Positions 1-64,000 of a DNA stretch of 64,000 nucleotides are shown here, piece by piece (position 1 is the stretch's first letter; each line of letters begins with the position of its first letter). Origin of the DNA: an uncultured Christensenellaceae bacterium (GTDB lineage: Bacteria > Bacillota > Clostridia > Christensenellales > UBA3700); contig CALWHE010000009.1 in assembly GCA_944380295.1 (NCBI GenBank), positions 2,213 through 66,212 on the forward strand, given 5' to 3'. The notes under the pieces were generated by a model. It did no database searches and was not told where the DNA came from. It was given only the letters and a program-made list of their open reading frames with translations. The translations under genes were made by a program, and so were the position numbers.

Positions 1-1056
1 CTGAACTATTACCGCAAGCGCTTCTCCCGCTTCTGCTCCGAATTCGGCTTGGAGTCCATGCCCGATATGAACACCATCCGCTCCTTCTGCCCGGAAGATC
101 AGCTCGATCTGACCTCCCCCATCATGCAGGCGCACCAAAAGTGCCCCAGCGGCAACGGCAAGATAGCTTATTACACCTCCACCCGCTTCCGCCTGCCCGC
201 AAAGTTCGAAGACACGGTCTACCTCTCGCAGATAGTGCAGTCCGAATGCGTGCGCGACGCCACCGAACATTGGCGGCGCAACCGCGGCAGATGCAACGGC
301 AGCATGTTCTGGCAGCTCAACGACTGCTGGCCCGTGCTCTCCTGGGCGTCGATAGACTATTACGGCGGCTATAAGGCGCTGCAATACACGGCGCGCCACT
401 TCAACGCGCCCCTCACCGCCAGCGCCTGCGAAAGCAAAGACGGCGTTGACCTGTTTGTGATAAACGATAAAGCCGTGCCCTTCAAAGGACATCTGGAATA
501 TACTTTGAGCACCTTTGACGGCAAAAAACTCTCCGGCGGCAAAGCCGTGGCGGATTGCGCCGCCGCTTCCGCCAAAATGGTCTGCTCGCCGGACATCAAG
601 CGCCTGCTCAAAAGTCATAAGCATAATTGCGTGCTGCAATACGCGCTGACCTCCGCAAACGGCGAAAAACTCTGCCTGCGCACCGTGCTGTTCAAGGCGG
701 AAAAAGACCTGGCGCTGCCCGATCCCGAACTTGCTTTGCAGATAAGCGTGCAAAACTCTCTGGCAAGCATAACCGTGAAAGCGAAAAAATACGCGCGTTA
801 CGTCAAGCTGTTTGCAGACGGCATTTCCGCGCCCTTCTCGGACAATTACTTCGACCTGGTGGCAGGCGAAGAAAAAACCGTCACCCTGCCCCTGCCCGCC
901 GGCATGAGCGCACAGGAGGCGCAAAAACGCATCTCGGTCACCAGCATAGCCGGCATCAAGCCCAAACAGAGCAAATTCGCCGATATGATGTTCAGGACCA
1001 AAATAAGATTGATACCCATCAATATTGCAAATTGGGTGGCGTATCACTTTATGTGA
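1..1056 (+). CDS. Glycoside hydrolase family 2 beta-mannosidase, C-terminal part (5' end outside window)
   Basis: Frame 1 is open from base 1. SEFGLESMP and MFWQLNDCWPVLSWASIDYYGGYKALQY motifs are typical of GH2 beta-mannosidases. Stop at 1054-1056. Confidence 0.8.
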   Translation: MNYYRKRFSRFCSEFGLESMPDMNTIRSFCPEDQLDLTSPIMQAHQKCPSGNGKIAYYTSTRFRLPAKFEDTVYLSQIVQSECVRDATEHWRRNRGRCNGSMFWQLNDCWPVLSWASIDYYGGYKALQYTARHFNAPLTASACESKDGVDLFVINDKAVPFKGHLEYTLSTFDGKKLSGGKAVADCAAASAKMVCSPDIKRLLKSHKHNCVLQYALTSANGEKLCLRTVLFKAEKDLALPDPELALQISVQNSLASITVKAKKYARYVKLFADGISAPFSDNYFDLVAGEEKTVTLPLPAGMSAQEAQKRISVTSIAGIKPKQSKFADMMFRTKIRLIPINIANWVAYHFM

Positions 1057-1061
1057 GAGAT

Positions 1062-2336
1062 AAGCGAAAAACAAAAGGGATAGGGCGGATATGGTTTTAT
1101 GCCATATCTGCCCTTTCGTTTTTCGCTTGCTGAAAGACAACCCCGGCATTCGCAATCGACATATCTTTCCGATATACTTTTATTTAGGGCGCAGCGTCAC
1201 GCTGCCTCTGCAACTTTGCCGTGAGATCGATTGCTTGAGCCGCGGTTTTCTCTCTTTTTGCGGGCGGCGTAATCTCGTATCGCGCTTGGTCTTGCCGCAA
1301 AAATTCACTCTTTCCGCCCTCATTCGCTCCACAAGTTCCGCTCACTCGGAAAATGCGCACGGCGCATTTTAGAGGTGCGCTCGTCCAAAAGCGCGGTTTT
1401 GGACGGCGGGATATTTGATAAGCGAAAAACAACCCCGGCATTGAAGATAGGCGCCGAGTGAAAGTGCCGTGCGATAAAACATTTTAATATTCTGACAATA
1501 TCTGCGCACAGCACTTTGCGCCTACGTGTGAGGGGCAAACCCGACACGCTCCGCTGCGGTTTTCCCCTCGTTTTGCGGCGAGATATAAAAAGCGTGCAAA
1601 CGTTAGCCGCAAAACTTCACCCTTTTCCGTCGCCGCGGGAGCGGCGCGCAAGGCATTCGCCTTGCCCAAGGATACGCTTGGCAAAAGTGCGATTTTGCCG
1701 CGCTTTATTACACTTTATCATGTAAGCATTGCAAAGAGATGAGCTGAAAACACGAACAAGTTACTTCAAGGCACGATCGGGGGTGGAGCGCCCAGCGCTC
1801 CCGTCACGCTGCCCGCGCTTTATTACACTTTATCATGTAAGCATTGCAAGAGTTTAGCTGAAAACACGAACAAGTTACTTCAAGGCATATAATGGGTGCA
1901 GCGGCACGCTGCCCGCCACGCACGACGAGCGCGGAGCTGTATCGTCGTGCATTTCACGTGCCCTCTCGTCGCCCTGCGGATTGAGGGCACATTTCACGTT
2001 TTTGCCAAGGTGTTGGCAAAAACATTTCACTTTTGCGCAGCAGTATACGTTCGCTTATCGCTCACTTATATCTGCGCAAAAATTTCACGTCCGGAGCAAG
2101 GGCGCATACTTTCGCTTATCGCCCATTGCGCCCTTGCGCAGGACATAAAAGGGTGCGCGGGAGAGTGATGGATTTGCGTGCGGATTTGGACAACGGGGAC
2201 GCAGGTAATACTTGTTGTATTATCAAGTCCCCGTTGTTCAAAGGCGCGCGTAAAGACGCACTCTCATGCGTGCCCGGACAGCGCCTGTCCGGCAGAAAAA
2301 AAACAAGCCGCTTGCGCGACTTGTCTTTTTTGTTTG
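1062..2336. repeat. Mosaic hairpin-repeat block A (non-coding, between convergent genes)
   Basis: Long segments are collinear with 6293-6957 and 9448-9580. Includes an internal 115-bp tandem duplication and many stem-loops. Only low-complexity ORFs. Confidence 0.75.
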
Positions 2337-2356
2337 ATCGGTTGTGGATAATTATC

Positions 2357-3598
2357 TTATTGCCACGTGAAGTTGCTGTCTACCTTGATGGTGCCGAGGC
2401 TGACATATGCGGAACCGTCTGCGACCGCATTGATGATGCCGGCTATATCCAGCTGCTCGCCGTCGATCTCGACCCCGCCACCGGGAAGCATACTCTGGAT
2501 CACACCTATCAAGTCAGTGACCTGCGCCTTGTCAAGATTTATGCTGACGCCGGTGGTGGTCATATGGAGATCCTTGAACATGTTGTCTTCCACGGTGCCG
2601 GTAACACTCATCCTGCCGTCCGTCACCGCTTCTTTAAGCAGGTTGGGCAGCAGATCGCCAAACTGATCGGCGGAGAGGAATATGCTCAAGATCTTGCCGA
2701 TAGGCAGGGTGAAGTCTCCTATTTCAATTTCCGATGCGGGACCGACGAATTCTTGCAGCATAGCTTTGCCGTCAGCGGAGATGTTGTTCCACACATCCAT
2801 CAGGAAGTCGAGGTTATCCAAAGCGGAAACCGTGTTGGTGTATTGACCATCGGTCAAGCTCGCATTGGTGGGATCGCTGAAATCAAGCAAAGTCTGATTG
2901 AGCAGCAGATCGTCGATGATGGACACAACGTCGAGGGTATAATCTTCGTTGAATATGCCGCCTATGACCTTGCCGACGGTGCCTTCGGAAAGCAGTCCGT
3001 TGAGTTTGGTAACATCGTCGCTGACCTCTCTCTTCGTGCGGTTATTGTCAAAATAGATGGGCCAAGGATCTTCCGTGATGATCTTTTTCAAAGCGGGGAT
3101 GGCTTGCGTCAGACCTTCCACTTGCAAATTCCTCACGCCGATGTTCTTGGTCGTTTCGCCGCCGTAATTATAGAACGCCTGTCCGGTGAATTTGATCTTG
3201 GACATAGCAGACTGGTTGATCAACGCCTTTTCGCCATCGATAAATCCGCCGATAAGAGTGTTCAATGCCATATCGCTAAGTTCGATTTTGAAATCGGTGG
3301 GCTGAGCAACGATATCGATGGTCAGTGTGCCGTTTTCCCATTTGCGGTTCAGATCGACCTTGGCGCTGGCGGTGACGCTGATGTCTTCGTTGTCGCCATC
3401 TACGCCGAGAGCAATTTTTGCGTCCGTTATCGTCACGCTGGTCGTAGCCGTTTTACTATCCTTTTTCGCCCAGTTGGCTTCGCTTGCCTCTTGAGCATTA
3501 TCGGCCTTGACCTTATTGCAGCCCGCGAGAGCGACAACGGAAATCATGCACACAAGCAGAACGATGACCGCAAGTGTAATGCCTATCTTCTTTTTCAT
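2357..3598 (-). CDS. Lipoprotein of unknown function
   Basis: 413-aa ORF. AGGAGG lies upstream of the ATG. N-terminal signal peptide with lipobox LAGC. Confidence 0.75.
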   Translation of the reverse strand: MKKKIGITLAVIVLLVCMISVVALAGCNKVKADNAQEASEANWAKKDSKTATTSVTITDAKIALGVDGDNEDISVTASAKVDLNRKWENGTLTIDIVAQPTDFKIELSDMALNTLIGGFIDGEKALINQSAMSKIKFTGQAFYNYGGETTKNIGVRNLQVEGLTQAIPALKKIITEDPWPIYFDNNRTKREVSDDVTKLNGLLSEGTVGKVIGGIFNEDYTLDVVSIIDDLLLNQTLLDFSDPTNASLTDGQYTNTVSALDNLDFLMDVWNNISADGKAMLQEFVGPASEIEIGDFTLPIGKILSIFLSADQFGDLLPNLLKEAVTDGRMSVTGTVEDNMFKDLHMTTTGVSINLDKAQVTDLIGVIQSMLPGGGVEIDGEQLDIAGIINAVADGSAYVSLGTIKVDSNFTWQ

Positions 3599-3806
3599 AG
3601 TCTTCCTCCTGAAGATTTTTTATTTCATACGGATATTATACACCACCGGCGCAGGCGTGTCAACGATTTTGCAAATTTTTACCCCGCTAAGCAAAAGAGC
3701 CCGGGCAACGTCGCGCCCGAGCAATGCGGAGTTTTCACTCCCGTCAAGGCGGTTTTGCGGCGCGCAATAGCTGCTCTTAGGCAAAAATTGCGCGCCGGTG
3801 CGGTTT

Positions 3807-4013
3807 TTATTTGGAATCGGTCAGCCCCAGCATATAGTCGGTGCTGCGGTTGAAGAGTTTGGCAAGATCTATCAGCGTTTGGAAGTCCGGCTCTTTAAGT
3901 CCCCTCTCCCAGTTGCTCACAGACACCTGCGAAACGTTCATATATTTGGCTATGTAAGTTTGATTATATCCGTTCAGGATGCGTTCCTGGCGGAGCCTTT
4001 CCGCAAATTTCAT
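3807..4013 (-). CDS. XRE-family helix-turn-helix transcriptional regulator
   Basis: 68 aa. Typical HTH_3 pattern (QTYIAKYMNVSQVSVSNWERG). GGAGG RBS. Confidence 0.85.
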   Translation of the reverse strand: MKFAERLRQERILNGYNQTYIAKYMNVSQVSVSNWERGLKEPDFQTLIDLAKLFNRSTDYMLGLTDSK

Positions 4014-4040
4014 ATTTTCCTCCGATTATCGCAAACTCTT

Positions 4041-4646
4041 TTATTTTTCCACATGCTCGTCCAGATAAGTGGCGGTCATGTCCGCCATATGAAGCAGCAT
4101 TGCCAAGGGGTAACGGTAATAAGCGTCGCTCATGGAATAATCGCCCGCCTTCACCCTGTTGTCAAAGCCGCCCATATGCCAATTTATCGCCAGCGCTTCC
4201 CCGCGCGTGAGGCGCATATATCCGTTAATGATATAAACGGACTTTTCCCCGTGTCCGTAAGGCAGGCTGTCGCTTATCACATAATAAGGCACCTGCTGCC
4301 ACTCGCCGTTTTTTTTGACGTTGCGCTTTTCTTCGCGGTAAAAGTCCACCTTGCAAAGATCGTGGAGCAGTCCGCATATCGCCACGGTTTCTTCCGTTAT
4401 CGCGTCGGGCGCGATGTCGCCCGCCTCCACGTGCAGTTTTACCAGCTCTTGCAGTCTGCGGTAAACGTTGATGCTGTGCGCGCAAAGACCGCCCTCCACG
4501 TTACTGTGGAAGCGCGAACTTGCCGGCGCGGTGAAAAAGTCGGTGCCGCACAGATATTTGAGCAGCTCGCTTGCTCCTTCGCGCTTGATCTTTTGGTTGA
4601 ATATCTCCAAAAAAAGCTTTTTGTTTTCTTCCGTCCTGCTTTCCAT
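4041..4646 (-). CDS. HD-domain phosphohydrolase
   Basis: 201 aa. Has RFHS...H and LLHDLCK (the HD signature). Confidence 0.8.
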   Translation of the reverse strand: MESRTEENKKLFLEIFNQKIKREGASELLKYLCGTDFFTAPASSRFHSNVEGGLCAHSINVYRRLQELVKLHVEAGDIAPDAITEETVAICGLLHDLCKVDFYREEKRNVKKNGEWQQVPYYVISDSLPYGHGEKSVYIINGYMRLTRGEALAINWHMGGFDNRVKAGDYSMSDAYYRYPLAMLLHMADMTATYLDEHVEK

Positions 4647-4654
4647 ACAAGTAG

Positions 4655-4683
4655 ATTGTATATCAAGAAAAAAAATTTGTCAA
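4655..4683 (-). promoter_or_regulatory. Sigma-70-type promoter of the HD gene (apparently leaderless mRNA)
   Basis: TTGACA (4678-4683), 17-nt spacer, TACAAT (4655-4660). The ATG is only 8 nt downstream and there is no SD. Confidence 0.5.
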
Positions 4684-4849
4684 TACAATTTTTTTTGCTG
4701 TTTACACATATTAATAAGATTTTTATCAAAGCGAGGCGTTTTTTTGTCCGATATGCGCGCGATAAGCCGCCAGCGTTTTACTTTATCGCGCAAATGTGCT
4801 AAAATATTTTTATGTGACCGGCGCGCCGAGGTGCGCGCGGAGGTAGAAA

Positions 4850-6049
4850 ATGACTGCGGAATTTTATATCCTCGCCTTATCCGGCGACAAATTGCTTGAA
4901 GACTGCCTTGCCGGCGAACGCCGCGCGGCGGGCGAATTGATAAGTTTTGCCTCGCGTTACAACTTGCAGGGCGACATTTTCAAGGCGTATCTGGCATACC
5001 TGCTCATCTGCGAAGAAAACCCTTACGCCCTGCAATGCGAACGGGGCGAAGCGCCGCGCAGGAGCCTGCGCGAGGCGGCGCTCAAAGACGCGGAAAAACT
5101 GTTTGCGCTGTTCAACGATCCTTCCGTGTGCGCGCGCCTTTTACCCGAGCTTGCCTGCTGGAAGTGCGAAGCCGCGGCGGACAAATATTTTGCCGAGGCG
5201 GGAGAGGTGATCGCAAACTTTGTGAAAGCGCTCTCCAAAGCCAAAGACCCGGAAGAATTTTTGCGCGCCTGCCGCCGGCATTACATCGCGCGCGGCGCGG
5301 GAGCGTGCGCGCTCAACCACGCTTTCCGCTTGAAGGAAAATTCCGACGAAACAGAGCCCATCATTCTGGGCGAGATGAAGCGCATGTCCGATCTGGTGGG
5401 GCTGGAAGCGCAAAAGCGGGCGCTTTTGGACAACACGCGCGCCTTTGTGGAAGGCAAGGGCGGCGTGAACGTGCTGCTTTACGGCGACGGCGGCACGGGC
5501 AAGACCACCAGCGTGAAGGCGCTTTTATCCGAATTTGCGGGCAAGCGGCTGAAAATAATAGAGATCTACAAGCACCAATTCAAGTATCTGAACAACCTCA
5601 TCAGCCGCATAAAGCACCGCGGATACAAGTATATCCTCTTTTTGGACGATCTGTCTTTTGAAGACAGCGAGGTGGAATACAAATATCTCAAAACCATCAT
5701 CGAAGGCGGACTGGAACCGCGCCCGGACAACGTGCTTATCTATGCCACGTCCAACCGCCGCCACCTCATACGCGAAAGCTGGAAAGACCGCGAGGAGAGC
5801 GACGATATCCACGCGGGCGACACGGTGGAAGAAAAGCTCTCTTTGGTCAAGCGTTTCGGGCTTACCCTCTATTACCCTTCTCCCAACCAAAAAGAGTATC
5901 TCAACATCGTGCGCAGCCTTGCCGAGCGCGAAGGCATCACGCCGGACGCCGAATTGGAATCCGCCGCGCTGGTGTGGCAGAGGCGCGAAGGGGGGATGTC
6001 GGGGAGGACGGCGGAGCAGTTTTTGATAAGTGAAAAACGAAAAGGATAA
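4850..6049 (+). CDS. DUF815-type P-loop (AAA-like) ATPase
   Basis: 399 aa. Walker A GDGGTGKTT and Walker B ILFLDDLSF. GGAGG RBS. Confidence 0.8.
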   Translation: MTAEFYILALSGDKLLEDCLAGERRAAGELISFASRYNLQGDIFKAYLAYLLICEENPYALQCERGEAPRRSLREAALKDAEKLFALFNDPSVCARLLPELACWKCEAAADKYFAEAGEVIANFVKALSKAKDPEEFLRACRRHYIARGAGACALNHAFRLKENSDETEPIILGEMKRMSDLVGLEAQKRALLDNTRAFVEGKGGVNVLLYGDGGTGKTTSVKALLSEFAGKRLKIIEIYKHQFKYLNNLISRIKHRGYKYILFLDDLSFEDSEVEYKYLKTIIEGGLEPRPDNVLIYATSNRRHLIRESWKDREESDDIHAGDTVEEKLSLVKRFGLTLYYPSPNQKEYLNIVRSLAEREGITPDAELESAALVWQRREGGMSGRTAEQFLISEKRKG

Positions 6050-6135
6050 GGCTTTTCCCGTTACAAACGGGAACTGCCTTTCCGTCTTTCACTTCCCTAG
6101 GGGACACCCCGCCATTCAAAAATAAAACGAACAGA

Positions 6136-6175
6136 CGGTGATATGAGCGCAATATATCGCCGTTTTATTTTTTTG
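6136..6175 (+). terminator. Intrinsic terminator after the DUF815 gene
   Basis: Stem CGGTGATAT/ATATCGCCG followed by TTTTATTTTTTT. Confidence 0.6.
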
Positions 6176-6289
6176 AGGCGTAGTTTCCCCTCTTTTTGCG
6201 GAACGGAATAACGCTGTTGTGCGGAGAGATATGTATATTAAAGAATACGCTTTTGCAGGGGAATAAGACAGCGTGGTCACCACGCCACC

Positions 6290-6960
6290 TCTTCCGCCCT
6301 CATTCGCTCCGCGCGCTCCGCTTATTCGGAAAATGCGCACGGCGCATTTTAGAGGTGCGCTCGTCCAAAAGCGCGATTTTGGACGGCGGGATATTACACT
6401 TTGCTGTATAGCATTGCGAAGAGGTAAGCCGGAAAAACGAACAAGTTACTTCAAGGCACGATCAGGGGTGGAGCGCCCCGCGCTCCCCGCCACGCACGAC
6501 GAGCGCGGAGCTGTATCGTCGTGCATTTCACGTGCTCTTTCGTCGCGGAGCGGTTTAAGAGCACATTTCACGTTTTTGCCTTGTGAGGCAAAAACATTTC
6601 ACTTTTGCGCGGTTGGCATATCTCATATGTTTGTTTATGATGATAATTATGCCGAACAGACGTCTATAAGGGTGAAGCGCCGCAGGCAGCCTTTACATTT
6701 TGCCGTTTGATACAGTGCGGTTACTCAATACGTTTGTTACGGCAAAATATATCGCGTCCGGAGCCGCCAAACATTTTTATCGCTTTTCGCTCTTGTTTGG
6801 CGGCGCAGGACATATCGCGTCGGCGCAGCCGACATATCGCTTTTGCGCAGCAGATATAAGTTCGCTTGCCGCTCACTTATATCTGCGCAAAAATTTCACG
6901 TCCGGAGCGGCACGGCACACTTTCGCTTATCGCTCATTGCCGTGCCGCGCAGGACATCAC
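6290..6960. repeat. Mosaic hairpin-repeat block B
   Basis: Collinear with 1313-2146, plus an insertion shared with block C. Confidence 0.75.
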
Positions 6961-7341
6961 ACACACACTCACCGCCAAGCCCTCTATCTCTTCTCTCAGC
7001 ACGATATTTGCGGGAACGGTGTGTTTGACGTCTTTTGTGCTCACGCCTCTGCCCAGAGCCTTGCAAAACGCTTCCAGGTCAGTCCAGGCAAAGATGTCTT
7101 TGAGCGGCGCGGGCGGCTGTCTGGCGGGATCTTCCGCGTCCACGCCTATGCTGCCCTCCCCTTTGAGCACGGCAAGGAAGGTGATGCCGCGGCAGTCGGA
7201 GAGGGATATCTGAAAGCCTTGCGCGCGCGGCTTGCCGGAGCGCTCGTGAAAAAGCGGCGCTTTGAGGTGTTTTTGCACCATCTGCGCGGAAGTGACGTTG
7301 CGCTCGCAATAGAGCGTGAAGAGCGGATATTCCCTTTTCAT
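6934..7341 (-). CDS. 4'-phosphopantetheinyl-transferase-like protein (short, possibly 3'-altered)
   Basis: 135 aa. SGKP..FQISLSD, IGVDAE and W..LEAFCKALGRG resemble Sfp/EntD-type motifs. The start overlaps the malQ stop. The last codons lie inside a repeat module. Confidence 0.45.
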   Translation of the reverse strand: MKREYPLFTLYCERNVTSAQMVQKHLKAPLFHERSGKPRAQGFQISLSDCRGITFLAVLKGEGSIGVDAEDPARQPPAPLKDIFAWTDLEAFCKALGRGVSTKDVKHTVPANIVLREEIEGLAVSVCVMSCAARQ

Positions 7342-8846
7342 CAGCTCCTGTTTCTGCCGTAAAGGCTGTTTACCTCATTGAAAAAGGCATGGTCCACCCC
7401 GTCGAAGTTCTCGTAAGTGGCGCGGTAACGCCAGTTGCCTTCCGCCACGCCGGGCGTATTCATGCGGCAGTCCGCGCCGAAGCCGCACATGTCCTGGAAA
7501 GGCACCACGGCGAGCACGCAGCTGCTTTCCGCCAGCTTGCGGTAAAACGCGTGCGTGGACTTACAGCCGTAACCGCCGTGGCTCCAACCGAACGAATCGC
7601 AACGGATATAACGCAGCACATATTCCAAGATGTTGGCGGGCAAATTTTGCAGCCAACCCAAAGTGGTGTTATTATCGTGCGTGGCGGTGTAACCCACGCA
7701 ATAAGTGTCGAAGTTGTGCGGCAGATGGATACTGTCCCCGTCCTCGAAGCCGAACTGCATGACGCGCATGCCGGGCAAGCCGCTTTGCGCCAGCAATTTC
7801 CGCACGTCGTCGTCTATGATGCCCAGATCTTCCGCGATAAAGCGCGCCTCGGGCATGGCGGCGAACACCGTTTGCAAAAATTCCAAGCCCAAGCCCTTTT
7901 CCCACTTGCCTTCTTTGGCGGTTTGCGCGCCGGCGGGCACGCTCCAATAGCGGCTGAACGCGCGGAAGTGGTCTATGCGCAGCACGTCATACCAGTCCAT
8001 GGCGCGGCGCAGGCGCTGCAACCACCAGGCGTAACCGGTTTTTTTGAGGTGCTTGACGTTATAGAGCGGATTTCCCCACAGCTGCCCGTCCGCGCTGAAA
8101 TAATCGGGCGGCACGCCGGCAACGGCGGCGGGGTTGAGGTCTTTGTCCAGTAAAAACACGTCCGGGTGCGCCCACACGTCCGCGCTGTCACGGCTGACAT
8201 ACATGGGCATATCGCCGATGACGGAAATGCCGCGCCCGGAAAGCGCCGCGCGCACCTGTGCCCACTGCCTGTCGAACAAAAATTGTTCAAAGCAATAAAA
8301 AGCGTATTCTTCCCCCTGCCGCACCTTGTTCAGAGCGGCAGGCTCACGCAGGCGGTAAGGCTCTTCCCAGCGCCACCAGGGCAAGCCGTCCATCATGTCT
8401 TTGACCGCCATATAAACGGCGTAATCGTCCAGCCAATCGCGGTTTTTGCGGCAATACTCGTCTATCTCCGCCTGCGCATAGGCGCCGGAGGCAAAGGCTT
8501 TGCGCACCACGGCGCGCTTGGCGCCGCGGCAGAAAGCGTAATCAACGCTGAACGGCTCGCCGGGATATTCGCAGGCGCGCACGTCCGCTTCCGTGAGCGC
8601 GCCGTCCGCGCGCAGCTTTTCCGGGTCGATATAGAGATAATTCCCCGCAAAAGCCGAAGTGCCGGAATAAGGCGAATCGCCCAAGCCCACCGTGTTGAGC
8701 GGCAAGATCTGCCAATAATGAAAACCGCCGCGCAGCAAAAAATCGCTCAGCTCGTCCGTTTCCCGTCCGAAGCCGCCTATGCCGTAAGGCGAAGGCAGAG
8801 AAGAAACGTTGAGCAGCACGCCCGCGGATCTGTTGAATTTTTTCAT
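7341..8846 (-). CDS. malQ: 4-alpha-glucanotransferase (amylomaltase, GH77)
   Basis: 501 aa. N-terminus RSAGVLLNVSSLPSPYGIGGFG and overall GH77 pattern. Confidence 0.9.
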   Translation of the reverse strand: MKKFNRSAGVLLNVSSLPSPYGIGGFGRETDELSDFLLRGGFHYWQILPLNTVGLGDSPYSGTSAFAGNYLYIDPEKLRADGALTEADVRACEYPGEPFSVDYAFCRGAKRAVVRKAFASGAYAQAEIDEYCRKNRDWLDDYAVYMAVKDMMDGLPWWRWEEPYRLREPAALNKVRQGEEYAFYCFEQFLFDRQWAQVRAALSGRGISVIGDMPMYVSRDSADVWAHPDVFLLDKDLNPAAVAGVPPDYFSADGQLWGNPLYNVKHLKKTGYAWWLQRLRRAMDWYDVLRIDHFRAFSRYWSVPAGAQTAKEGKWEKGLGLEFLQTVFAAMPEARFIAEDLGIIDDDVRKLLAQSGLPGMRVMQFGFEDGDSIHLPHNFDTYCVGYTATHDNNTTLGWLQNLPANILEYVLRYIRCDSFGWSHGGYGCKSTHAFYRKLAESSCVLAVVPFQDMCGFGADCRMNTPGVAEGNWRYRATYENFDGVDHAFFNEVNSLYGRNRS

Positions 8847-8899
8847 AACTTCCCCTCTTTTGAGTTTTGTAAGGCTATCTATATTCTAACACGCGCGCG

Positions 8900-9800
8900 C
8901 GGAAAAAACAAGAGGGAATTTTTATGTCCTGCGCCGCCGAACAAAACAATAAGCGATACGATGTTCGGCGGCTCCGGACGCGATATATTTTGCCGTTGCA
9001 AACGCATAGATAAGCGCATGATATCGAACGGCAAAATGCGATATGTCGGCTGCGCCGACGCGATATGTCCTGCGCGGCACGGCAATGAGCATAAGCGAAA
9101 GGATGCCGTGCCGCTCCGGACGTGATATATTTTGCCGTGCCAAACATTTAGAATAAGCGTAAAAGCACAAAACGGCAAAATGCGGCGGTATCTTGCGGCA
9201 TTTTGCCACAAATCACATATTGTTGTTGCGAAGAAGCGCACTTGTTTGATTATCCGTCCGGCGATATAGTTTATCAAACAGCGCCGCAGGCAACCGCTGC
9301 ATTTTGCCGTTCGTGTTTTCGCTTGCCCTTTACAATTTTAAATAGCGCCGCAGGCAGCCTTTACATTTTGCCGTTCGCCACATCTTATGTGTTTGTTTAT
9401 GATGATAATTATGCCGGACAGACGTCTATAAGGGTGCACAGGAGGGCGATGGATTTGCGTGCGCTTTTGGACAACAGGGGCGAAGGTTGTCCTATTGCGG
9501 TATTATCAAGTCCCCGTTGTCCAAAAGCGTGCGTAAAGACGCGTCCTACTGCGTGCCCGCATAGCGCCTATCCGGCAGAGAAAATTCGCGTCCGGAGCGG
9601 CGGCGGATCCGATGGGGAAAATGTTATTCCGCCGCCGCGCAGGACATATCGCTTTTGTGCGGAAGTAATGTTCGCTTATCGCTCACATATATCCGCGCAA
9701 AAATATCGTGTCCGAAGCCGCCGAACATCGCTTGCGCTTACTTTATTTGTTCGGCGGCGCAGGGCATATCAGAAGTGCAGCCCCGCGCTGCCCGCGGCAA
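8900..9800. repeat. Mosaic hairpin-repeat block C (modules in both orientations)
   Basis: Modules are shared with blocks A, B and D. The 8924-9200 part is inverted relative to the others. Confidence 0.75.
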
Positions 9801-9805
9801 ACACA

Positions 9806-10153
9806 TCACTTGTGTGTTTTCACGGTTTTTATCGATGCTATCAACTTGCTGCGTATCGTTCCGCAGGCATTTTTGACTTCTTTTTGTTCTTCTTCCGTCA
9901 ACGCGCCTATTCTTGTCAATATTTCCAGCCAATATTCACTTTCGTAACACTCTTTTAACGCTATCTCCGCTTTATGCACGAAATCCTGATCGCTCTGCGC
10001 ATATTTTGCCTCGCTCATATTCGCCCCTATCGAAGAAACAGCTCTTAATAATTGATTGGTAAAAATCTCTCTGCCCTTGATTTTGTCACATATATTGACC
10101 ATTTGTATGGTCAGTTCCATTGCCAATTCTCTGATACTCTTATCGTTTTTCAT
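9806..10153 (-). CDS. Four-helix-bundle protein (23S rRNA intervening-sequence / Avd family)
   Basis: 115 aa. Has LLRAVSSIGANMSEA and the E..LKECYESEYWLEIL signature of this family. Confidence 0.8.
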   Translation of the reverse strand: MKNDKSIRELAMELTIQMVNICDKIKGREIFTNQLLRAVSSIGANMSEAKYAQSDQDFVHKAEIALKECYESEYWLEILTRIGALTEEEQKEVKNACGTIRSKLIASIKTVKTHK

Positions 10154-10159
10154 TTCTCA

Positions 10160-10566
10160 TTCTCGATGCTTCAAACACCTTACGGTTTATATAGCGCCAC
10201 AGGCAATCTTGCGATTTTATATAGCGCCGCAAGCAGCCGCCGCATTTCGTAGTTCGTGTTTTCGCTTGCCCTTTACAATTTTAAATAGCGCCGCAGGCAA
10301 CCGCGGCATTTTGCCGTTCGATATAGTGCAATTACTTAATACGTTTATTGCGGCAAAATATATCGCGTCCGGAGCGGCGGCGGATCCGATGGGGCAAATG
10401 TTATTCCGCCGCCGCGCAGGACATATCGCGTCGGCGCAGCCGACATATCGCTTTTGCGCGGAAGTTATGTTTGCTTGCCGCTCACTTATATCTGCGCAAA
10501 AATATCGCGTCCGGAGCAAGGGCGCATACTTTCGCTTATCGCTCATTGCGCCCTTGCGGAGGACAT
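10160..10566. repeat. Mosaic hairpin-repeat block D
   Basis: Collinear with 9279-9375 and with the hairpin modules of blocks A-C. Confidence 0.75.
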
Positions 10567-10590
10567 AAAACCCCCGCGAACGGGGGTTTT
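10567..10590. terminator. Bidirectional intrinsic terminator at the end of the WG-repeat operon
   Basis: AAAACCCCCG-CGAA-CGGGGGTTTT. Confidence 0.7.
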
Positions 10591-10592
10591 AC

Positions 10593-12056
10593 TTAAACCA
10601 GCATTATCAATTCATCGGAAAAATCGAAAAGTTGTTTGCCGTCTTCCAAGCGGTAGAGCGCGTCGTAATAATTGAATTCTTCGATTTCGACGATATAACC
10701 GTCCATCACCACGCCGATGACGCCGGGTGCGAACGCCTTGACCAGATTGCCGGAAAGATCGTAAACGCCGTTCTCGCCGGTTTTTGAGTTGCTCATGACA
10801 AGATAACCGCCGCTCACGCTTTTCACCGTGGCGCCGTCGTCAAGATCGGCAAGTCTGGTCTGCGCCGCGCTCACGCTGCCGTCCTCGGCAACGGAAGTAA
10901 GAGCATAAAACACGGTTTCCGCAGCGAAATAAAGCGCGTCCGTTTCATCGTCTGCACGCATGAATTTTCCGTCCACTTCTCCGTTGGCGTTGGTGGGCGG
11001 CGTGACGATCGCGCCGGTCACACCGTCAAAATAAGTGGTGACGGCTTGCGCGCCTTCCTGCCCGGGCACCGTGAACGAATATACGTCGGCAGTCTCGTCT
11101 TCCGTCGTAATGTCCGTGTTATCCGGCAGATCTTGGGCGATGACGGTCGCCTTGCCGCCATATACCGCCAGCAAAGAGATCGTGCTGCCGGTTTCCGTGA
11201 CGGTTTTCACCTTGAAGACATTTGCAAAGACATTGTCCAAATAATTGCCGGAAAAAACGAGCAACTCCGAACCTGTGCCGTTTGCGCTCTGCTGCGCGGA
11301 ATATTCTATGCCGGCGATATAATAAGTATTCGTCCCGGCGCCGTCCGCGCCTTCCGCGGAAACACGATAAAGCAGCAAGCCGGCAACGGATATGACCTTA
11401 TCGCATGCGGTCTTTTCCAACGCCACGGTTTTGGCTGCGGTGTTGACGGCAGCCACTTCATATCCTTCTTCCGTTTGAGTGTAAAAGGCGAGAAAATCGC
11501 TGTCGTTCGCATATGTGGATCCCTGATATTCACAGGGCACAAGTTCCGCGCCGGTGGCGGGGTCTATCGCGCCTTGCATAGTTTTGTTTGGCATAGGGCT
11601 GAAAGTGACCTTACCCACGCCGCCGCAAACGGAAGCTTCATCATAACGGGGAGCCACAGCCCACGCCGCCGTGTTCAGATCGAAAAATCCCCACAAGCCG
11701 GTGACCTTGTCGCAGGCGGCAATTATGGCGGTGCCTTGGCAAGCCTCACCGTCAAATTCCGAGAGCTTTATCTCCCCTGCCGGCTTGCCCTTTTTATCGA
11801 TGGCGAAATATTCCTCTCCGCTGTAAGTCACCAGCGCGTATTCGCCGTAAAAAGGCGAAGCCTCGGCATACTTGCAGTCTATGGCGATGTTGCCGTCTTC
11901 ATCGACGTAACCGAAATAACCGTCTTTATTGGCAACGGGCATGAGTCCGTTGGTAAAGAACGCGTCCGTGCGCGGATCGGCGCAGCCTGCCAACAAGCCG
12001 CACGCCAGCGCCGCCACCAGCACGACTGCAAGAACGATAAAAACTTTTTTCTTCAT
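10593..12056 (-). CDS. WG-repeat lipoprotein, paralog 1
   Basis: 487 aa. Lipobox LLAGC. Repeated DG.(W/F)GY.D..G...I...Y motifs. AGGAGG RBS. Confidence 0.8.
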   Translation of the reverse strand: MKKKVFIVLAVVLVAALACGLLAGCADPRTDAFFTNGLMPVANKDGYFGYVDEDGNIAIDCKYAEASPFYGEYALVTYSGEEYFAIDKKGKPAGEIKLSEFDGEACQGTAIIAACDKVTGLWGFFDLNTAAWAVAPRYDEASVCGGVGKVTFSPMPNKTMQGAIDPATGAELVPCEYQGSTYANDSDFLAFYTQTEEGYEVAAVNTAAKTVALEKTACDKVISVAGLLLYRVSAEGADGAGTNTYYIAGIEYSAQQSANGTGSELLVFSGNYLDNVFANVFKVKTVTETGSTISLLAVYGGKATVIAQDLPDNTDITTEDETADVYSFTVPGQEGAQAVTTYFDGVTGAIVTPPTNANGEVDGKFMRADDETDALYFAAETVFYALTSVAEDGSVSAAQTRLADLDDGATVKSVSGGYLVMSNSKTGENGVYDLSGNLVKAFAPGVIGVVMDGYIVEIEEFNYYDALYRLEDGKQLFDFSDELIMLV

Positions 12057-12068
12057 CTTGACTCCTCC

Positions 12069-13520
12069 TTACACGCCCATGTCCGCAAATCTGAATCCGG
12101 TCAGCTGCGAGCCGTCCGCCTTGATCACGCCCCAGGCGTTGCCCAGTTTGGCGGCGTAATAACCGCCGTCCAGCGCGCGCAGGTCGGAATAAATGCACTC
12201 CACCAGCATGTTGCCTTGTTTATCCGCAATGCCTACCCTGCCGCCTGCGGAGCCGACCAGCACGTTGCCGCCGACAAAGCCGCCGAAATCCTTATTGCCG
12301 AAAACGCTCGGGTCAAAGGCATAAGCCGTGCCGTCTTCCGCGACCGCCGCCAGGCGCACGCTTATTGTGCCGTCTTCCGCCTCTTGGCGATAAGTATAAC
12401 CGTAATAAACCTCTTCCGTCTGCGCGTCCTCATAGATCCTGCCGCCGGCAAAAGTGCTCTGCGCGTTCAGGGTGAAGGAAAACTTTAAGCCTTGCACAAA
12501 AACGGTGTAAGCGCCGTTTTCCCCTTCAAGGATAAAGCCGCCGCTCGTGCTGTCCAAAACGGGCTTTTGTGTGCCGGAATAAAGCTGCGTGCCGTTTGCG
12601 GCAAAGAGCAGATATTCTCTGCCGCCTTCCGCATTGGTCACGGTGAGCAGCAGCATGTCCTCTTCCGCTTCTGCGGATACCACGTCCGCTTGCGGGAAGG
12701 TGGTCACCACCTTTTCTCCCACAAAAGTATAATTGGTCACGGTGCCGCCGCTGCCGTCGGCAGCGTCTGAGCTTATGCACCACCAGCCGTAGCCCGAACC
12801 GGTCAGATCATTGCCGGATACGGAGGTGAAGCCGAAGTTTTCTTGGTCATAGATCTGATAGACGTAAGCGTTTAACTCATCGGTCGCGTCCGCTGCTTCC
12901 GTCCAAACATAGGCATAGCCCTGCGAGCCGCTGCCGCTTTCCACGGCGCCGGCGCGCACGCCCACGTCGGAAAGGTCTGCCGCCTTCCAGACATAAGTGA
13001 AGTTGTCTGCCTCGGCAAAGACAGCGCCCGCTTCTTTATCCCAGCTCATGGAAGAATAGGCAAAGTCCTTTGCCATGGCGGCGGCGCCGATATCGTAAAT
13101 GCCATATAAAACGTCACCTTCGGAAAAGGCGGACGAACCTGCTTTTGCCACAATGGCATAATTGCCGCCCTCTATCAGCTGCGCATAGGCATAAGGTCCT
13201 GCAATGCGCGAACCGCCGGAGTTGATCAGATAGAACACGTCGGGAACGTCATACACGTCGGGAACGTTATAGCTTGTCTTAGCCGTTGCCACCACGGCGG
13301 TGCCGTTGTCAAAGGGCGACGCCCACGTATAATCGAAGGGTATCACCTCTTCTCCCGCGCTGTTCACATAGCCCCAAAACCCGTATTCGTCCTGCACGGG
13401 GATGCCTGCCTGGGCAAACACCCCCTCCTTTTCCGTTTTGTCGCAGGCGGCGAGCACGCCGGCAAGCGCCAGAACGAGCGCCAGGACGATTATTACGGGA
13501 ACAAATTTTTTCTTGCTCAT
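12069..13520 (-). CDS. WG-repeat lipoprotein, paralog 2
   Basis: 483 aa. Lipobox LAAC. Has YGFWGYVNSAGEEVIPFDY and a C-terminal WG unit. AGGAGG RBS. Confidence 0.8.
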   Translation of the reverse strand: MSKKKFVPVIIVLALVLALAGVLAACDKTEKEGVFAQAGIPVQDEYGFWGYVNSAGEEVIPFDYTWASPFDNGTAVVATAKTSYNVPDVYDVPDVFYLINSGGSRIAGPYAYAQLIEGGNYAIVAKAGSSAFSEGDVLYGIYDIGAAAMAKDFAYSSMSWDKEAGAVFAEADNFTYVWKAADLSDVGVRAGAVESGSGSQGYAYVWTEAADATDELNAYVYQIYDQENFGFTSVSGNDLTGSGYGWWCISSDAADGSGGTVTNYTFVGEKVVTTFPQADVVSAEAEEDMLLLTVTNAEGGREYLLFAANGTQLYSGTQKPVLDSTSGGFILEGENGAYTVFVQGLKFSFTLNAQSTFAGGRIYEDAQTEEVYYGYTYRQEAEDGTISVRLAAVAEDGTAYAFDPSVFGNKDFGGFVGGNVLVGSAGGRVGIADKQGNMLVECIYSDLRALDGGYYAAKLGNAWGVIKADGSQLTGFRFADMGV

Positions 13521-13559
13521 AATACCTCCTCGGGCAGCGCAAAGGCTGCCCCGCCGCCT

Positions 13560-14969
13560 TTATTCGGCAAAGCTAACGTCAGTTATCTCTTTGTCAAAGC
13601 CGAACAACCGCGTGCCGTCGTTTTTGTAGAGTGCCACGTAGCCCTCCGCGTTTGTCACGGCAAAGTATGCGCCGTCAACGGACATGCCGGAACCGGAGAA
13701 CGCTTCGCCCGCGCCCGTTTCAAAGACCCTCGCAGTGCCGTTGTATATTCTTGTCACGCCCGTTTCCGTTGCTCCGACAAAGACGTTTGCAGCAAGCACG
13801 CCGACCTCTTCTTCATCTTCCGCGCCGGTAAAGACGGCGGTGGAATTGCCCATGGCGAACACCTCTTTGCCTATGGCGTAATAAAGGCTGTCGTCATCCA
13901 AACGCATAAAGGAGATGGCGGGAGTTTCCCCATTGACGGTAAAGTCATTGGGAACGTTTTCCAGCGCGCTGCCGCTCTTCATATCCACATAAGTATAAGA
14001 AGGCGCGGTGGCGTCTGCCGCCGTTCTGTCGATCTGCAGCACGCCGGTGTCTTTGTAGTAAACCGGAGCTTTGGTCAAGCCGTTGAACAACGCAGTGCCG
14101 TCGGCTTTGAACACCGAATAAGTAGTGGTGACGCCCTCCGCAGAGGTGGCGGTATCTTCGGTCACATAAACGGACGTTGTGCCCTCTATGAGCTCGGATA
14201 CGGACGTATCTTTATCCCAGTTCATACCGGGGACCACCTGATTGACTTTTTCCGCGGCGGTATCCGTGGCGGGAGTGGTATATTCATAATAAGCAAGTCC
14301 GCCTTTCGTTGTGCCTGCATCTGCTATCTTCACGTCTTCGGAGATGACCGTGCCGTCTGTGGCAAACACGTCTGCCACCCGCTCGCCCTGCACTGTTTTT
14401 TCCATGATCACGGCGTTTTCGCCAATGGCACAATCGGTATATTCCACCGGGCAGATCTCCGCGCCGGTGGCGTCGAACAAGCCGTAATTGCCACTGCCGG
14501 AGCCGATGGTGACGAGCACCAGTCCGCCTTCCAGGAAATCTATCATGTCATAAGCCGCCCTGATCACCCATTCGCCGCTCTCCGTGCTCAAAACGCCTGC
14601 AAGTCCGGTATATTTTTCCCGGGCGGCGAGGAGCGTGCGGTCTTCGTTGGCGGCAACGGACACCGAGGCATCAACGGACACCGAGGCAAGCTCTATGCCC
14701 GTATCGTTGCCCTTGACGTCTATCAAAAAGCTCCTGCTGCCCATTTGCACAGCCGCGTATTCGCCGTAAAAAGGCGAAACGGAGTCATATTTGCATTCGA
14801 TGGCTATATCGCCGTTTTCATCGGCAAAGCCCCACAAGCCGTCCTTTTGCACGGCGATCATGCCCTGGGAAAACGCCGAGTCCGTGGTCTTGGCGCAGCC
14901 CGCCAACAGCGTGAGCGCCAAAATAACGGAAAGGGCGAGGGCTATTACTATCACAACTTTCTTTTTCAT
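13560..14969 (-). CDS. WG-repeat lipoprotein, paralog 3
   Basis: 469 aa. Lipobox LLAGC. Has DGLWGFADENGDIAIECKY. Confidence 0.8.
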   Translation of the reverse strand: MKKKVVIVIALALSVILALTLLAGCAKTTDSAFSQGMIAVQKDGLWGFADENGDIAIECKYDSVSPFYGEYAAVQMGSRSFLIDVKGNDTGIELASVSVDASVSVAANEDRTLLAAREKYTGLAGVLSTESGEWVIRAAYDMIDFLEGGLVLVTIGSGSGNYGLFDATGAEICPVEYTDCAIGENAVIMEKTVQGERVADVFATDGTVISEDVKIADAGTTKGGLAYYEYTTPATDTAAEKVNQVVPGMNWDKDTSVSELIEGTTSVYVTEDTATSAEGVTTTYSVFKADGTALFNGLTKAPVYYKDTGVLQIDRTAADATAPSYTYVDMKSGSALENVPNDFTVNGETPAISFMRLDDDSLYYAIGKEVFAMGNSTAVFTGAEDEEEVGVLAANVFVGATETGVTRIYNGTARVFETGAGEAFSGSGMSVDGAYFAVTNAEGYVALYKNDGTRLFGFDKEITDVSFAE

Positions 14970-14985
14970 GTCTTTCCTCTCCTTA

Positions 14986-16314
14986 TTATCCGATGGATTT
15001 ATCGTTCGATCTCAAAATGAGATTGCCTTCCGTGCCATACCATTCGCACACACCGCCGCGATAACCTACAAAGCCGTCCGAATAGGCGGTCATTTCGTCA
15101 AAACAGAACTCCGTGAGCAGCGTGCCGTTTTTGGCGCAGGCGGCGAGTTTGCCGGCTTTATTCTGCACCACGAACATGCCCTCTTCCGCACCCGTGACGC
15201 CGGTCACCTCGCGGCTGAGCTTGACCGATTCGCCGGTCAAAAGATCCGTCAGCGTGTTGGTGGCGGTGTTGAACATATAGTCGCGGAAAGTGCCGCTCAC
15301 AATGGAGCAGTAGTCCAGCTCCGCTTCGGGAACGCTCGCCACCACTTCGCCGTTGCCGTAAACGTCCCAGTTGTCGCCGTTTTTATAAGCGATCACATCG
15401 TCTATATGCGTTGCCGTTGCCGGGGTCAGATCGCCCGATTTGATGTCCAGGAAATATCCCCGTATGCTGTCCGCGGATATGCTGCCCGCGGATATGAAAT
15501 AAGTGTTTTTATCCACCAGCTCTTCCGCCGCAGGATATAATCCGTCCGGCAGGCGACGCAGCTCTTCCAGGTTTTCATCCACAATGACGTAAATGCCTGT
15601 ATTTTCGTCTATTATCAGATATCTGTCAAAGCCGATATATATCAGGTCGACATTGTCATATCGGGTGCATGCCACCTTACCGCTCTCCATATTGACAAAG
15701 TCCACTCCGCCGTCTTCACGGACCATGAGGATATAATCGCCCTGAGCATCTGATACTTCATCATATATGAAGTCGGTAAGCATTTTGCCTTTGCCGTCTG
15801 CCAGAGCAATTTTATCGCCGCGCGTGAGAAGGAAGGAAGCGTATACAGGCTCGATCTCGTCGTATTCGGCGGGAATGACTGCCTCTCCCTTATTGTTCCA
15901 CACGCCCCACTTGTCGTCTTTTTTGCCTATTATCTTATCCGCCACGATGTAACATTTTCCGGTCAATCCGGTGAGCAGCGCTTTGCCGCTCTTGTCTATC
16001 ACGCTCACATTTCTGTTGCCCGCATCAACCGCCGCCATGCCGCCGGCAAACTTTCCCGCATCGGCATATTTTGCCTCTATCACCACTTTCCCGCTTGTGG
16101 CGTCAAGATAGCCGAACAACTCTGTGACCTTATCTTGATAAAGGACCAGTCCGTCAGGTCCGAGAGCGGTGGCGCTTTCGCCGTATTTTTCGTAATATTC
16201 CCTTTGCGCCGAGGACATCGAATCGAACGGAGTGGGTCCGCACGCCGCCAGCGCCAGAGATAAAACGATCACCGACAATATCGCCGCCGCGATCAATAAT
16301 TTACGCTTTGCCAT
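14986..16314 (-). CDS. WG-repeat lipoprotein, paralog 4
   Basis: 442 aa. Lipobox LAAC. Several WG units (DDKWGVWNNKGEAVIPAEY). AAGGAGGG RBS. Confidence 0.8.
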   Translation of the reverse strand: MAKRKLLIAAAILSVIVLSLALAACGPTPFDSMSSAQREYYEKYGESATALGPDGLVLYQDKVTELFGYLDATSGKVVIEAKYADAGKFAGGMAAVDAGNRNVSVIDKSGKALLTGLTGKCYIVADKIIGKKDDKWGVWNNKGEAVIPAEYDEIEPVYASFLLTRGDKIALADGKGKMLTDFIYDEVSDAQGDYILMVREDGGVDFVNMESGKVACTRYDNVDLIYIGFDRYLIIDENTGIYVIVDENLEELRRLPDGLYPAAEELVDKNTYFISAGSISADSIRGYFLDIKSGDLTPATATHIDDVIAYKNGDNWDVYGNGEVVASVPEAELDYCSIVSGTFRDYMFNTATNTLTDLLTGESVKLSREVTGVTGAEEGMFVVQNKAGKLAACAKNGTLLTEFCFDEMTAYSDGFVGYRGGVCEWYGTEGNLILRSNDKSIG

Positions 16315-17789
16315 ATGCCCTCCTTATGCGAAATACCGCTGAACACGCAGTCGAGCACCACGCTGCCGTCGGGCGCGAGCACGCCGACCGCGTTACCCAT
16401 CGTCACCAAGATATAGCCGCCGTCTACCACCTGCGCGTTCGAATAAATGCATTCGGTCACCGCCGTGCCGTCCGCGTTGAACACGCCCATGCGTCCGTTT
16501 TCTGCGGCAAGAACAAGCTTTCCGCCGCACACTTTTTTCAACTCATAGCCTTCCGGCACTTCCGTGGTGGCGCCGCCGATGGACACGAACTGCTTTGCCA
16601 CGTTTTCCGTGACGGCGCTTTCGCCCTCACCGGTGGTGACGCTGTAAGAGATCGACATGTCTATCGCGTTCTCCTCCGTGGTGACGTTCCAGCTGTAGTT
16701 CAAGTCGGAAGCGCCCTCGGGAACGGCGGCGGAAGCGGAATAAGCCGCGCCGTCTTTATAGACATTGAGCGTAAACGTGCCGTTTTCCGTTTTTGTCATA
16801 TAATACGCCTCGCCGTTCCAAAAGAGCTGCTCCGTGCCGGAATAAATAACGGCGCCGTCTTTACCGTAAAGGGTATAAGTGGTCGTGTTCGTTCCGTCTG
16901 CGCCCTGTGCGGTCTTGGCGGTGAGCAGCATGCTGCCGTCATACTGGTTCTGCGGCACTTCCACGGCTTTATCCAAAGCGATTATCGCCGTTTCCGTCAC
17001 ATAATGATAAGTGCTGGCGGTCACGCTGCCATCTGCGTCATATGTATCGTCGATCAGATAAGTCCAGTCGCTGCTCTCCGATTTGCGGCCGTTCCAAGTG
17101 ACGGCTTCCGCGCCGGTGAGCACGCTCACTCCCTTGAACACGGGTTTGCCGTTTTCCGTTGTGTTTGTGTTATAGAAGTAGAAGTTGTGTCCGCCCACAA
17201 CGCTGACGGTGAATTCGTCGTTCAGGGCTTTCCTCGCCATGGTGACGGTGCCAGTTGCCAGGTCCACATACTCCACGCCGTTTTTGCCGCTTATCTGAGA
17301 TACCATGCGCACCACGGAAGTTTCGCCCACGGGAGTAATGTTCTCATACGCGCACTCATAGGCAAACGCCTTTGCCGCCGTGTCGTATACGCCGAACTTG
17401 TTCGTTTTTTTGTCTTTCACAACGATCATCGTGTCGTCAAACACGCGCGTCGTGCTGACAAACGGCCCTGCCAGGTGCGTGCCCTCCTGGTCTATCAGAT
17501 AGAACGCTCCGGGATCGGGCTCTGCTGCACCGGGATCGGACTCTGATGAATCGGTATAACTCACCACCGCCACGCCGTTGACAAAATTCGTGGCGGAAGC
17601 ATAATCAAAGCCCAGCACCTCCTCGCCGTTACTGTCCACATACCCCCATCTTCCGTCCTCGTTCCTCACGGCTATGCTGCCGCCGGAAAAAATGCCGTCC
17701 GACAAGGTATCGTTACATGCCGTCAGAGCGAATACCGTTGCCAGGATCACAATAACGGCTATCCCCGTTATCAAAAGCCTTTTTTTCAT
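16293..17789 (-). CDS. WG-repeat lipoprotein, paralog 5 (first gene of the operon)
   Basis: 498 aa. Lipobox LTAC. Has DGRWGYVDSNGEEVLGFDY. AAGGAGG RBS. Confidence 0.8.
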   Translation of the reverse strand: MKKRLLITGIAVIVILATVFALTACNDTLSDGIFSGGSIAVRNEDGRWGYVDSNGEEVLGFDYASATNFVNGVAVVSYTDSSESDPGAAEPDPGAFYLIDQEGTHLAGPFVSTTRVFDDTMIVVKDKKTNKFGVYDTAAKAFAYECAYENITPVGETSVVRMVSQISGKNGVEYVDLATGTVTMARKALNDEFTVSVVGGHNFYFYNTNTTENGKPVFKGVSVLTGAEAVTWNGRKSESSDWTYLIDDTYDADGSVTASTYHYVTETAIIALDKAVEVPQNQYDGSMLLTAKTAQGADGTNTTTYTLYGKDGAVIYSGTEQLFWNGEAYYMTKTENGTFTLNVYKDGAAYSASAAVPEGASDLNYSWNVTTEENAIDMSISYSVTTGEGESAVTENVAKQFVSIGGATTEVPEGYELKKVCGGKLVLAAENGRMGVFNADGTAVTECIYSNAQVVDGGYILVTMGNAVGVLAPDGSVVLDCVFSGISHKEGIWQSVNY

Positions 17790-17835
17790 ACACTACCTCC
17801 TTATCGAAGACATTCTTCGACATTATTACGATTTC

Positions 17836-17864
17836 ATTATAAGATAAATTTAATATCTTGTCAA
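17836..17864 (-). promoter_or_regulatory. Sigma-70-type promoter of the five-gene WG-repeat operon
   Basis: TTGACA (17859-17864), 17 nt, TATAAT (17836-17841), in an AT-rich upstream region. Confidence 0.6.
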
Positions 17865-18201
17865 TAGGTAAATAAAATTTTACATTTGTTTAGCATTTAT
17901 ATACGCGCGCGTTCCCGTCCGCCCGCCCGTCCGCGACCGTCCGCCCGTATGGCACGCATGTGAAGACCGCAAACGCAAAAAGCCCCTTGCCCGCAAACCG
18001 CAGCCCCGCCGCCGTTCTCCGCCGCGCCGTTTATTATCCTGCGCCGCCTTGCTCTCGCCGCGCCCGCTCTCGTCCCGCGCCGCTTATTGTTTTTTCTCCG
18101 CACCCGCGCCGACTTTGCGCGTTGCTCGCCGCCCTGTCCGCGCCGCACGCCCCCGCAACTCATCGCGTTTTGCCGCCCCTCATTCATGTGCGGCAAAGGC
18201 T

Positions 18202-18229
18202 TTGCATTTTCTCTTTATTATGATATAAT
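18202..18229 (+). promoter_or_regulatory. Candidate promoter of the ACP gene
   Basis: TTGCAT, 16 nt, TATAAT. Confidence 0.45.
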
Positions 18230-18260
18230 ATATATATCCGTATTATTATGGGAGCAAAAA

Positions 18261-18497
18261 ATGAAAGAAGCGATATTGGAAAAACTCAAAGGCATCATCG
18301 CCGAGATAATGAAAACGGACGTCTCCGCCGTGGGCATGGACACCCGCCTGAAAGAGGACCTCAAAGCCGATTCTTTGGACAAGATAAATATGCTGATGGC
18401 GCTGGAAGAAGCCTACGACATCGAAATGGACGAAGAAGAAGCCCTCGCCTTCCAAACCGTGGGCGACGTGGTGGAATATTTGGAAAAAGAACTTTAA
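18261..18497 (+). CDS. Acyl carrier protein
   Basis: 78 aa starting at the internal ATG with a GGGAG RBS. Has the LKADSLD phosphopantetheine-attachment motif. The upstream part of the track ORF is a low-complexity tract. Confidence 0.85.
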   Translation: MKEAILEKLKGIIAEIMKTDVSAVGMDTRLKEDLKADSLDKINMLMALEEAYDIEMDEEEALAFQTVGDVVEYLEKEL

Positions 18498-18531
18498 GCA
18501 ACGGGCAGCTGCACGCTGCCGCAGGACATTT

Positions 18532-30879: not shown

Positions 30880-31932
30880 CTATTTGAGCAGCCCCGCCGC
30901 CCGCTTTTTGCGCTCGTAACGCACAAAAAGATACGCCACCGCTATGCCCACGGCAAAGAGGACCAGTCCCAGGGAGAGGTCGAGCGCGTCCACGCCGCTC
31001 TCCGCCCAGCCCGTGTAGACGGCATAGACGTCCGAATTGAAAAACAGCGTGAGCACGGAGCCGAGCGAAAGTCCCACGATAAGGAAAAACGCCGTGGCGC
31101 GCGCCTTGGCAAAGATCATGTCGAGCAGTTTGGAGAAGGTCACCAGCCCGATGACAAAGCCCAGCACCATGCAGAAATAGACCAGCAGCACCATGGGATT
31201 TTCCTTCCAGTAAGACAGGTGCACGCTGTTCATGATGGAAGCAAAGTAACCGAACGCCATGAGTATCGCCGTGGCGGAAAGCCCCGGCACCACCTGCGTG
31301 ATCGCCACCACGTATCCTATCAGGATAAAGATGATATAATGATAAAATTCCAAGCCTTCCAGCGGGCGGGCGCCCTCCGTGCCGAAGGTGGTGCCCAGCG
31401 CGATGCCCACGGGTATGAGCAGCCCCAGCACGAACAGGAGCGCGCGCGGCAGGTTGAATTTTTCCCCTTTTATCTCGTCTTTGACGGCGGGGAAAGCGCC
31501 TATCATCATGCCGGCAAACAGCCCCACCACCGTGAAAGGCACCAGCGCCATCAGCTGCTGAATGGCAAAAAAGCCGAGCAAAAAGCCCGCCACCGCGCCT
31601 ATCACTATCGGGAGCAGAAATTTTACGCAGGCGGCAAAGCGCTTGAACACGTTGCCCAGCGCATAAATGAGTTTGTCGTAAAGTTTGAAGATGATGGCAA
31701 CGGTGGACCCGCTCACGCCGGGCACGATGATGGCAAGCCCGATGAAAAAGCCCAGCAGTCCGCCGCGCGCCACGTCTTTGGCGTTTTTATAAGAGATGTC
31801 CGGTCTGTCCGGCATGTTGCCGGCTGCGCCTTCCTCCGCGCCCTCGGACAGTCCCTGCCGCCCTTGCCGCGGCTGTTCGCCCTCGCTTTGAGCGGGCGCT
31901 TCTTTATTTTGCGAAAATTCCGTATCGTCCAT
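30880..31932 (-). CDS. DUF368-family membrane protein (undecaprenyl-phosphate-translocase-like)
   Basis: PGVSGSTVAIIF signature and about 8 TM segments. Start chosen at MDDTEF because a -10 element lies 8 nt upstream and a terminator lies further upstream. Confidence 0.7.
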   Translation of the reverse strand: MDDTEFSQNKEAPAQSEGEQPRQGRQGLSEGAEEGAAGNMPDRPDISYKNAKDVARGGLLGFFIGLAIIVPGVSGSTVAIIFKLYDKLIYALGNVFKRFAACVKFLLPIVIGAVAGFLLGFFAIQQLMALVPFTVVGLFAGMMIGAFPAVKDEIKGEKFNLPRALLFVLGLLIPVGIALGTTFGTEGARPLEGLEFYHYIIFILIGYVVAITQVVPGLSATAILMAFGYFASIMNSVHLSYWKENPMVLLVYFCMVLGFVIGLVTFSKLLDMIFAKARATAFFLIVGLSLGSVLTLFFNSDVYAVYTGWAESGVDALDLSLGLVLFAVGIAVAYLFVRYERKKRAAGLLK

Positions 31933-31940
31933 ACAAAAAC

Positions 31941-31969
31941 AGTATATCACTCCCGCGCGCAAAACACAA
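31941..31969 (-). promoter_or_regulatory. Candidate extended -10 promoter of the DUF368 gene (leaderless)
   Basis: TTGTGT, 17 nt, (TGa)TATACT, with the ATG 8 nt downstream. Confidence 0.35.
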
Positions 31970-32030
31970 GCCTTTGCCGCAATGCGCCTTTTTTCGACAG
32001 CGCATGCCGCAATTTGCCGGGGACGGAGCG

Positions 32031-32068
32031 AAAAAAGCGCCGCAAACTCTGCTTTTGCGGCGTTTTTG
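32031..32068. terminator. Bidirectional intrinsic terminator
   Basis: A-run, GCGCCGCAAA-CTCTGC-TTTGCGGCG(T), T-run. Confidence 0.6.
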
Positions 32069-32087
32069 TCTGCGGCTTTTACCTTGC

Positions 32088-32279
32088 TCACCAAGCCAGA
32101 GAATCGTCAAAGTCCACCAGAGTGGGATCCACCGGCTTTTCCTGCAACACGCTGGTCATATACTTGTTCACCTGCTCGCGCATGTCGCGGCGGGAGATGG
32201 TGCGGCAGTCCATCAGATCCTGCTGCACCCAGATGAAGTGCACGTCGCGCTCGCGCGCCTGATCGTCGAACAGTTTCAC
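32088..32279 (-). CDS. Small hypothetical protein (63 aa)
   Basis: The GTG start overlaps the stop of the upstream small gene (GTGA). Acidic soluble protein. Confidence 0.45.
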   Translation of the reverse strand: MKLFDDQARERDVHFIWVQQDLMDCRTISRRDMREQVNKYMTSVLQEKPVDPTLVDFDDSLAW

Positions 32280-32443
32280 AGCTTGTTGTCCCTCTTCATC
32301 TTGTCGTAATGCTTACCCAGCTTTTTATATACCCAAGAGATCAGCTTTACGTCCAGATTGAAAAAGTAAACGGTGAACAGCAACACAAATCCGCCCACCA
32401 GCACGCAGGCAAGCACGATAAGCAGGATAGCCCACCATTCCAT
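32276..32443 (-). CDS. Small single-pass membrane protein (55 aa, below the ORF-track cutoff)
   Basis: ATG at 32443 is preceded by GGAGGAGG. Translation is MEWWAILLIVLACVLVGGFVLLFTVYFFNLDVKLISWVYKKLGKHYDKMKRDNKL. Confidence 0.5.
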   Translation of the reverse strand: MEWWAILLIVLACVLVGGFVLLFTVYFFNLDVKLISWVYKKLGKHYDKMKRDNKL

Positions 32444-32642
32444 CAGGCTTCCTCCTCCGCGGCAAGCCCTTTTTGCCGCGCATATTCCGCCGCGCCCAAA
32501 GCGCCCATCAGCTGCGGATCTGTTTTAAGCTCTATCACTTTGAAGTTGAAGGATCCGGGCAATTTTACCGCAATTATTTCTTCGATCCGCAGCTGACTTT
32601 TGCTCCGTGAAGGAGAAGACCGTGTGCGCGGCAAGGCAAAAC

Positions 32643-32669
32643 AAAAGGGAGCGCGAGGCTCCCTTTTTT
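32643..32669. terminator. Intrinsic terminator after the flavoenzyme gene
   Basis: AAAAGGGAGC-GCGAG-GCTCCCTTTTTT. Confidence 0.65.
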
Positions 32670-32685
32670 GCGTTCTGCGGGCATT

Positions 32686-34734
32686 TCAGAGCTTCATGCC
32701 CACCTTTCTTGCCCGCCAGATAACGGTGCGCAGATTGCCCACGCCGGCGGCGTCGCCCACGGTGAGCGATTTTTTGGCGCCCGCGAGCGGAGTGGGCACA
32801 TAGCCCACGGATGTGATCACGCTGTCCGCCTTTATCTTCACTTCCCTGCCGTCTTTGCCGCGCACGGTCACGTCTTTTTCGCCGATGTAAGTCACGCTGC
32901 TTTCCAGATAGACGGGCGTTTTTTTGAACTTGAAGTAATCGCGCAGATAAGAGGAGTTGGCAAGGCACACGCCGCGCACGGCGATGAGATCGTTTTTCAT
33001 CTCCACTATCACGGGGCGTTTGCCCTTTAAGATGAGGTCATAGGCTATCTCGCAGCCGGTCAGACCGCCGCCCACGATCACCACGTCGTCGCCCACCGGC
33101 GCGCCCAAAAGATAATCCACCGCCTCTATGGCGCGCTTCACGCCGGGGATGTTCAGGCAGCGCGCTTTGGCGCCCGTGGCGGTGATCACCTTGTCTGCGT
33201 CAAGCTCTGATACGTCTTTTATTTCCGTGTTCAATTTGACGGTTATCCCCGCCTTTCTCACCGCGTCTATATACCAGCGGATCAGCTGCCTGTCCTTTTC
33301 TTTGAACGAAGGCGCCGCCGCCGCCACGAATACGCCGCCCAGTCTGTCCGACTTTTCGTATATGGTCACTTCATGCCCGCGCGCCGCGGCGGTGAGCGCC
33401 ACTTCCATGCCGCCTATGCCGCCGCCGATGACGGCTATCTTTTTGCGCGTTTTGGCGGGAGTTATGTCGTATTTGTGCCCCTGCATGGTCTGCGGATTGA
33501 GCGCACAGCGCGCCATGTGCGCCGCGTCTTCAAACTTTTCGTCATTGGCGGCGCCCTTGTAATGCGCCATGTCGAAGCAGGCGTTGTGGCAGCAGATACA
33601 CGGCTTGATCTCCGCCTCTCTGCCCTCCATCAGCTTGGTCACCCAGGTGTGGTCGGTGAGGAACTGGCGCGCCACGCCCATGGCGTCTATCCTGCCCTCC
33701 TCCACGGCTTTGGCGCCGTCTTCCGGGCGCATCCTGCCCGCGCAAACCACGGGTATGTCCACAAATTTTTTGATGTGCGCCACGTCGTCCAGGTTGCAGT
33801 TTTCGGGCATGTATGCCGGCGGGTGCGCCCAATACCAGGCGTCGTATGTGCCGTTGTCCGCGTTGAGCATGTCATAGCCCGCGTCCTGCAAATATTTGGC
33901 GGCGCGCTCGCTCTCGCTCATGTCGCGCCCCACTTCCGTATATTCTTCTCCCGGCACGGCGCCCTCGCAAAAACCTTTGGTCTTGCTTATCACCGAATAA
34001 CGCAACGACACGGGATAATCCTTCCCGCACGCTTCTTTGATCGCCTGCACCACCTGCACGGGGAAGCGGTAACGGTTTTCAAAACTGCCGCCGTATTCGT
34101 CGGTGCGCTGATTGGTATAAGGCAGAGTGAACTGATCCAAAAGATACCCTTCGTGCACCGCGTGCACTTCCACGCCGTCCACGCCCGCTTCTTTGCACAG
34201 GCGCGCCGTCTGCGCGAACGCATAGATAAACTGCTCTATCTCCTTTTTGGTGAGCGCGCGGCACATGGCGTCTTCCGCCCAGCGCGAAGGCAGCGGGCTG
34301 GGGGACGCGCAGATGTGTTGGATATCTATCACCGGCTTCATCAGCGCGCTGAGCACCTTGCTCTTCAAAATGGGCGCCAAGGCGTTGGTGATGGCAAAAG
34401 AGCGCCCGAATCCCGCCGTGAGCTGCACAAACAGCTTGGCGCCCGTCTTATGTATTTCATCCATAAAGACTTTGAGCTTTTCAAATTTGCCCTTGCCCTT
34501 GTAAAGCCACTTGCCGCCGATGGTATCTCTCAGCGGCGCGATGCCGGGGATTATCAGTCCCACGTTGTTTTCCGCGATTTCCGCAAATAAGTTTGCCGCC
34601 TCTTTGTCAAAGTGGTTCGGCTCCATCCAGCCGAACAGCGACGTGCCGCCCATGGGGCACATGACTATCCTGTTTTTGATCTCTACGTTGCCCACTTTCC
34701 AGGGCGTGAACAGCGCGGAATACTTCTTGTCCAT
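32686..34734 (-). CDS. NADH:flavin oxidoreductase (OYE domain) fused to an FAD/NAD(P)-binding domain (2,4-dienoyl-CoA-reductase / enoate-reductase type)
   Basis: 682 aa. OYE-like N-terminus (VEIKNRIVMCPMG). Cys cluster CICCHNAC. Dinucleotide-binding motifs VIGGGIGG and VVIVGGGLTGCE. Confidence 0.85.
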   Translation of the reverse strand: MDKKYSALFTPWKVGNVEIKNRIVMCPMGGTSLFGWMEPNHFDKEAANLFAEIAENNVGLIIPGIAPLRDTIGGKWLYKGKGKFEKLKVFMDEIHKTGAKLFVQLTAGFGRSFAITNALAPILKSKVLSALMKPVIDIQHICASPSPLPSRWAEDAMCRALTKKEIEQFIYAFAQTARLCKEAGVDGVEVHAVHEGYLLDQFTLPYTNQRTDEYGGSFENRYRFPVQVVQAIKEACGKDYPVSLRYSVISKTKGFCEGAVPGEEYTEVGRDMSESERAAKYLQDAGYDMLNADNGTYDAWYWAHPPAYMPENCNLDDVAHIKKFVDIPVVCAGRMRPEDGAKAVEEGRIDAMGVARQFLTDHTWVTKLMEGREAEIKPCICCHNACFDMAHYKGAANDEKFEDAAHMARCALNPQTMQGHKYDITPAKTRKKIAVIGGGIGGMEVALTAAARGHEVTIYEKSDRLGGVFVAAAAPSFKEKDRQLIRWYIDAVRKAGITVKLNTEIKDVSELDADKVITATGAKARCLNIPGVKRAIEAVDYLLGAPVGDDVVIVGGGLTGCEIAYDLILKGKRPVIVEMKNDLIAVRGVCLANSSYLRDYFKFKKTPVYLESSVTYIGEKDVTVRGKDGREVKIKADSVITSVGYVPTPLAGAKKSLTVGDAAGVGNLRTVIWRARKVGMKL

Positions 34735-34923
34735 GATTTCCTCCTTATGCTTCTTACCCTTATCATAAGCCCGCCGGAAGATTTTGTCAATACCGTTTTT
34801 TCGCCTTGTAATGCAAAATTAAGCCGCCGGCGCGCATAAGCGCGGGCGATTTTTGCGCCGCCTTAAAGTTTGCGCCGTTCCCCTTTCCCCGCCACATCAA
34901 GGCGTGTAAATTTTCCGCACCGT

Positions 34924-35358
34924 TCACCCGGCAAACTTTCTCATTGCCGCGGCAAAGCCGCTTTGCAGAAGTATCAATTCCTTGGCGCACTCCTTTGCCT
35001 CCTCTTCCGCCCGGGCAAAGCGGGAGAGCGTTTCTGCCAGTTTTTCCGTGGCGCTTTCGCTCGATTTGAGCATCATCTCCGCCGCGCGTTGATTGGTGGG
35101 GCGCACGGCTATGCGCACGGCGGTGACGGCGCGCGCCGTCTTTTTGAGCATAAGCGGCGGTTTTTTGGGCTTTTCTCCCCGCGCAAGCAGCGCGCCGTCC
35201 GCGCGTTTTGCCAGGCGCAGATGTTTTTCTTTGTATTCCGAAAGTAAAAAAAGAAGCTGCGGATCGGTAACGTAACGCATGACGGCGGCAATGCCCGTCA
35301 CGCCCATGCGCGCTCCCGCTCCGCACTTTTGCAACAACCTTTGCGTATCCTTTTTCAT
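34924..35358 (-). CDS. Hypothetical helical protein
   Basis: 144 aa from MKKDTQRLL with a GGAGG RBS. No recognisable motif. Confidence 0.5.
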   Translation of the reverse strand: MKKDTQRLLQKCGAGARMGVTGIAAVMRYVTDPQLLFLLSEYKEKHLRLAKRADGALLARGEKPKKPPLMLKKTARAVTAVRIAVRPTNQRAAEMMLKSSESATEKLAETLSRFARAEEEAKECAKELILLQSGFAAAMRKFAG

Positions 35359-35395
35359 AAAGCCTCCGCGGCGATTATTGCCGCAAAGACCCAAA

Positions 35396-36145
35396 TCATT
35401 CCTCTTTGCTCTTTTTTGCGGAAAGTTTTTTGCCCGCGCTCTCTTTGAGCTTCCGCGCCTTTTCTCCCGCCTTGCCGCCCAAAATCACGGCTTTTTCTTT
35501 GAGTTTTTCCGAAGCGGACTTCTGCGGCGCAGGCTCTGCCGCCTCTTTCCGCTCCGCGGCGGCAAGTTCGGTTTTTTGTTCGGCGGGCTTGCCATTGGCG
35601 GAAGAGATATACGCCGCGGCTTTTGCCTTTGCCGCCGCGCCCAGGCTCTCTCCTTCCTTGGCGCCCAACTTGCTCCGCACCGCCTTTTTCAGCTTGCGCG
35701 CCAGCACAAAGAGCACGACGCGCCAAATTATCTCCGTAACGGTCATGGCAAGCGCCAGCGCCGCCACCGCCAGCGCGATGATGTCCCACACGCCCGGATC
35801 GGAGCCTGCGCCCGCGATGACCGCCGCGGAAGTGGCGAGCGCCAGCGCTTTGGTCACTACTTTTTTGGCAATTTTGAGAGATTTTTTGCCGGCTTTATAC
35901 GCCTTTTTCTGCTCTTTTCCCGCCCCTGCCGCCAAAAACACGACATACATGACTATCTGCAACGCCAAAAACACGGTGACCACAACGTTCGCCGCCGTCC
36001 AGCCGTCGCGCCGCACTTTTATCACGTCGAGCGCGATATAGAATAAAAACGAAAGCAGACTGTAAACAAGCGATATGCCGAAAAATATGCGCGACGCTTT
36101 GCCGCGCGGTTTGACCTCTTCCGTGCCCTTGACCGTGTTTTCCAT
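35396..36145 (-). CDS. Hypothetical membrane protein with a Lys/Ala-rich C-terminal tail
   Basis: Start at MENTV (GAGGGGAG RBS). About four hydrophobic segments. Confidence 0.55.
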   Translation of the reverse strand: MENTVKGTEEVKPRGKASRIFFGISLVYSLLSFLFYIALDVIKVRRDGWTAANVVVTVFLALQIVMYVVFLAAGAGKEQKKAYKAGKKSLKIAKKVVTKALALATSAAVIAGAGSDPGVWDIIALAVAALALAMTVTEIIWRVVLFVLARKLKKAVRSKLGAKEGESLGAAAKAKAAAYISSANGKPAEQKTELAAAERKEAAEPAPQKSASEKLKEKAVILGGKAGEKARKLKESAGKKLSAKKSKEE

Positions 36146-36216
36146 AACTCCCCTCTTTTGCAAGCCCGCCCTGTGCGGCGGGTAAAAATGCGGCTTGCCT
36201 TTCCGCTTGCGCCGCC

Positions 36217-36585
36217 TTAAAGCACTTCAAGTCCCGCCGTGGACGTGCCCAGCGCCAGGATCAGGCACTCTCCTTTTTTCTTCAACGCGGCGTTTTCGTC
36301 GCCGCCCAGCGCGCCGAACGCCTCTTTTGCCGCGCCCGAGCTTTCAAAAAGCGCGATCACCAGCGCGTCGTCCCCTTTTGCCGCCAGATACGCCGTCTTG
36401 ATCCCGCTCACATGCGCGCCCTCTTCCGCAAAATATGCCTGCGCCTCTTCCGATGTGAGCTGCTTGCAGGCGTAATCCCGCTCGCCGAATTTTTGCACGA
36501 TGTCCTCTTCTTTGGGCGTGCAGGCGGCGGCAGCGCATATCAGCGCGCACACTATCGCCATCACCGCTATCATCTTCTTTTTCAT
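36217..36585 (-). CDS. Small lipoprotein
   Basis: 122 aa. Signal peptide with lipobox AAAC. Confidence 0.6.
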   Translation of the reverse strand: MKKKMIAVMAIVCALICAAAACTPKEEDIVQKFGERDYACKQLTSEEAQAYFAEEGAHVSGIKTAYLAAKGDDALVIALFESSGAAKEAFGALGGDENAALKKKGECLILALGTSTAGLEVL

Positions 36586-36615
36586 ACTCTGTCTTTCTTC
36601 CCCTTTTGCCCCTTT

Positions 36616-37902
36616 TTATGCGCCTATGCCCAGATCGGCAAGGCTGAACGTGACCGCCATGATATAAGGATTTACCGCCGATTTGTCAAAGCTGCCGTAT
36701 GCCACCAGCGTGAATTCGCCGTCTATGCACACCGTGCCGGAATAACCGCAGTCTATGTTCACGGACGGGTCTTTTTCTCTGCCCAGCAGGATAAAGGCGT
36801 CGCCGTAATCGTCCGTTTCTTTGCCCTCGGCAAGATCGAGCAGCGTCTGCGTGTCGCCTACCCAAGCCACCCAGCCCGCGCCCATGATTTTATCGGGCGA
36901 GAACACGCTCTCCTTGCCCGGCAGCACCTGGCGGAAGGAGATCAGCCATTTGCCGCTTTTTGCGTCGAACTCCGCCTTATGCCTGTCGCCGGTGAGGCAG
37001 TTGGGCAGCTCCACCATCTTTGTCCAGGTCTTGCCCTGGTCTTCCGACACGCACGCCAGCGAATTGGAGTTGCGCGCGTTCGCCCTGCCTATCATGATCC
37101 ATTGCTCGCCCGTGTCCACTATCTCTATCTCGCACAGCCCCAGCGGCGCGTAATGATCCTTTTGTTCGGGAATGAACACTTCCGGCTCGCTCCACACGGC
37201 GGCGCCGTTTTCTATGGTCAGATAAGATACGTAATTGGTGAAAGAATAATCGTGGAAGGTGCCCATCCACTTGTCGATGTAATTGCCGTTTTCGTCTTTG
37301 AGCCGCGTGAGCGAAGACATTGCCACAATGATGTCGTAAGGCTGCCTGCCCTCCTGCTCCGCCGCCCAAGCCGTGCCATACCAGTTGGTGAACTCCGTCC
37401 ACTCCTCGCCCTCTTCATCCAGGCTCAAAGAGCAATTGAAGCCGTTTGCCTGCTCCTCGCCGTTCCAGGACGGACAGCCGGAGATGAGCACAAAGCGCGT
37501 TTCCCCGCTTGTGAGATCCAGGCGGTAAATGGTGGGCGTTTCCTGCGATTTTTCCCAGCTCTCGGGAATGTTCTGCTCCGGCTCTCCCCAGGAGGGATCC
37601 GCCTCGCCGGCGTGCACGGCATACCTCTGCATGATGACGTTGCCCCTGCCGTGCCCTTCCGGATAAACCACGATCAGCTCTCCGCTCGGCGTCAGCGCCA
37701 AGTCGGGATGCCCCAGATAACCTTGCGTGCGCGCCACCGTGGTGCGATACTCCACGGGCAGAGTTGTGACGGGAATTTCCATCAGATCGAGCGGATCTTG
37801 CAGCGTGCCGAAATAAAGCCCTATCAGCACTGCCGAAGCCGCTACAACGATACATACGATAATTATAACGGCGATCCACGCCCCGGATAATCTTTTTTGC
37901 AT
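36616..37902 (-). CDS. Membrane-anchored BNR/Asp-box (sialidase-like beta-propeller) protein
   Basis: 428 aa. N-terminal TM anchor and an Asp-box SEDQGKTW. Confidence 0.6.
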   Translation of the reverse strand: MQKRLSGAWIAVIIIVCIVVAASAVLIGLYFGTLQDPLDLMEIPVTTLPVEYRTTVARTQGYLGHPDLALTPSGELIVVYPEGHGRGNVIMQRYAVHAGEADPSWGEPEQNIPESWEKSQETPTIYRLDLTSGETRFVLISGCPSWNGEEQANGFNCSLSLDEEGEEWTEFTNWYGTAWAAEQEGRQPYDIIVAMSSLTRLKDENGNYIDKWMGTFHDYSFTNYVSYLTIENGAAVWSEPEVFIPEQKDHYAPLGLCEIEIVDTGEQWIMIGRANARNSNSLACVSEDQGKTWTKMVELPNCLTGDRHKAEFDAKSGKWLISFRQVLPGKESVFSPDKIMGAGWVAWVGDTQTLLDLAEGKETDDYGDAFILLGREKDPSVNIDCGYSGTVCIDGEFTLVAYGSFDKSAVNPYIMAVTFSLADLGIGA

Positions 37903-38198
37903 ATATTAAGCATAACATTTTTCCGCGCGCCTTGTCAATACAAAGCCGCTGCCGGATCGTTTAAGTTTTTGCGCCCGTATAATGTCTTTTTGCTTTTTCC
38001 GCTCTTTTCGGCTTTTTGCCGGCGTTTTGTTGCAAAAACTTTTCCGGCGCCGCAAGACCATCTTTGCGGGCAACGTCATCACGGCGGCGAAGAAGCGTTA
38101 TTACAAAAGTCAAGAGTGATCACCGCAACCGCATTCGGCTGATTTTGGCTCGAACCCGAAATCAGCCGAAATTTTCAACATTAAATTTTGATCTTATG

Positions 38199-39254
38199 TT
38201 ACTTTGACCTGTGGTAGCTGATACTTTTACCCACACCCTCTCTTTTGAGTTCGCCCGCCGCAACCAATTTGCGGAGCGCGCCTTCGATAGAACTGATGCT
38301 GAGAGAAGGACACATCTCGCGGATGTCCTGCTTTTTGAAGCGCCCTATCTTTTGCAATGTTGCGCGCCTCACCGTCTCTTCCGCGGACAGCTTGCTCTCA
38401 ACAAGCGCAAAACGGTCGTCAAAATCCCTGTATGCCGCGAGAATGGTGCCCAAAAGATATTTGATGAACACAACGGGGTCTTCCTTGCCCTCGCGCCAAC
38501 CGTTTTGCGACCTGCGCAACGCGTCGTAATAGAGCTCCTTATTCTTGGCTATCTTTGCCTCCAAAGAGATGTATCTTCCCACATAAAAGCCGTTTTGATA
38601 CAAAAGCAATGTTGTAAGAAGTCTGCTCATCCTGCCGTTGCCGTCATTGAACGGATGAATGCAAAGAAAGTCATGGATAAATACGGGAATGGCTATCAGC
38701 GGCTCCACTTCCGCATTTCCCGTCACTCTTGCGTATTCTTCGCAGATCCTGTCCAACGCCTCGGACGTTTCAAACGGCGCAAGCGGCGTGAACAATATCT
38801 CCGAGCGTCCGTCCGGGTAGACGGCGCTTATATAATTTTGCACGTTCTTGGTTTTGCCCGCCATCGGATCGCTCATATGAGAGTAAAGCACTTTGTGCAA
38901 TTGCAAGATATGATTTCGCGTGACGGGAATGACGTCAAAACTTTCGTGTATGATGTTGAGCGCGTCGCGATAACCGGCGATCTCCTGCTCGTTGCGATTC
39001 CTCGGCGCTGTCTTTTCTTCAACCAGCTGCCTGATACGCGTGCTTGTGGTCGCAATGCCTTCAATGGCGTTGGACGCTTGTGTGCTTTGGACCTTGGCTA
39101 TCTCTATCAATTTATCCAATTTCACCGGGGATCGCTTCAAGCGCATTTCCTGCTTGCCCGCCTCTTTGTATATCGCCGCAACCAGCCCGAGGATATCAGC
39201 ATCCCACTTTGCGTCTTTGAGATAAGAATAGTTGAAAACCCTCATATATGACAC
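38199..39254 (-). CDS. Fic-family protein (AMPylase-type) with a C-terminal winged-helix region
   Basis: Fic motif HPFNDGNGRMSRLL. Confidence 0.9.
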   Translation of the reverse strand: MSYMRVFNYSYLKDAKWDADILGLVAAIYKEAGKQEMRLKRSPVKLDKLIEIAKVQSTQASNAIEGIATTSTRIRQLVEEKTAPRNRNEQEIAGYRDALNIIHESFDVIPVTRNHILQLHKVLYSHMSDPMAGKTKNVQNYISAVYPDGRSEILFTPLAPFETSEALDRICEEYARVTGNAEVEPLIAIPVFIHDFLCIHPFNDGNGRMSRLLTTLLLYQNGFYVGRYISLEAKIAKNKELYYDALRRSQNGWREGKEDPVVFIKYLLGTILAAYRDFDDRFALVESKLSAEETVRRATLQKIGRFKKQDIREMCPSLSISSIEGALRKLVAAGELKREGVGKSISYHRSK

Positions 39255-39501
39255 CTCTTATATCTTTACCATTAAATTATAGCTGAAAATAAGGGCAATG
39301 TCAATAAGATAAGGGAATTTGACCTTAAAATACTTTGACAAATAATGGCAAAACATAAAAGATACGGGCAAAACGCTTAGCAGCGATCGCAACAATGTAA
39401 GAACAAATTTATCGCTTCGGCGACCGGACATGTGCTTGTTTTATCAAAAAATGCTTGTTTTCCGTCCCGTCCGCGCGGACAGAAAAAAGCCCCGATATTC
39501 G

Positions 39502-39573
39502 TCAGGGCTTCAAATTTTTGATCAACGTGCTTTTGCCGCTGCCGTTTGCTCCGGCAAAAAATACATACTCCAT
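39502..39573 (-). pseudogene. Truncated P-loop (zeta-toxin / COG4185-like) ATPase gene, only 23 codons
   Basis: MEYVFFAGANGSGKSTLIKNLKP then a stop. Walker A is present. A hairpin plus T-run immediately follows. The start lies 3 nt after the upstream small ORF. Confidence 0.5.
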
Positions 39574-39576
39574 AAA

Positions 39577-39762
39577 CTATTTCTTGATTGCGTACTTTTT
39601 CTTAACTTCCGCCAAAGCCTTGTAATAAAATTCATCTTTGACCATCGGAATACGAGGGTTGCGTTCTTTGGGAGAGCGAGCCGCAAGATCCGCCAGCGCG
39701 ATCGCTTTGGCGATCCCTTCGATCTCACGATCACTAAACATCACTTTTTTGTTGTCGTCCAT
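39577..39762 (-). CDS. Small hypothetical protein (61 aa), possible antitoxin-like partner
   Basis: AAAGGAGG RBS and a consensus promoter upstream. Confidence 0.55.
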   Translation of the reverse strand: MDDNKKVMFSDREIEGIAKAIALADLAARSPKERNPRIPMVKDEFYYKALAEVKKKYAIKK

Positions 39763-39788
39763 GTCGGCCGCCTCCTTTTACCGCTTTT

Positions 39789-39817
39789 ATTATACTCCCG
39801 CCGCTTGAAAATGTCAA
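39789..39817 (-). promoter_or_regulatory. Sigma-70-type promoter of the 61-aa ORF
   Basis: TTGACA (39812-39817), 17 nt, TATAAT (39789-39794). Confidence 0.6.
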
Positions 39818-39860
39818 CTTGTGCAACCGCGGCGGCTTTTGCCGAGCCGCGTCCCGCCGC

Positions 39861-40029
39861 AAAAAAATAAAAGGCCGCCGCGGCGACCTTCCTCATGCCG
39901 AACGTTCGGGCTGCCCGTTCAGCCTTGCTGCCGCTGCCTTGGCGGTGCCATGATCAGGTTTTTTCGGCTGCCTGTTCAGCCTTGCTGCCGCTGCTGTGGC
40001 GGCGCCATGATCGGGTTGCTTATCGGCAC
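39861..40029 (-). ncRNA. Candidate small RNA (~170 nt) with two tandem 57-nt dual-hairpin repeats
   Basis: A consensus promoter lies directly upstream. Tandem repeats at 39909-39965 and 39966-40022. Ends in GGUCGCCG/CGGCGGCC plus UUUUAUUUUUUU. No SD-preceded ORF. Confidence 0.5.
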
Positions 40030-40035
40030 GCCGTA

Positions 40036-40064
40036 ATTATACACCTTGTCTTTTCACAAGTCAA
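40036..40064 (-). promoter_or_regulatory. Sigma-70-type promoter of the sRNA candidate
   Basis: TTGACT (40059-40064), 17 nt, TATAAT (40036-40041). Confidence 0.6.
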
Positions 40065-40119
40065 GCCCGCGCATATCATATTTTTTGCAGACGGCTCAGG
40101 GCAAAACGCCGCCTGCCGC

Positions 40120-41283
40120 TCAAAGCCTTTTTATGCGTTCGGCGGCAGCCAGCGTGTTTTCATGGCTGTTGAACGCCGTGAGGCGGAAAAAGCCCTCCCC
40201 GCCGCTGCCGAAGCCCGCCCCTGGAGTGCCCACTATCTGCGCGGAATCAAGAAGTTTATCGAAAAATTCCCAGGAAGGCATGCCGCATTCCATCCATATA
40301 TACGGGGAGTTTTCTCCGCCGAAAAACCTTATCCCCTTTTCTCCGAGCGCGCCGGCGATAAGGCGGGCGTTTTCCAGATAATATGCGATGTGTTCGTCGG
40401 CGGCGCGCAGCCCCTCCGGCGTGAGCACGGCTTGGGCGGCGCGCTGGACGACATAGGGCACGCCGTTGAACTTCACGCATTGGCGGCGTAGCCAGGCGGC
40501 GTTCACGCTGCCGCCCGCGAGCGTTTCCGGCACCACCGTCCAGCCGCAGCGCAGTCCGGTAAAGCCCGCCGTTTTTGAAAACGAGCACACTTCTATGGCG
40601 CAATATTCCGCGCCGGGGACGGAGTAAACGGTGGTGGGCAGCGCCTTGTCCGTGATAAAGCGCTCATAGGCGGCGTCGTAAATTATCAACGCGCCCGTGG
40701 CAAGGGCGTGCTCCACCCACAGCCGCAGCTTTTCCGCGTCATAAACCGCTCCGGTGGGGTTGTTGGGCGAACAGATATAGATGACGTCCGCCTTCACGCT
40801 CTTGTCCGGCAGGGGCAGAAAGCCGTTTTCCGGCAGCGCCTTTACAAACACCGTCTTATTGCCCGAGATGATGTTGGCGTCCACATAAGCGGGATAGACG
40901 GGATCGGGGACAGCCACGGTCATGCCGCGGGGGAAGATGTCCAAAATGTTGCCCAGATCGCTCTTGGCGCCGTCGGACACAAAGATCTCGCCAGTGTTCA
41001 GCTTCACGCCCTTGCCGGCGTAATATCCCGCGATGGCTTCGCGCAGAAAGTCATATCCCTGCTCCGGACCGTAACCGCGGAAAGAGGCTTGTTCCCCCAT
41101 CTCTTCCGCCGCCGCGCGCAGAGCTTGCACGACGCATTCCGGCAGGGGCAGCGTGACATCGCCTATGCCCAGCGAAATGACGTTTTTTTGCGGGTGCTCC
41201 GCCGTGAACGCGGCAACGCGCGCCGCCACTTCCGCAAACAGATAATTGGGCGTGAGCGCCCGGAAATTTTCACTTATCTTCAT
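40120..41283 (-). CDS. dapL: LL-diaminopimelate aminotransferase
   Basis: 387 aa. N-terminus [14 protein letters not shown] and [12 protein letters not shown] typical of Dap[14 protein letters not shown]-lysine motif. Confidence 0.85.
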
Positions 41284-42889
41284 CTTCTTCCCCTCCTTGC
41301 CGATTTGCGCACTCGCGCACGAACGCCGCGAACAGCGGGTGCGGACGATTGGGACGCGATTTGAATTCCGGGTGGAACTGCACGCCGATATAAAAAGGCA
41401 GCCCGTTTATCTCCACCGCTTCCGTCAACTTGCCGTCCGGCGAGCGCCCGCAGACGGAAAGCCCGGCTTTTTCCAGCTCTCTGCCGAACGCGTTGTTGAA
41501 TTCGTAACGGTGGCGGTGACGCTCCGTCACGCTGTCACAGCCGTATATCCGCGCGGCGCGGCTGCCCTTTGCCAGCACGCACGGATAGGCGCCCAGGCGC
41601 ATGGTCCCGCCCTTGGGGATATCCCCGTATTGGTCAGCCATCAGATCTATCACCTTGTGCGCGGACATGCTGTTCAGCTCTCCCGAATCCGCGTCCGCCC
41701 AACCCAGGACGTGGCGCGCGAACTCTATGACCGCCGTCTGCATGCCCAGGCATATGCCGAAATAAGGCACTCCGTTCGTCCGGCAATATTCCGCCGCCGC
41801 TATCATGCCCTCTATGCCTCTGGAACCAAAGCCGCCGGGGACGATCACTCCGCCGTAACCGCTCAGCCGCTCACGCGCGTTTTCCCTGTTCAGCGTCTCC
41901 GAATCCTCCCAGCCTATCTCCGCTTTCAGCCCGTGCGCCAAGCCACCGTGGCGCAGCGCTTCCGCCACGGACAGGTAGGCGTCATGCAGCTTCACATACT
42001 TGCCCACGAGCGCGATTTTCACGCCCCTGCCCGGCGTTTTTATGCGCTCCACCATCTCTTCCCATTCCTTTAAGCGGCAGGGTCTGTCTTCCAGCCCCAG
42101 CGCCTTGCACACCTTGGCGCTCAGCTGCTCTTCTTCCAGCATGAGCGGCGCTTCGTAAAGGCTTTCCACCGTGACGTTGTCTATCACGCACTCCCTTTCC
42201 ACGTTGCAGAACATGGCTATTTTATCCTTTACTTCGCGCGTGAGCCGCTCCCGGCAGCGCGTGACGATGATGTCCGGGCTGAGCCCCATGGACTGCAACT
42301 GCTTCACGGAGTGCTGGGTGGGCTTGGTCTTGTATTCGTCCGAACCGTCTATAAAGGGCACGAGCGTGACGTGGATGAGCATGCTGTCCCCTCTTTTTTC
42401 AAAGCAGATCTGCCTGACCGCTTCCAAAAACGGCTGACTTTCTATGTCCCCGATGGTGCCGCCTATCTCCGTGATGACCACGTCCGCGGCGCTCTTTTGC
42501 CCCACCGAATAGACAAAGCGTTTGATCTCGTCTGTGATGTGCGGTATGACCTGCACCGTCCCGCCCAGATAGGCGCCCTCACGCTCCTTTCTGATCACGT
42601 TGTAATAAACTTTGCCCGTGGTGAGATTGGAATATTTGTTGGTGTTTTCGTCGATGAAGCGCTCGTAATGCCCCAGATCGAGATCTGTTTCCGCGCCGTC
42701 TTCCGTGACAAATACCTCGCCGTGCTGATAAGGGCTCATCGTCCCGGGATCCACGTTTATGTAAGGATCCAGCTTTTGCGCCGCCACCTTGTATCCCTTG
42801 GCTTTGAGCAGTCTGCCCAAAGAAGCCACCGTTATGCCCTTGCCCAGTCCGGACACCACTCCGCCCGTCACAAATACGTATTTACTCAT
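41270..42889 (-). CDS. pyrG: CTP synthase
   Basis: 539 aa. Has [19 protein letters not shown] and the GATase domain GICLGMQ. Confidence 0.95.
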
Positions 42890-42904
42890 ACTCGCCTCCG
42901 CAAA

Positions 42905-42955
42905 AGAAAAAGGCGCCCGCTCCGAGCAAGCTCGGAACGAACGCCTTTGTTCTCA
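42905..42955 (-). promoter_or_regulatory. pyrG leader attenuator (AAAGGC hexaloop hairpin overlapping an intrinsic terminator)
   Basis: RNA reads GAGAAC-AAAGGC-GUUCG..., then terminator GGCGUUCGUUCCGAG/CUCGGAGCGGGCGCC plus a U-run. Near-identical flanks to the gltB-like leader. Confidence 0.6.
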
Positions 42956-42958
42956 TAT

Positions 42959-42987
42959 ATTATAGCGCCGCGCGGCAAAGATGTCAA
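42959..42987 (-). promoter_or_regulatory. Sigma-70-type promoter of pyrG-dapL
   Basis: TTGACA, 17 nt, TATAAT. Confidence 0.6.
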
Positions 42988-43008
42988 AGCATTTTGACGG
43001 GCATAAAC

Positions 43009-43572
43009 TCATCCTTCGTAAGTTTTTATCACGTCCATCGCCACTTCAAAGCGGCTGCGCCTGCTCTCCATGGCGGTGCGCTCGATATACTTGTGCGCCT
43101 CTTCTTCCGACATGCCCAGATATTGCATGAGCACGCATTTGGCGCGGTAGATGACTTTGAGTTCCTCTATCTGTCCGCGCAGTTTGAGCGTGACCTTTTT
43201 CATGTTCCTCAGGCGCGCCGAGGTCGCCAAAAGCAGCTGCGACGCGCGCGCGGCGTCCGCGGCGTTAAAAGGCTTTTGCAAAACCACCACCCCGTATGGT
43301 CTGAGCTTGTCCTCCGCCATGGCGTATATCCCCTGTCTGACCAGCAGGAGCACGCCCGCGCTGGTGCGTTCCGCCGCCTGAATGGCAAGTTCCGCGCCCA
43401 GCTCGTCTTCCAGCGGGGAGTTGACGATCAGCAGGGAAAAAGAATCGTCCGCCAGCCTGCGCCGCGCCTGTCCCGCTCCGCTCACGCGCACCACTTCGCA
43501 GCGCGAAGCGGCGCTGCCGAGCAAGTCGCACACGTCTGTTTGAGTAAGCGAAGCGAGCAGGACCTTTATCAT
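43009..43572 (-). CDS. ANTAR-domain RNA-binding antiterminator with a pseudo-receiver domain
   Basis: 187 aa. C-terminal ANTAR pattern (IYRAKCVLMQYLGMSEEEAHKYIERTAMESR). The receiver-like N-terminus lacks the acidic pocket. Confidence 0.85.
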   Translation of the reverse strand: MIKVLLASLTQTDVCDLLGSAASRCEVVRVSGAGQARRRLADDSFSLLIVNSPLEDELGAELAIQAAERTSAGVLLLVRQGIYAMAEDKLRPYGVVVLQKPFNAADAARASQLLLATSARLRNMKKVTLKLRGQIEELKVIYRAKCVLMQYLGMSEEEAHKYIERTAMESRRSRFEVAMDVIKTYEG

Positions 43573-43573
43573 A

Positions 43574-44794
43574 TTATCTTTCCAAAAACTTTTCCGTCAG
43601 CTCGCGCGAGAGCGTTTTTTGCACGAACGCGCTGGCGCGCGCCAGTTCCGCCGCGCGGGGCAGCGAGTCCGGCAGCGCGGGATACGCCCCGTCTTTTTCT
43701 TTGAACATGTTCTTGTCGCAGGGCGGCGGGAGAGGCATGCCGCACGCTATCCCTTCCAAGCCCGCCTCTATGAGCAGGGCGAACACGATATAAGGATTGC
43801 AGGAAGGGTCGGGAGAGCGCAGCTCTATGCGCCTGCCCGCCTTGTCCGCAAAGGGCACGCGGATGAGCTGACTGCGGTTGCCGCGCGACCAGGTGATGAA
43901 TTTGGGCGCTTCACAGCGTCCCAAACGCTCGTAAGACTGCGGCAGAGGATTGGTGAACGCCGCCGTTTCCGCCGCCCTGTTCATCACGCCGGCGATGAAC
44001 GCCTCCGCGTCCGCGCCGCCCTCGGCAAAGATGTTTTTGCCGTCTTTTTCCAGGGAGATGTTCACGTGCAGACCGTTGCCGCTCTCCCCTGCGAGCGGTT
44101 TGGGATCGAAAGACGCGCACAGCCCGTTTGCCTGCGCCACGTTTGACACTATCCAACGGAAAGTGACCAGGTTGTCCGCCGCCGTCACCGGCTCGGCGTG
44201 GCGGAAGTCTATCTCGTTTTGCCCCGGTCCCTGTTCGTGATGGCTGCGCTCGGGGAACAGCCCCATCTCCGTGAGCGTGTTGCAGATCTCGCGGCGCACG
44301 TTTTCCCCCTTGTCCAGCGGATATATGTCAAAGTATCCGCCCCTGTCCAGCGGCTCGCGCGTCGGCTCGCCGTTTTTGTCCGTCAAAAACAGATAAAATT
44401 CGCATTCCGTGCCTATGCGGCAGGTATACCCCAACTCACGGGCGTGTTCGCACGCCTTTTTCAGGATATATCTGCCCGAGGCGGTGAAGGGCGTGCCGTC
44501 CGGCTTGAAGATATCGCAAAACATGCGTATCACCGTGCCGTCATGCGAGCGCCAAGGCAAAACGCTCATGGTCGCGGGATCGGGTTTGAGCAACAGGTCG
44601 GAATTTTCCACGTTCATGAAGCCCTTGATCGCGGACGCGTCGAACGAGATGCCGTGATCGAACGCCTTGGGCAGCTGCTGGGGCACGACGGATATGTTCT
44701 TCTGATTGCCGAAAATATCGCAAAACGCAAGTCTGACGAATTTCACGTCCTGCTCGCGCACGAATTCTTCCACGTCGTATCTGGTATATTGCAT
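43574..44794 (-). CDS. glnA: Glutamine synthetase family protein (short type I-like)
   Basis: Start at MQYTRYD (GGAGG RBS). Has GESGNGLHVNISL and NPYIVFALLIEAGLEG motifs. Confidence 0.85.
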   Translation of the reverse strand: MQYTRYDVEEFVREQDVKFVRLAFCDIFGNQKNISVVPQQLPKAFDHGISFDASAIKGFMNVENSDLLLKPDPATMSVLPWRSHDGTVIRMFCDIFKPDGTPFTASGRYILKKACEHARELGYTCRIGTECEFYLFLTDKNGEPTREPLDRGGYFDIYPLDKGENVRREICNTLTEMGLFPERSHHEQGPGQNEIDFRHAEPVTAADNLVTFRWIVSNVAQANGLCASFDPKPLAGESGNGLHVNISLEKDGKNIFAEGGADAEAFIAGVMNRAAETAAFTNPLPQSYERLGRCEAPKFITWSRGNRSQLIRVPFADKAGRRIELRSPDPSCNPYIVFALLIEAGLEGIACGMPLPPPCDKNMFKEKDGAYPALPDSLPRAAELARASAFVQKTLSRELTEKFLER

Positions 44795-44858
44795 GATGAC
44801 CTCCGTAAACTTACCGTCTTCTTTTATATTATACCGCATGCCGGCGCGCAAGTAAAGT

Positions 44859-45575
44859 TCAATTACTCACGTAAAGCCGCTTGGCGCGCGCGTTTTCCGC
44901 CGGCGTTATCACGGTGAACTTATCCGCCAGCAGCGCATTTACGTCGCCGCCGAAAGCGGCGCAAAACTTGCGCAGATAAGGCTCCAAAAGGCGCATGTCC
45001 TCCGCCTCCGCCCGGCGCGCCGCCGTGCATTCGGGCAAGGGCACTCCCACCTCGCCGCGCACGTAGATCCTGCCGCCGTGCATGCCGCGCGCCGCCTCTT
45101 CTCCCAGCGGCGCCGCCTCATTATGCAGATCGAGCACGGCTATGATCCCGCCGGCGAGATATTCGCCCAAAAAACAGCCCGCTCTGCCACCCACGACAAG
45201 CACGGGAAACTGCTTGTCATACGCCTTCATATGCACGCCGGCGCGGTAACCGGCGTTGTCGCGGACATAAACTTCTCCGCCGCGCATGGCATAACCCGCC
45301 GCGTCGCCGCACCCGCCGAACACGTATATCTCGCCGCCGCCCATGGTGTCTGCCAGCGCGTCCTGCGCGTTGCCGTAAACGCGCAGCTCTCCGCTCTCCA
45401 TATAAGCGCCCGCGCCGTTGCCCGCCACACCGTAAACGTTGATGCTCCGCCCCGCTCCCGCGCAGGCGATAAAGCGCTGCCCGTTGCACGCGCGGATATC
45501 TATCCTTTTGTCCGTGCAACGGCGCACCGCCTCGTTGAGTTGCTCACAGCTCATTCCCTTGGCATAAATTTCCAT
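44859..45575 (-). CDS. Glutamate-synthase GXGXG (GltB C-terminal domain) subunit
   Basis: Start at MEIYAKG, directly after the upstream stop. Repeated G.G.G beta-helix pattern (YGVAGNGAGAYM, VFGGCGDAAGYAM). Confidence 0.8.
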   Translation of the reverse strand: MEIYAKGMSCEQLNEAVRRCTDKRIDIRACNGQRFIACAGAGRSINVYGVAGNGAGAYMESGELRVYGNAQDALADTMGGGEIYVFGGCGDAAGYAMRGGEVYVRDNAGYRAGVHMKAYDKQFPVLVVGGRAGCFLGEYLAGGIIAVLDLHNEAAPLGEEAARGMHGGRIYVRGEVGVPLPECTAARRAEAEDMRLLEPYLRKFCAAFGGDVNALLADKFTVITPAENARAKRLYVSN

Positions 45576-45577
45576 TT

Positions 45578-47074
45578 TCACTCTCCCGCATGCATGATGC
45601 CCAAAATGTCCAGTTCGCGTGAAGAAAGCCCCAGTCCGCGCAGCATCAGACGGTTGCCGCGCAACGCTTCTATGGCATTGATGCCCATACCGCCCATCAT
45701 CTCTTCCATCTCGTGCTTCCAGGCGGTGACCAGGTTCACCAAACGCCGCACCCCTTCCTCCACGTCCAGGCGCGCCACCAGTTCCGGCTGCTGCGTAGCT
45801 ATGCCCCAGTTGCATTTGCCGCCGTGACAGCTGCGGCACACATGGCACCCCAGCGCGATGAGCGCCGCCGTGCCTATATATACCGCGTCCGCGCCCAGGG
45901 CGATGGCTTTGACCATGTCCGCGGAATTGCGTATGCTGCCGCCCGCCACCAGCGAAACCCTGTTGCGTATCCCCTCCGCGCGCAGACGCGAATCCACGCT
46001 TGCCAACGCCAGTTCCACGGGTATGCCCACGTTGTCGCGTATGCGCGTGGGCGCAGCGCCCGTGCCGCCGCGCCAGCCGTCCAGCACTATCACGTCCGCG
46101 CCGCTCCTGGCAATGCCGCCGGCGATGGCGGCAATGTTGTGCACCGCCGCCACCTTGACAAAGACGGGCTTGGCATGACCGGTGGCTTCTTTGAGCGAAT
46201 CCACCAGCTGGCGCAGATCTTCTATGGAATAAATGTCGTGATGAGGCGCGGGGGAAATGGCGTCGCTGCCCGGCGGGATCATGCGCGTGAGCGCTATGTC
46301 GCCCACCGTTTTTTCTCCCGGCAGATGTCCGCCTATGCCCGGCTTGGCGCCCTGACCCATTTTGATCTCTATGGCGGCGCCGGCATTGAGATAATCTTTG
46401 TGCACGCCGAATCTGCCCGACGCCACCTGCACTATCGTGTTTGCCCCGTATTCGTAAAAGTCGCGGTGCAGTCCGCCCTCGCCCGTGTTGTAATAAGTGC
46501 CCAGCTCTCGCGCCGCGCGCGCCAGGGCGGCGTGGGCGTTATAACTTATCGACCCGTAAGACATGGCGGAAAACATCACCGGCACTTCCAGCCTCAGCGC
46601 CCCGCCCTCGGGCTTTATCTGCCCGTTTGCGTCCCTCTTCACCTCTCTGTTCTGCGCGCCCAGATATACGCGCGTTTCCATCGGTTCGCGCAGCGGATCT
46701 ATGGGCGGATTGGTGACCTGTGAGGCGTTCACCGCTATCCTGTCGAAGTAAGCGGGCATATCGCTCTGATTGCCCATGGAAGAGAGCAGCACGCCGCCCG
46801 TTTCCGCCTGTTTGTATATCTCGCGCACCGCCTGCAAATGCCAGTTGCCGTCACTGCGCGGCGCGTTGCGGTTTTTTATCACTTTGAGCGCGCCCGTCGG
46901 ACACATCTCCACGCAGCGCTGGCAATTGACGCATTTTTCGTCGGCAATGCGCCACCCGCCCTCCTTCGTCACCGAGTATACGCCGTTTGCGCATTGCTTG
47001 GCGCACAAGCCGCAGTCGCAGCAGCGTTCCCTGTCTTTGAGTATTTCAAACTCCGCTCTTGCCCTTGCGTTCAT
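45578..47074 (-). CDS. Glutamate-synthase FMN (central GltB) domain subunit with an N-terminal 2x[4Fe-4S] ferredoxin domain
   Basis: CCDCGLCAKQC and CVNCQRCVEMCP clusters, then the GltB core (GAKPGIGGHLPG). ATGA overlap with the upstream gene. Confidence 0.85.
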   Translation of the reverse strand: MNARARAEFEILKDRERCCDCGLCAKQCANGVYSVTKEGGWRIADEKCVNCQRCVEMCPTGALKVIKNRNAPRSDGNWHLQAVREIYKQAETGGVLLSSMGNQSDMPAYFDRIAVNASQVTNPPIDPLREPMETRVYLGAQNREVKRDANGQIKPEGGALRLEVPVMFSAMSYGSISYNAHAALARAARELGTYYNTGEGGLHRDFYEYGANTIVQVASGRFGVHKDYLNAGAAIEIKMGQGAKPGIGGHLPGEKTVGDIALTRMIPPGSDAISPAPHHDIYSIEDLRQLVDSLKEATGHAKPVFVKVAAVHNIAAIAGGIARSGADVIVLDGWRGGTGAAPTRIRDNVGIPVELALASVDSRLRAEGIRNRVSLVAGGSIRNSADMVKAIALGADAVYIGTAALIALGCHVCRSCHGGKCNWGIATQQPELVARLDVEEGVRRLVNLVTAWKHEMEEMMGGMGINAIEALRGNRLMLRGLGLSSRELDILGIMHAGE

Positions 47075-48162
47075 CTCATCACCTCCGCTATCACCGCTTC
47101 TCCGCCCTCGGGCGCGTAAAGCCTGTCCAGCACGGGCGCAACGGCGCGGATCGCGCACTCTTCACTGGCGATATAAGTGGTGTTTTTATACTCTCCCACC
47201 ACCATGCTGCGCAGCTTCAACCGGTCGTTGATCGCCAAAAGTCCGCCCTTATACCCCAAAATCACGGAAAAAGGTCCCGTTATGAGCAGTCCGGAAAAAT
47301 TGCGGCGCAGATATTCCGCCCGCGCGCGCTCTTCTTCCGGCATGCGCTCTATCTTGTGCCAAAAAGGCGCGGCGATCACGGCACAGGCTTCTTTGAGCGT
47401 AAGCCCGCGCTTGCGCACCAGATAATCGAAGATATAAGTTATCACTTCCGTGTCCGTCTGCAAATTGCACTTGTAGCCGAACATCTCCATGTTGCGCCGG
47501 TTGGCGTCGTAAGAGGAGATCTCGCCGTTGTGCACCACCGCCATGTCCAGCAGACAGAACGGGTGCGCTCCGCCCCACCAGCCGGGAGTGTTGGTGGGAT
47601 ACCTGCCGTGCGCTATCCAGCTGTATGCCTTATACTCGTCCAGGCGGTAAAACTCGCCCACGTCCTCCGGATAGCCAACCGCCTTGAACGCGCCCATGTT
47701 TTTCCCGCAGGAAAACACGTAAGCCCCCTTCATGTGCGTGTTTATGTCAAAGGTGCAGCGGGAGACGTATTCGTCTTCGTCCAGCTGGCTCTCGGCAAGG
47801 CGCGTGGGCAGCGCCCTGACAAAATAGCGCCAGATGAGCGGCGCGTCCACCACTCCCGGCGTTTTGCGCACGGGTATTTTGGAGAGGTTGATGATGTCGA
47901 AGCGCTCTTCCAAAAAACTTTCGCACTCTCTCTTGACCACCTTGTCCGCGTAAAAAAGATGCAGCGCGTAATGGTCTTTGTATTCCGGATATATCCCGTA
48001 TCCGGCAAAACCGCCGCCCAGCCCGTTGCTGCGCTCGCGCATGGTGGCGATGGAAGTGATGATGGCGCCGCCGTCGCTCAGCCTGCCGTCGCGGTGGATA
48101 AAGCCGCTGATGGCGCAGCCGGCGGGGATACGCACGTTCCCTTCCGCAAACCTTTCTTCCAT
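47071..48162 (-). CDS. Class II glutamine amidotransferase (GltB N-terminal domain) subunit
   Basis: Start at MEERF (GGAGAG RBS). GltB-type GATase-2 pattern (AHGRYPTNTPGWWGGAHPF). Confidence 0.8.
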   Translation of the reverse strand: MEERFAEGNVRIPAGCAISGFIHRDGRLSDGGAIITSIATMRERSNGLGGGFAGYGIYPEYKDHYALHLFYADKVVKRECESFLEERFDIINLSKIPVRKTPGVVDAPLIWRYFVRALPTRLAESQLDEDEYVSRCTFDINTHMKGAYVFSCGKNMGAFKAVGYPEDVGEFYRLDEYKAYSWIAHGRYPTNTPGWWGGAHPFCLLDMAVVHNGEISSYDANRRNMEMFGYKCNLQTDTEVITYIFDYLVRKRGLTLKEACAVIAAPFWHKIERMPEEERARAEYLRRNFSGLLITGPFSVILGYKGGLLAINDRLKLRSMVVGEYKNTTYIASEECAIRAVAPVLDRLYAPEGGEAVIAEVMR

Positions 48163-48183
48163 GTTCTCTCCTTTTCCGCAAAA

Positions 48184-48235
48184 GAAAAAAGGCGCCCGCA
48201 AGACACCTCGGTCTTTTGCGAACGCCTTTGTTCAC
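48184..48235 (-). promoter_or_regulatory. Leader attenuator of the split glutamate-synthase/glnA/ANTAR operon
   Basis: RNA reads GUGAAC-AAAGGC-GUUCGC, then terminator GGCGUUCGCAAAAGAC/GUCUUGCGGGCGCC plus UUUUUUCUUUUG. A TAAAAT -10 lies 7 nt upstream. Confidence 0.6.
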
Positions 48236-48324
48236 GCTTATTTTAGCACGCCTTTTCTTGAAAAGTAAACAAAATAAGGGCGGTTTGCAGGCAAAAATTT
48301 TTGCGAAAAACACGCGGATTTTCG

Positions 48325-48353
48325 TTGACAACTCCGCCTTTGAAGCATAAAAT
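48325..48353 (+). promoter_or_regulatory. Sigma-70-type promoter of glnN
   Basis: TTGACA, 17 nt, TAAAAT. Confidence 0.6.
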
Positions 48354-48365
48354 GTCAACTGTGAA

Positions 48366-48404
48366 CAGCAACGGCGCTGCGGATATTTCCGCGGCGCCTT
48401 TTTT
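48366..48404 (+). promoter_or_regulatory. glnN leader attenuator
   Basis: CAGC-AACGGC-GCUG hairpin overlaps the 5' arm of terminator GGCGCUGCGGA/UCCGCGGCGCC plus UUUUUU. It sits about 50 nt upstream of the start codon. Confidence 0.6.
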
Positions 48405-48457
48405 GTTTTCAAACGGCAAATAAATTTCGGGAAGCGCACTTCCTGCAAGGAGATAAC

Positions 48458-50542
48458 ATGAAAAACATCAAAGAATTGTTCGGCAGCATGGTCTTTAACG
48501 ACGCCGTCATGCAAGAGCGCCTGCCGCGCAGCACTTACAAGGCGCTCAAAAGCTGTCTGTCCTCGGACACCCCCTTGGACATAGACACCGCCAACGTGGT
48601 GGCAAACGCCATGAAGGATTGGGCGATAGAAAAGGGCGCCACCCATTTCACCCACTGGTTCCAGCCCATGACGGGCGTGACGGCGGAAAAGCACGACTCC
48701 TTCATCGCTCCCGCCGGCGACGGCACGGTGATCACCGAATTCAAGGGCAAAGAGCTTGTCAAGGGCGAACCGGACGCCTCCTCTTTCCCCTCGGGCGGAC
48801 TGCGCGCCACCTTTGAAGCGCGCGGTTACACGGCGTGGGATCCTTCTTCTTACGCCTTTATAAAGGACGAAACGCTCTATATCCCCACCGCCTTCTGCTC
48901 TTACGGCGGTCAGGCGCTGGACAAGAAAACCCCGCTGCTGCGCTCCATTCACGCCCTGAACGAACAGGCGATGCGCATCTTGCGGCTTTTGGGCAGTGAC
49001 GCGGAAAATATCATTACTACGGTGGGTCCCGAACAGGAATACTTTTTGATAGACCGGGAACTTTACTTAAAGCGGCGCGATCTGGTGATCACGGGCAAAA
49101 CGCTCTTCGGCGCCCGTCCGCCCAAGGGGCAGGAGCTGGACGATCATTACTTCGGCGCCATCAAAACGCGCGTTCACGAATATATGCGCGATCTGGACGA
49201 AGAGCTGTGGAAGCTGGGCATTCAAGCCAAGACCGAACACAACGAAGTGGCTCCCGCCCAGCACGAGACCGCGCCCATCTTCACGGGCGCGAACATCGCC
49301 GCCGACCACAACCAGCTGACCATGGACATGATGAAGCGGCTGGCGCGCAAGCACGGTCTGGTGTGCCTTTTGCACGAAAAGCCTTTTGCCGGCATCAACG
49401 GCAGCGGTAAGCACAACAACTGGTCCATCAGCACGAACACGGGCGTGAACCTGCTTGAACCGGGCAAAACGCCCGCGGAAAACGCGCAGTTTTTGCTCTT
49501 TTTGTGCGCGGTGGTCGCCGCCGTGGACGATTATCAGGACCTTTTGCGCCTCTCCGTGGCAAGCGCGGGCAACGACCATCGCCTGGGCGCCAACGAGGCT
49601 CCGCCCGCCATCATCTCCATGTTCCTGGGCGAGGAGCTGACGGAGATATTGGAAAGCATAGAACGCGAAAGCTCTTACGCGGGCAGGAAAAAGTCCCTCT
49701 TTGAAGTGGGCGTGCACTACCTGCCCGCCTTTGCCAAAGACTCTACCGACCGCAACCGCACCTCTCCTTTTGCCTTCACGGGCAATAAATTCGAATTCCG
49801 CATGCCCGGCTCTTCCATGTCCGTTTCCGGACCCAACACCGTGCTCAACACGATCGTGGCGGAAGAGCTGTGCCGCTTTGCCGACGTGCTGGAATGCGCA
49901 AACGACATACCTTCCGCCATGACCGCGCTCATCAAAAATTCCATCGCCGCGCACAAGCGCATCATCTTCAACGGCAACAACTATTCGGAAGAGTGGCGCG
50001 CGGAAGCCAAGCGGCGCGGACTTTCCGAACTCTCCTCCACGCCCGACGCCTTGGCGCACTTCCTCGACCGCAAAAACGTGGATCTGTTCACCAAGCACGG
50101 GATATACACCAAAGAGGAGATGCAAAGCCGCCTGGAAATACTCTCGGAAAGTTACTGCAAAACTATAAACATAGAAGCGCTCACCATGTCCGACATGGCG
50201 CGCAAACAGCTGATCCCCGCCGTGGGCGAATATGTCGCCGCGCTGGGCAAGACGTATAAAGCCGCGTCCCTCTGCCCCGGCGCGCCCGGCCGCCGCGTTT
50301 CGGACGCTCTGGTCAAGCTGAGCGCGCTCTTGGACAAGCTATACACGCAGACGGATATTTTGGAAGCGGAAACGGCGAGCATGCGCTCCTGCGCGGACTC
50401 TTCTTCCATGGCGCGCCATTGCCGCGACCGCGTGATCCCCGCCATGAACGAGCTGCGCGTCACCGCGGATATGCTCGAACAAATGGTGGGCGAAAAATAT
50501 TGGCCGTTCCCCACTTACAGCGACCTTTTGTTCGGAGTGTGA
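48458..50542 (+). CDS. glnN: Glutamine synthetase type III
   Basis: 694 aa. N-terminus [16 protein letters not shown], length and motifs are typical of GS III. Confidence 0.9.
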
Positions 50543-50574
50543 CGCTCCGCGTCGGGGGAAGGCGCAAAAGCGCA

Positions 50575-50612
50575 AAACAAATATCCGCTCCGAAGGGGCG
50601 GATATTTGTTTG
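50575..50612. terminator. Bidirectional terminator between glnN and asnB
   Basis: CAAATATCCGC.../...GCGGATATTTG with flanking A/T runs. Confidence 0.6.
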
Positions 50613-50643
50613 CCTTTCCGGGCGCGCCTTGCCGCGCGCCGCG

Positions 50644-52221
50644 TCAGCTGCCGCTCTTGCCGTAATTGGACAGCACGCGCGCCGAAGGATCGTCCACATC
50701 GCAGCCCTTCCAACTCCTGTTGGGCATCCAAAAACCGCTTATCATCTCCGCGCAGCCGGGATAATAGCGCTCGAATATCTCTCTATACATGAGCGATTCT
50801 TTGGTGAACGGCGGACAATGATAGGCGTATTTTTCGCGTTTTGCGGCAAATTCCCCGTCCGTATACCGTTTTTCCGCCTCTTCTTTGAGCAGGTCCACCA
50901 TGGAATGCCCCACCGCGTCGGAAAAGGCGGCTTTTTCCCGCCAAAGAATGCTCTCCGGCAAAAACTCCCCCTCAAACGCCTTTCTGAGCAGATATTTGCC
51001 CATGCCGTATTTGTTCATCTTCAATTGCGGATCTATGCTCATCACGTAGCGCACAAAGTCGAGGTCGCCGAAGGGCACGCGCGCTTCCAGGGAATTGGAG
51101 GATATGCACCTGTCCGCGCGCAACACGTCGAACATATGCAGCTCGCGCACCCGCTTTTCGCTCTCCTTTTGGAACTCTTCCGCGCTCGGCGCAAAATCCG
51201 TATACTTATAGCCGAACAGCTCGTCGGAGATCTCTCCCGTGAGCAGCACGCGCACATCGCTTATCCTGCGTATCTCGCGGCAGAGGATATACATGCCCAA
51301 GCTCGCCCTGATCGTGGTTATGTCAAACGTGCCCAGGCAATATATCACCTCTTCCAGCGCCGCCAGCACGTCGAAAAAGGTCATGTATATCTCCGTGTGT
51401 TCGCTGCCGATATATTCCGCCGCCTCTCTTGCGTATTTCAGATCGATGGCGTCTTTGCGCATGCCCACGGCAAAGGTGCGTATCTTCCCAAGCTTTTTGG
51501 CGGCGATGGAACACACCAGTGAAGAATCGAGCCCGCCGCTGAGCAAAAAGCCCACGGGCGCGTCCGCGTCCAGGCGTTTTTCCACCCCTGCTATCAATTT
51601 TTTGCGGATGTTGCCGCAGATCTCGTCCAAATCGCCGCGCACTTTTTCCCCGGTCTTTGTGATGTCGCAATAGCGGACAAACTCCCCGCCCTTCCAATAA
51701 CATCCGGGCGGAAAAGGCTCCACATTGCGGCAAAGCGCGGTGAGATTGCGCGCTTCGCTGGCAAAGCAGACCACCCCGTCCGCGCTCTTCCCCCAATAGA
51801 GCGGACGAATACCTATCGGATCGCGCGCGGCTATCCATTCCCCGCGCTCCCCGTCGTAAATGACCATGGCAAACTCCGCGTCCAGCATACCGAACATATC
51901 CGTGCCGTATTCGGCGTAAAGGGGCAGGATCAGTTCGCAGTCGCTGCCTGAGATAAAAGAATACCCCTTTTCTTCCAACTGCTTTTTCAGCTCGCGGAAT
52001 CCATAGAGCTCGCCGTTGCACACCGCCGCCGAACGCCCGCGCCTGAACGGCTGCATGCCCCGCTCGTCCAACCCCATAATGGACAAACGATGAAACCCCA
52101 TGAGCCCGCCGCCCACACGTTCTGTCCGCGACATGTCGGGACCTCTGTCGAACGTCCGGGCAAACCCCTCTTCAAACGCCTGCCCGTCCACTTTGCCGCA
52201 GCAACATATTATACCGCACAT
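50644..52221 (-). CDS. asnB: Asparagine synthase (glutamine-hydrolysing)
   Basis: 525 aa. Has the MCGI N-terminal nucleophile and the SGGLDSS PP-loop. Confidence 0.9.
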   Translation of the reverse strand: MCGIICCCGKVDGQAFEEGFARTFDRGPDMSRTERVGGGLMGFHRLSIMGLDERGMQPFRRGRSAAVCNGELYGFRELKKQLEEKGYSFISGSDCELILPLYAEYGTDMFGMLDAEFAMVIYDGERGEWIAARDPIGIRPLYWGKSADGVVCFASEARNLTALCRNVEPFPPGCYWKGGEFVRYCDITKTGEKVRGDLDEICGNIRKKLIAGVEKRLDADAPVGFLLSGGLDSSLVCSIAAKKLGKIRTFAVGMRKDAIDLKYAREAAEYIGSEHTEIYMTFFDVLAALEEVIYCLGTFDITTIRASLGMYILCREIRRISDVRVLLTGEISDELFGYKYTDFAPSAEEFQKESEKRVRELHMFDVLRADRCISSNSLEARVPFGDLDFVRYVMSIDPQLKMNKYGMGKYLLRKAFEGEFLPESILWREKAAFSDAVGHSMVDLLKEEAEKRYTDGEFAAKREKYAYHCPPFTKESLMYREIFERYYPGCAEMISGFWMPNRSWKGCDVDDPSARVLSNYGKSGS

Positions 52222-52234
52222 ATTCCCTCCGTAA

Positions 52235-52302
52235 TAAAAAAAGCCGCCCTTCTTTCAAAGAGCGGCTTTCGCCTTTTCTTTTATGCGCCTGCGCCATTGC
52301 AG
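52235..52302 (-). promoter_or_regulatory. asnB leader with a CUGC-AAUGGC-GCAG hairpin and an intrinsic terminator just upstream of the RBS
   Basis: Terminator AGCCGCUCUU-UGAAAG-AAGGGCGGCU plus U7 at 52235-52267. Hexaloop hairpin at 52289-52302. Confidence 0.5.
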
Positions 52303-52325
52303 TTACATTTTCCTTTAATGCAGAA

Positions 52326-52354
52326 ATTATATATCTTCCGCCAACGGCTGTCAA
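52326..52354 (-). promoter_or_regulatory. Sigma-70-type promoter of asnB
   Basis: TTGACA, 17 nt, TATAAT. The -35 lies inside a 28-bp palindrome. Confidence 0.6.
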
Positions 52355-52598
52355 CTGTTTTTGACAGCCGTCGCACATTTTCCGCGCCCGAAAAACAATT
52401 ATTGCAACGGCAAAATTTTATTTGACATTATGTTTTTCAGCGGTTCGGCTGCCGAAAGACGATCAGCCTTTCAGCGAACGGACTGTTTTGCATAACTAGC
52501 AGATTTCTTGCGTTTCCGTTCGCGTGCAGCTCGGATATGTCCCCGACATATCCGAGTTTCGAAGACCTCTCTCTCCGACAAGCATAAGACGATGATAC

Positions 52599-52629
52599 AA
52601 AAAAAGACAACCCTATATTTAAGGTTGTC
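52599..52629 (-). terminator. Intrinsic terminator (minus strand) at the centre of an inverted repeat
   Basis: GACAACC-TTAAATATAG-GGTTGTC followed by TTTTTTT on the minus strand. Confidence 0.5.
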
Positions 52630-52741
52630 TTATGCTTGGCGGAGAGGGGGATTCGCCTTACAGCGAACGGAGAGATTTTCATAACAAGCAGATACCATAC
52701 GTTTCCGTTCGCGTGCAGCTCGTGTTATGCGCTCGCGCATA

Positions 52742-53230
52742 TCACGGGAGTGCACTTCCTCCGCCTCCGCCATAGCAAAAAAGGACCGCTATGCGACCCT
52801 TTTTGCTATGGCGGGACGGGTCACTTCGCGTTTGAACTCCCTTTACAGTTTCGAGAGCGGTTATTGTGTCTTCGAAGGTTATCTCTTCGATTTCCTTGCC
52901 GCCTTTTATATTGGAGTAAATATAAGTGTTATCATCGCTTACAAATACTTTGTAAACAAGATGGTCTATTAGCCTGCGTCTGAATTCTAAATCGTTCACA
53001 TCGCCTTGCAGTATCATATTTATGAACGCAACGATGTCTTTTTCGGTCAGCTTTTGCCCACGTCCAAGAATCAGCCGGGCTTTTAATTTTTCGAAGTCGC
53101 TCAGCAGTATTTCACATTCTTGCATTCGTTTCTCAATACGCTGTTTCAAAAGAGGACTCTTTGCCTTGATAAAAGCATTGGCTGCTTCATCGACTTCTTC
53201 CTGTATATCAGATAATTCATTAACCTGATA
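52742..53230 (-). pseudogene. 5'-truncated large serine recombinase gene (C-terminal coiled-coil part only)
   Basis: The open frame lacks any catalytic N-terminal domain. ELSDIQEEVDEAANAFIKAK..RIEKRMQECEILLSDFEKLK..FRRRLIDHLVYKVFV resembles recombinase C-termini. GC is lower than the flanks. Confidence 0.5.
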
Positions 53231-53376
53231 TTGACAGTTAAAAACATGTGTGATAAAATAATAAAAAGTAAATGTGTAAAAATCTATAATTTTAGGTTAT
53301 TATCAAAATAGTGAATTTTGATAATATACATTGACTTTGATGGCTATATTGCAAAACTACGATATTGGAGAAAAAT

Positions 53377-53736
53377 ATGGATATTCAAATAATTATTCGA
53401 TGGGCTTTCGGAATTTTCGTTGCAGGGATTTTGTTTATCGGAGGATTTATCCTACTCTTTGCGAAAATCAAAATAAATTATTCAATAGGGTATGTCAGTA
53501 AATTGTCTGTAAAAAATGAATTTAACTGGAAATATGCGAATAGAGTTTTTGCATTATTATTACTTATTGTTGGATTAATTATTGCGATTGAGACAATTAT
53601 TATAAATTTGTTGAAATTGGATATAAAAATTTTTATGCCCGTTGTTATATGCAGTTTATTTTTAGGATTAGTATTATGTGCTTGGTTGCCTAATTTTTGT
53701 TTAAAAAAATATTTAAGCAAAAACAGCAAAGAATGA
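53377..53736 (+). CDS. Small polytopic membrane protein (SdpI/immunity-protein-like), in an AT-rich island
   Basis: 119 aa from the ATG with a GGAG RBS. Four hydrophobic segments. Very AT-rich codon usage, unlike the rest of the window. Confidence 0.55.
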   Translation: MDIQIIIRWAFGIFVAGILFIGGFILLFAKIKINYSIGYVSKLSVKNEFNWKYANRVFALLLLIVGLIIAIETIIINLLKLDIKIFMPVVICSLFLGLVLCAWLPNFCLKKYLSKNSKE

Positions 53737-54013
53737 GGGGGAAATGGGCTTTGATATAAAAGGAGATGTAATATCTGGTAGTAAAATATACGTCAGTTCT
53801 CCGATAAAGACAGAGTTATCTGCTCCAATAATGGATACAAACAAAATAGACGGCAAAAAGCCGTCTTATTTTGTGTAAAAGCCATGTTGATCTCGTTTCT
53901 GAGTTAAATAAAAATCAGACCACTTAGGGACATAAACTACGGTATTGAATATTATGACGCTAACACCTTTGATACAAAAATAACAGAGCCGCGGGTTCAA
54001 ACGCGACTCTGTT

Positions 54014-54104
54014 TGGCGGAGAGAGAGGGATTCGAACCCTCGGTACGCTTTTAACGTACACACGATTTCCAATCGTGCTCTTTCGGCCTCTCAGACATCT
54101 CTCC
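54014..54104 (-). tRNA. tRNA-Ser (anticodon GGA), CCA encoded
   Basis: Cloverleaf read by hand: acceptor GGAGAGA/UCUCUCC, anticodon arm CACGA-UUGGAAA-UCGUG, long variable arm GUACG..CGUAC, T arm GAGGG-UUCGAAU-CCCUC. Confidence 0.85.
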
Positions 54105-54411
54105 AAAGCCGGCGCATATAGAATAATAGCATATCGCAAAAAAATAAACAAGCAATTTGACGCGGTGATAAAATTTTGTTAGTGCGCAGGCGCGGCGCCG
54201 TCCTGCAAGAGCGGGCGACGGGCAAGTTGGGCGCAAAAACCTTGGCGGCAAAGCGCTTGTCATCCGCGCCCTACAACGAACGCCTGCCGATATGATCGAA
54301 AGCGGCGCCCGCGGTGTTTTTTGCCGCAAGCAAAATTTTCCCGCTCAAAAGCAAGCCGCCCGCTGCCCGTCTGACGATCGGCTGCGTTTGGAATTGACTT
54401 TCTCCCTCTTG

Positions 54412-54783
54412 TCAAACGGTTCCGGCTGCCATGCGGAAGGCATAATACGCCAAGTTGCACGCCAGCGTGACGGCTGCCAAGGCGACGAACGGCTTTTGCT
54501 TCCAGAGGTCGGGAATTATCAGCGCCGCGAGCAGCGTGCCGACGGGGACGGCAAAGGCGTTGGACGCGATATAGCCGGCGAGGTCGCCGCGGTAAAGGGC
54601 GAGCACGGCGCCGCTCATGCCGCAGGTGGGGCATGAGATACCCGTGAGCAATTTGAAAAGGCAGGTGATCCCGCTCAGTTGCCTGAAAAGCAGGAAACAA
54701 AACGCCGTGGCGAGCAACGCGCACGCCCGCAGGCAGACCTGCGCCAGAAAAGCGCGCCGTTTGAGAGTGCGGAGCGTTCCCAT
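54412..54783 (-). CDS. DUF2752-domain membrane protein
   Basis: Start at MGTLRT overlaps the TM2 gene stop (TGATG). Has the CPTCGMSGA motif. Confidence 0.7.
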   Translation of the reverse strand: MGTLRTLKRRAFLAQVCLRACALLATAFCFLLFRQLSGITCLFKLLTGISCPTCGMSGAVLALYRGDLAGYIASNAFAVPVGTLLAALIIPDLWKQKPFVALAAVTLACNLAYYAFRMAAGTV

Positions 54784-55121
54784 CAACGCAGCCGCATCAT
54801 GATCTCGGCAAAATTTTTCTCGCGGGCGCGCTTGCCGACGAGGAAAATGTCGATGAACCACATGATGCCGCACACGCCCGCCGTGAGCAATTTGAGCACG
54901 CCCAAGCCGATGTCGCCGAGCAAAAACCTGTCTATGCCCAAACCGCCGGCAAACACGGAAACGAGCGTGACGACGAGCGGATCCTTGGTGGGTATTGCCG
55001 CCACGATGCCGTATTTCTCGTCGGGAGCGTTGATGAGCGCCTGTTGCAATTCATAAACGCGCTCCTGCGGAATGTTCCTGCCGAGCGCAAACATGAGAGA
55101 ATCGACTTTTTGCTGTTGCAT
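54783..55121 (-). CDS. TM2-domain protein
   Basis: 112 aa. Has GGLGIDRFLLGD and a GVLKLLT..GIMWFID pattern. Confidence 0.8.
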   Translation of the reverse strand: MQQQKVDSLMFALGRNIPQERVYELQQALINAPDEKYGIVAAIPTKDPLVVTLVSVFAGGLGIDRFLLGDIGLGVLKLLTAGVCGIMWFIDIFLVGKRAREKNFAEIMMRLR

Positions 55122-55170
55122 AACAGTCCCCCTTGAAATAAAAATTTGTCAAGCCTGTCTTAACGATTTT

Positions 55171-55199
55171 ATTATATGTCACGGCGGACAAAAAGTCAA
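55171..55199 (-). promoter_or_regulatory. Sigma-70-type promoter of the TM2/DUF2752 pair
   Basis: TTGACT, 17 nt, TATAAT. Confidence 0.55.
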
Positions 55200-55229
55200 T
55201 ACCGCTTTTGTGCAAAACGCAAAGACTGT

Positions 55230-56198
55230 TCATTCCCGCGCTTTACCGGCGGCTTTTCTGCTCTCTTCAAAAAACGCCGTTGCCGCCGCGCAGGCGCGGC
55301 GCCCGTCCGGCAGGTCGGGATATGCGATGTCGTAAACGTGGCAGAGCTTGTTTTGTTCGGTCTTTTTGTCCGTCCAGTCAAAGACGAATTTTTCACACCT
55401 GCCCTCCGCCTGCATTTGTCCGAGCAGCCGCGATAAAAATCTGCTGTGGCGCACATAAACGTCGCGCTCGCACCCGATGATCATCACATAGGGCAGTCTG
55501 ACGGCGGCACAATATTGCGAAAACGCGGCGTGATCGAACAATTTGTTGCTCTTAGGGTCGGCGCCGAACATCAATTTGTCGCACATGTTCTGAAAAGCGC
55601 GCATGCCGCGCAGCGGTTCGTCTTTTTTATTGCGCAAAATCGAGTGCACCTCGCACACGGGGTGGCTCATGACAAGGCAGGAAAATTCAAGCGCGGGCGG
55701 CGTGACTTCATAAAGCCGCGCCAGGGCGGGATCGAGGCAGACGCAGAGCGCCAAAGAAGACAGGTGTCCGCCGGCGGAATCGCCCGTGAGCATGACGGCG
55801 GAAGTATCCGCGCCCCACTCCGCGGCGCGGTCGGCGATATATCCCAAGGCGGCAAAAACGTCCTCGACCTGCTCTTTGAGCGTGACTTCCGGCAACAGCC
55901 GATAACTCATGCCCGCCACGCAATAACCGCGCCGGGCAAGGTGCATGCAATAATTTTTGTTTAGTTCCTTGTCTCCGTATATCCAGGCGCCGCCGTGCAC
56001 GTCCACGATCAGCGGCAGCACGCCTTTTGCGTTTTTAGGGCGGTATACGTTGAGCTTGTGCATTTCGTGCCCGTCCTGCACATAAGAAAATTCTTCCACG
56101 TCAACGTCCTGCGGCAGCACTTCTTTTGCCTTGCGAACGGCGTCATGTTTTGTCATGCTTTTTGCCATGGAGTGCGCCACGTATGTTCCGAAGCTCAT
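55230..56198 (-). CDS. Alpha/beta hydrolase (esterase/lipase fold-3 type)
   Basis: Start at MSFGTY. Has the HGGAW oxyanion motif and the GDSAGG nucleophile elbow. Confidence 0.8.
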   Translation of the reverse strand: MSFGTYVAHSMAKSMTKHDAVRKAKEVLPQDVDVEEFSYVQDGHEMHKLNVYRPKNAKGVLPLIVDVHGGAWIYGDKELNKNYCMHLARRGYCVAGMSYRLLPEVTLKEQVEDVFAALGYIADRAAEWGADTSAVMLTGDSAGGHLSSLALCVCLDPALARLYEVTPPALEFSCLVMSHPVCEVHSILRNKKDEPLRGMRAFQNMCDKLMFGADPKSNKLFDHAAFSQYCAAVRLPYVMIIGCERDVYVRHSRFLSRLLGQMQAEGRCEKFVFDWTDKKTEQNKLCHVYDIAYPDLPDGRRACAAATAFFEESRKAAGKARE

Positions 56199-56200
56199 AT

Positions 56201-57016
56201 TCACCTCACCTGCGACGGATACGCCCAAAAGGTGAGCGTTCCGAATTTTTCGTCCTTTACCTTGTAAATATTCACCTGTTCGGGCGTGCCCTTTATGCCC
56301 ACCAGTTTGCACTCGCCCGCGCCCGCCGTGCGCAGCGCTTTGATGAACGCGTCGATATATCCCGCGTCCAGCGGCGCGCGGTGATGGGATATCCACAGGC
56401 GTTTAACGCCCTGTAAGCGCGGCTTCAAGCTCTCCCACACCTCGGCATACTCCTTCAAGTTCGTCTGCGGCGAGGTGAACGCCCAAAACGCACCGTTTAT
56501 CGCGTCGCCGGCAAATAAAGAGGCGGTGTTTTCGTCCAAAAACAGGCAGCTGCCCGGCGTGTGCCCGGGGCAGGGAAGCACCTTCACGCTCCTGCCGCCC
56601 AGCTCGACGACGTCTTCGAGCGGCAGATATTTTTCCTGCCCCGGCCGCATCAGCCCCAATTTGAGGATCTTGCCGATGAGCGCCTTGGGAATGCGTGAGT
56701 TGTGCAGATAATAGTCCGCCACGCCGCGCGCCAGATCGTTGGACGGCATGCCGCGTTCGGGCAGATCTGCCTCCCCCACGAACACGCTTTCAAACAAAAA
56801 ATTTCCGTTGCTGTGATCGGGGTGCAAGTGTGAGTTTGCCGCGATGAGCGGCAGAGAAGTGAGCTTTTTCAGCTTTTTGTCCAAACCGCCCTTGCCGTAA
56901 CCGGTATCTATGAGCAGCGCCTTTTGCTCTCCGACCAGCAAAAACTGATTCACGCCCATGGGCGTGTATGTGAGCATAAACGTATCCTGTGCTATCTTTT
57001 TGATCTTGGTGCCCAT
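56201..57016 (-). CDS. MBL-fold metallo-hydrolase
   Basis: 271 aa with HLHPDHSNG (HxHxDH). Confidence 0.85.
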   Translation of the reverse strand: MGTKIKKIAQDTFMLTYTPMGVNQFLLVGEQKALLIDTGYGKGGLDKKLKKLTSLPLIAANSHLHPDHSNGNFLFESVFVGEADLPERGMPSNDLARGVADYYLHNSRIPKALIGKILKLGLMRPGQEKYLPLEDVVELGGRSVKVLPCPGHTPGSCLFLDENTASLFAGDAINGAFWAFTSPQTNLKEYAEVWESLKPRLQGVKRLWISHHRAPLDAGYIDAFIKALRTAGAGECKLVGIKGTPEQVNIYKVKDEKFGTLTFWAYPSQVR

Positions 57017-57206
57017 TTTTTTCCTTTTCTTTTATTTTACGCCCGTGCAAGCGCTTTGTCAATATCAAAAAAGCCGCCCCGGACGGGCGGTTTGCAGGAT
57101 ACTACTATACCGACGCTTGTTTTTGTGGACGGTTTTTATAAAAGACGAACGGATATGTTGTCGCTCCCTGTCCGTATCGTATTTCCCGCGCTCCTTAAAT
57201 GCTTTT

Positions 57207-57587
57207 CTATCGGCTTTTTTGGTTAATGATTTTTTTGACTTCCTTATCGAAATCGGAAGTTATTTGTTGCGTTTTATTGAAGATATCATACTCGTGTGTC
57301 GCCTTGCACTCTGCATCGAGCTTTGAAACGGTGCCCTTGCCCTGCAAAATTTTATGTCGCGTCCCTTCCGATCGAACTACCGAGAAATCCTAGGTAGTTG
57401 AAATTTCCGACAATTCTCCATCCGCATATATGTTTTTTAAATGAAGAGAAATATTGTCTGCGGAACAGCCGAACAATTCCGCCATGCCACGTTGCGTGAC
57501 CCAAATGGTTTCATCCTTGATGGCAACTTTGACCTTTATATCCTCTTGGTCGATGCCGTATAAAACAAATTGAAGTTCGTTCGGCAT
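57207..57587 (-). pseudogene. RhuM-family gene remnant with a large internal deletion
   Basis: The N-terminal 65 codons (VKVAIKDETIWVTQRGMAELFG..ISLHLKNIYADGEL) end in a stop. A downstream frame keeps a C-terminal-like piece (HEYDIFNKTQQITSDFDKEVKKI). Confidence 0.5.
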
Positions 57588-57721
57588 TATCTTTCCTCCG
57601 TAATTTGCATAATGTCCGCGATATCAATTTGATTATACCATACATCTGCTGCAGAAGCAAAAAACTTTGCAAATGACAAAAAATTTATCATCACACGGCA
57701 ACGAAAACAACTCGGAAAACC

Positions 57722-57750
57722 AAACCGAAAGCCGCCCCGGACGGGCGGCT
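57722..57750 (-). terminator. Intrinsic terminator after trpA
   Basis: GCCGCCC-GTCC-GGGGCGGC followed by a U-rich tract on the minus strand. Confidence 0.55.
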
Positions 57751-57765
57751 CTTCCTGCTTTTCAC

Positions 57766-58461
57766 TCAAAGCGCGGCGATCATGTCCGCCATGTATTTTT
57801 CCAGGGCGCCTTCCGCGTGCGCGCCGAGCGCCGCCGTGATGCCCGCCACGCCGCTGCCCGTGCAGACGCCGTCCGCGTCTGCCGCCGCAAGCGCCGCCTC
57901 CCGCGCGTTCTGCGCCGTTAAGACCACGGGCGCCTTGGCAAAACGCCTTGCCTCACGTGCCGCCCGCGCGCTTTCCGCAAACAGATATCCGCGCGCGCTC
58001 AACGCTATCCCGCGCAGCCGCTCCCCGTCCGCGGAAGCGGCGTGCATGATGATATCCACGCCGTTTTCACGCGCGTAAGGTTGCACCTCTTCCCGCTCTT
58101 CAAAGGGCAGATCGGGCACGTCCAGCGCGCACACGCCCAACTGCGCGCAGCGGCGGAAAAACTTCTGATACCCGTAGCGCAAAACGGGATTGAGATAACT
58201 GCGCAAAATAACGGGCACGTCGCTGTTTTTCCGCACCTGCTCCAAGATTTCAAAGGTTTTTTCCACGCTCATGCCGCCCTTCAAAGCGCGCACGAAAGAC
58301 TCCTGTATCTCCTCTCCCTCCGCGGTGGGATCGGAAAAAGGCACGGCAAGTTCCATGACGCTTGCGCCGCCCTTTTCCAACGCGGCGATATATGGGGCGG
58401 TGCTTGCCGCGTCCGGGTCTCCCGCCGTGATAAAAGCAATGGTAAAAGGCTTTTTATTCAT
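57766..58461 (-). CDS. trpA: Tryptophan synthase alpha chain
   Basis: 231 aa. Has [13 protein letters not shown] and overlaps trpB by 8 nt. Confidence 0.85.
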
Positions 58462-59635
58462 ACAATTCCTCTCCTTTATAACGCGCGATCGCCGCCACGT
58501 CTTTATCTCCTCTGCCCGAAAGGCATATCACCATGACGTCCTTTTTGTCCAATTCGGGCGCCAGCTTTAAGGCATGCGCCACGGCGTGAGCACTCTCTAT
58601 GGCGCAGATGACGCCCTCTTTACGCGCCAGATACTCGAACGCCGCCACCGCCTCGTCGTCCGTGACGGGCACATATTCCGCTCTGCCTATATCGTGCAGA
58701 TAGGCGTGTTCCGGTCCGATGCCCGGATAATCAAGCCCGGCGGAAATGGAATAAACGGGCGCTATCTGTCCGCTCTCGTCCTGGCAGAAATAAGACTTCA
58801 TGCCGTGAAAAACGCCGATGCTGCCGCGCGCCATGGTGGCGGCGTGATAAGGCGTATCCACCCCCTTGCCGGCGGCTTCGCAGCCGATGAGGCGCACGCC
58901 CTTGTCCGCGACAAAGGCGTGGAACATGCCGATGGAATTGCTGCCTCCGCCCACGCAGGCGAGCACGGCGGCGGGCAGTTTGCCCTCCCTCTTCAAGATC
59001 TCCGCGCGCGTTTCCCTGCCTATCACGCTCTGAAAATCGCGCACGATCAGGGGGAAGGGGTGCGGTCCCATCACCGAACCGAGCACGTAATGCGTGTTTT
59101 CCGTGTTGTCCGCCCACTCGCGCATGGTGGCGTTGACCGCGTCTTTGAGCGTCTGCGTGCCCGAGGTGACGGCATGCACTTTGGCGCCCAGCAGCTTCAT
59201 GCGGTAAACGTTGAGCGCCTGCCTGTCAGTGTCCACTTTGCCCATGAAGATCTCGCACTCCATGCCCAAAAGCGCCGCCACGGTGGCGGTGGCAACGCCG
59301 TGCTGCCCCGCGCCCGTTTCCGCGATAAGGCGGGTCTTGCCCATTCTCTTGGCAAGCAGCGCCTGTCCCAGGCAGTTGTTTATCTTGTGCGAACCGGTGT
59401 GGTTGAGATCTTCGCGTTTGAGATACACTTTAACGCCCAGATCGCGGCTCATGTTCTGCGCGTGGAACAAAAGCGAAGGTCTGCCCGCGTAATTTTGCAG
59501 CAAGCCGTCCAGCTCCGCGCAAAACGCGGGATCTGTTTTGCACTCTTCATAAGTGCGTTCCAAACGGATAAGTTCGTCCATCAACGCTTCGGGGATATAT
59601 TGTCCGCCGAATTTTCCGAATCTGCCTTTTTCCAT
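58454..59635 (-). CDS. trpB: Tryptophan synthase beta chain
   Basis: 393 aa. Has [22 protein letters not shown] and GGGSN motifs. Confidence 0.95.
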
Positions 59636-59639
59636 ATCT

Positions 59640-59935
59640 TCCTCCGCCCTGCGGGCAGTTTTTCTCCTGCGGCGGCAAACAAAAATCCGCCCTCGACCAT
59701 GTCAAGGACGGATAAAGTTCCGCGGTGCCACCTTGATTCGCACGATGTGCGCACTTTTCGGGATCTCTCCCCGCAGACTTACGCGCTGCCCACGTCGCGC
59801 CATACTCGGCAACAGCCTTTCCCTCGCGCCCTCCGCGGTCCATTTAACGGTTTGCGTTTTGCCCGACTCTCACCCCTCCGGACTCTCTGTGAATGCACCG
59901 CCGTTTTTATCTCCGCTTCAACGGTTTATCAAGTT
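59640..59935 (-). promoter_or_regulatory. T-box leader (probable Trp specificity) upstream of trpBA
   Basis: T-box sequence AAUCAAGGUGGCACCGCGG (complement of 59720-59741), followed by a terminator plus a U-run (59677-59711). Stem I has an AGAGAG element. A UGG-A triplet (AAAUGGAC) lies in a plausible specifier position. Confidence 0.7.
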
Positions 59936-59941
59936 AAGACA

Positions 59942-59970
59942 AGTATACCCCTTTTGCCGCGCCGTGTCAA
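59942..59970 (-). promoter_or_regulatory. Sigma-70-type promoter of the T-box-trpBA unit
   Basis: TTGACA, 17 nt, TATACT. Confidence 0.55.
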
Positions 59971-60107
59971 GCGATTTGCCTTTGCGGCGCCCTCACTCGC
60001 CGCCCGCTTTTTCCAGAAGTTCTTCCGCCTCGTGACCGGCGATGTCGTCCAATGTGAATTTTTCCATTCCCGTTACCTCCTTTTTTGAAATTTGCGAAAA
60101 TGCGCAT

Positions 60108-60138
60108 AAAAAAATCTCGGGACGGAATATCCCGAGAT
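60108..60138 (-). terminator. Intrinsic terminator after tRNA-Pro
   Basis: ATCTCGGGA-TATTCCG-TCCCGAGAT plus TTTTTTT on the minus strand. Confidence 0.65.
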
Positions 60139-60159
60139 CTCAAACCGCTCTTGCGGCTT

Positions 60160-60236
60160 TGGTCGAGGTGACAAGACTTGAACTTGCGGCCTCACGGTCC
60201 CTAACCGTGCGCGCTACCAAACTGCGCCACACCTCG
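60160..60236 (-). tRNA. tRNA-Pro with anticodon AGG, CCA encoded
   Basis: Hand-folded: acceptor CGAGGUG/CACCUCG, A73, D arm GCGC-AGUUUGGUA-GCGC, anticodon arm CACGG-UUAGGGA-CCGUG (G37), T arm GCAAG-UUCAAGU-CUUGU. Confidence 0.8.
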
Positions 60237-60365
60237 CCGAGCTACAATATTGTAGCACATAGATTTGATAAAATAAAGTGTTTGAGGAAAAATTTTTCAA
60301 CTTTTTCGCTTTAACGGCGGCAGGGCGCTTGCTTTTCTTCCCGCCGATGTGGTAATGTATTGTCC

Positions 60366-60410
60366 GCGGAAGGTTTTCGGTCAACACTTCCGAATAAAAA
60401 AACCGAGGTG
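60366..60410 (+). promoter_or_regulatory. preQ1-I riboswitch upstream of queT
   Basis: P1 is GGAAG/CUUCC. The loop is GUUUUCGGUCAACA. The A-rich tail GAAUAAAAAAACCGA has CCGA pairing to the loop UCGG and abuts the SD GAGG. Closely parallels the Bacillus AGAGGUUCUAGCUACACCCUCUAUAAAAAACUA architecture. Confidence 0.7.
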
Positions 60411-60414
60411 CTTT

Positions 60415-61005
60415 ATGAAGAAATTCCCTGCCAAAGCAATTTGCCGCGCCGGCGCGATCGCCGCGCTCTATGCCGTTTTGACCATCTATTTGGGCAATAT
60501 CGCTTACGGTCCCTTGCAGATACGCCCCGCGGAAGCGCTCACGCTGCTGCCCCTTTTGTATCTGGAAAGCGTGCCGGCGCTGTTCGTAGGCTGCCTGATC
60601 GCCAACCTGCTCTCCCCTTACGAGGCGGCGGACATAGTGGTGGGCAGTCTGCTCACGCTGATAGCCGCCTGCCTGACTTATGTCATGCCGCGCTTTTTCA
60701 AAAAGCCCGTCTTCCGCGCGCTGGTCGGCGGCTTGTTCCCCGTCTTTCTCAACGCGCTGGCGCTGCCCGTGATGTGGCTGATAATGGGCGGAGCGGGCGC
60801 CTTCTGGACCAACCTTTTGTCCATGAGCTGCACGCAGCTTTTGTGGGTATACGCGCTGGGCATGCCCCTTTATCTGGCGCTGGAACGCCTCTCTTACGCC
60901 AAGCGTTCGCCCCTTTATCCCACCAACCGCTTTGTGCTCAAAGGGCGGGAAAAAGACAAAGAACGGGCGGCTCTTGAAAATCAAACGCAAAAACCGCAGC
61001 AATAA
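60415..61005 (+). CDS. queT: QueT queuosine-precursor transporter
   Basis: Start at MKKFPAKA (GAGGTG RBS). Small polytopic protein of the QueT/ECF-S type (YGPLQIRPAEAL). Confidence 0.75.
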   Translation: MKKFPAKAICRAGAIAALYAVLTIYLGNIAYGPLQIRPAEALTLLPLLYLESVPALFVGCLIANLLSPYEAADIVVGSLLTLIAACLTYVMPRFFKKPVFRALVGGLFPVFLNALALPVMWLIMGGAGAFWTNLLSMSCTQLLWVYALGMPLYLALERLSYAKRSPLYPTNRFVLKGREKDKERAALENQTQKPQQ

Positions 61006-61108
61006 CGCCGGCGCCGCGCCGCAAGGCGCGGCTGTTTTTTATGCCGCGGGCTTTATTTTTTCTTCTTTTTGTGTTATCATATAACCACAACGCATATCGG
61101 AGGAGATC

Positions 61109-61951
61109 TTGTTAGAAAGATTTTTGGAAGAAGGCAGACCGCTGGTGGCTGTCCACCGAGGCAAAAACGGCGCTTCCGTGGCGGAAAACACCGTTTTTTC
61201 CGCTCTCACCGCCTTTGACGAAGGCGCGGACATAGTGGAGTTCGACGTGCTCAGAACGCTGGACAACAAGGTAGCGGTGTTCCATGAGAACATGGACTTC
61301 CGCATCGTTTTTCCCGCCTGGCCGGTCAGGCTCTCCGTGATGAGCGAGCTTAAACGGCGCCGTCTGCGCTCCGCTTACGGCGGCTGTTTGGATTACGGCG
61401 TGAACGAGCTGGAAGAATACCTCGCCGCGCTCAAAGGCAAGGGACTTCTCAACTTCGACCGCATCTGGTATGCGGACGTGCGCAAGTGCCTGGAAATAGT
61501 GAAAAAGCTGGACATGTTCGATCAGATCCTCTTCAAAGGTTACGTCCGTCAGGGACGCAACCGCCTTTTGGACATCTTCCGCGAATATCCGCAGGCATGG
61601 TTCATGCCCATCTGCAAAAAGTCGTCCAATTACCCCGTCGCCTTGGGCGAGTGCGAAAAGCACGGCGTGAAAATGCGCGGCGTGGAAGTGCTCTTTTATG
61701 ACGAGCAAGACCTGTTCGCCCAAGCGGATTTTGTCAAAAAAGAACGCGAGGCGGGCCGCTTTGTGTGGGTGAATTCCATCACTTTGGACGGCAAGCCCGA
61801 CATGTGTGCCAACCACGGCGACAATCACGCGCTCTTCGGCGACAAAGACGAGCACTGGGGCTTTTTGCTCGACCGCGGATACCGCGTGATCCAAACGGAC
61901 TGGCCCGTGCAGCTGAACAGATACCTGGACGCGAAGTTCGGACAAAAATAA
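61109..61951 (+). CDS. Glycerophosphodiester phosphodiesterase family protein
   Basis: 280 aa with a TTG start and GGAGGAG RBS. Has HRG...ENT and EFDV..T.D...V.FHE motifs. Confidence 0.75.
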   Translation: MLERFLEEGRPLVAVHRGKNGASVAENTVFSALTAFDEGADIVEFDVLRTLDNKVAVFHENMDFRIVFPAWPVRLSVMSELKRRRLRSAYGGCLDYGVNELEEYLAALKGKGLLNFDRIWYADVRKCLEIVKKLDMFDQILFKGYVRQGRNRLLDIFREYPQAWFMPICKKSSNYPVALGECEKHGVKMRGVEVLFYDEQDLFAQADFVKKEREAGRFVWVNSITLDGKPDMCANHGDNHALFGDKDEHWGFLLDRGYRVIQTDWPVQLNRYLDAKFGQK

Positions 61952-62105
61952 GCGTTTTCATCGCAATGCGCGGGCGCGGCGGCGCCCGCTTTTTTTTGCC
62001 GCGCGCCCTTTATTTTTCCCCTTCCGCGGCGTTTTTTCTCGTCTGCGCTTGCTTTATCCGTCAAAGTGTTGTATAATTAACGCATAAACAGGCGAGGTGA
62101 AAATT

Positions 62106-63014
62106 ATGTCTTTTGCTGTAACGGTATTCAAAGCCATAGACGTGCTGTTCGACGGCGCGCAGAACAAACGCAAGGTCTGCAAGGATAAGCAGGGCGCGGT
62201 GGTAGTGAGATCGGACGTGGTTTACGACCCCGAGCGGGCGCAGATCTGCAAGGGCGACCTCTATCTGCCCAAGGAGGGCAAGCCGGCGGGCGCAGTGCTG
62301 GAAATACACGGCGGCGGCTTTGTAGCGGGCGATAAAAAACACCGCCGCGGACTTTCTTCCTGGCTGGTGCGCAACGCGGGCGTGGCGGTGTTTTCCGTCA
62401 ATTACGGACTGGGTCCGCAGAGCAAGTTCCCTGAGCCGGTGCAGGACTGCGCCAAAGCCTTCAATTACCTTTTGAGCATTGCCGAAGAGTGCGGCTTCCC
62501 CGCAGACAAGATAGTGGTGTGCGGCGATTCCGCCGGCGCCTATTACTGCGCGCAGTTGGGCGCGCTGCAATGCAGCCCGGAGCTGTGCGAAAAGTTCGGC
62601 GTGAGCCTGAACGGCAGAATAGACGCCGCCATCCTGGACTGCGGCGTTTACGACCTGGAAAAGGCGCTGGGGCGCAAAATAGCCTTTAACCTCACGGGCG
62701 GCATCGTCAAAGATTACTTGGGCATAGACCTGAACGACATCGCAAAATACGAAAAATACGACATGCTCTCCCCCATCGCCTATGTGAACGAAAACTTCCC
62801 CGCCACCTTTATCACTTATGCGGAAAAAGACTTTTTCTGCGGCGGTCAGGGCGAGGCGCTGATAGAAAAATTCAAGGAGCACGGCGTGCCTTATTCCGAA
62901 TTCCACTCGGTCAAGTTCACGCAAAACCACACCTTCCCCCTCACCTGGAAGGGCAAAGCGGCGGAAGAGAACAACCGCCTCATGCTTCAATTCATCAAAG
63001 AGCGCTTGCAATAA
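62106..63014 (+). CDS. Alpha/beta hydrolase (esterase/lipase fold-3 type)
   Basis: ATG with a GAGGTG RBS. Has HGGGF and GDSAGA motifs. Confidence 0.8.
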   Translation: MSFAVTVFKAIDVLFDGAQNKRKVCKDKQGAVVVRSDVVYDPERAQICKGDLYLPKEGKPAGAVLEIHGGGFVAGDKKHRRGLSSWLVRNAGVAVFSVNYGLGPQSKFPEPVQDCAKAFNYLLSIAEECGFPADKIVVCGDSAGAYYCAQLGALQCSPELCEKFGVSLNGRIDAAILDCGVYDLEKALGRKIAFNLTGGIVKDYLGIDLNDIAKYEKYDMLSPIAYVNENFPATFITYAEKDFFCGGQGEALIEKFKEHGVPYSEFHSVKFTQNHTFPLTWKGKAAEENNRLMLQFIKERLQ

Positions 63015-63185
63015 GCGCAAACGCAAATACAATACTCCCGGCGGCGGCTTTTTCCGCCGCCTTTTGCTTTTACGGCAAAAGCGCGCAAACCGCCTTCTTG
63101 CAAACGCAAAAGGGGCAGCACGGCAATAAAGGACACATGCGCAACATTTTTTACATTTTACTTACAAAAAAGCGGTGAAAAATCC

Positions 63186-63214
63186 TTGACCGCCGGGGCG
63201 CGTCCGCATATAAT
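63186..63214 (+). promoter_or_regulatory. Sigma-70-type promoter of the small-peptide transcript
   Basis: TTGACC, 17 nt, TATAAT. Confidence 0.6.
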
Positions 63215-63374
63215 ATAGGCGAAATAAAAAAGCGCTGCGGCGCATACGCACATTCACACTTTCGCGGAAGCGGTGCCAAAGGGCGCGGACGGAGCAAGAT
63301 CCGCACGGCAAGTGGAAAAAGCCGAAACAACGGCGGCGTCGCCTACCGAAAAATATATTTCGGAGGTCCTTACT

Positions 63375-63443
63375 ATGAGCAAGATCTGGAAAGCTTTCAG
63401 GGAATACGTGGCAAAATACGGCATGGTATTCAAAATGTGGTAA
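63375..63443 (+). CDS. 22-aa amphipathic peptide (MSKIWKAFREYVAKYGMVFKMW)
   Basis: GGAGG lies 8 nt upstream of the ATG. It has its own promoter about 150 nt upstream and its own terminator 15 nt downstream. Below the ORF-track cutoff. Confidence 0.45.
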   Translation: MSKIWKAFREYVAKYGMVFKMW

Positions 63444-63457
63444 GGGAAATTATGAGG

Positions 63458-63484
63458 CAATGCGAAAGCATTGTTATTTTTTTA
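63458..63484 (+). terminator. Intrinsic terminator of the small-peptide transcript
   Basis: CAATGC-GAAA-GCATTG followed by TTATTTTTTTA. Confidence 0.7.
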
Positions 63485-63853
63485 TCTCTTCTTAGAAGTT
63501 TTTCTTCTATAACTCCCTTTTCCCGCAACTCGTGCGCCCGCGAATTTTTTCTTGCCCGCTCTTGCTCCGCCCTTTGCGCCCGCGTGCTTTGCGTTTCCCG
63601 CGCTCCGCTCCGCCGCGCAGCGCGACTTTGCCGCAAAACTCTTTTAATGCAGTATAAAAGCCGTTACCGTTACGGAAAAGGTCTATTGTTCAAGACACGG
63701 TCAAGGCTCATGCAATTAAAGATAACGTCTGTTTACGCGACGATCGATAAAAAGGAATTTTCCCTGTTGCGCGGAAAAACTTTTCGGCGGGAAAAGTTCG
63801 GTCATGACCCGCCGCCCGGGGGCGGAGCCAAACGGCTCCGCCCCTTTGCCGCA

Positions 63854-64000
63854 TTATTGCGGGATCTCTCCCGCCGGCACTTCCAGTTCTACATCGGAAT
63901 CGGGATAAGTGCAGCACGGGTGGATAAACCCGAATTTTGCGTCCGCCACACGGCGCTTGTCCGCGCCCGCTATGGTATATTTTCCGCTTATCAGCCGGCT
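63854..64000 (-). CDS. 3' end of an unidentified gene (start outside window)
   Basis: The frame is open to the window edge and ends ...GFIHPCCTYPDSDVELEVPAGEIPQ with a stop at 63854-63856. A GC-rich hairpin follows at 63823-63850. Confidence 0.35.
   Translation of the reverse strand, partial: SRLISGKYTIAGADKRRVADAKFGFIHPCCTYPDSDVELEVPAGEIPQ

What the first reader, a model, noticed from the sequence alone, without database searches (positions are those of the whole stretch)
2088..10566. Nine copies of a long hairpin with conserved flanks and compensatory inner-stem changes
Plus-strand copies lie at 2088-2146, 6755-6813, 6898-6957, 9589-9647, 9707-9767, 10366-10423 and 10508-10566. Minus-strand copies lie at 8924-8980 and 9065-9122. 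All read CGTCCGGAGC-[arm]-loop-[arm']-GCGCAGGACAT. The flanks pair (GTCC/GGAC and GC/GC) around two conserved purine-purine mismatches, and the loop is usually CTTTCGCTTATCGC-like. The inner arms differ between copies yet stay complementary: AAGGGCGCA/TGCGCCCTT, GGCACGGCA/TGCCGTGCC, CGCCGAACA/TGTTCGGCG, CGCCAAA/TTTGGCG and GGCGGCGGA/TCCGCCGCC. Covariation of this kind implies selection on a folded RNA or single-stranded DNA structure, or on a structure-specific binding protein.
Basis: seen in the sequence. Interest (0 to 1): 0.72.

Follow-up and report, generated by a model that had tools for sequence, protein, structure and literature searches.

The report
Hairpin module of a mosaic repeat
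The nine hairpins are real and their pairing is kept, but they are one building block of a modular intergenic repeat in an uncultured gut Christensenellaceae bacterium, built like the function-unknown 'Gut-1' RNA motif.

Summary
Observation confirmed. There are exactly nine copies of a 56-nt hairpin ('module D'), none expected by chance, all within window 2088-10566.

D is not a stand-alone element. It is always the outermost unit of arrays of 2-5 independent stem-loops (modules A-F). The stem-loops are separated by an unpaired heptamer, ATATCGC or ATTTCAC. Rfam Gut-1 (RF01706) has the same architecture of hairpins joined by GUGAAAU. It matches the arrays only below threshold (20.6-33.6 bits; cut-off 50) and does not cover D.

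The arrays behave as mosaic repeat DNA:
- They fill spacers between terminators and promoters.
- They are gained or lost in module-sized blocks between strains.
- They are absent from syntenic loci of related species.
- One copy overwrites the last codons of an ORF.

Only five arm types exist among 33 distinct copies, and whole inner hairpins swap at orthologous sites. Pairing is nevertheless maintained. 98.5% of cells pair, there are stepwise G-C, G·T, A-T pathways, and an orthologous array survives in a sister species. Stem mismatches are about 12 G·T against 0-2 A·C, always on the ATATCGC strand, so the fold matters on one strand (RNA or ssDNA).

Best reading: a REP/BIME-like, Gut-1-type modular hairpin repeat. 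Its mobilising or binding protein is unknown.

The parts
2088..2146 (+). Module D, arm type AAGGGCGCA (D1). Last hairpin of type-I array A-B-C-D.
6755..6813 (+). Module D, arm type CGCCAAACA (D4). Internal copy in array F-D-E-C-D.
6899..6957 (+). Module D, arm type GGCACGGCA (D2). Terminal copy. Its 3' half encodes, on the minus strand, the last 7 codons and stop of the 135-aa ORF 6934-7341.
8924..8980 (-). Module D, arm type CGCCGAACA (D3). Outer end of the minus-strand array, just upstream of the GH77 promoter-like region.
9065..9122 (-). Module D, arm type GGCACGGCA (D2). Inner copy of the minus-strand array D2-E-F-D3.
9589..9647 (+). Module D, arm type GGCGGCGGA (D5, different loop). Part of a 120-nt block (D5 + heptamer + C + heptamer) absent in strains L121-L123.
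9709..9767 (+). Module D variant (GTCCGAAGC...GCGCAGGGC), arm CGCCGAACA. Terminal copy.
10366..10424 (+). Module D, arm GGCGGCGGA (D5). Internal copy in array F-D-E-C-D.
10508..10566 (+). Module D variant (GCGGAGGAC 3' flank), arm AAGGGCGCA (D1). Terminal copy abutting the terminator of the WG-repeat gene.
1951..2088 (+). Type-I array upstream of D1. Four ATTTCAC heptamers separate hairpins A (1958-1990), B (1998-2023) and C (2031-2081). Sub-threshold Gut-1 hit on the opposite strand.
6525..6612 (+). Second type-I array, A (6532-6564), B (6572-6595) and a truncated C, with ATTTCAC linkers. Gut-1 hit of 25.7 bits on the opposite strand.
6698..6899 (+). Type-II array context: hairpin F (about 6698-6748), heptamers ATATCGC at 6749, 6812 and 6834 and ATTTCAC at 6893, E (6819-6833), C (6841-6892).
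8980..9128 (-). Minus-strand array internals: heptamers, F (8987-9037), E (9045-9059).
9646..9709 (+). Heptamer, hairpin C (9653-9702), heptamer, lying between D5 and D3'.
10308..10508 (+). F (about 10308-10359), heptamers at 10360, 10423, 10445 and 10502, E (10430-10444), C (10452-10501). The whole stretch folds as five separate hairpins with unpaired heptamers.
9360..9436 (+). Repeated central segment (also at 6598-6674) carrying a promoter-like TCGCCA/TTGGCA-17-TATGAT that points towards the plus-strand arrays.

Best explanation
The nine hairpins are copies of one module ('D') of a lineage-restricted, multi-copy, modular intergenic repeat. The host is an uncultured Christensenellaceae bacterium related to Candidatus Caccalectryoclostridium.

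Anatomy. Each array is a string of 2-5 independent stem-loops (types A-F). They are separated by an unpaired heptamer, ATATCGC or ATTTCAC. D is always the last, outermost hairpin. Arrays point outwards from a repeated central segment, or sit at the 3' end of an element of about 0.9 kb that starts at the upstream gene's stop codon.

How it behaves. It is a REP/BIME/NIME-type mosaic element. It occupies terminator-promoter spacers. It is gained, lost and reshuffled in module-sized blocks. It expands in one lineage.

How the hairpins are kept. They stay foldable on one strand, the one reading ATATCGC. I infer that this strand is exposed as a transcript, or less likely as ssDNA. There the stems would present the conserved unpaired TATCGC / CGCTTATC motifs and the conserved G.A/A.G internal loop of D to a structure-specific protein.

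Shown: repetition, modularity, strain polymorphism, absence from relatives, cross-species retention with compensatory change, and strand asymmetry of mismatches.
Inferred: transcription, the binding or mobilising protein, and the mechanism of spread.
For: Modularity and linkers
- Every module is bounded by AT[AT]TC[AG]C.
- The array 10300-10575 folds into five separate hairpins with unpaired heptamers.

Known architecture
- Rfam Gut-1 aligns hairpin-GUGAAAU-hairpin to the antisense of every type-I array.
- The published Gut-1 alignment shows GUGAUAU/GCGAUAU linkers followed by an inverted AUAUCAC half (PMC2864571).

Repeat-DNA behaviour
- Between strains there is an exact 120-nt indel of D5 + heptamer + C + heptamer, and inner hairpins are swapped at orthologous sites.
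- Species with 81-83% identical GH77 have no arrays in 21 kb of synteny.
- The sister species L161/L164 is empty at two of the three window sites: 0 bp against 885 bp, and 168 bp against 1747 bp.
- D supplies the C-terminal codons of a 135-aa ORF, and these differ by arm type.
- Further copies lie in the secF-recJ and ruvC-ruvA spacers, downstream of an rRNA operon, and in a phage-like region.

Structure constraint
- 98.5% of cells pair and 0 of 500 shuffles reach this.
- Type-I arrays across two species pair at 97.2%, with 9 pairs changed on both sides.

Strand asymmetry
- About 12 independent G.T/T.G mismatches occur on the sense strand. A.C occurs only at the internal-loop position. This holds for arrays of both genomic orientations.

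Orientation
- All seven type-I elements are co-oriented with the upstream gene.
- Promoter-like sites in the central segment face outward.
Against: - No transposase, RAYT, integrase or other candidate partner was found in the window or near arrays in about 250 kb of related loci (and the gene tables).
- No expression data exist. The promoter-like sites are no more frequent than in shuffles.
- Arrays mostly lie beyond terminators, so read-through transcription is not assured.
- The G.T excess could also come from strand-biased C-to-T deamination rather than selection.
- Only five arm types exist, so independent covariation events are few.
- I sampled only about 175 kb of the two species, not whole genomes.
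Confidence: 0.55

Rival explanations
1. The arrays are genes for structured non-coding RNAs of the Gut-1 type. A transcript would display many hairpins and repeated unpaired UAUCGC / GCUUAUC motifs, for example as a decoy or scaffold for an RNA-binding protein, as CsrB is for CsrA. Repetition in the genome would then be gene-family expansion, not selfish spread.
For: - Weinberg et al. rated Gut-1 a likely RNA with 18 covarying positions.
- G.U-only mismatches occur on one strand, in arrays of both orientations.
- Loop and linker motifs are conserved.
- Outward-facing promoter-like sites lie in a conserved segment.
- An orthologous array is retained between species.
Against: - Module-sized indels and hairpin swaps occur between strains.
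- Arrays are absent from close relatives.
- One copy overwrites an ORF's C-terminus.
- No terminator follows D.
- Copy order is mosaic rather than a fixed gene structure.
- The sense strand inferred here is the opposite of the strand Rfam models.
Confidence: 0.2
2. D is a folded single-strand DNA recombination or transposition site. It would be recognised by a trans-acting HUH/Y1 (RAYT or IS200-type) or tyrosine recombinase. The conserved mismatched outer stem would be the protein-recognition part and the heptamer the cleavage or joining site, as in attC or REP.
For: - The outer stem is conserved with fixed mismatches, and the inner stem varies, as in attC sites.
- D is always at the outer ends of composites, in inverted orientation.
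- Indels fall exactly at heptamer boundaries.
- Outer junctions abut T-runs: TTTTAT|GTCC...GGAC|ATAAAA.
- The strand asymmetry fits an active strand.
Against: - No such enzyme gene is in the window or in sampled loci.
- There are no attC core sites (GTTRRRY) and no REP GTAG.
- The 120-nt indel is equally explained by recombination between the repeated D 5' flanks.
- Heptamers on the two sides of a module are not always identical, for example ATATCGC-C-ATTTCAC, which argues against simple target-site duplication.
Confidence: 0.15
3. These are neutral palindromic junk DNA. Arm complementarity would be maintained mechanically by intrastrand template switching and gene conversion, with no selected function.
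For: - Two copies have the 5' flank converted to a perfect complement, GTCCTGC(A/G)C.
- There are only a few discrete arm types.
- Distribution is lineage-specific.
Against: - Template switching should erase the two conserved purine-purine mismatches, yet most of the 33 distinct copies keep them.
- The G.T against A.C asymmetry tied to array orientation is not expected.
- Heptamers and loops are more conserved than stems.
Confidence: 0.07
4. The hairpins are intrinsic terminators or 3'-end mRNA stabilisers for the neighbouring genes.
For: - Arrays lie downstream of genes.
- Type-I elements are co-oriented with the upstream gene.
Against: - D is followed by ATAAAA or ATATCGC, not a U-run.
- The terminator scan picks up only module B and native terminators.
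- Arrays usually start after an existing terminator.
Confidence: 0.03

Closest known systems
Gut-1 RNA motif (Rfam RF01706; Weinberg et al. 2010, PMC2864571)
   Same: - A series of short hairpins of variable sequence joined by a conserved heptamer, GUGAAAU/GUGAUAU/GCGAUAU, which is the reverse complement of ATTTCAC/ATATCAC/ATATCGC.
- An inverted second half with AUAUCAC linkers.
- Found downstream of genes and terminators.
- Known only from uncultured gut bacteria.
- Function unknown.
   Different: - The Rfam model scores only 20.6-33.6 bits, against a gathering score of 50.
- It covers hairpins A-B-C, not D.
- Gut-1 hairpins are 4-7 bp, whereas D is a 56-nt hairpin with a conserved mismatched outer stem.
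- The strand favoured by G.T evidence here is the opposite of the modelled strand.
- These arrays are embedded in larger mosaic repeats of 0.8-0.9 kb.
REP / BIME elements of Enterobacteria and Pseudomonas (RAYT-associated)
   Same: - Extragenic imperfect palindromes in many copies.
- Combined with short linker motifs into mosaics.
- Strain-variable and lineage-specific.
- A stem with conserved mismatches.
   Different: - No GTAG foot.
- Hairpins within an array are in direct, not alternating, orientation.
- No RAYT gene found.
- Several unrelated hairpin families share one linker.
Neisseria intergenic mosaic elements (NIMEs) and pneumococcal BOX elements
   Same: Modular intergenic repeats assembled from a small vocabulary of units in variable number and order, able to fold.
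   Different: No sequence similarity. No dRS3-type 20-bp inverted repeats and no boxA/B/C modules. The host is Christensenellaceae.
Integron attC sites
   Same: An imperfect hairpin of about 57 nt or more. Its outer stem and mismatches are conserved while the inner stem and loop vary. It would act as a folded single strand. Arrays differ between strains.
   Different: No RYYYAAC/GTTRRRY cores. No intI or attI. Most 'cassettes' are just other hairpins, not ORFs. Copies are scattered through housekeeping spacers.

Membership tests
Gut-1 RNA (RF01706) | Score at or above Rfam's gathering threshold (50 bits) | tested here: not met
   Best hits are 25.7 and 20.6 bits in the window and 33.6, 33.6 and 27.3 bits in L158-L160. 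No hit appears at gathering threshold.
Gut-1 RNA (RF01706) | Consecutive hairpins separated by the conserved heptamer GUGAAAU/GUGAUAU | tested here: met
   ATTTCAC/ATATCAC/ATATCGC linkers lie between all modules. The cmscan alignment shows heptamer-to-heptamer register. The published seed shows the same variants.
Gut-1 RNA (RF01706) | The element under study (hairpin D) is part of the family consensus | tested here: not met
   Gut-1 hits span modules A-C only (6520-6628 and 1986-2114). No Rfam hit overlaps a whole D copy.
REP/BIME | Extragenic, multi-copy imperfect palindromes combined in mosaics | tested here: met
REP/BIME | Conserved GTAG tetranucleotide at the 5' foot of the palindrome | tested here: not met
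   The foot is GTCC, preceded by TCGC/TCAC.
REP/BIME | Cognate RAYT (Y1 transposase) gene in the genome, typically flanked by REPs | not testable with these tools
   None appears among window ORFs or in gene tables of about 250 kb of loci. The whole genome is not available.
Integron attC | R''/R' core sites RYYYAAC ... GTTRRRY | tested here: not met
   The flanks are GTCCGGAGC ... GCGCAGGAC.
Integron attC | Adjacent intI integrase and ORF cassettes in one orientation | tested here: not met
   No integrase is in the window. Copies are dispersed in housekeeping spacers.
CRISPR array | Identical direct repeats of 23-55 nt with unique spacers of similar length, and cas genes | tested here: not met
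   The only constant unit is 7 nt. The 'spacers' are recurrent hairpin families of 15-56 nt. No cas genes were found.
Intrinsic terminator | GC-rich hairpin followed directly by a U-run | tested here: not met
   D is followed by ATAAAA, ATCACA or ATATCGC. The scans do not call D on its sense strand.
IS200/IS605-derived PATE or other MITE | Defined ends with target-site signature and empty/filled sites differing by the whole element | tested here: inconclusive
   Filled and empty sites were seen against the sister species. The flanks are too diverged to define a target duplication. Outer junctions are often TTTTAT|...|ATAAAA.

The most novel reading that the evidence does not exclude
The heptamer-delimited hairpins may be units of a previously undescribed system. 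Individual stem-loops would be added, removed or exchanged at the heptamer on a folded single strand. That would make it a hairpin-cassette recombination system analogous to, but unrelated to, integron attC or REP/RAYT. Alternatively, the arrays may be transcribed as multivalent decoy RNAs for an unknown Christensenellaceae RNA-binding protein. Either would give the orphan Gut-1 motif a mechanism.
Probability: 0.15. Interest if true: 0.75.

Novelty: new variant of a known kind. Interest (0 to 1): 0.45.

Why it matters
Gut-1 has sat in Rfam since 2010 as a gut-only RNA motif with no host and no function. This work does three things:
- It ties Gut-1's architecture to a named lineage (Christensenellaceae, near Ca. 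Caccalectryoclostridium).
- It shows the hairpins are modules of strain-variable mosaic repeat DNA, not a fixed gene.
- It gives a strand and a set of conserved unpaired motifs (TATCGC, CGCTTATC, and the G.A/A.G internal loop) that can be tested for a binding or processing protein.

It is also a caution. Striking 'covariation' among repeat copies can rest on a handful of subfamilies that recombine.

Tried and rejected
None has complementary arms.
2. The metagenome-contig scan with a tighter pattern gave 16 hits, all chance.
3. Searches of viral contigs, plasmids and phages found no D, E or array sequence.
4. 'Zipper' idea: antisense heptamers of the left half pair with sense heptamers of the right half. 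Rejected, because the halves of one composite use different heptamer types (ATATCGC against ATTTCAC in L158), so there is no co-variation.
5. Nested-insertion idea: inner hairpins are independent units inserted into an outer palindrome. The arm 9-mers occur as hairpins only inside D flanks, so it is unsupported.
6. Simple 7-bp target-site duplication. The heptamers flanking one module can differ.
7. Link to the adjacent four-helix-bundle (23S rRNA IVP) gene. Other arrays have no such gene nearby.
8. CRISPR, attC, terminator and k-turn readings failed their defining features (see membership tests).
9. Literature searches for Gut-1 follow-ups or Christensenellales repeats found nothing beyond Weinberg 2010.

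Full report
**1. Observation**

The pattern CGTCCGGAGC-N-GCGCAGGACAT occurs seven times exactly, with none expected by chance. Two further copies have one-base flank variants. A covariance model built from 29 distinct copies (A1/R1) finds exactly nine copies in the 64-kb window. All lie between 2088 and 10566.

Each copy folds into the same structure. There are 4 bp of GTCC/GGAC, then a 3x3 internal loop closed by G.A and A.G with a central G-C, then an 11-bp stem and a loop of 18-20 nt. Free energies are -27 to -36 kcal/mol, with z-scores of -3.7 to -5.3.

**2. Context**

The hairpin, which I call module D, is not free-standing. Splitting the four non-coding regions (1700-2350, 6400-6960, 8890-9800, 10150-10590) at the heptamer A[TA][AT]TC[AG][CT] resolves them into strings of hairpins. 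The modules are:
- A: GTGCCCTC...GAGGGCAC
- B: GTTTTTGCC...GGCAAAAAC
- C: TTTTGCGCRG...CYGCGCAAAA
- D
- E: GTCGGCGCAGCCGAC
- F: ATTTTGCCG...CGGCAAAAT

The recurrent orders are A-B-C-D with ATTTCAC linkers ('type I') and F-D-E-(C or F)-D with ATATCGC linkers ('type II'). D is always the last hairpin. The stretch 10300-10575 folds into five independent hairpins with the heptamers unpaired. Modules C and D share the loop core TTCGCTTATCGCTCA, which itself contains the linker-like TATCGC.

**3. Closest known thing**

At gathering thresholds Rfam finds only two tRNAs. With relaxed thresholds the Gut-1 model (RF01706) hits the antisense of the type-I arrays that keep A, B and C:
- 25.7 and 20.6 bits in the window.
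- 33.6, 33.6 and 27.3 bits in other loci of the species.

The alignment shows why. Gut-1 is hairpin-GUGAAAU-hairpin-GUGAAAU-hairpin-GUGAAAU, and GUGAAAU is the reverse complement of ATTTCAC. The published seed alignment contains GUGAUAU and GCGAUAU variants and an inverted second half with AUAUCAC linkers. It was reported as 'human gut only', not cis-regulatory, with no function proposed (PMC2864571). The window's arrays therefore share Gut-1's architecture. They fail its score threshold, and D is outside the model.

**4. Host and distribution**

The window is chromosomal. It carries atpA/D, pyrG, asnB and trpAB. Exact-protein look-ups find it only in metagenome assemblies. GH77 homologues are labelled Clostridia or Christensenellales.

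I used spurious ORFs that gene callers had predicted across the arrays as protein queries. This recovered more loci of the same species:
- L158/L159, in the secF-recJ spacer.
- L160, in a phage-like region.

It also recovered loci of a sister species:
- L161/L164, which are syntenic with the window.
- L162.
- L163, downstream of an rRNA operon.
- L165, in the ruvC-ruvA spacer.

One record is named Candidatus Caccalectryoclostridium excrementigallinarum, in the Christensenellaceae.

D is absent from several places:
- It is absent from 150 kb of more distant relatives, including 21 kb syntenic with the window.
- A tighter-pattern scan of JGI metagenome contigs gave only chance matches.
- It is absent from viral contigs, plasmids and phages.

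My one genome-contig scan was too unspecific and is uninformative.

**5. Behaviour as DNA**

- Between strains, the plus array at 9583 differs by exactly D5 + heptamer + C + heptamer, 120 nt.
- At orthologous positions the inner hairpin differs while the flanks are identical. Next to GH77 it is CGCCGAACA in the window and GGCACGGCA in L121-L123. Next to the 135-aa ORF it is GGCACGGCA, CGCCGAACA or AAGGGCGCA.
- The sister species keeps the array B-C-D1 plus a following element of about 150 nt at the mannosidase spacer, orthologous to window 1951-2301. It has 0 bp where the window has 885 bp, at the DUF815 / 135-aa junction. It has 168 bp where the window has 1747 bp, in the GH77-WG spacer, which in the window includes a four-helix-bundle gene.
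- The terminal D at 6899-6957 supplies the last codons of the 135-aa ORF. These read MSCAARQ*, MSSAAEQMK* or MSCARAQ* according to arm type, against the native LRPEGRL*.
- Composites sit between an upstream terminator and a downstream promoter. Their outer junctions are often TTTTAT|GTCC...GGAC|ATAAAA.

No transposase or recombinase was found in the window or next to arrays (and the gene tables).

**6. Is the pairing selected?**

Among 33 distinct D sequences there are only five arm types. Most double changes in the formal count therefore separate subfamilies. That count gives 98.5% of cells paired, 10 of 16 pairs changed on both sides, 0 of 500 shuffles reaching this, and slid controls of 27-51%.

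There are, however, stepwise pathways within lineages:
- AAGGGCGCA/TGCGCCCTT (G-C), then .../TGTGCCCTT (G.T), then AAGGGCA.A/TGTGCCCTT (A-T), across strains and species.
- CGCCGAACA and CGCCAAACA with the same loop.
- Flank position 6/71 going G-C, G.G, C-G.
- Module A: GTGCCCTC/GAGGGCAC, GTGCTCTT/AAGAGCAC and GCGCTCTT/AAGAGCGC.
- Module C: CAG/CTG and CGG/CCG.

Type-I arrays from eight loci of two species pair at 97.2%, with nine pairs changed on both sides.

Single mismatches are almost all G.T or T.G on the strand that reads ATATCGC/ATTTCAC. There are 8 positions in D, 2 in C and 2 in A. A.C occurs only at the internal-loop position of D. This holds for arrays in both genomic orientations. 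It argues for a fold on that strand as RNA or ssDNA, or for transcription-linked deamination of that strand. Either way the arrays have a functional polarity, and it is opposite to the strand Rfam models.

Two copies have the 5' flank rewritten to GTCCTGC(A/G)C, a perfect complement of the 3' flank. Palindrome correction by template switching would produce exactly this rewriting. Yet the two purine-purine mismatches persist in most copies, so they are probably kept for a reason.

**7. Orientation**

All seven type-I elements start at or near the stop codon of the upstream gene. They open with a terminator-like hairpin that has a conserved outer stem and a variable inner stem, and they run in the same direction as that gene. 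In composites, the minus and plus arrays diverge from a repeated central segment. That segment carries promoter-like sites facing outward. Such sites are not enriched over shuffles.

**8. Verdict**

D is the terminal hairpin module of a REP/BIME/NIME-like, Gut-1-type mosaic repeat. The repeat has expanded in one Christensenellaceae lineage. Its hairpins are structurally constrained on one strand.

The 'nine copies with compensatory changes' are largely five recombining subfamilies of one module.

The partner protein and the mode of spread are not identified. The rivals are a pure ncRNA gene family, an attC- or REP-like ssDNA site, neutral palindromes and terminators. They are ranked in the report sections.

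I rate this a new variant of a known kind, of moderate interest.

Noticed in passing
window 2146-2301 and 9427-9584; also L158 3003-3396, L161 417-611, L165 about 10430-10780: A repeated element of about 155 nt follows or precedes D. It has a 16-bp stem (TTTGGACAACGGGGAC / GTCCCCGTTGTTCAAA) that changes compensatorily between strains (GGACAACAGGGGC/GTCCCCGTTGTCC against GGACGGCGGGGGC/GCCCCCGCCGTCC in L121). Partial tandem copies lie upstream of a SCIFF peptide gene in L158. There is no Rfam match.
   Followed up: partly
window 1060-1125 and 6033-6095; L164 6855-6950; L165 9794-9880: A terminator-like hairpin sits at the start of the type-I element. Its outer stem is conserved (AAGCGAAAAACAAAAAGG / CCTTTTTGTTTTTCGCTT) and its inner GC stem is locus-specific. 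This is the same 'conserved outside, variable inside' design as D. It overlaps the stop codon of the upstream gene.
   Followed up: partly
window 9806-10153 (-): This gene encodes a 115-aa four-helix-bundle protein (PF05635 23S_rRNA_IVP, TIGR02436; PDB 2RLD, E 5e-20). It lies inside the 1.7-kb array-flanked insertion that is missing from the sister species and from more distant relatives.
   Followed up: partly
window 6934-7341 (-): The C-terminus of this 135-aa ORF of unknown function is encoded by the D hairpin and varies with the arm type present in each strain.
   Followed up: yes
window 1698-1809 / 1813-1921, and 6366-6495: A unit of about 113 bp is repeated in tandem upstream of the type-I array, with one more copy at the second array. 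Different tandem units occupy the same position in L158 and L165.
   Followed up: no
window 10593-17789 (-): Five tandem paralogous genes encode WG-repeat (PF14903) proteins of 442-498 aa with lipoprotein-like N-termini. The same cluster occurs in relatives.
   Followed up: no
window 52000-54100: A low-GC patch (40% against about 56%) lies next to tRNA-Ser (54014-54104). It has a 73-nt direct repeat (52461-52533 / 52650-52722) and small ORFs, including one encoding an SdpI-family protein. No integrase was found.
   Followed up: partly
window 38199-39254 (-): A Fic/DOC-domain gene lies in a local GC dip (49%).
   Followed up: no
window 26677-28410 (-): The F1 ATPase alpha subunit is 577 aa, with an N-terminal extension that gives a weak OSCP (delta-subunit) match. 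This suggests a delta-alpha fusion.
   Followed up: no
L165 18486-20675: In the sister species, an rve-family integrase gene and a REP_ORF2-G2P (rolling-circle initiator) gene lie 8-10 kb from an array. No link to the arrays was established.
   Followed up: no
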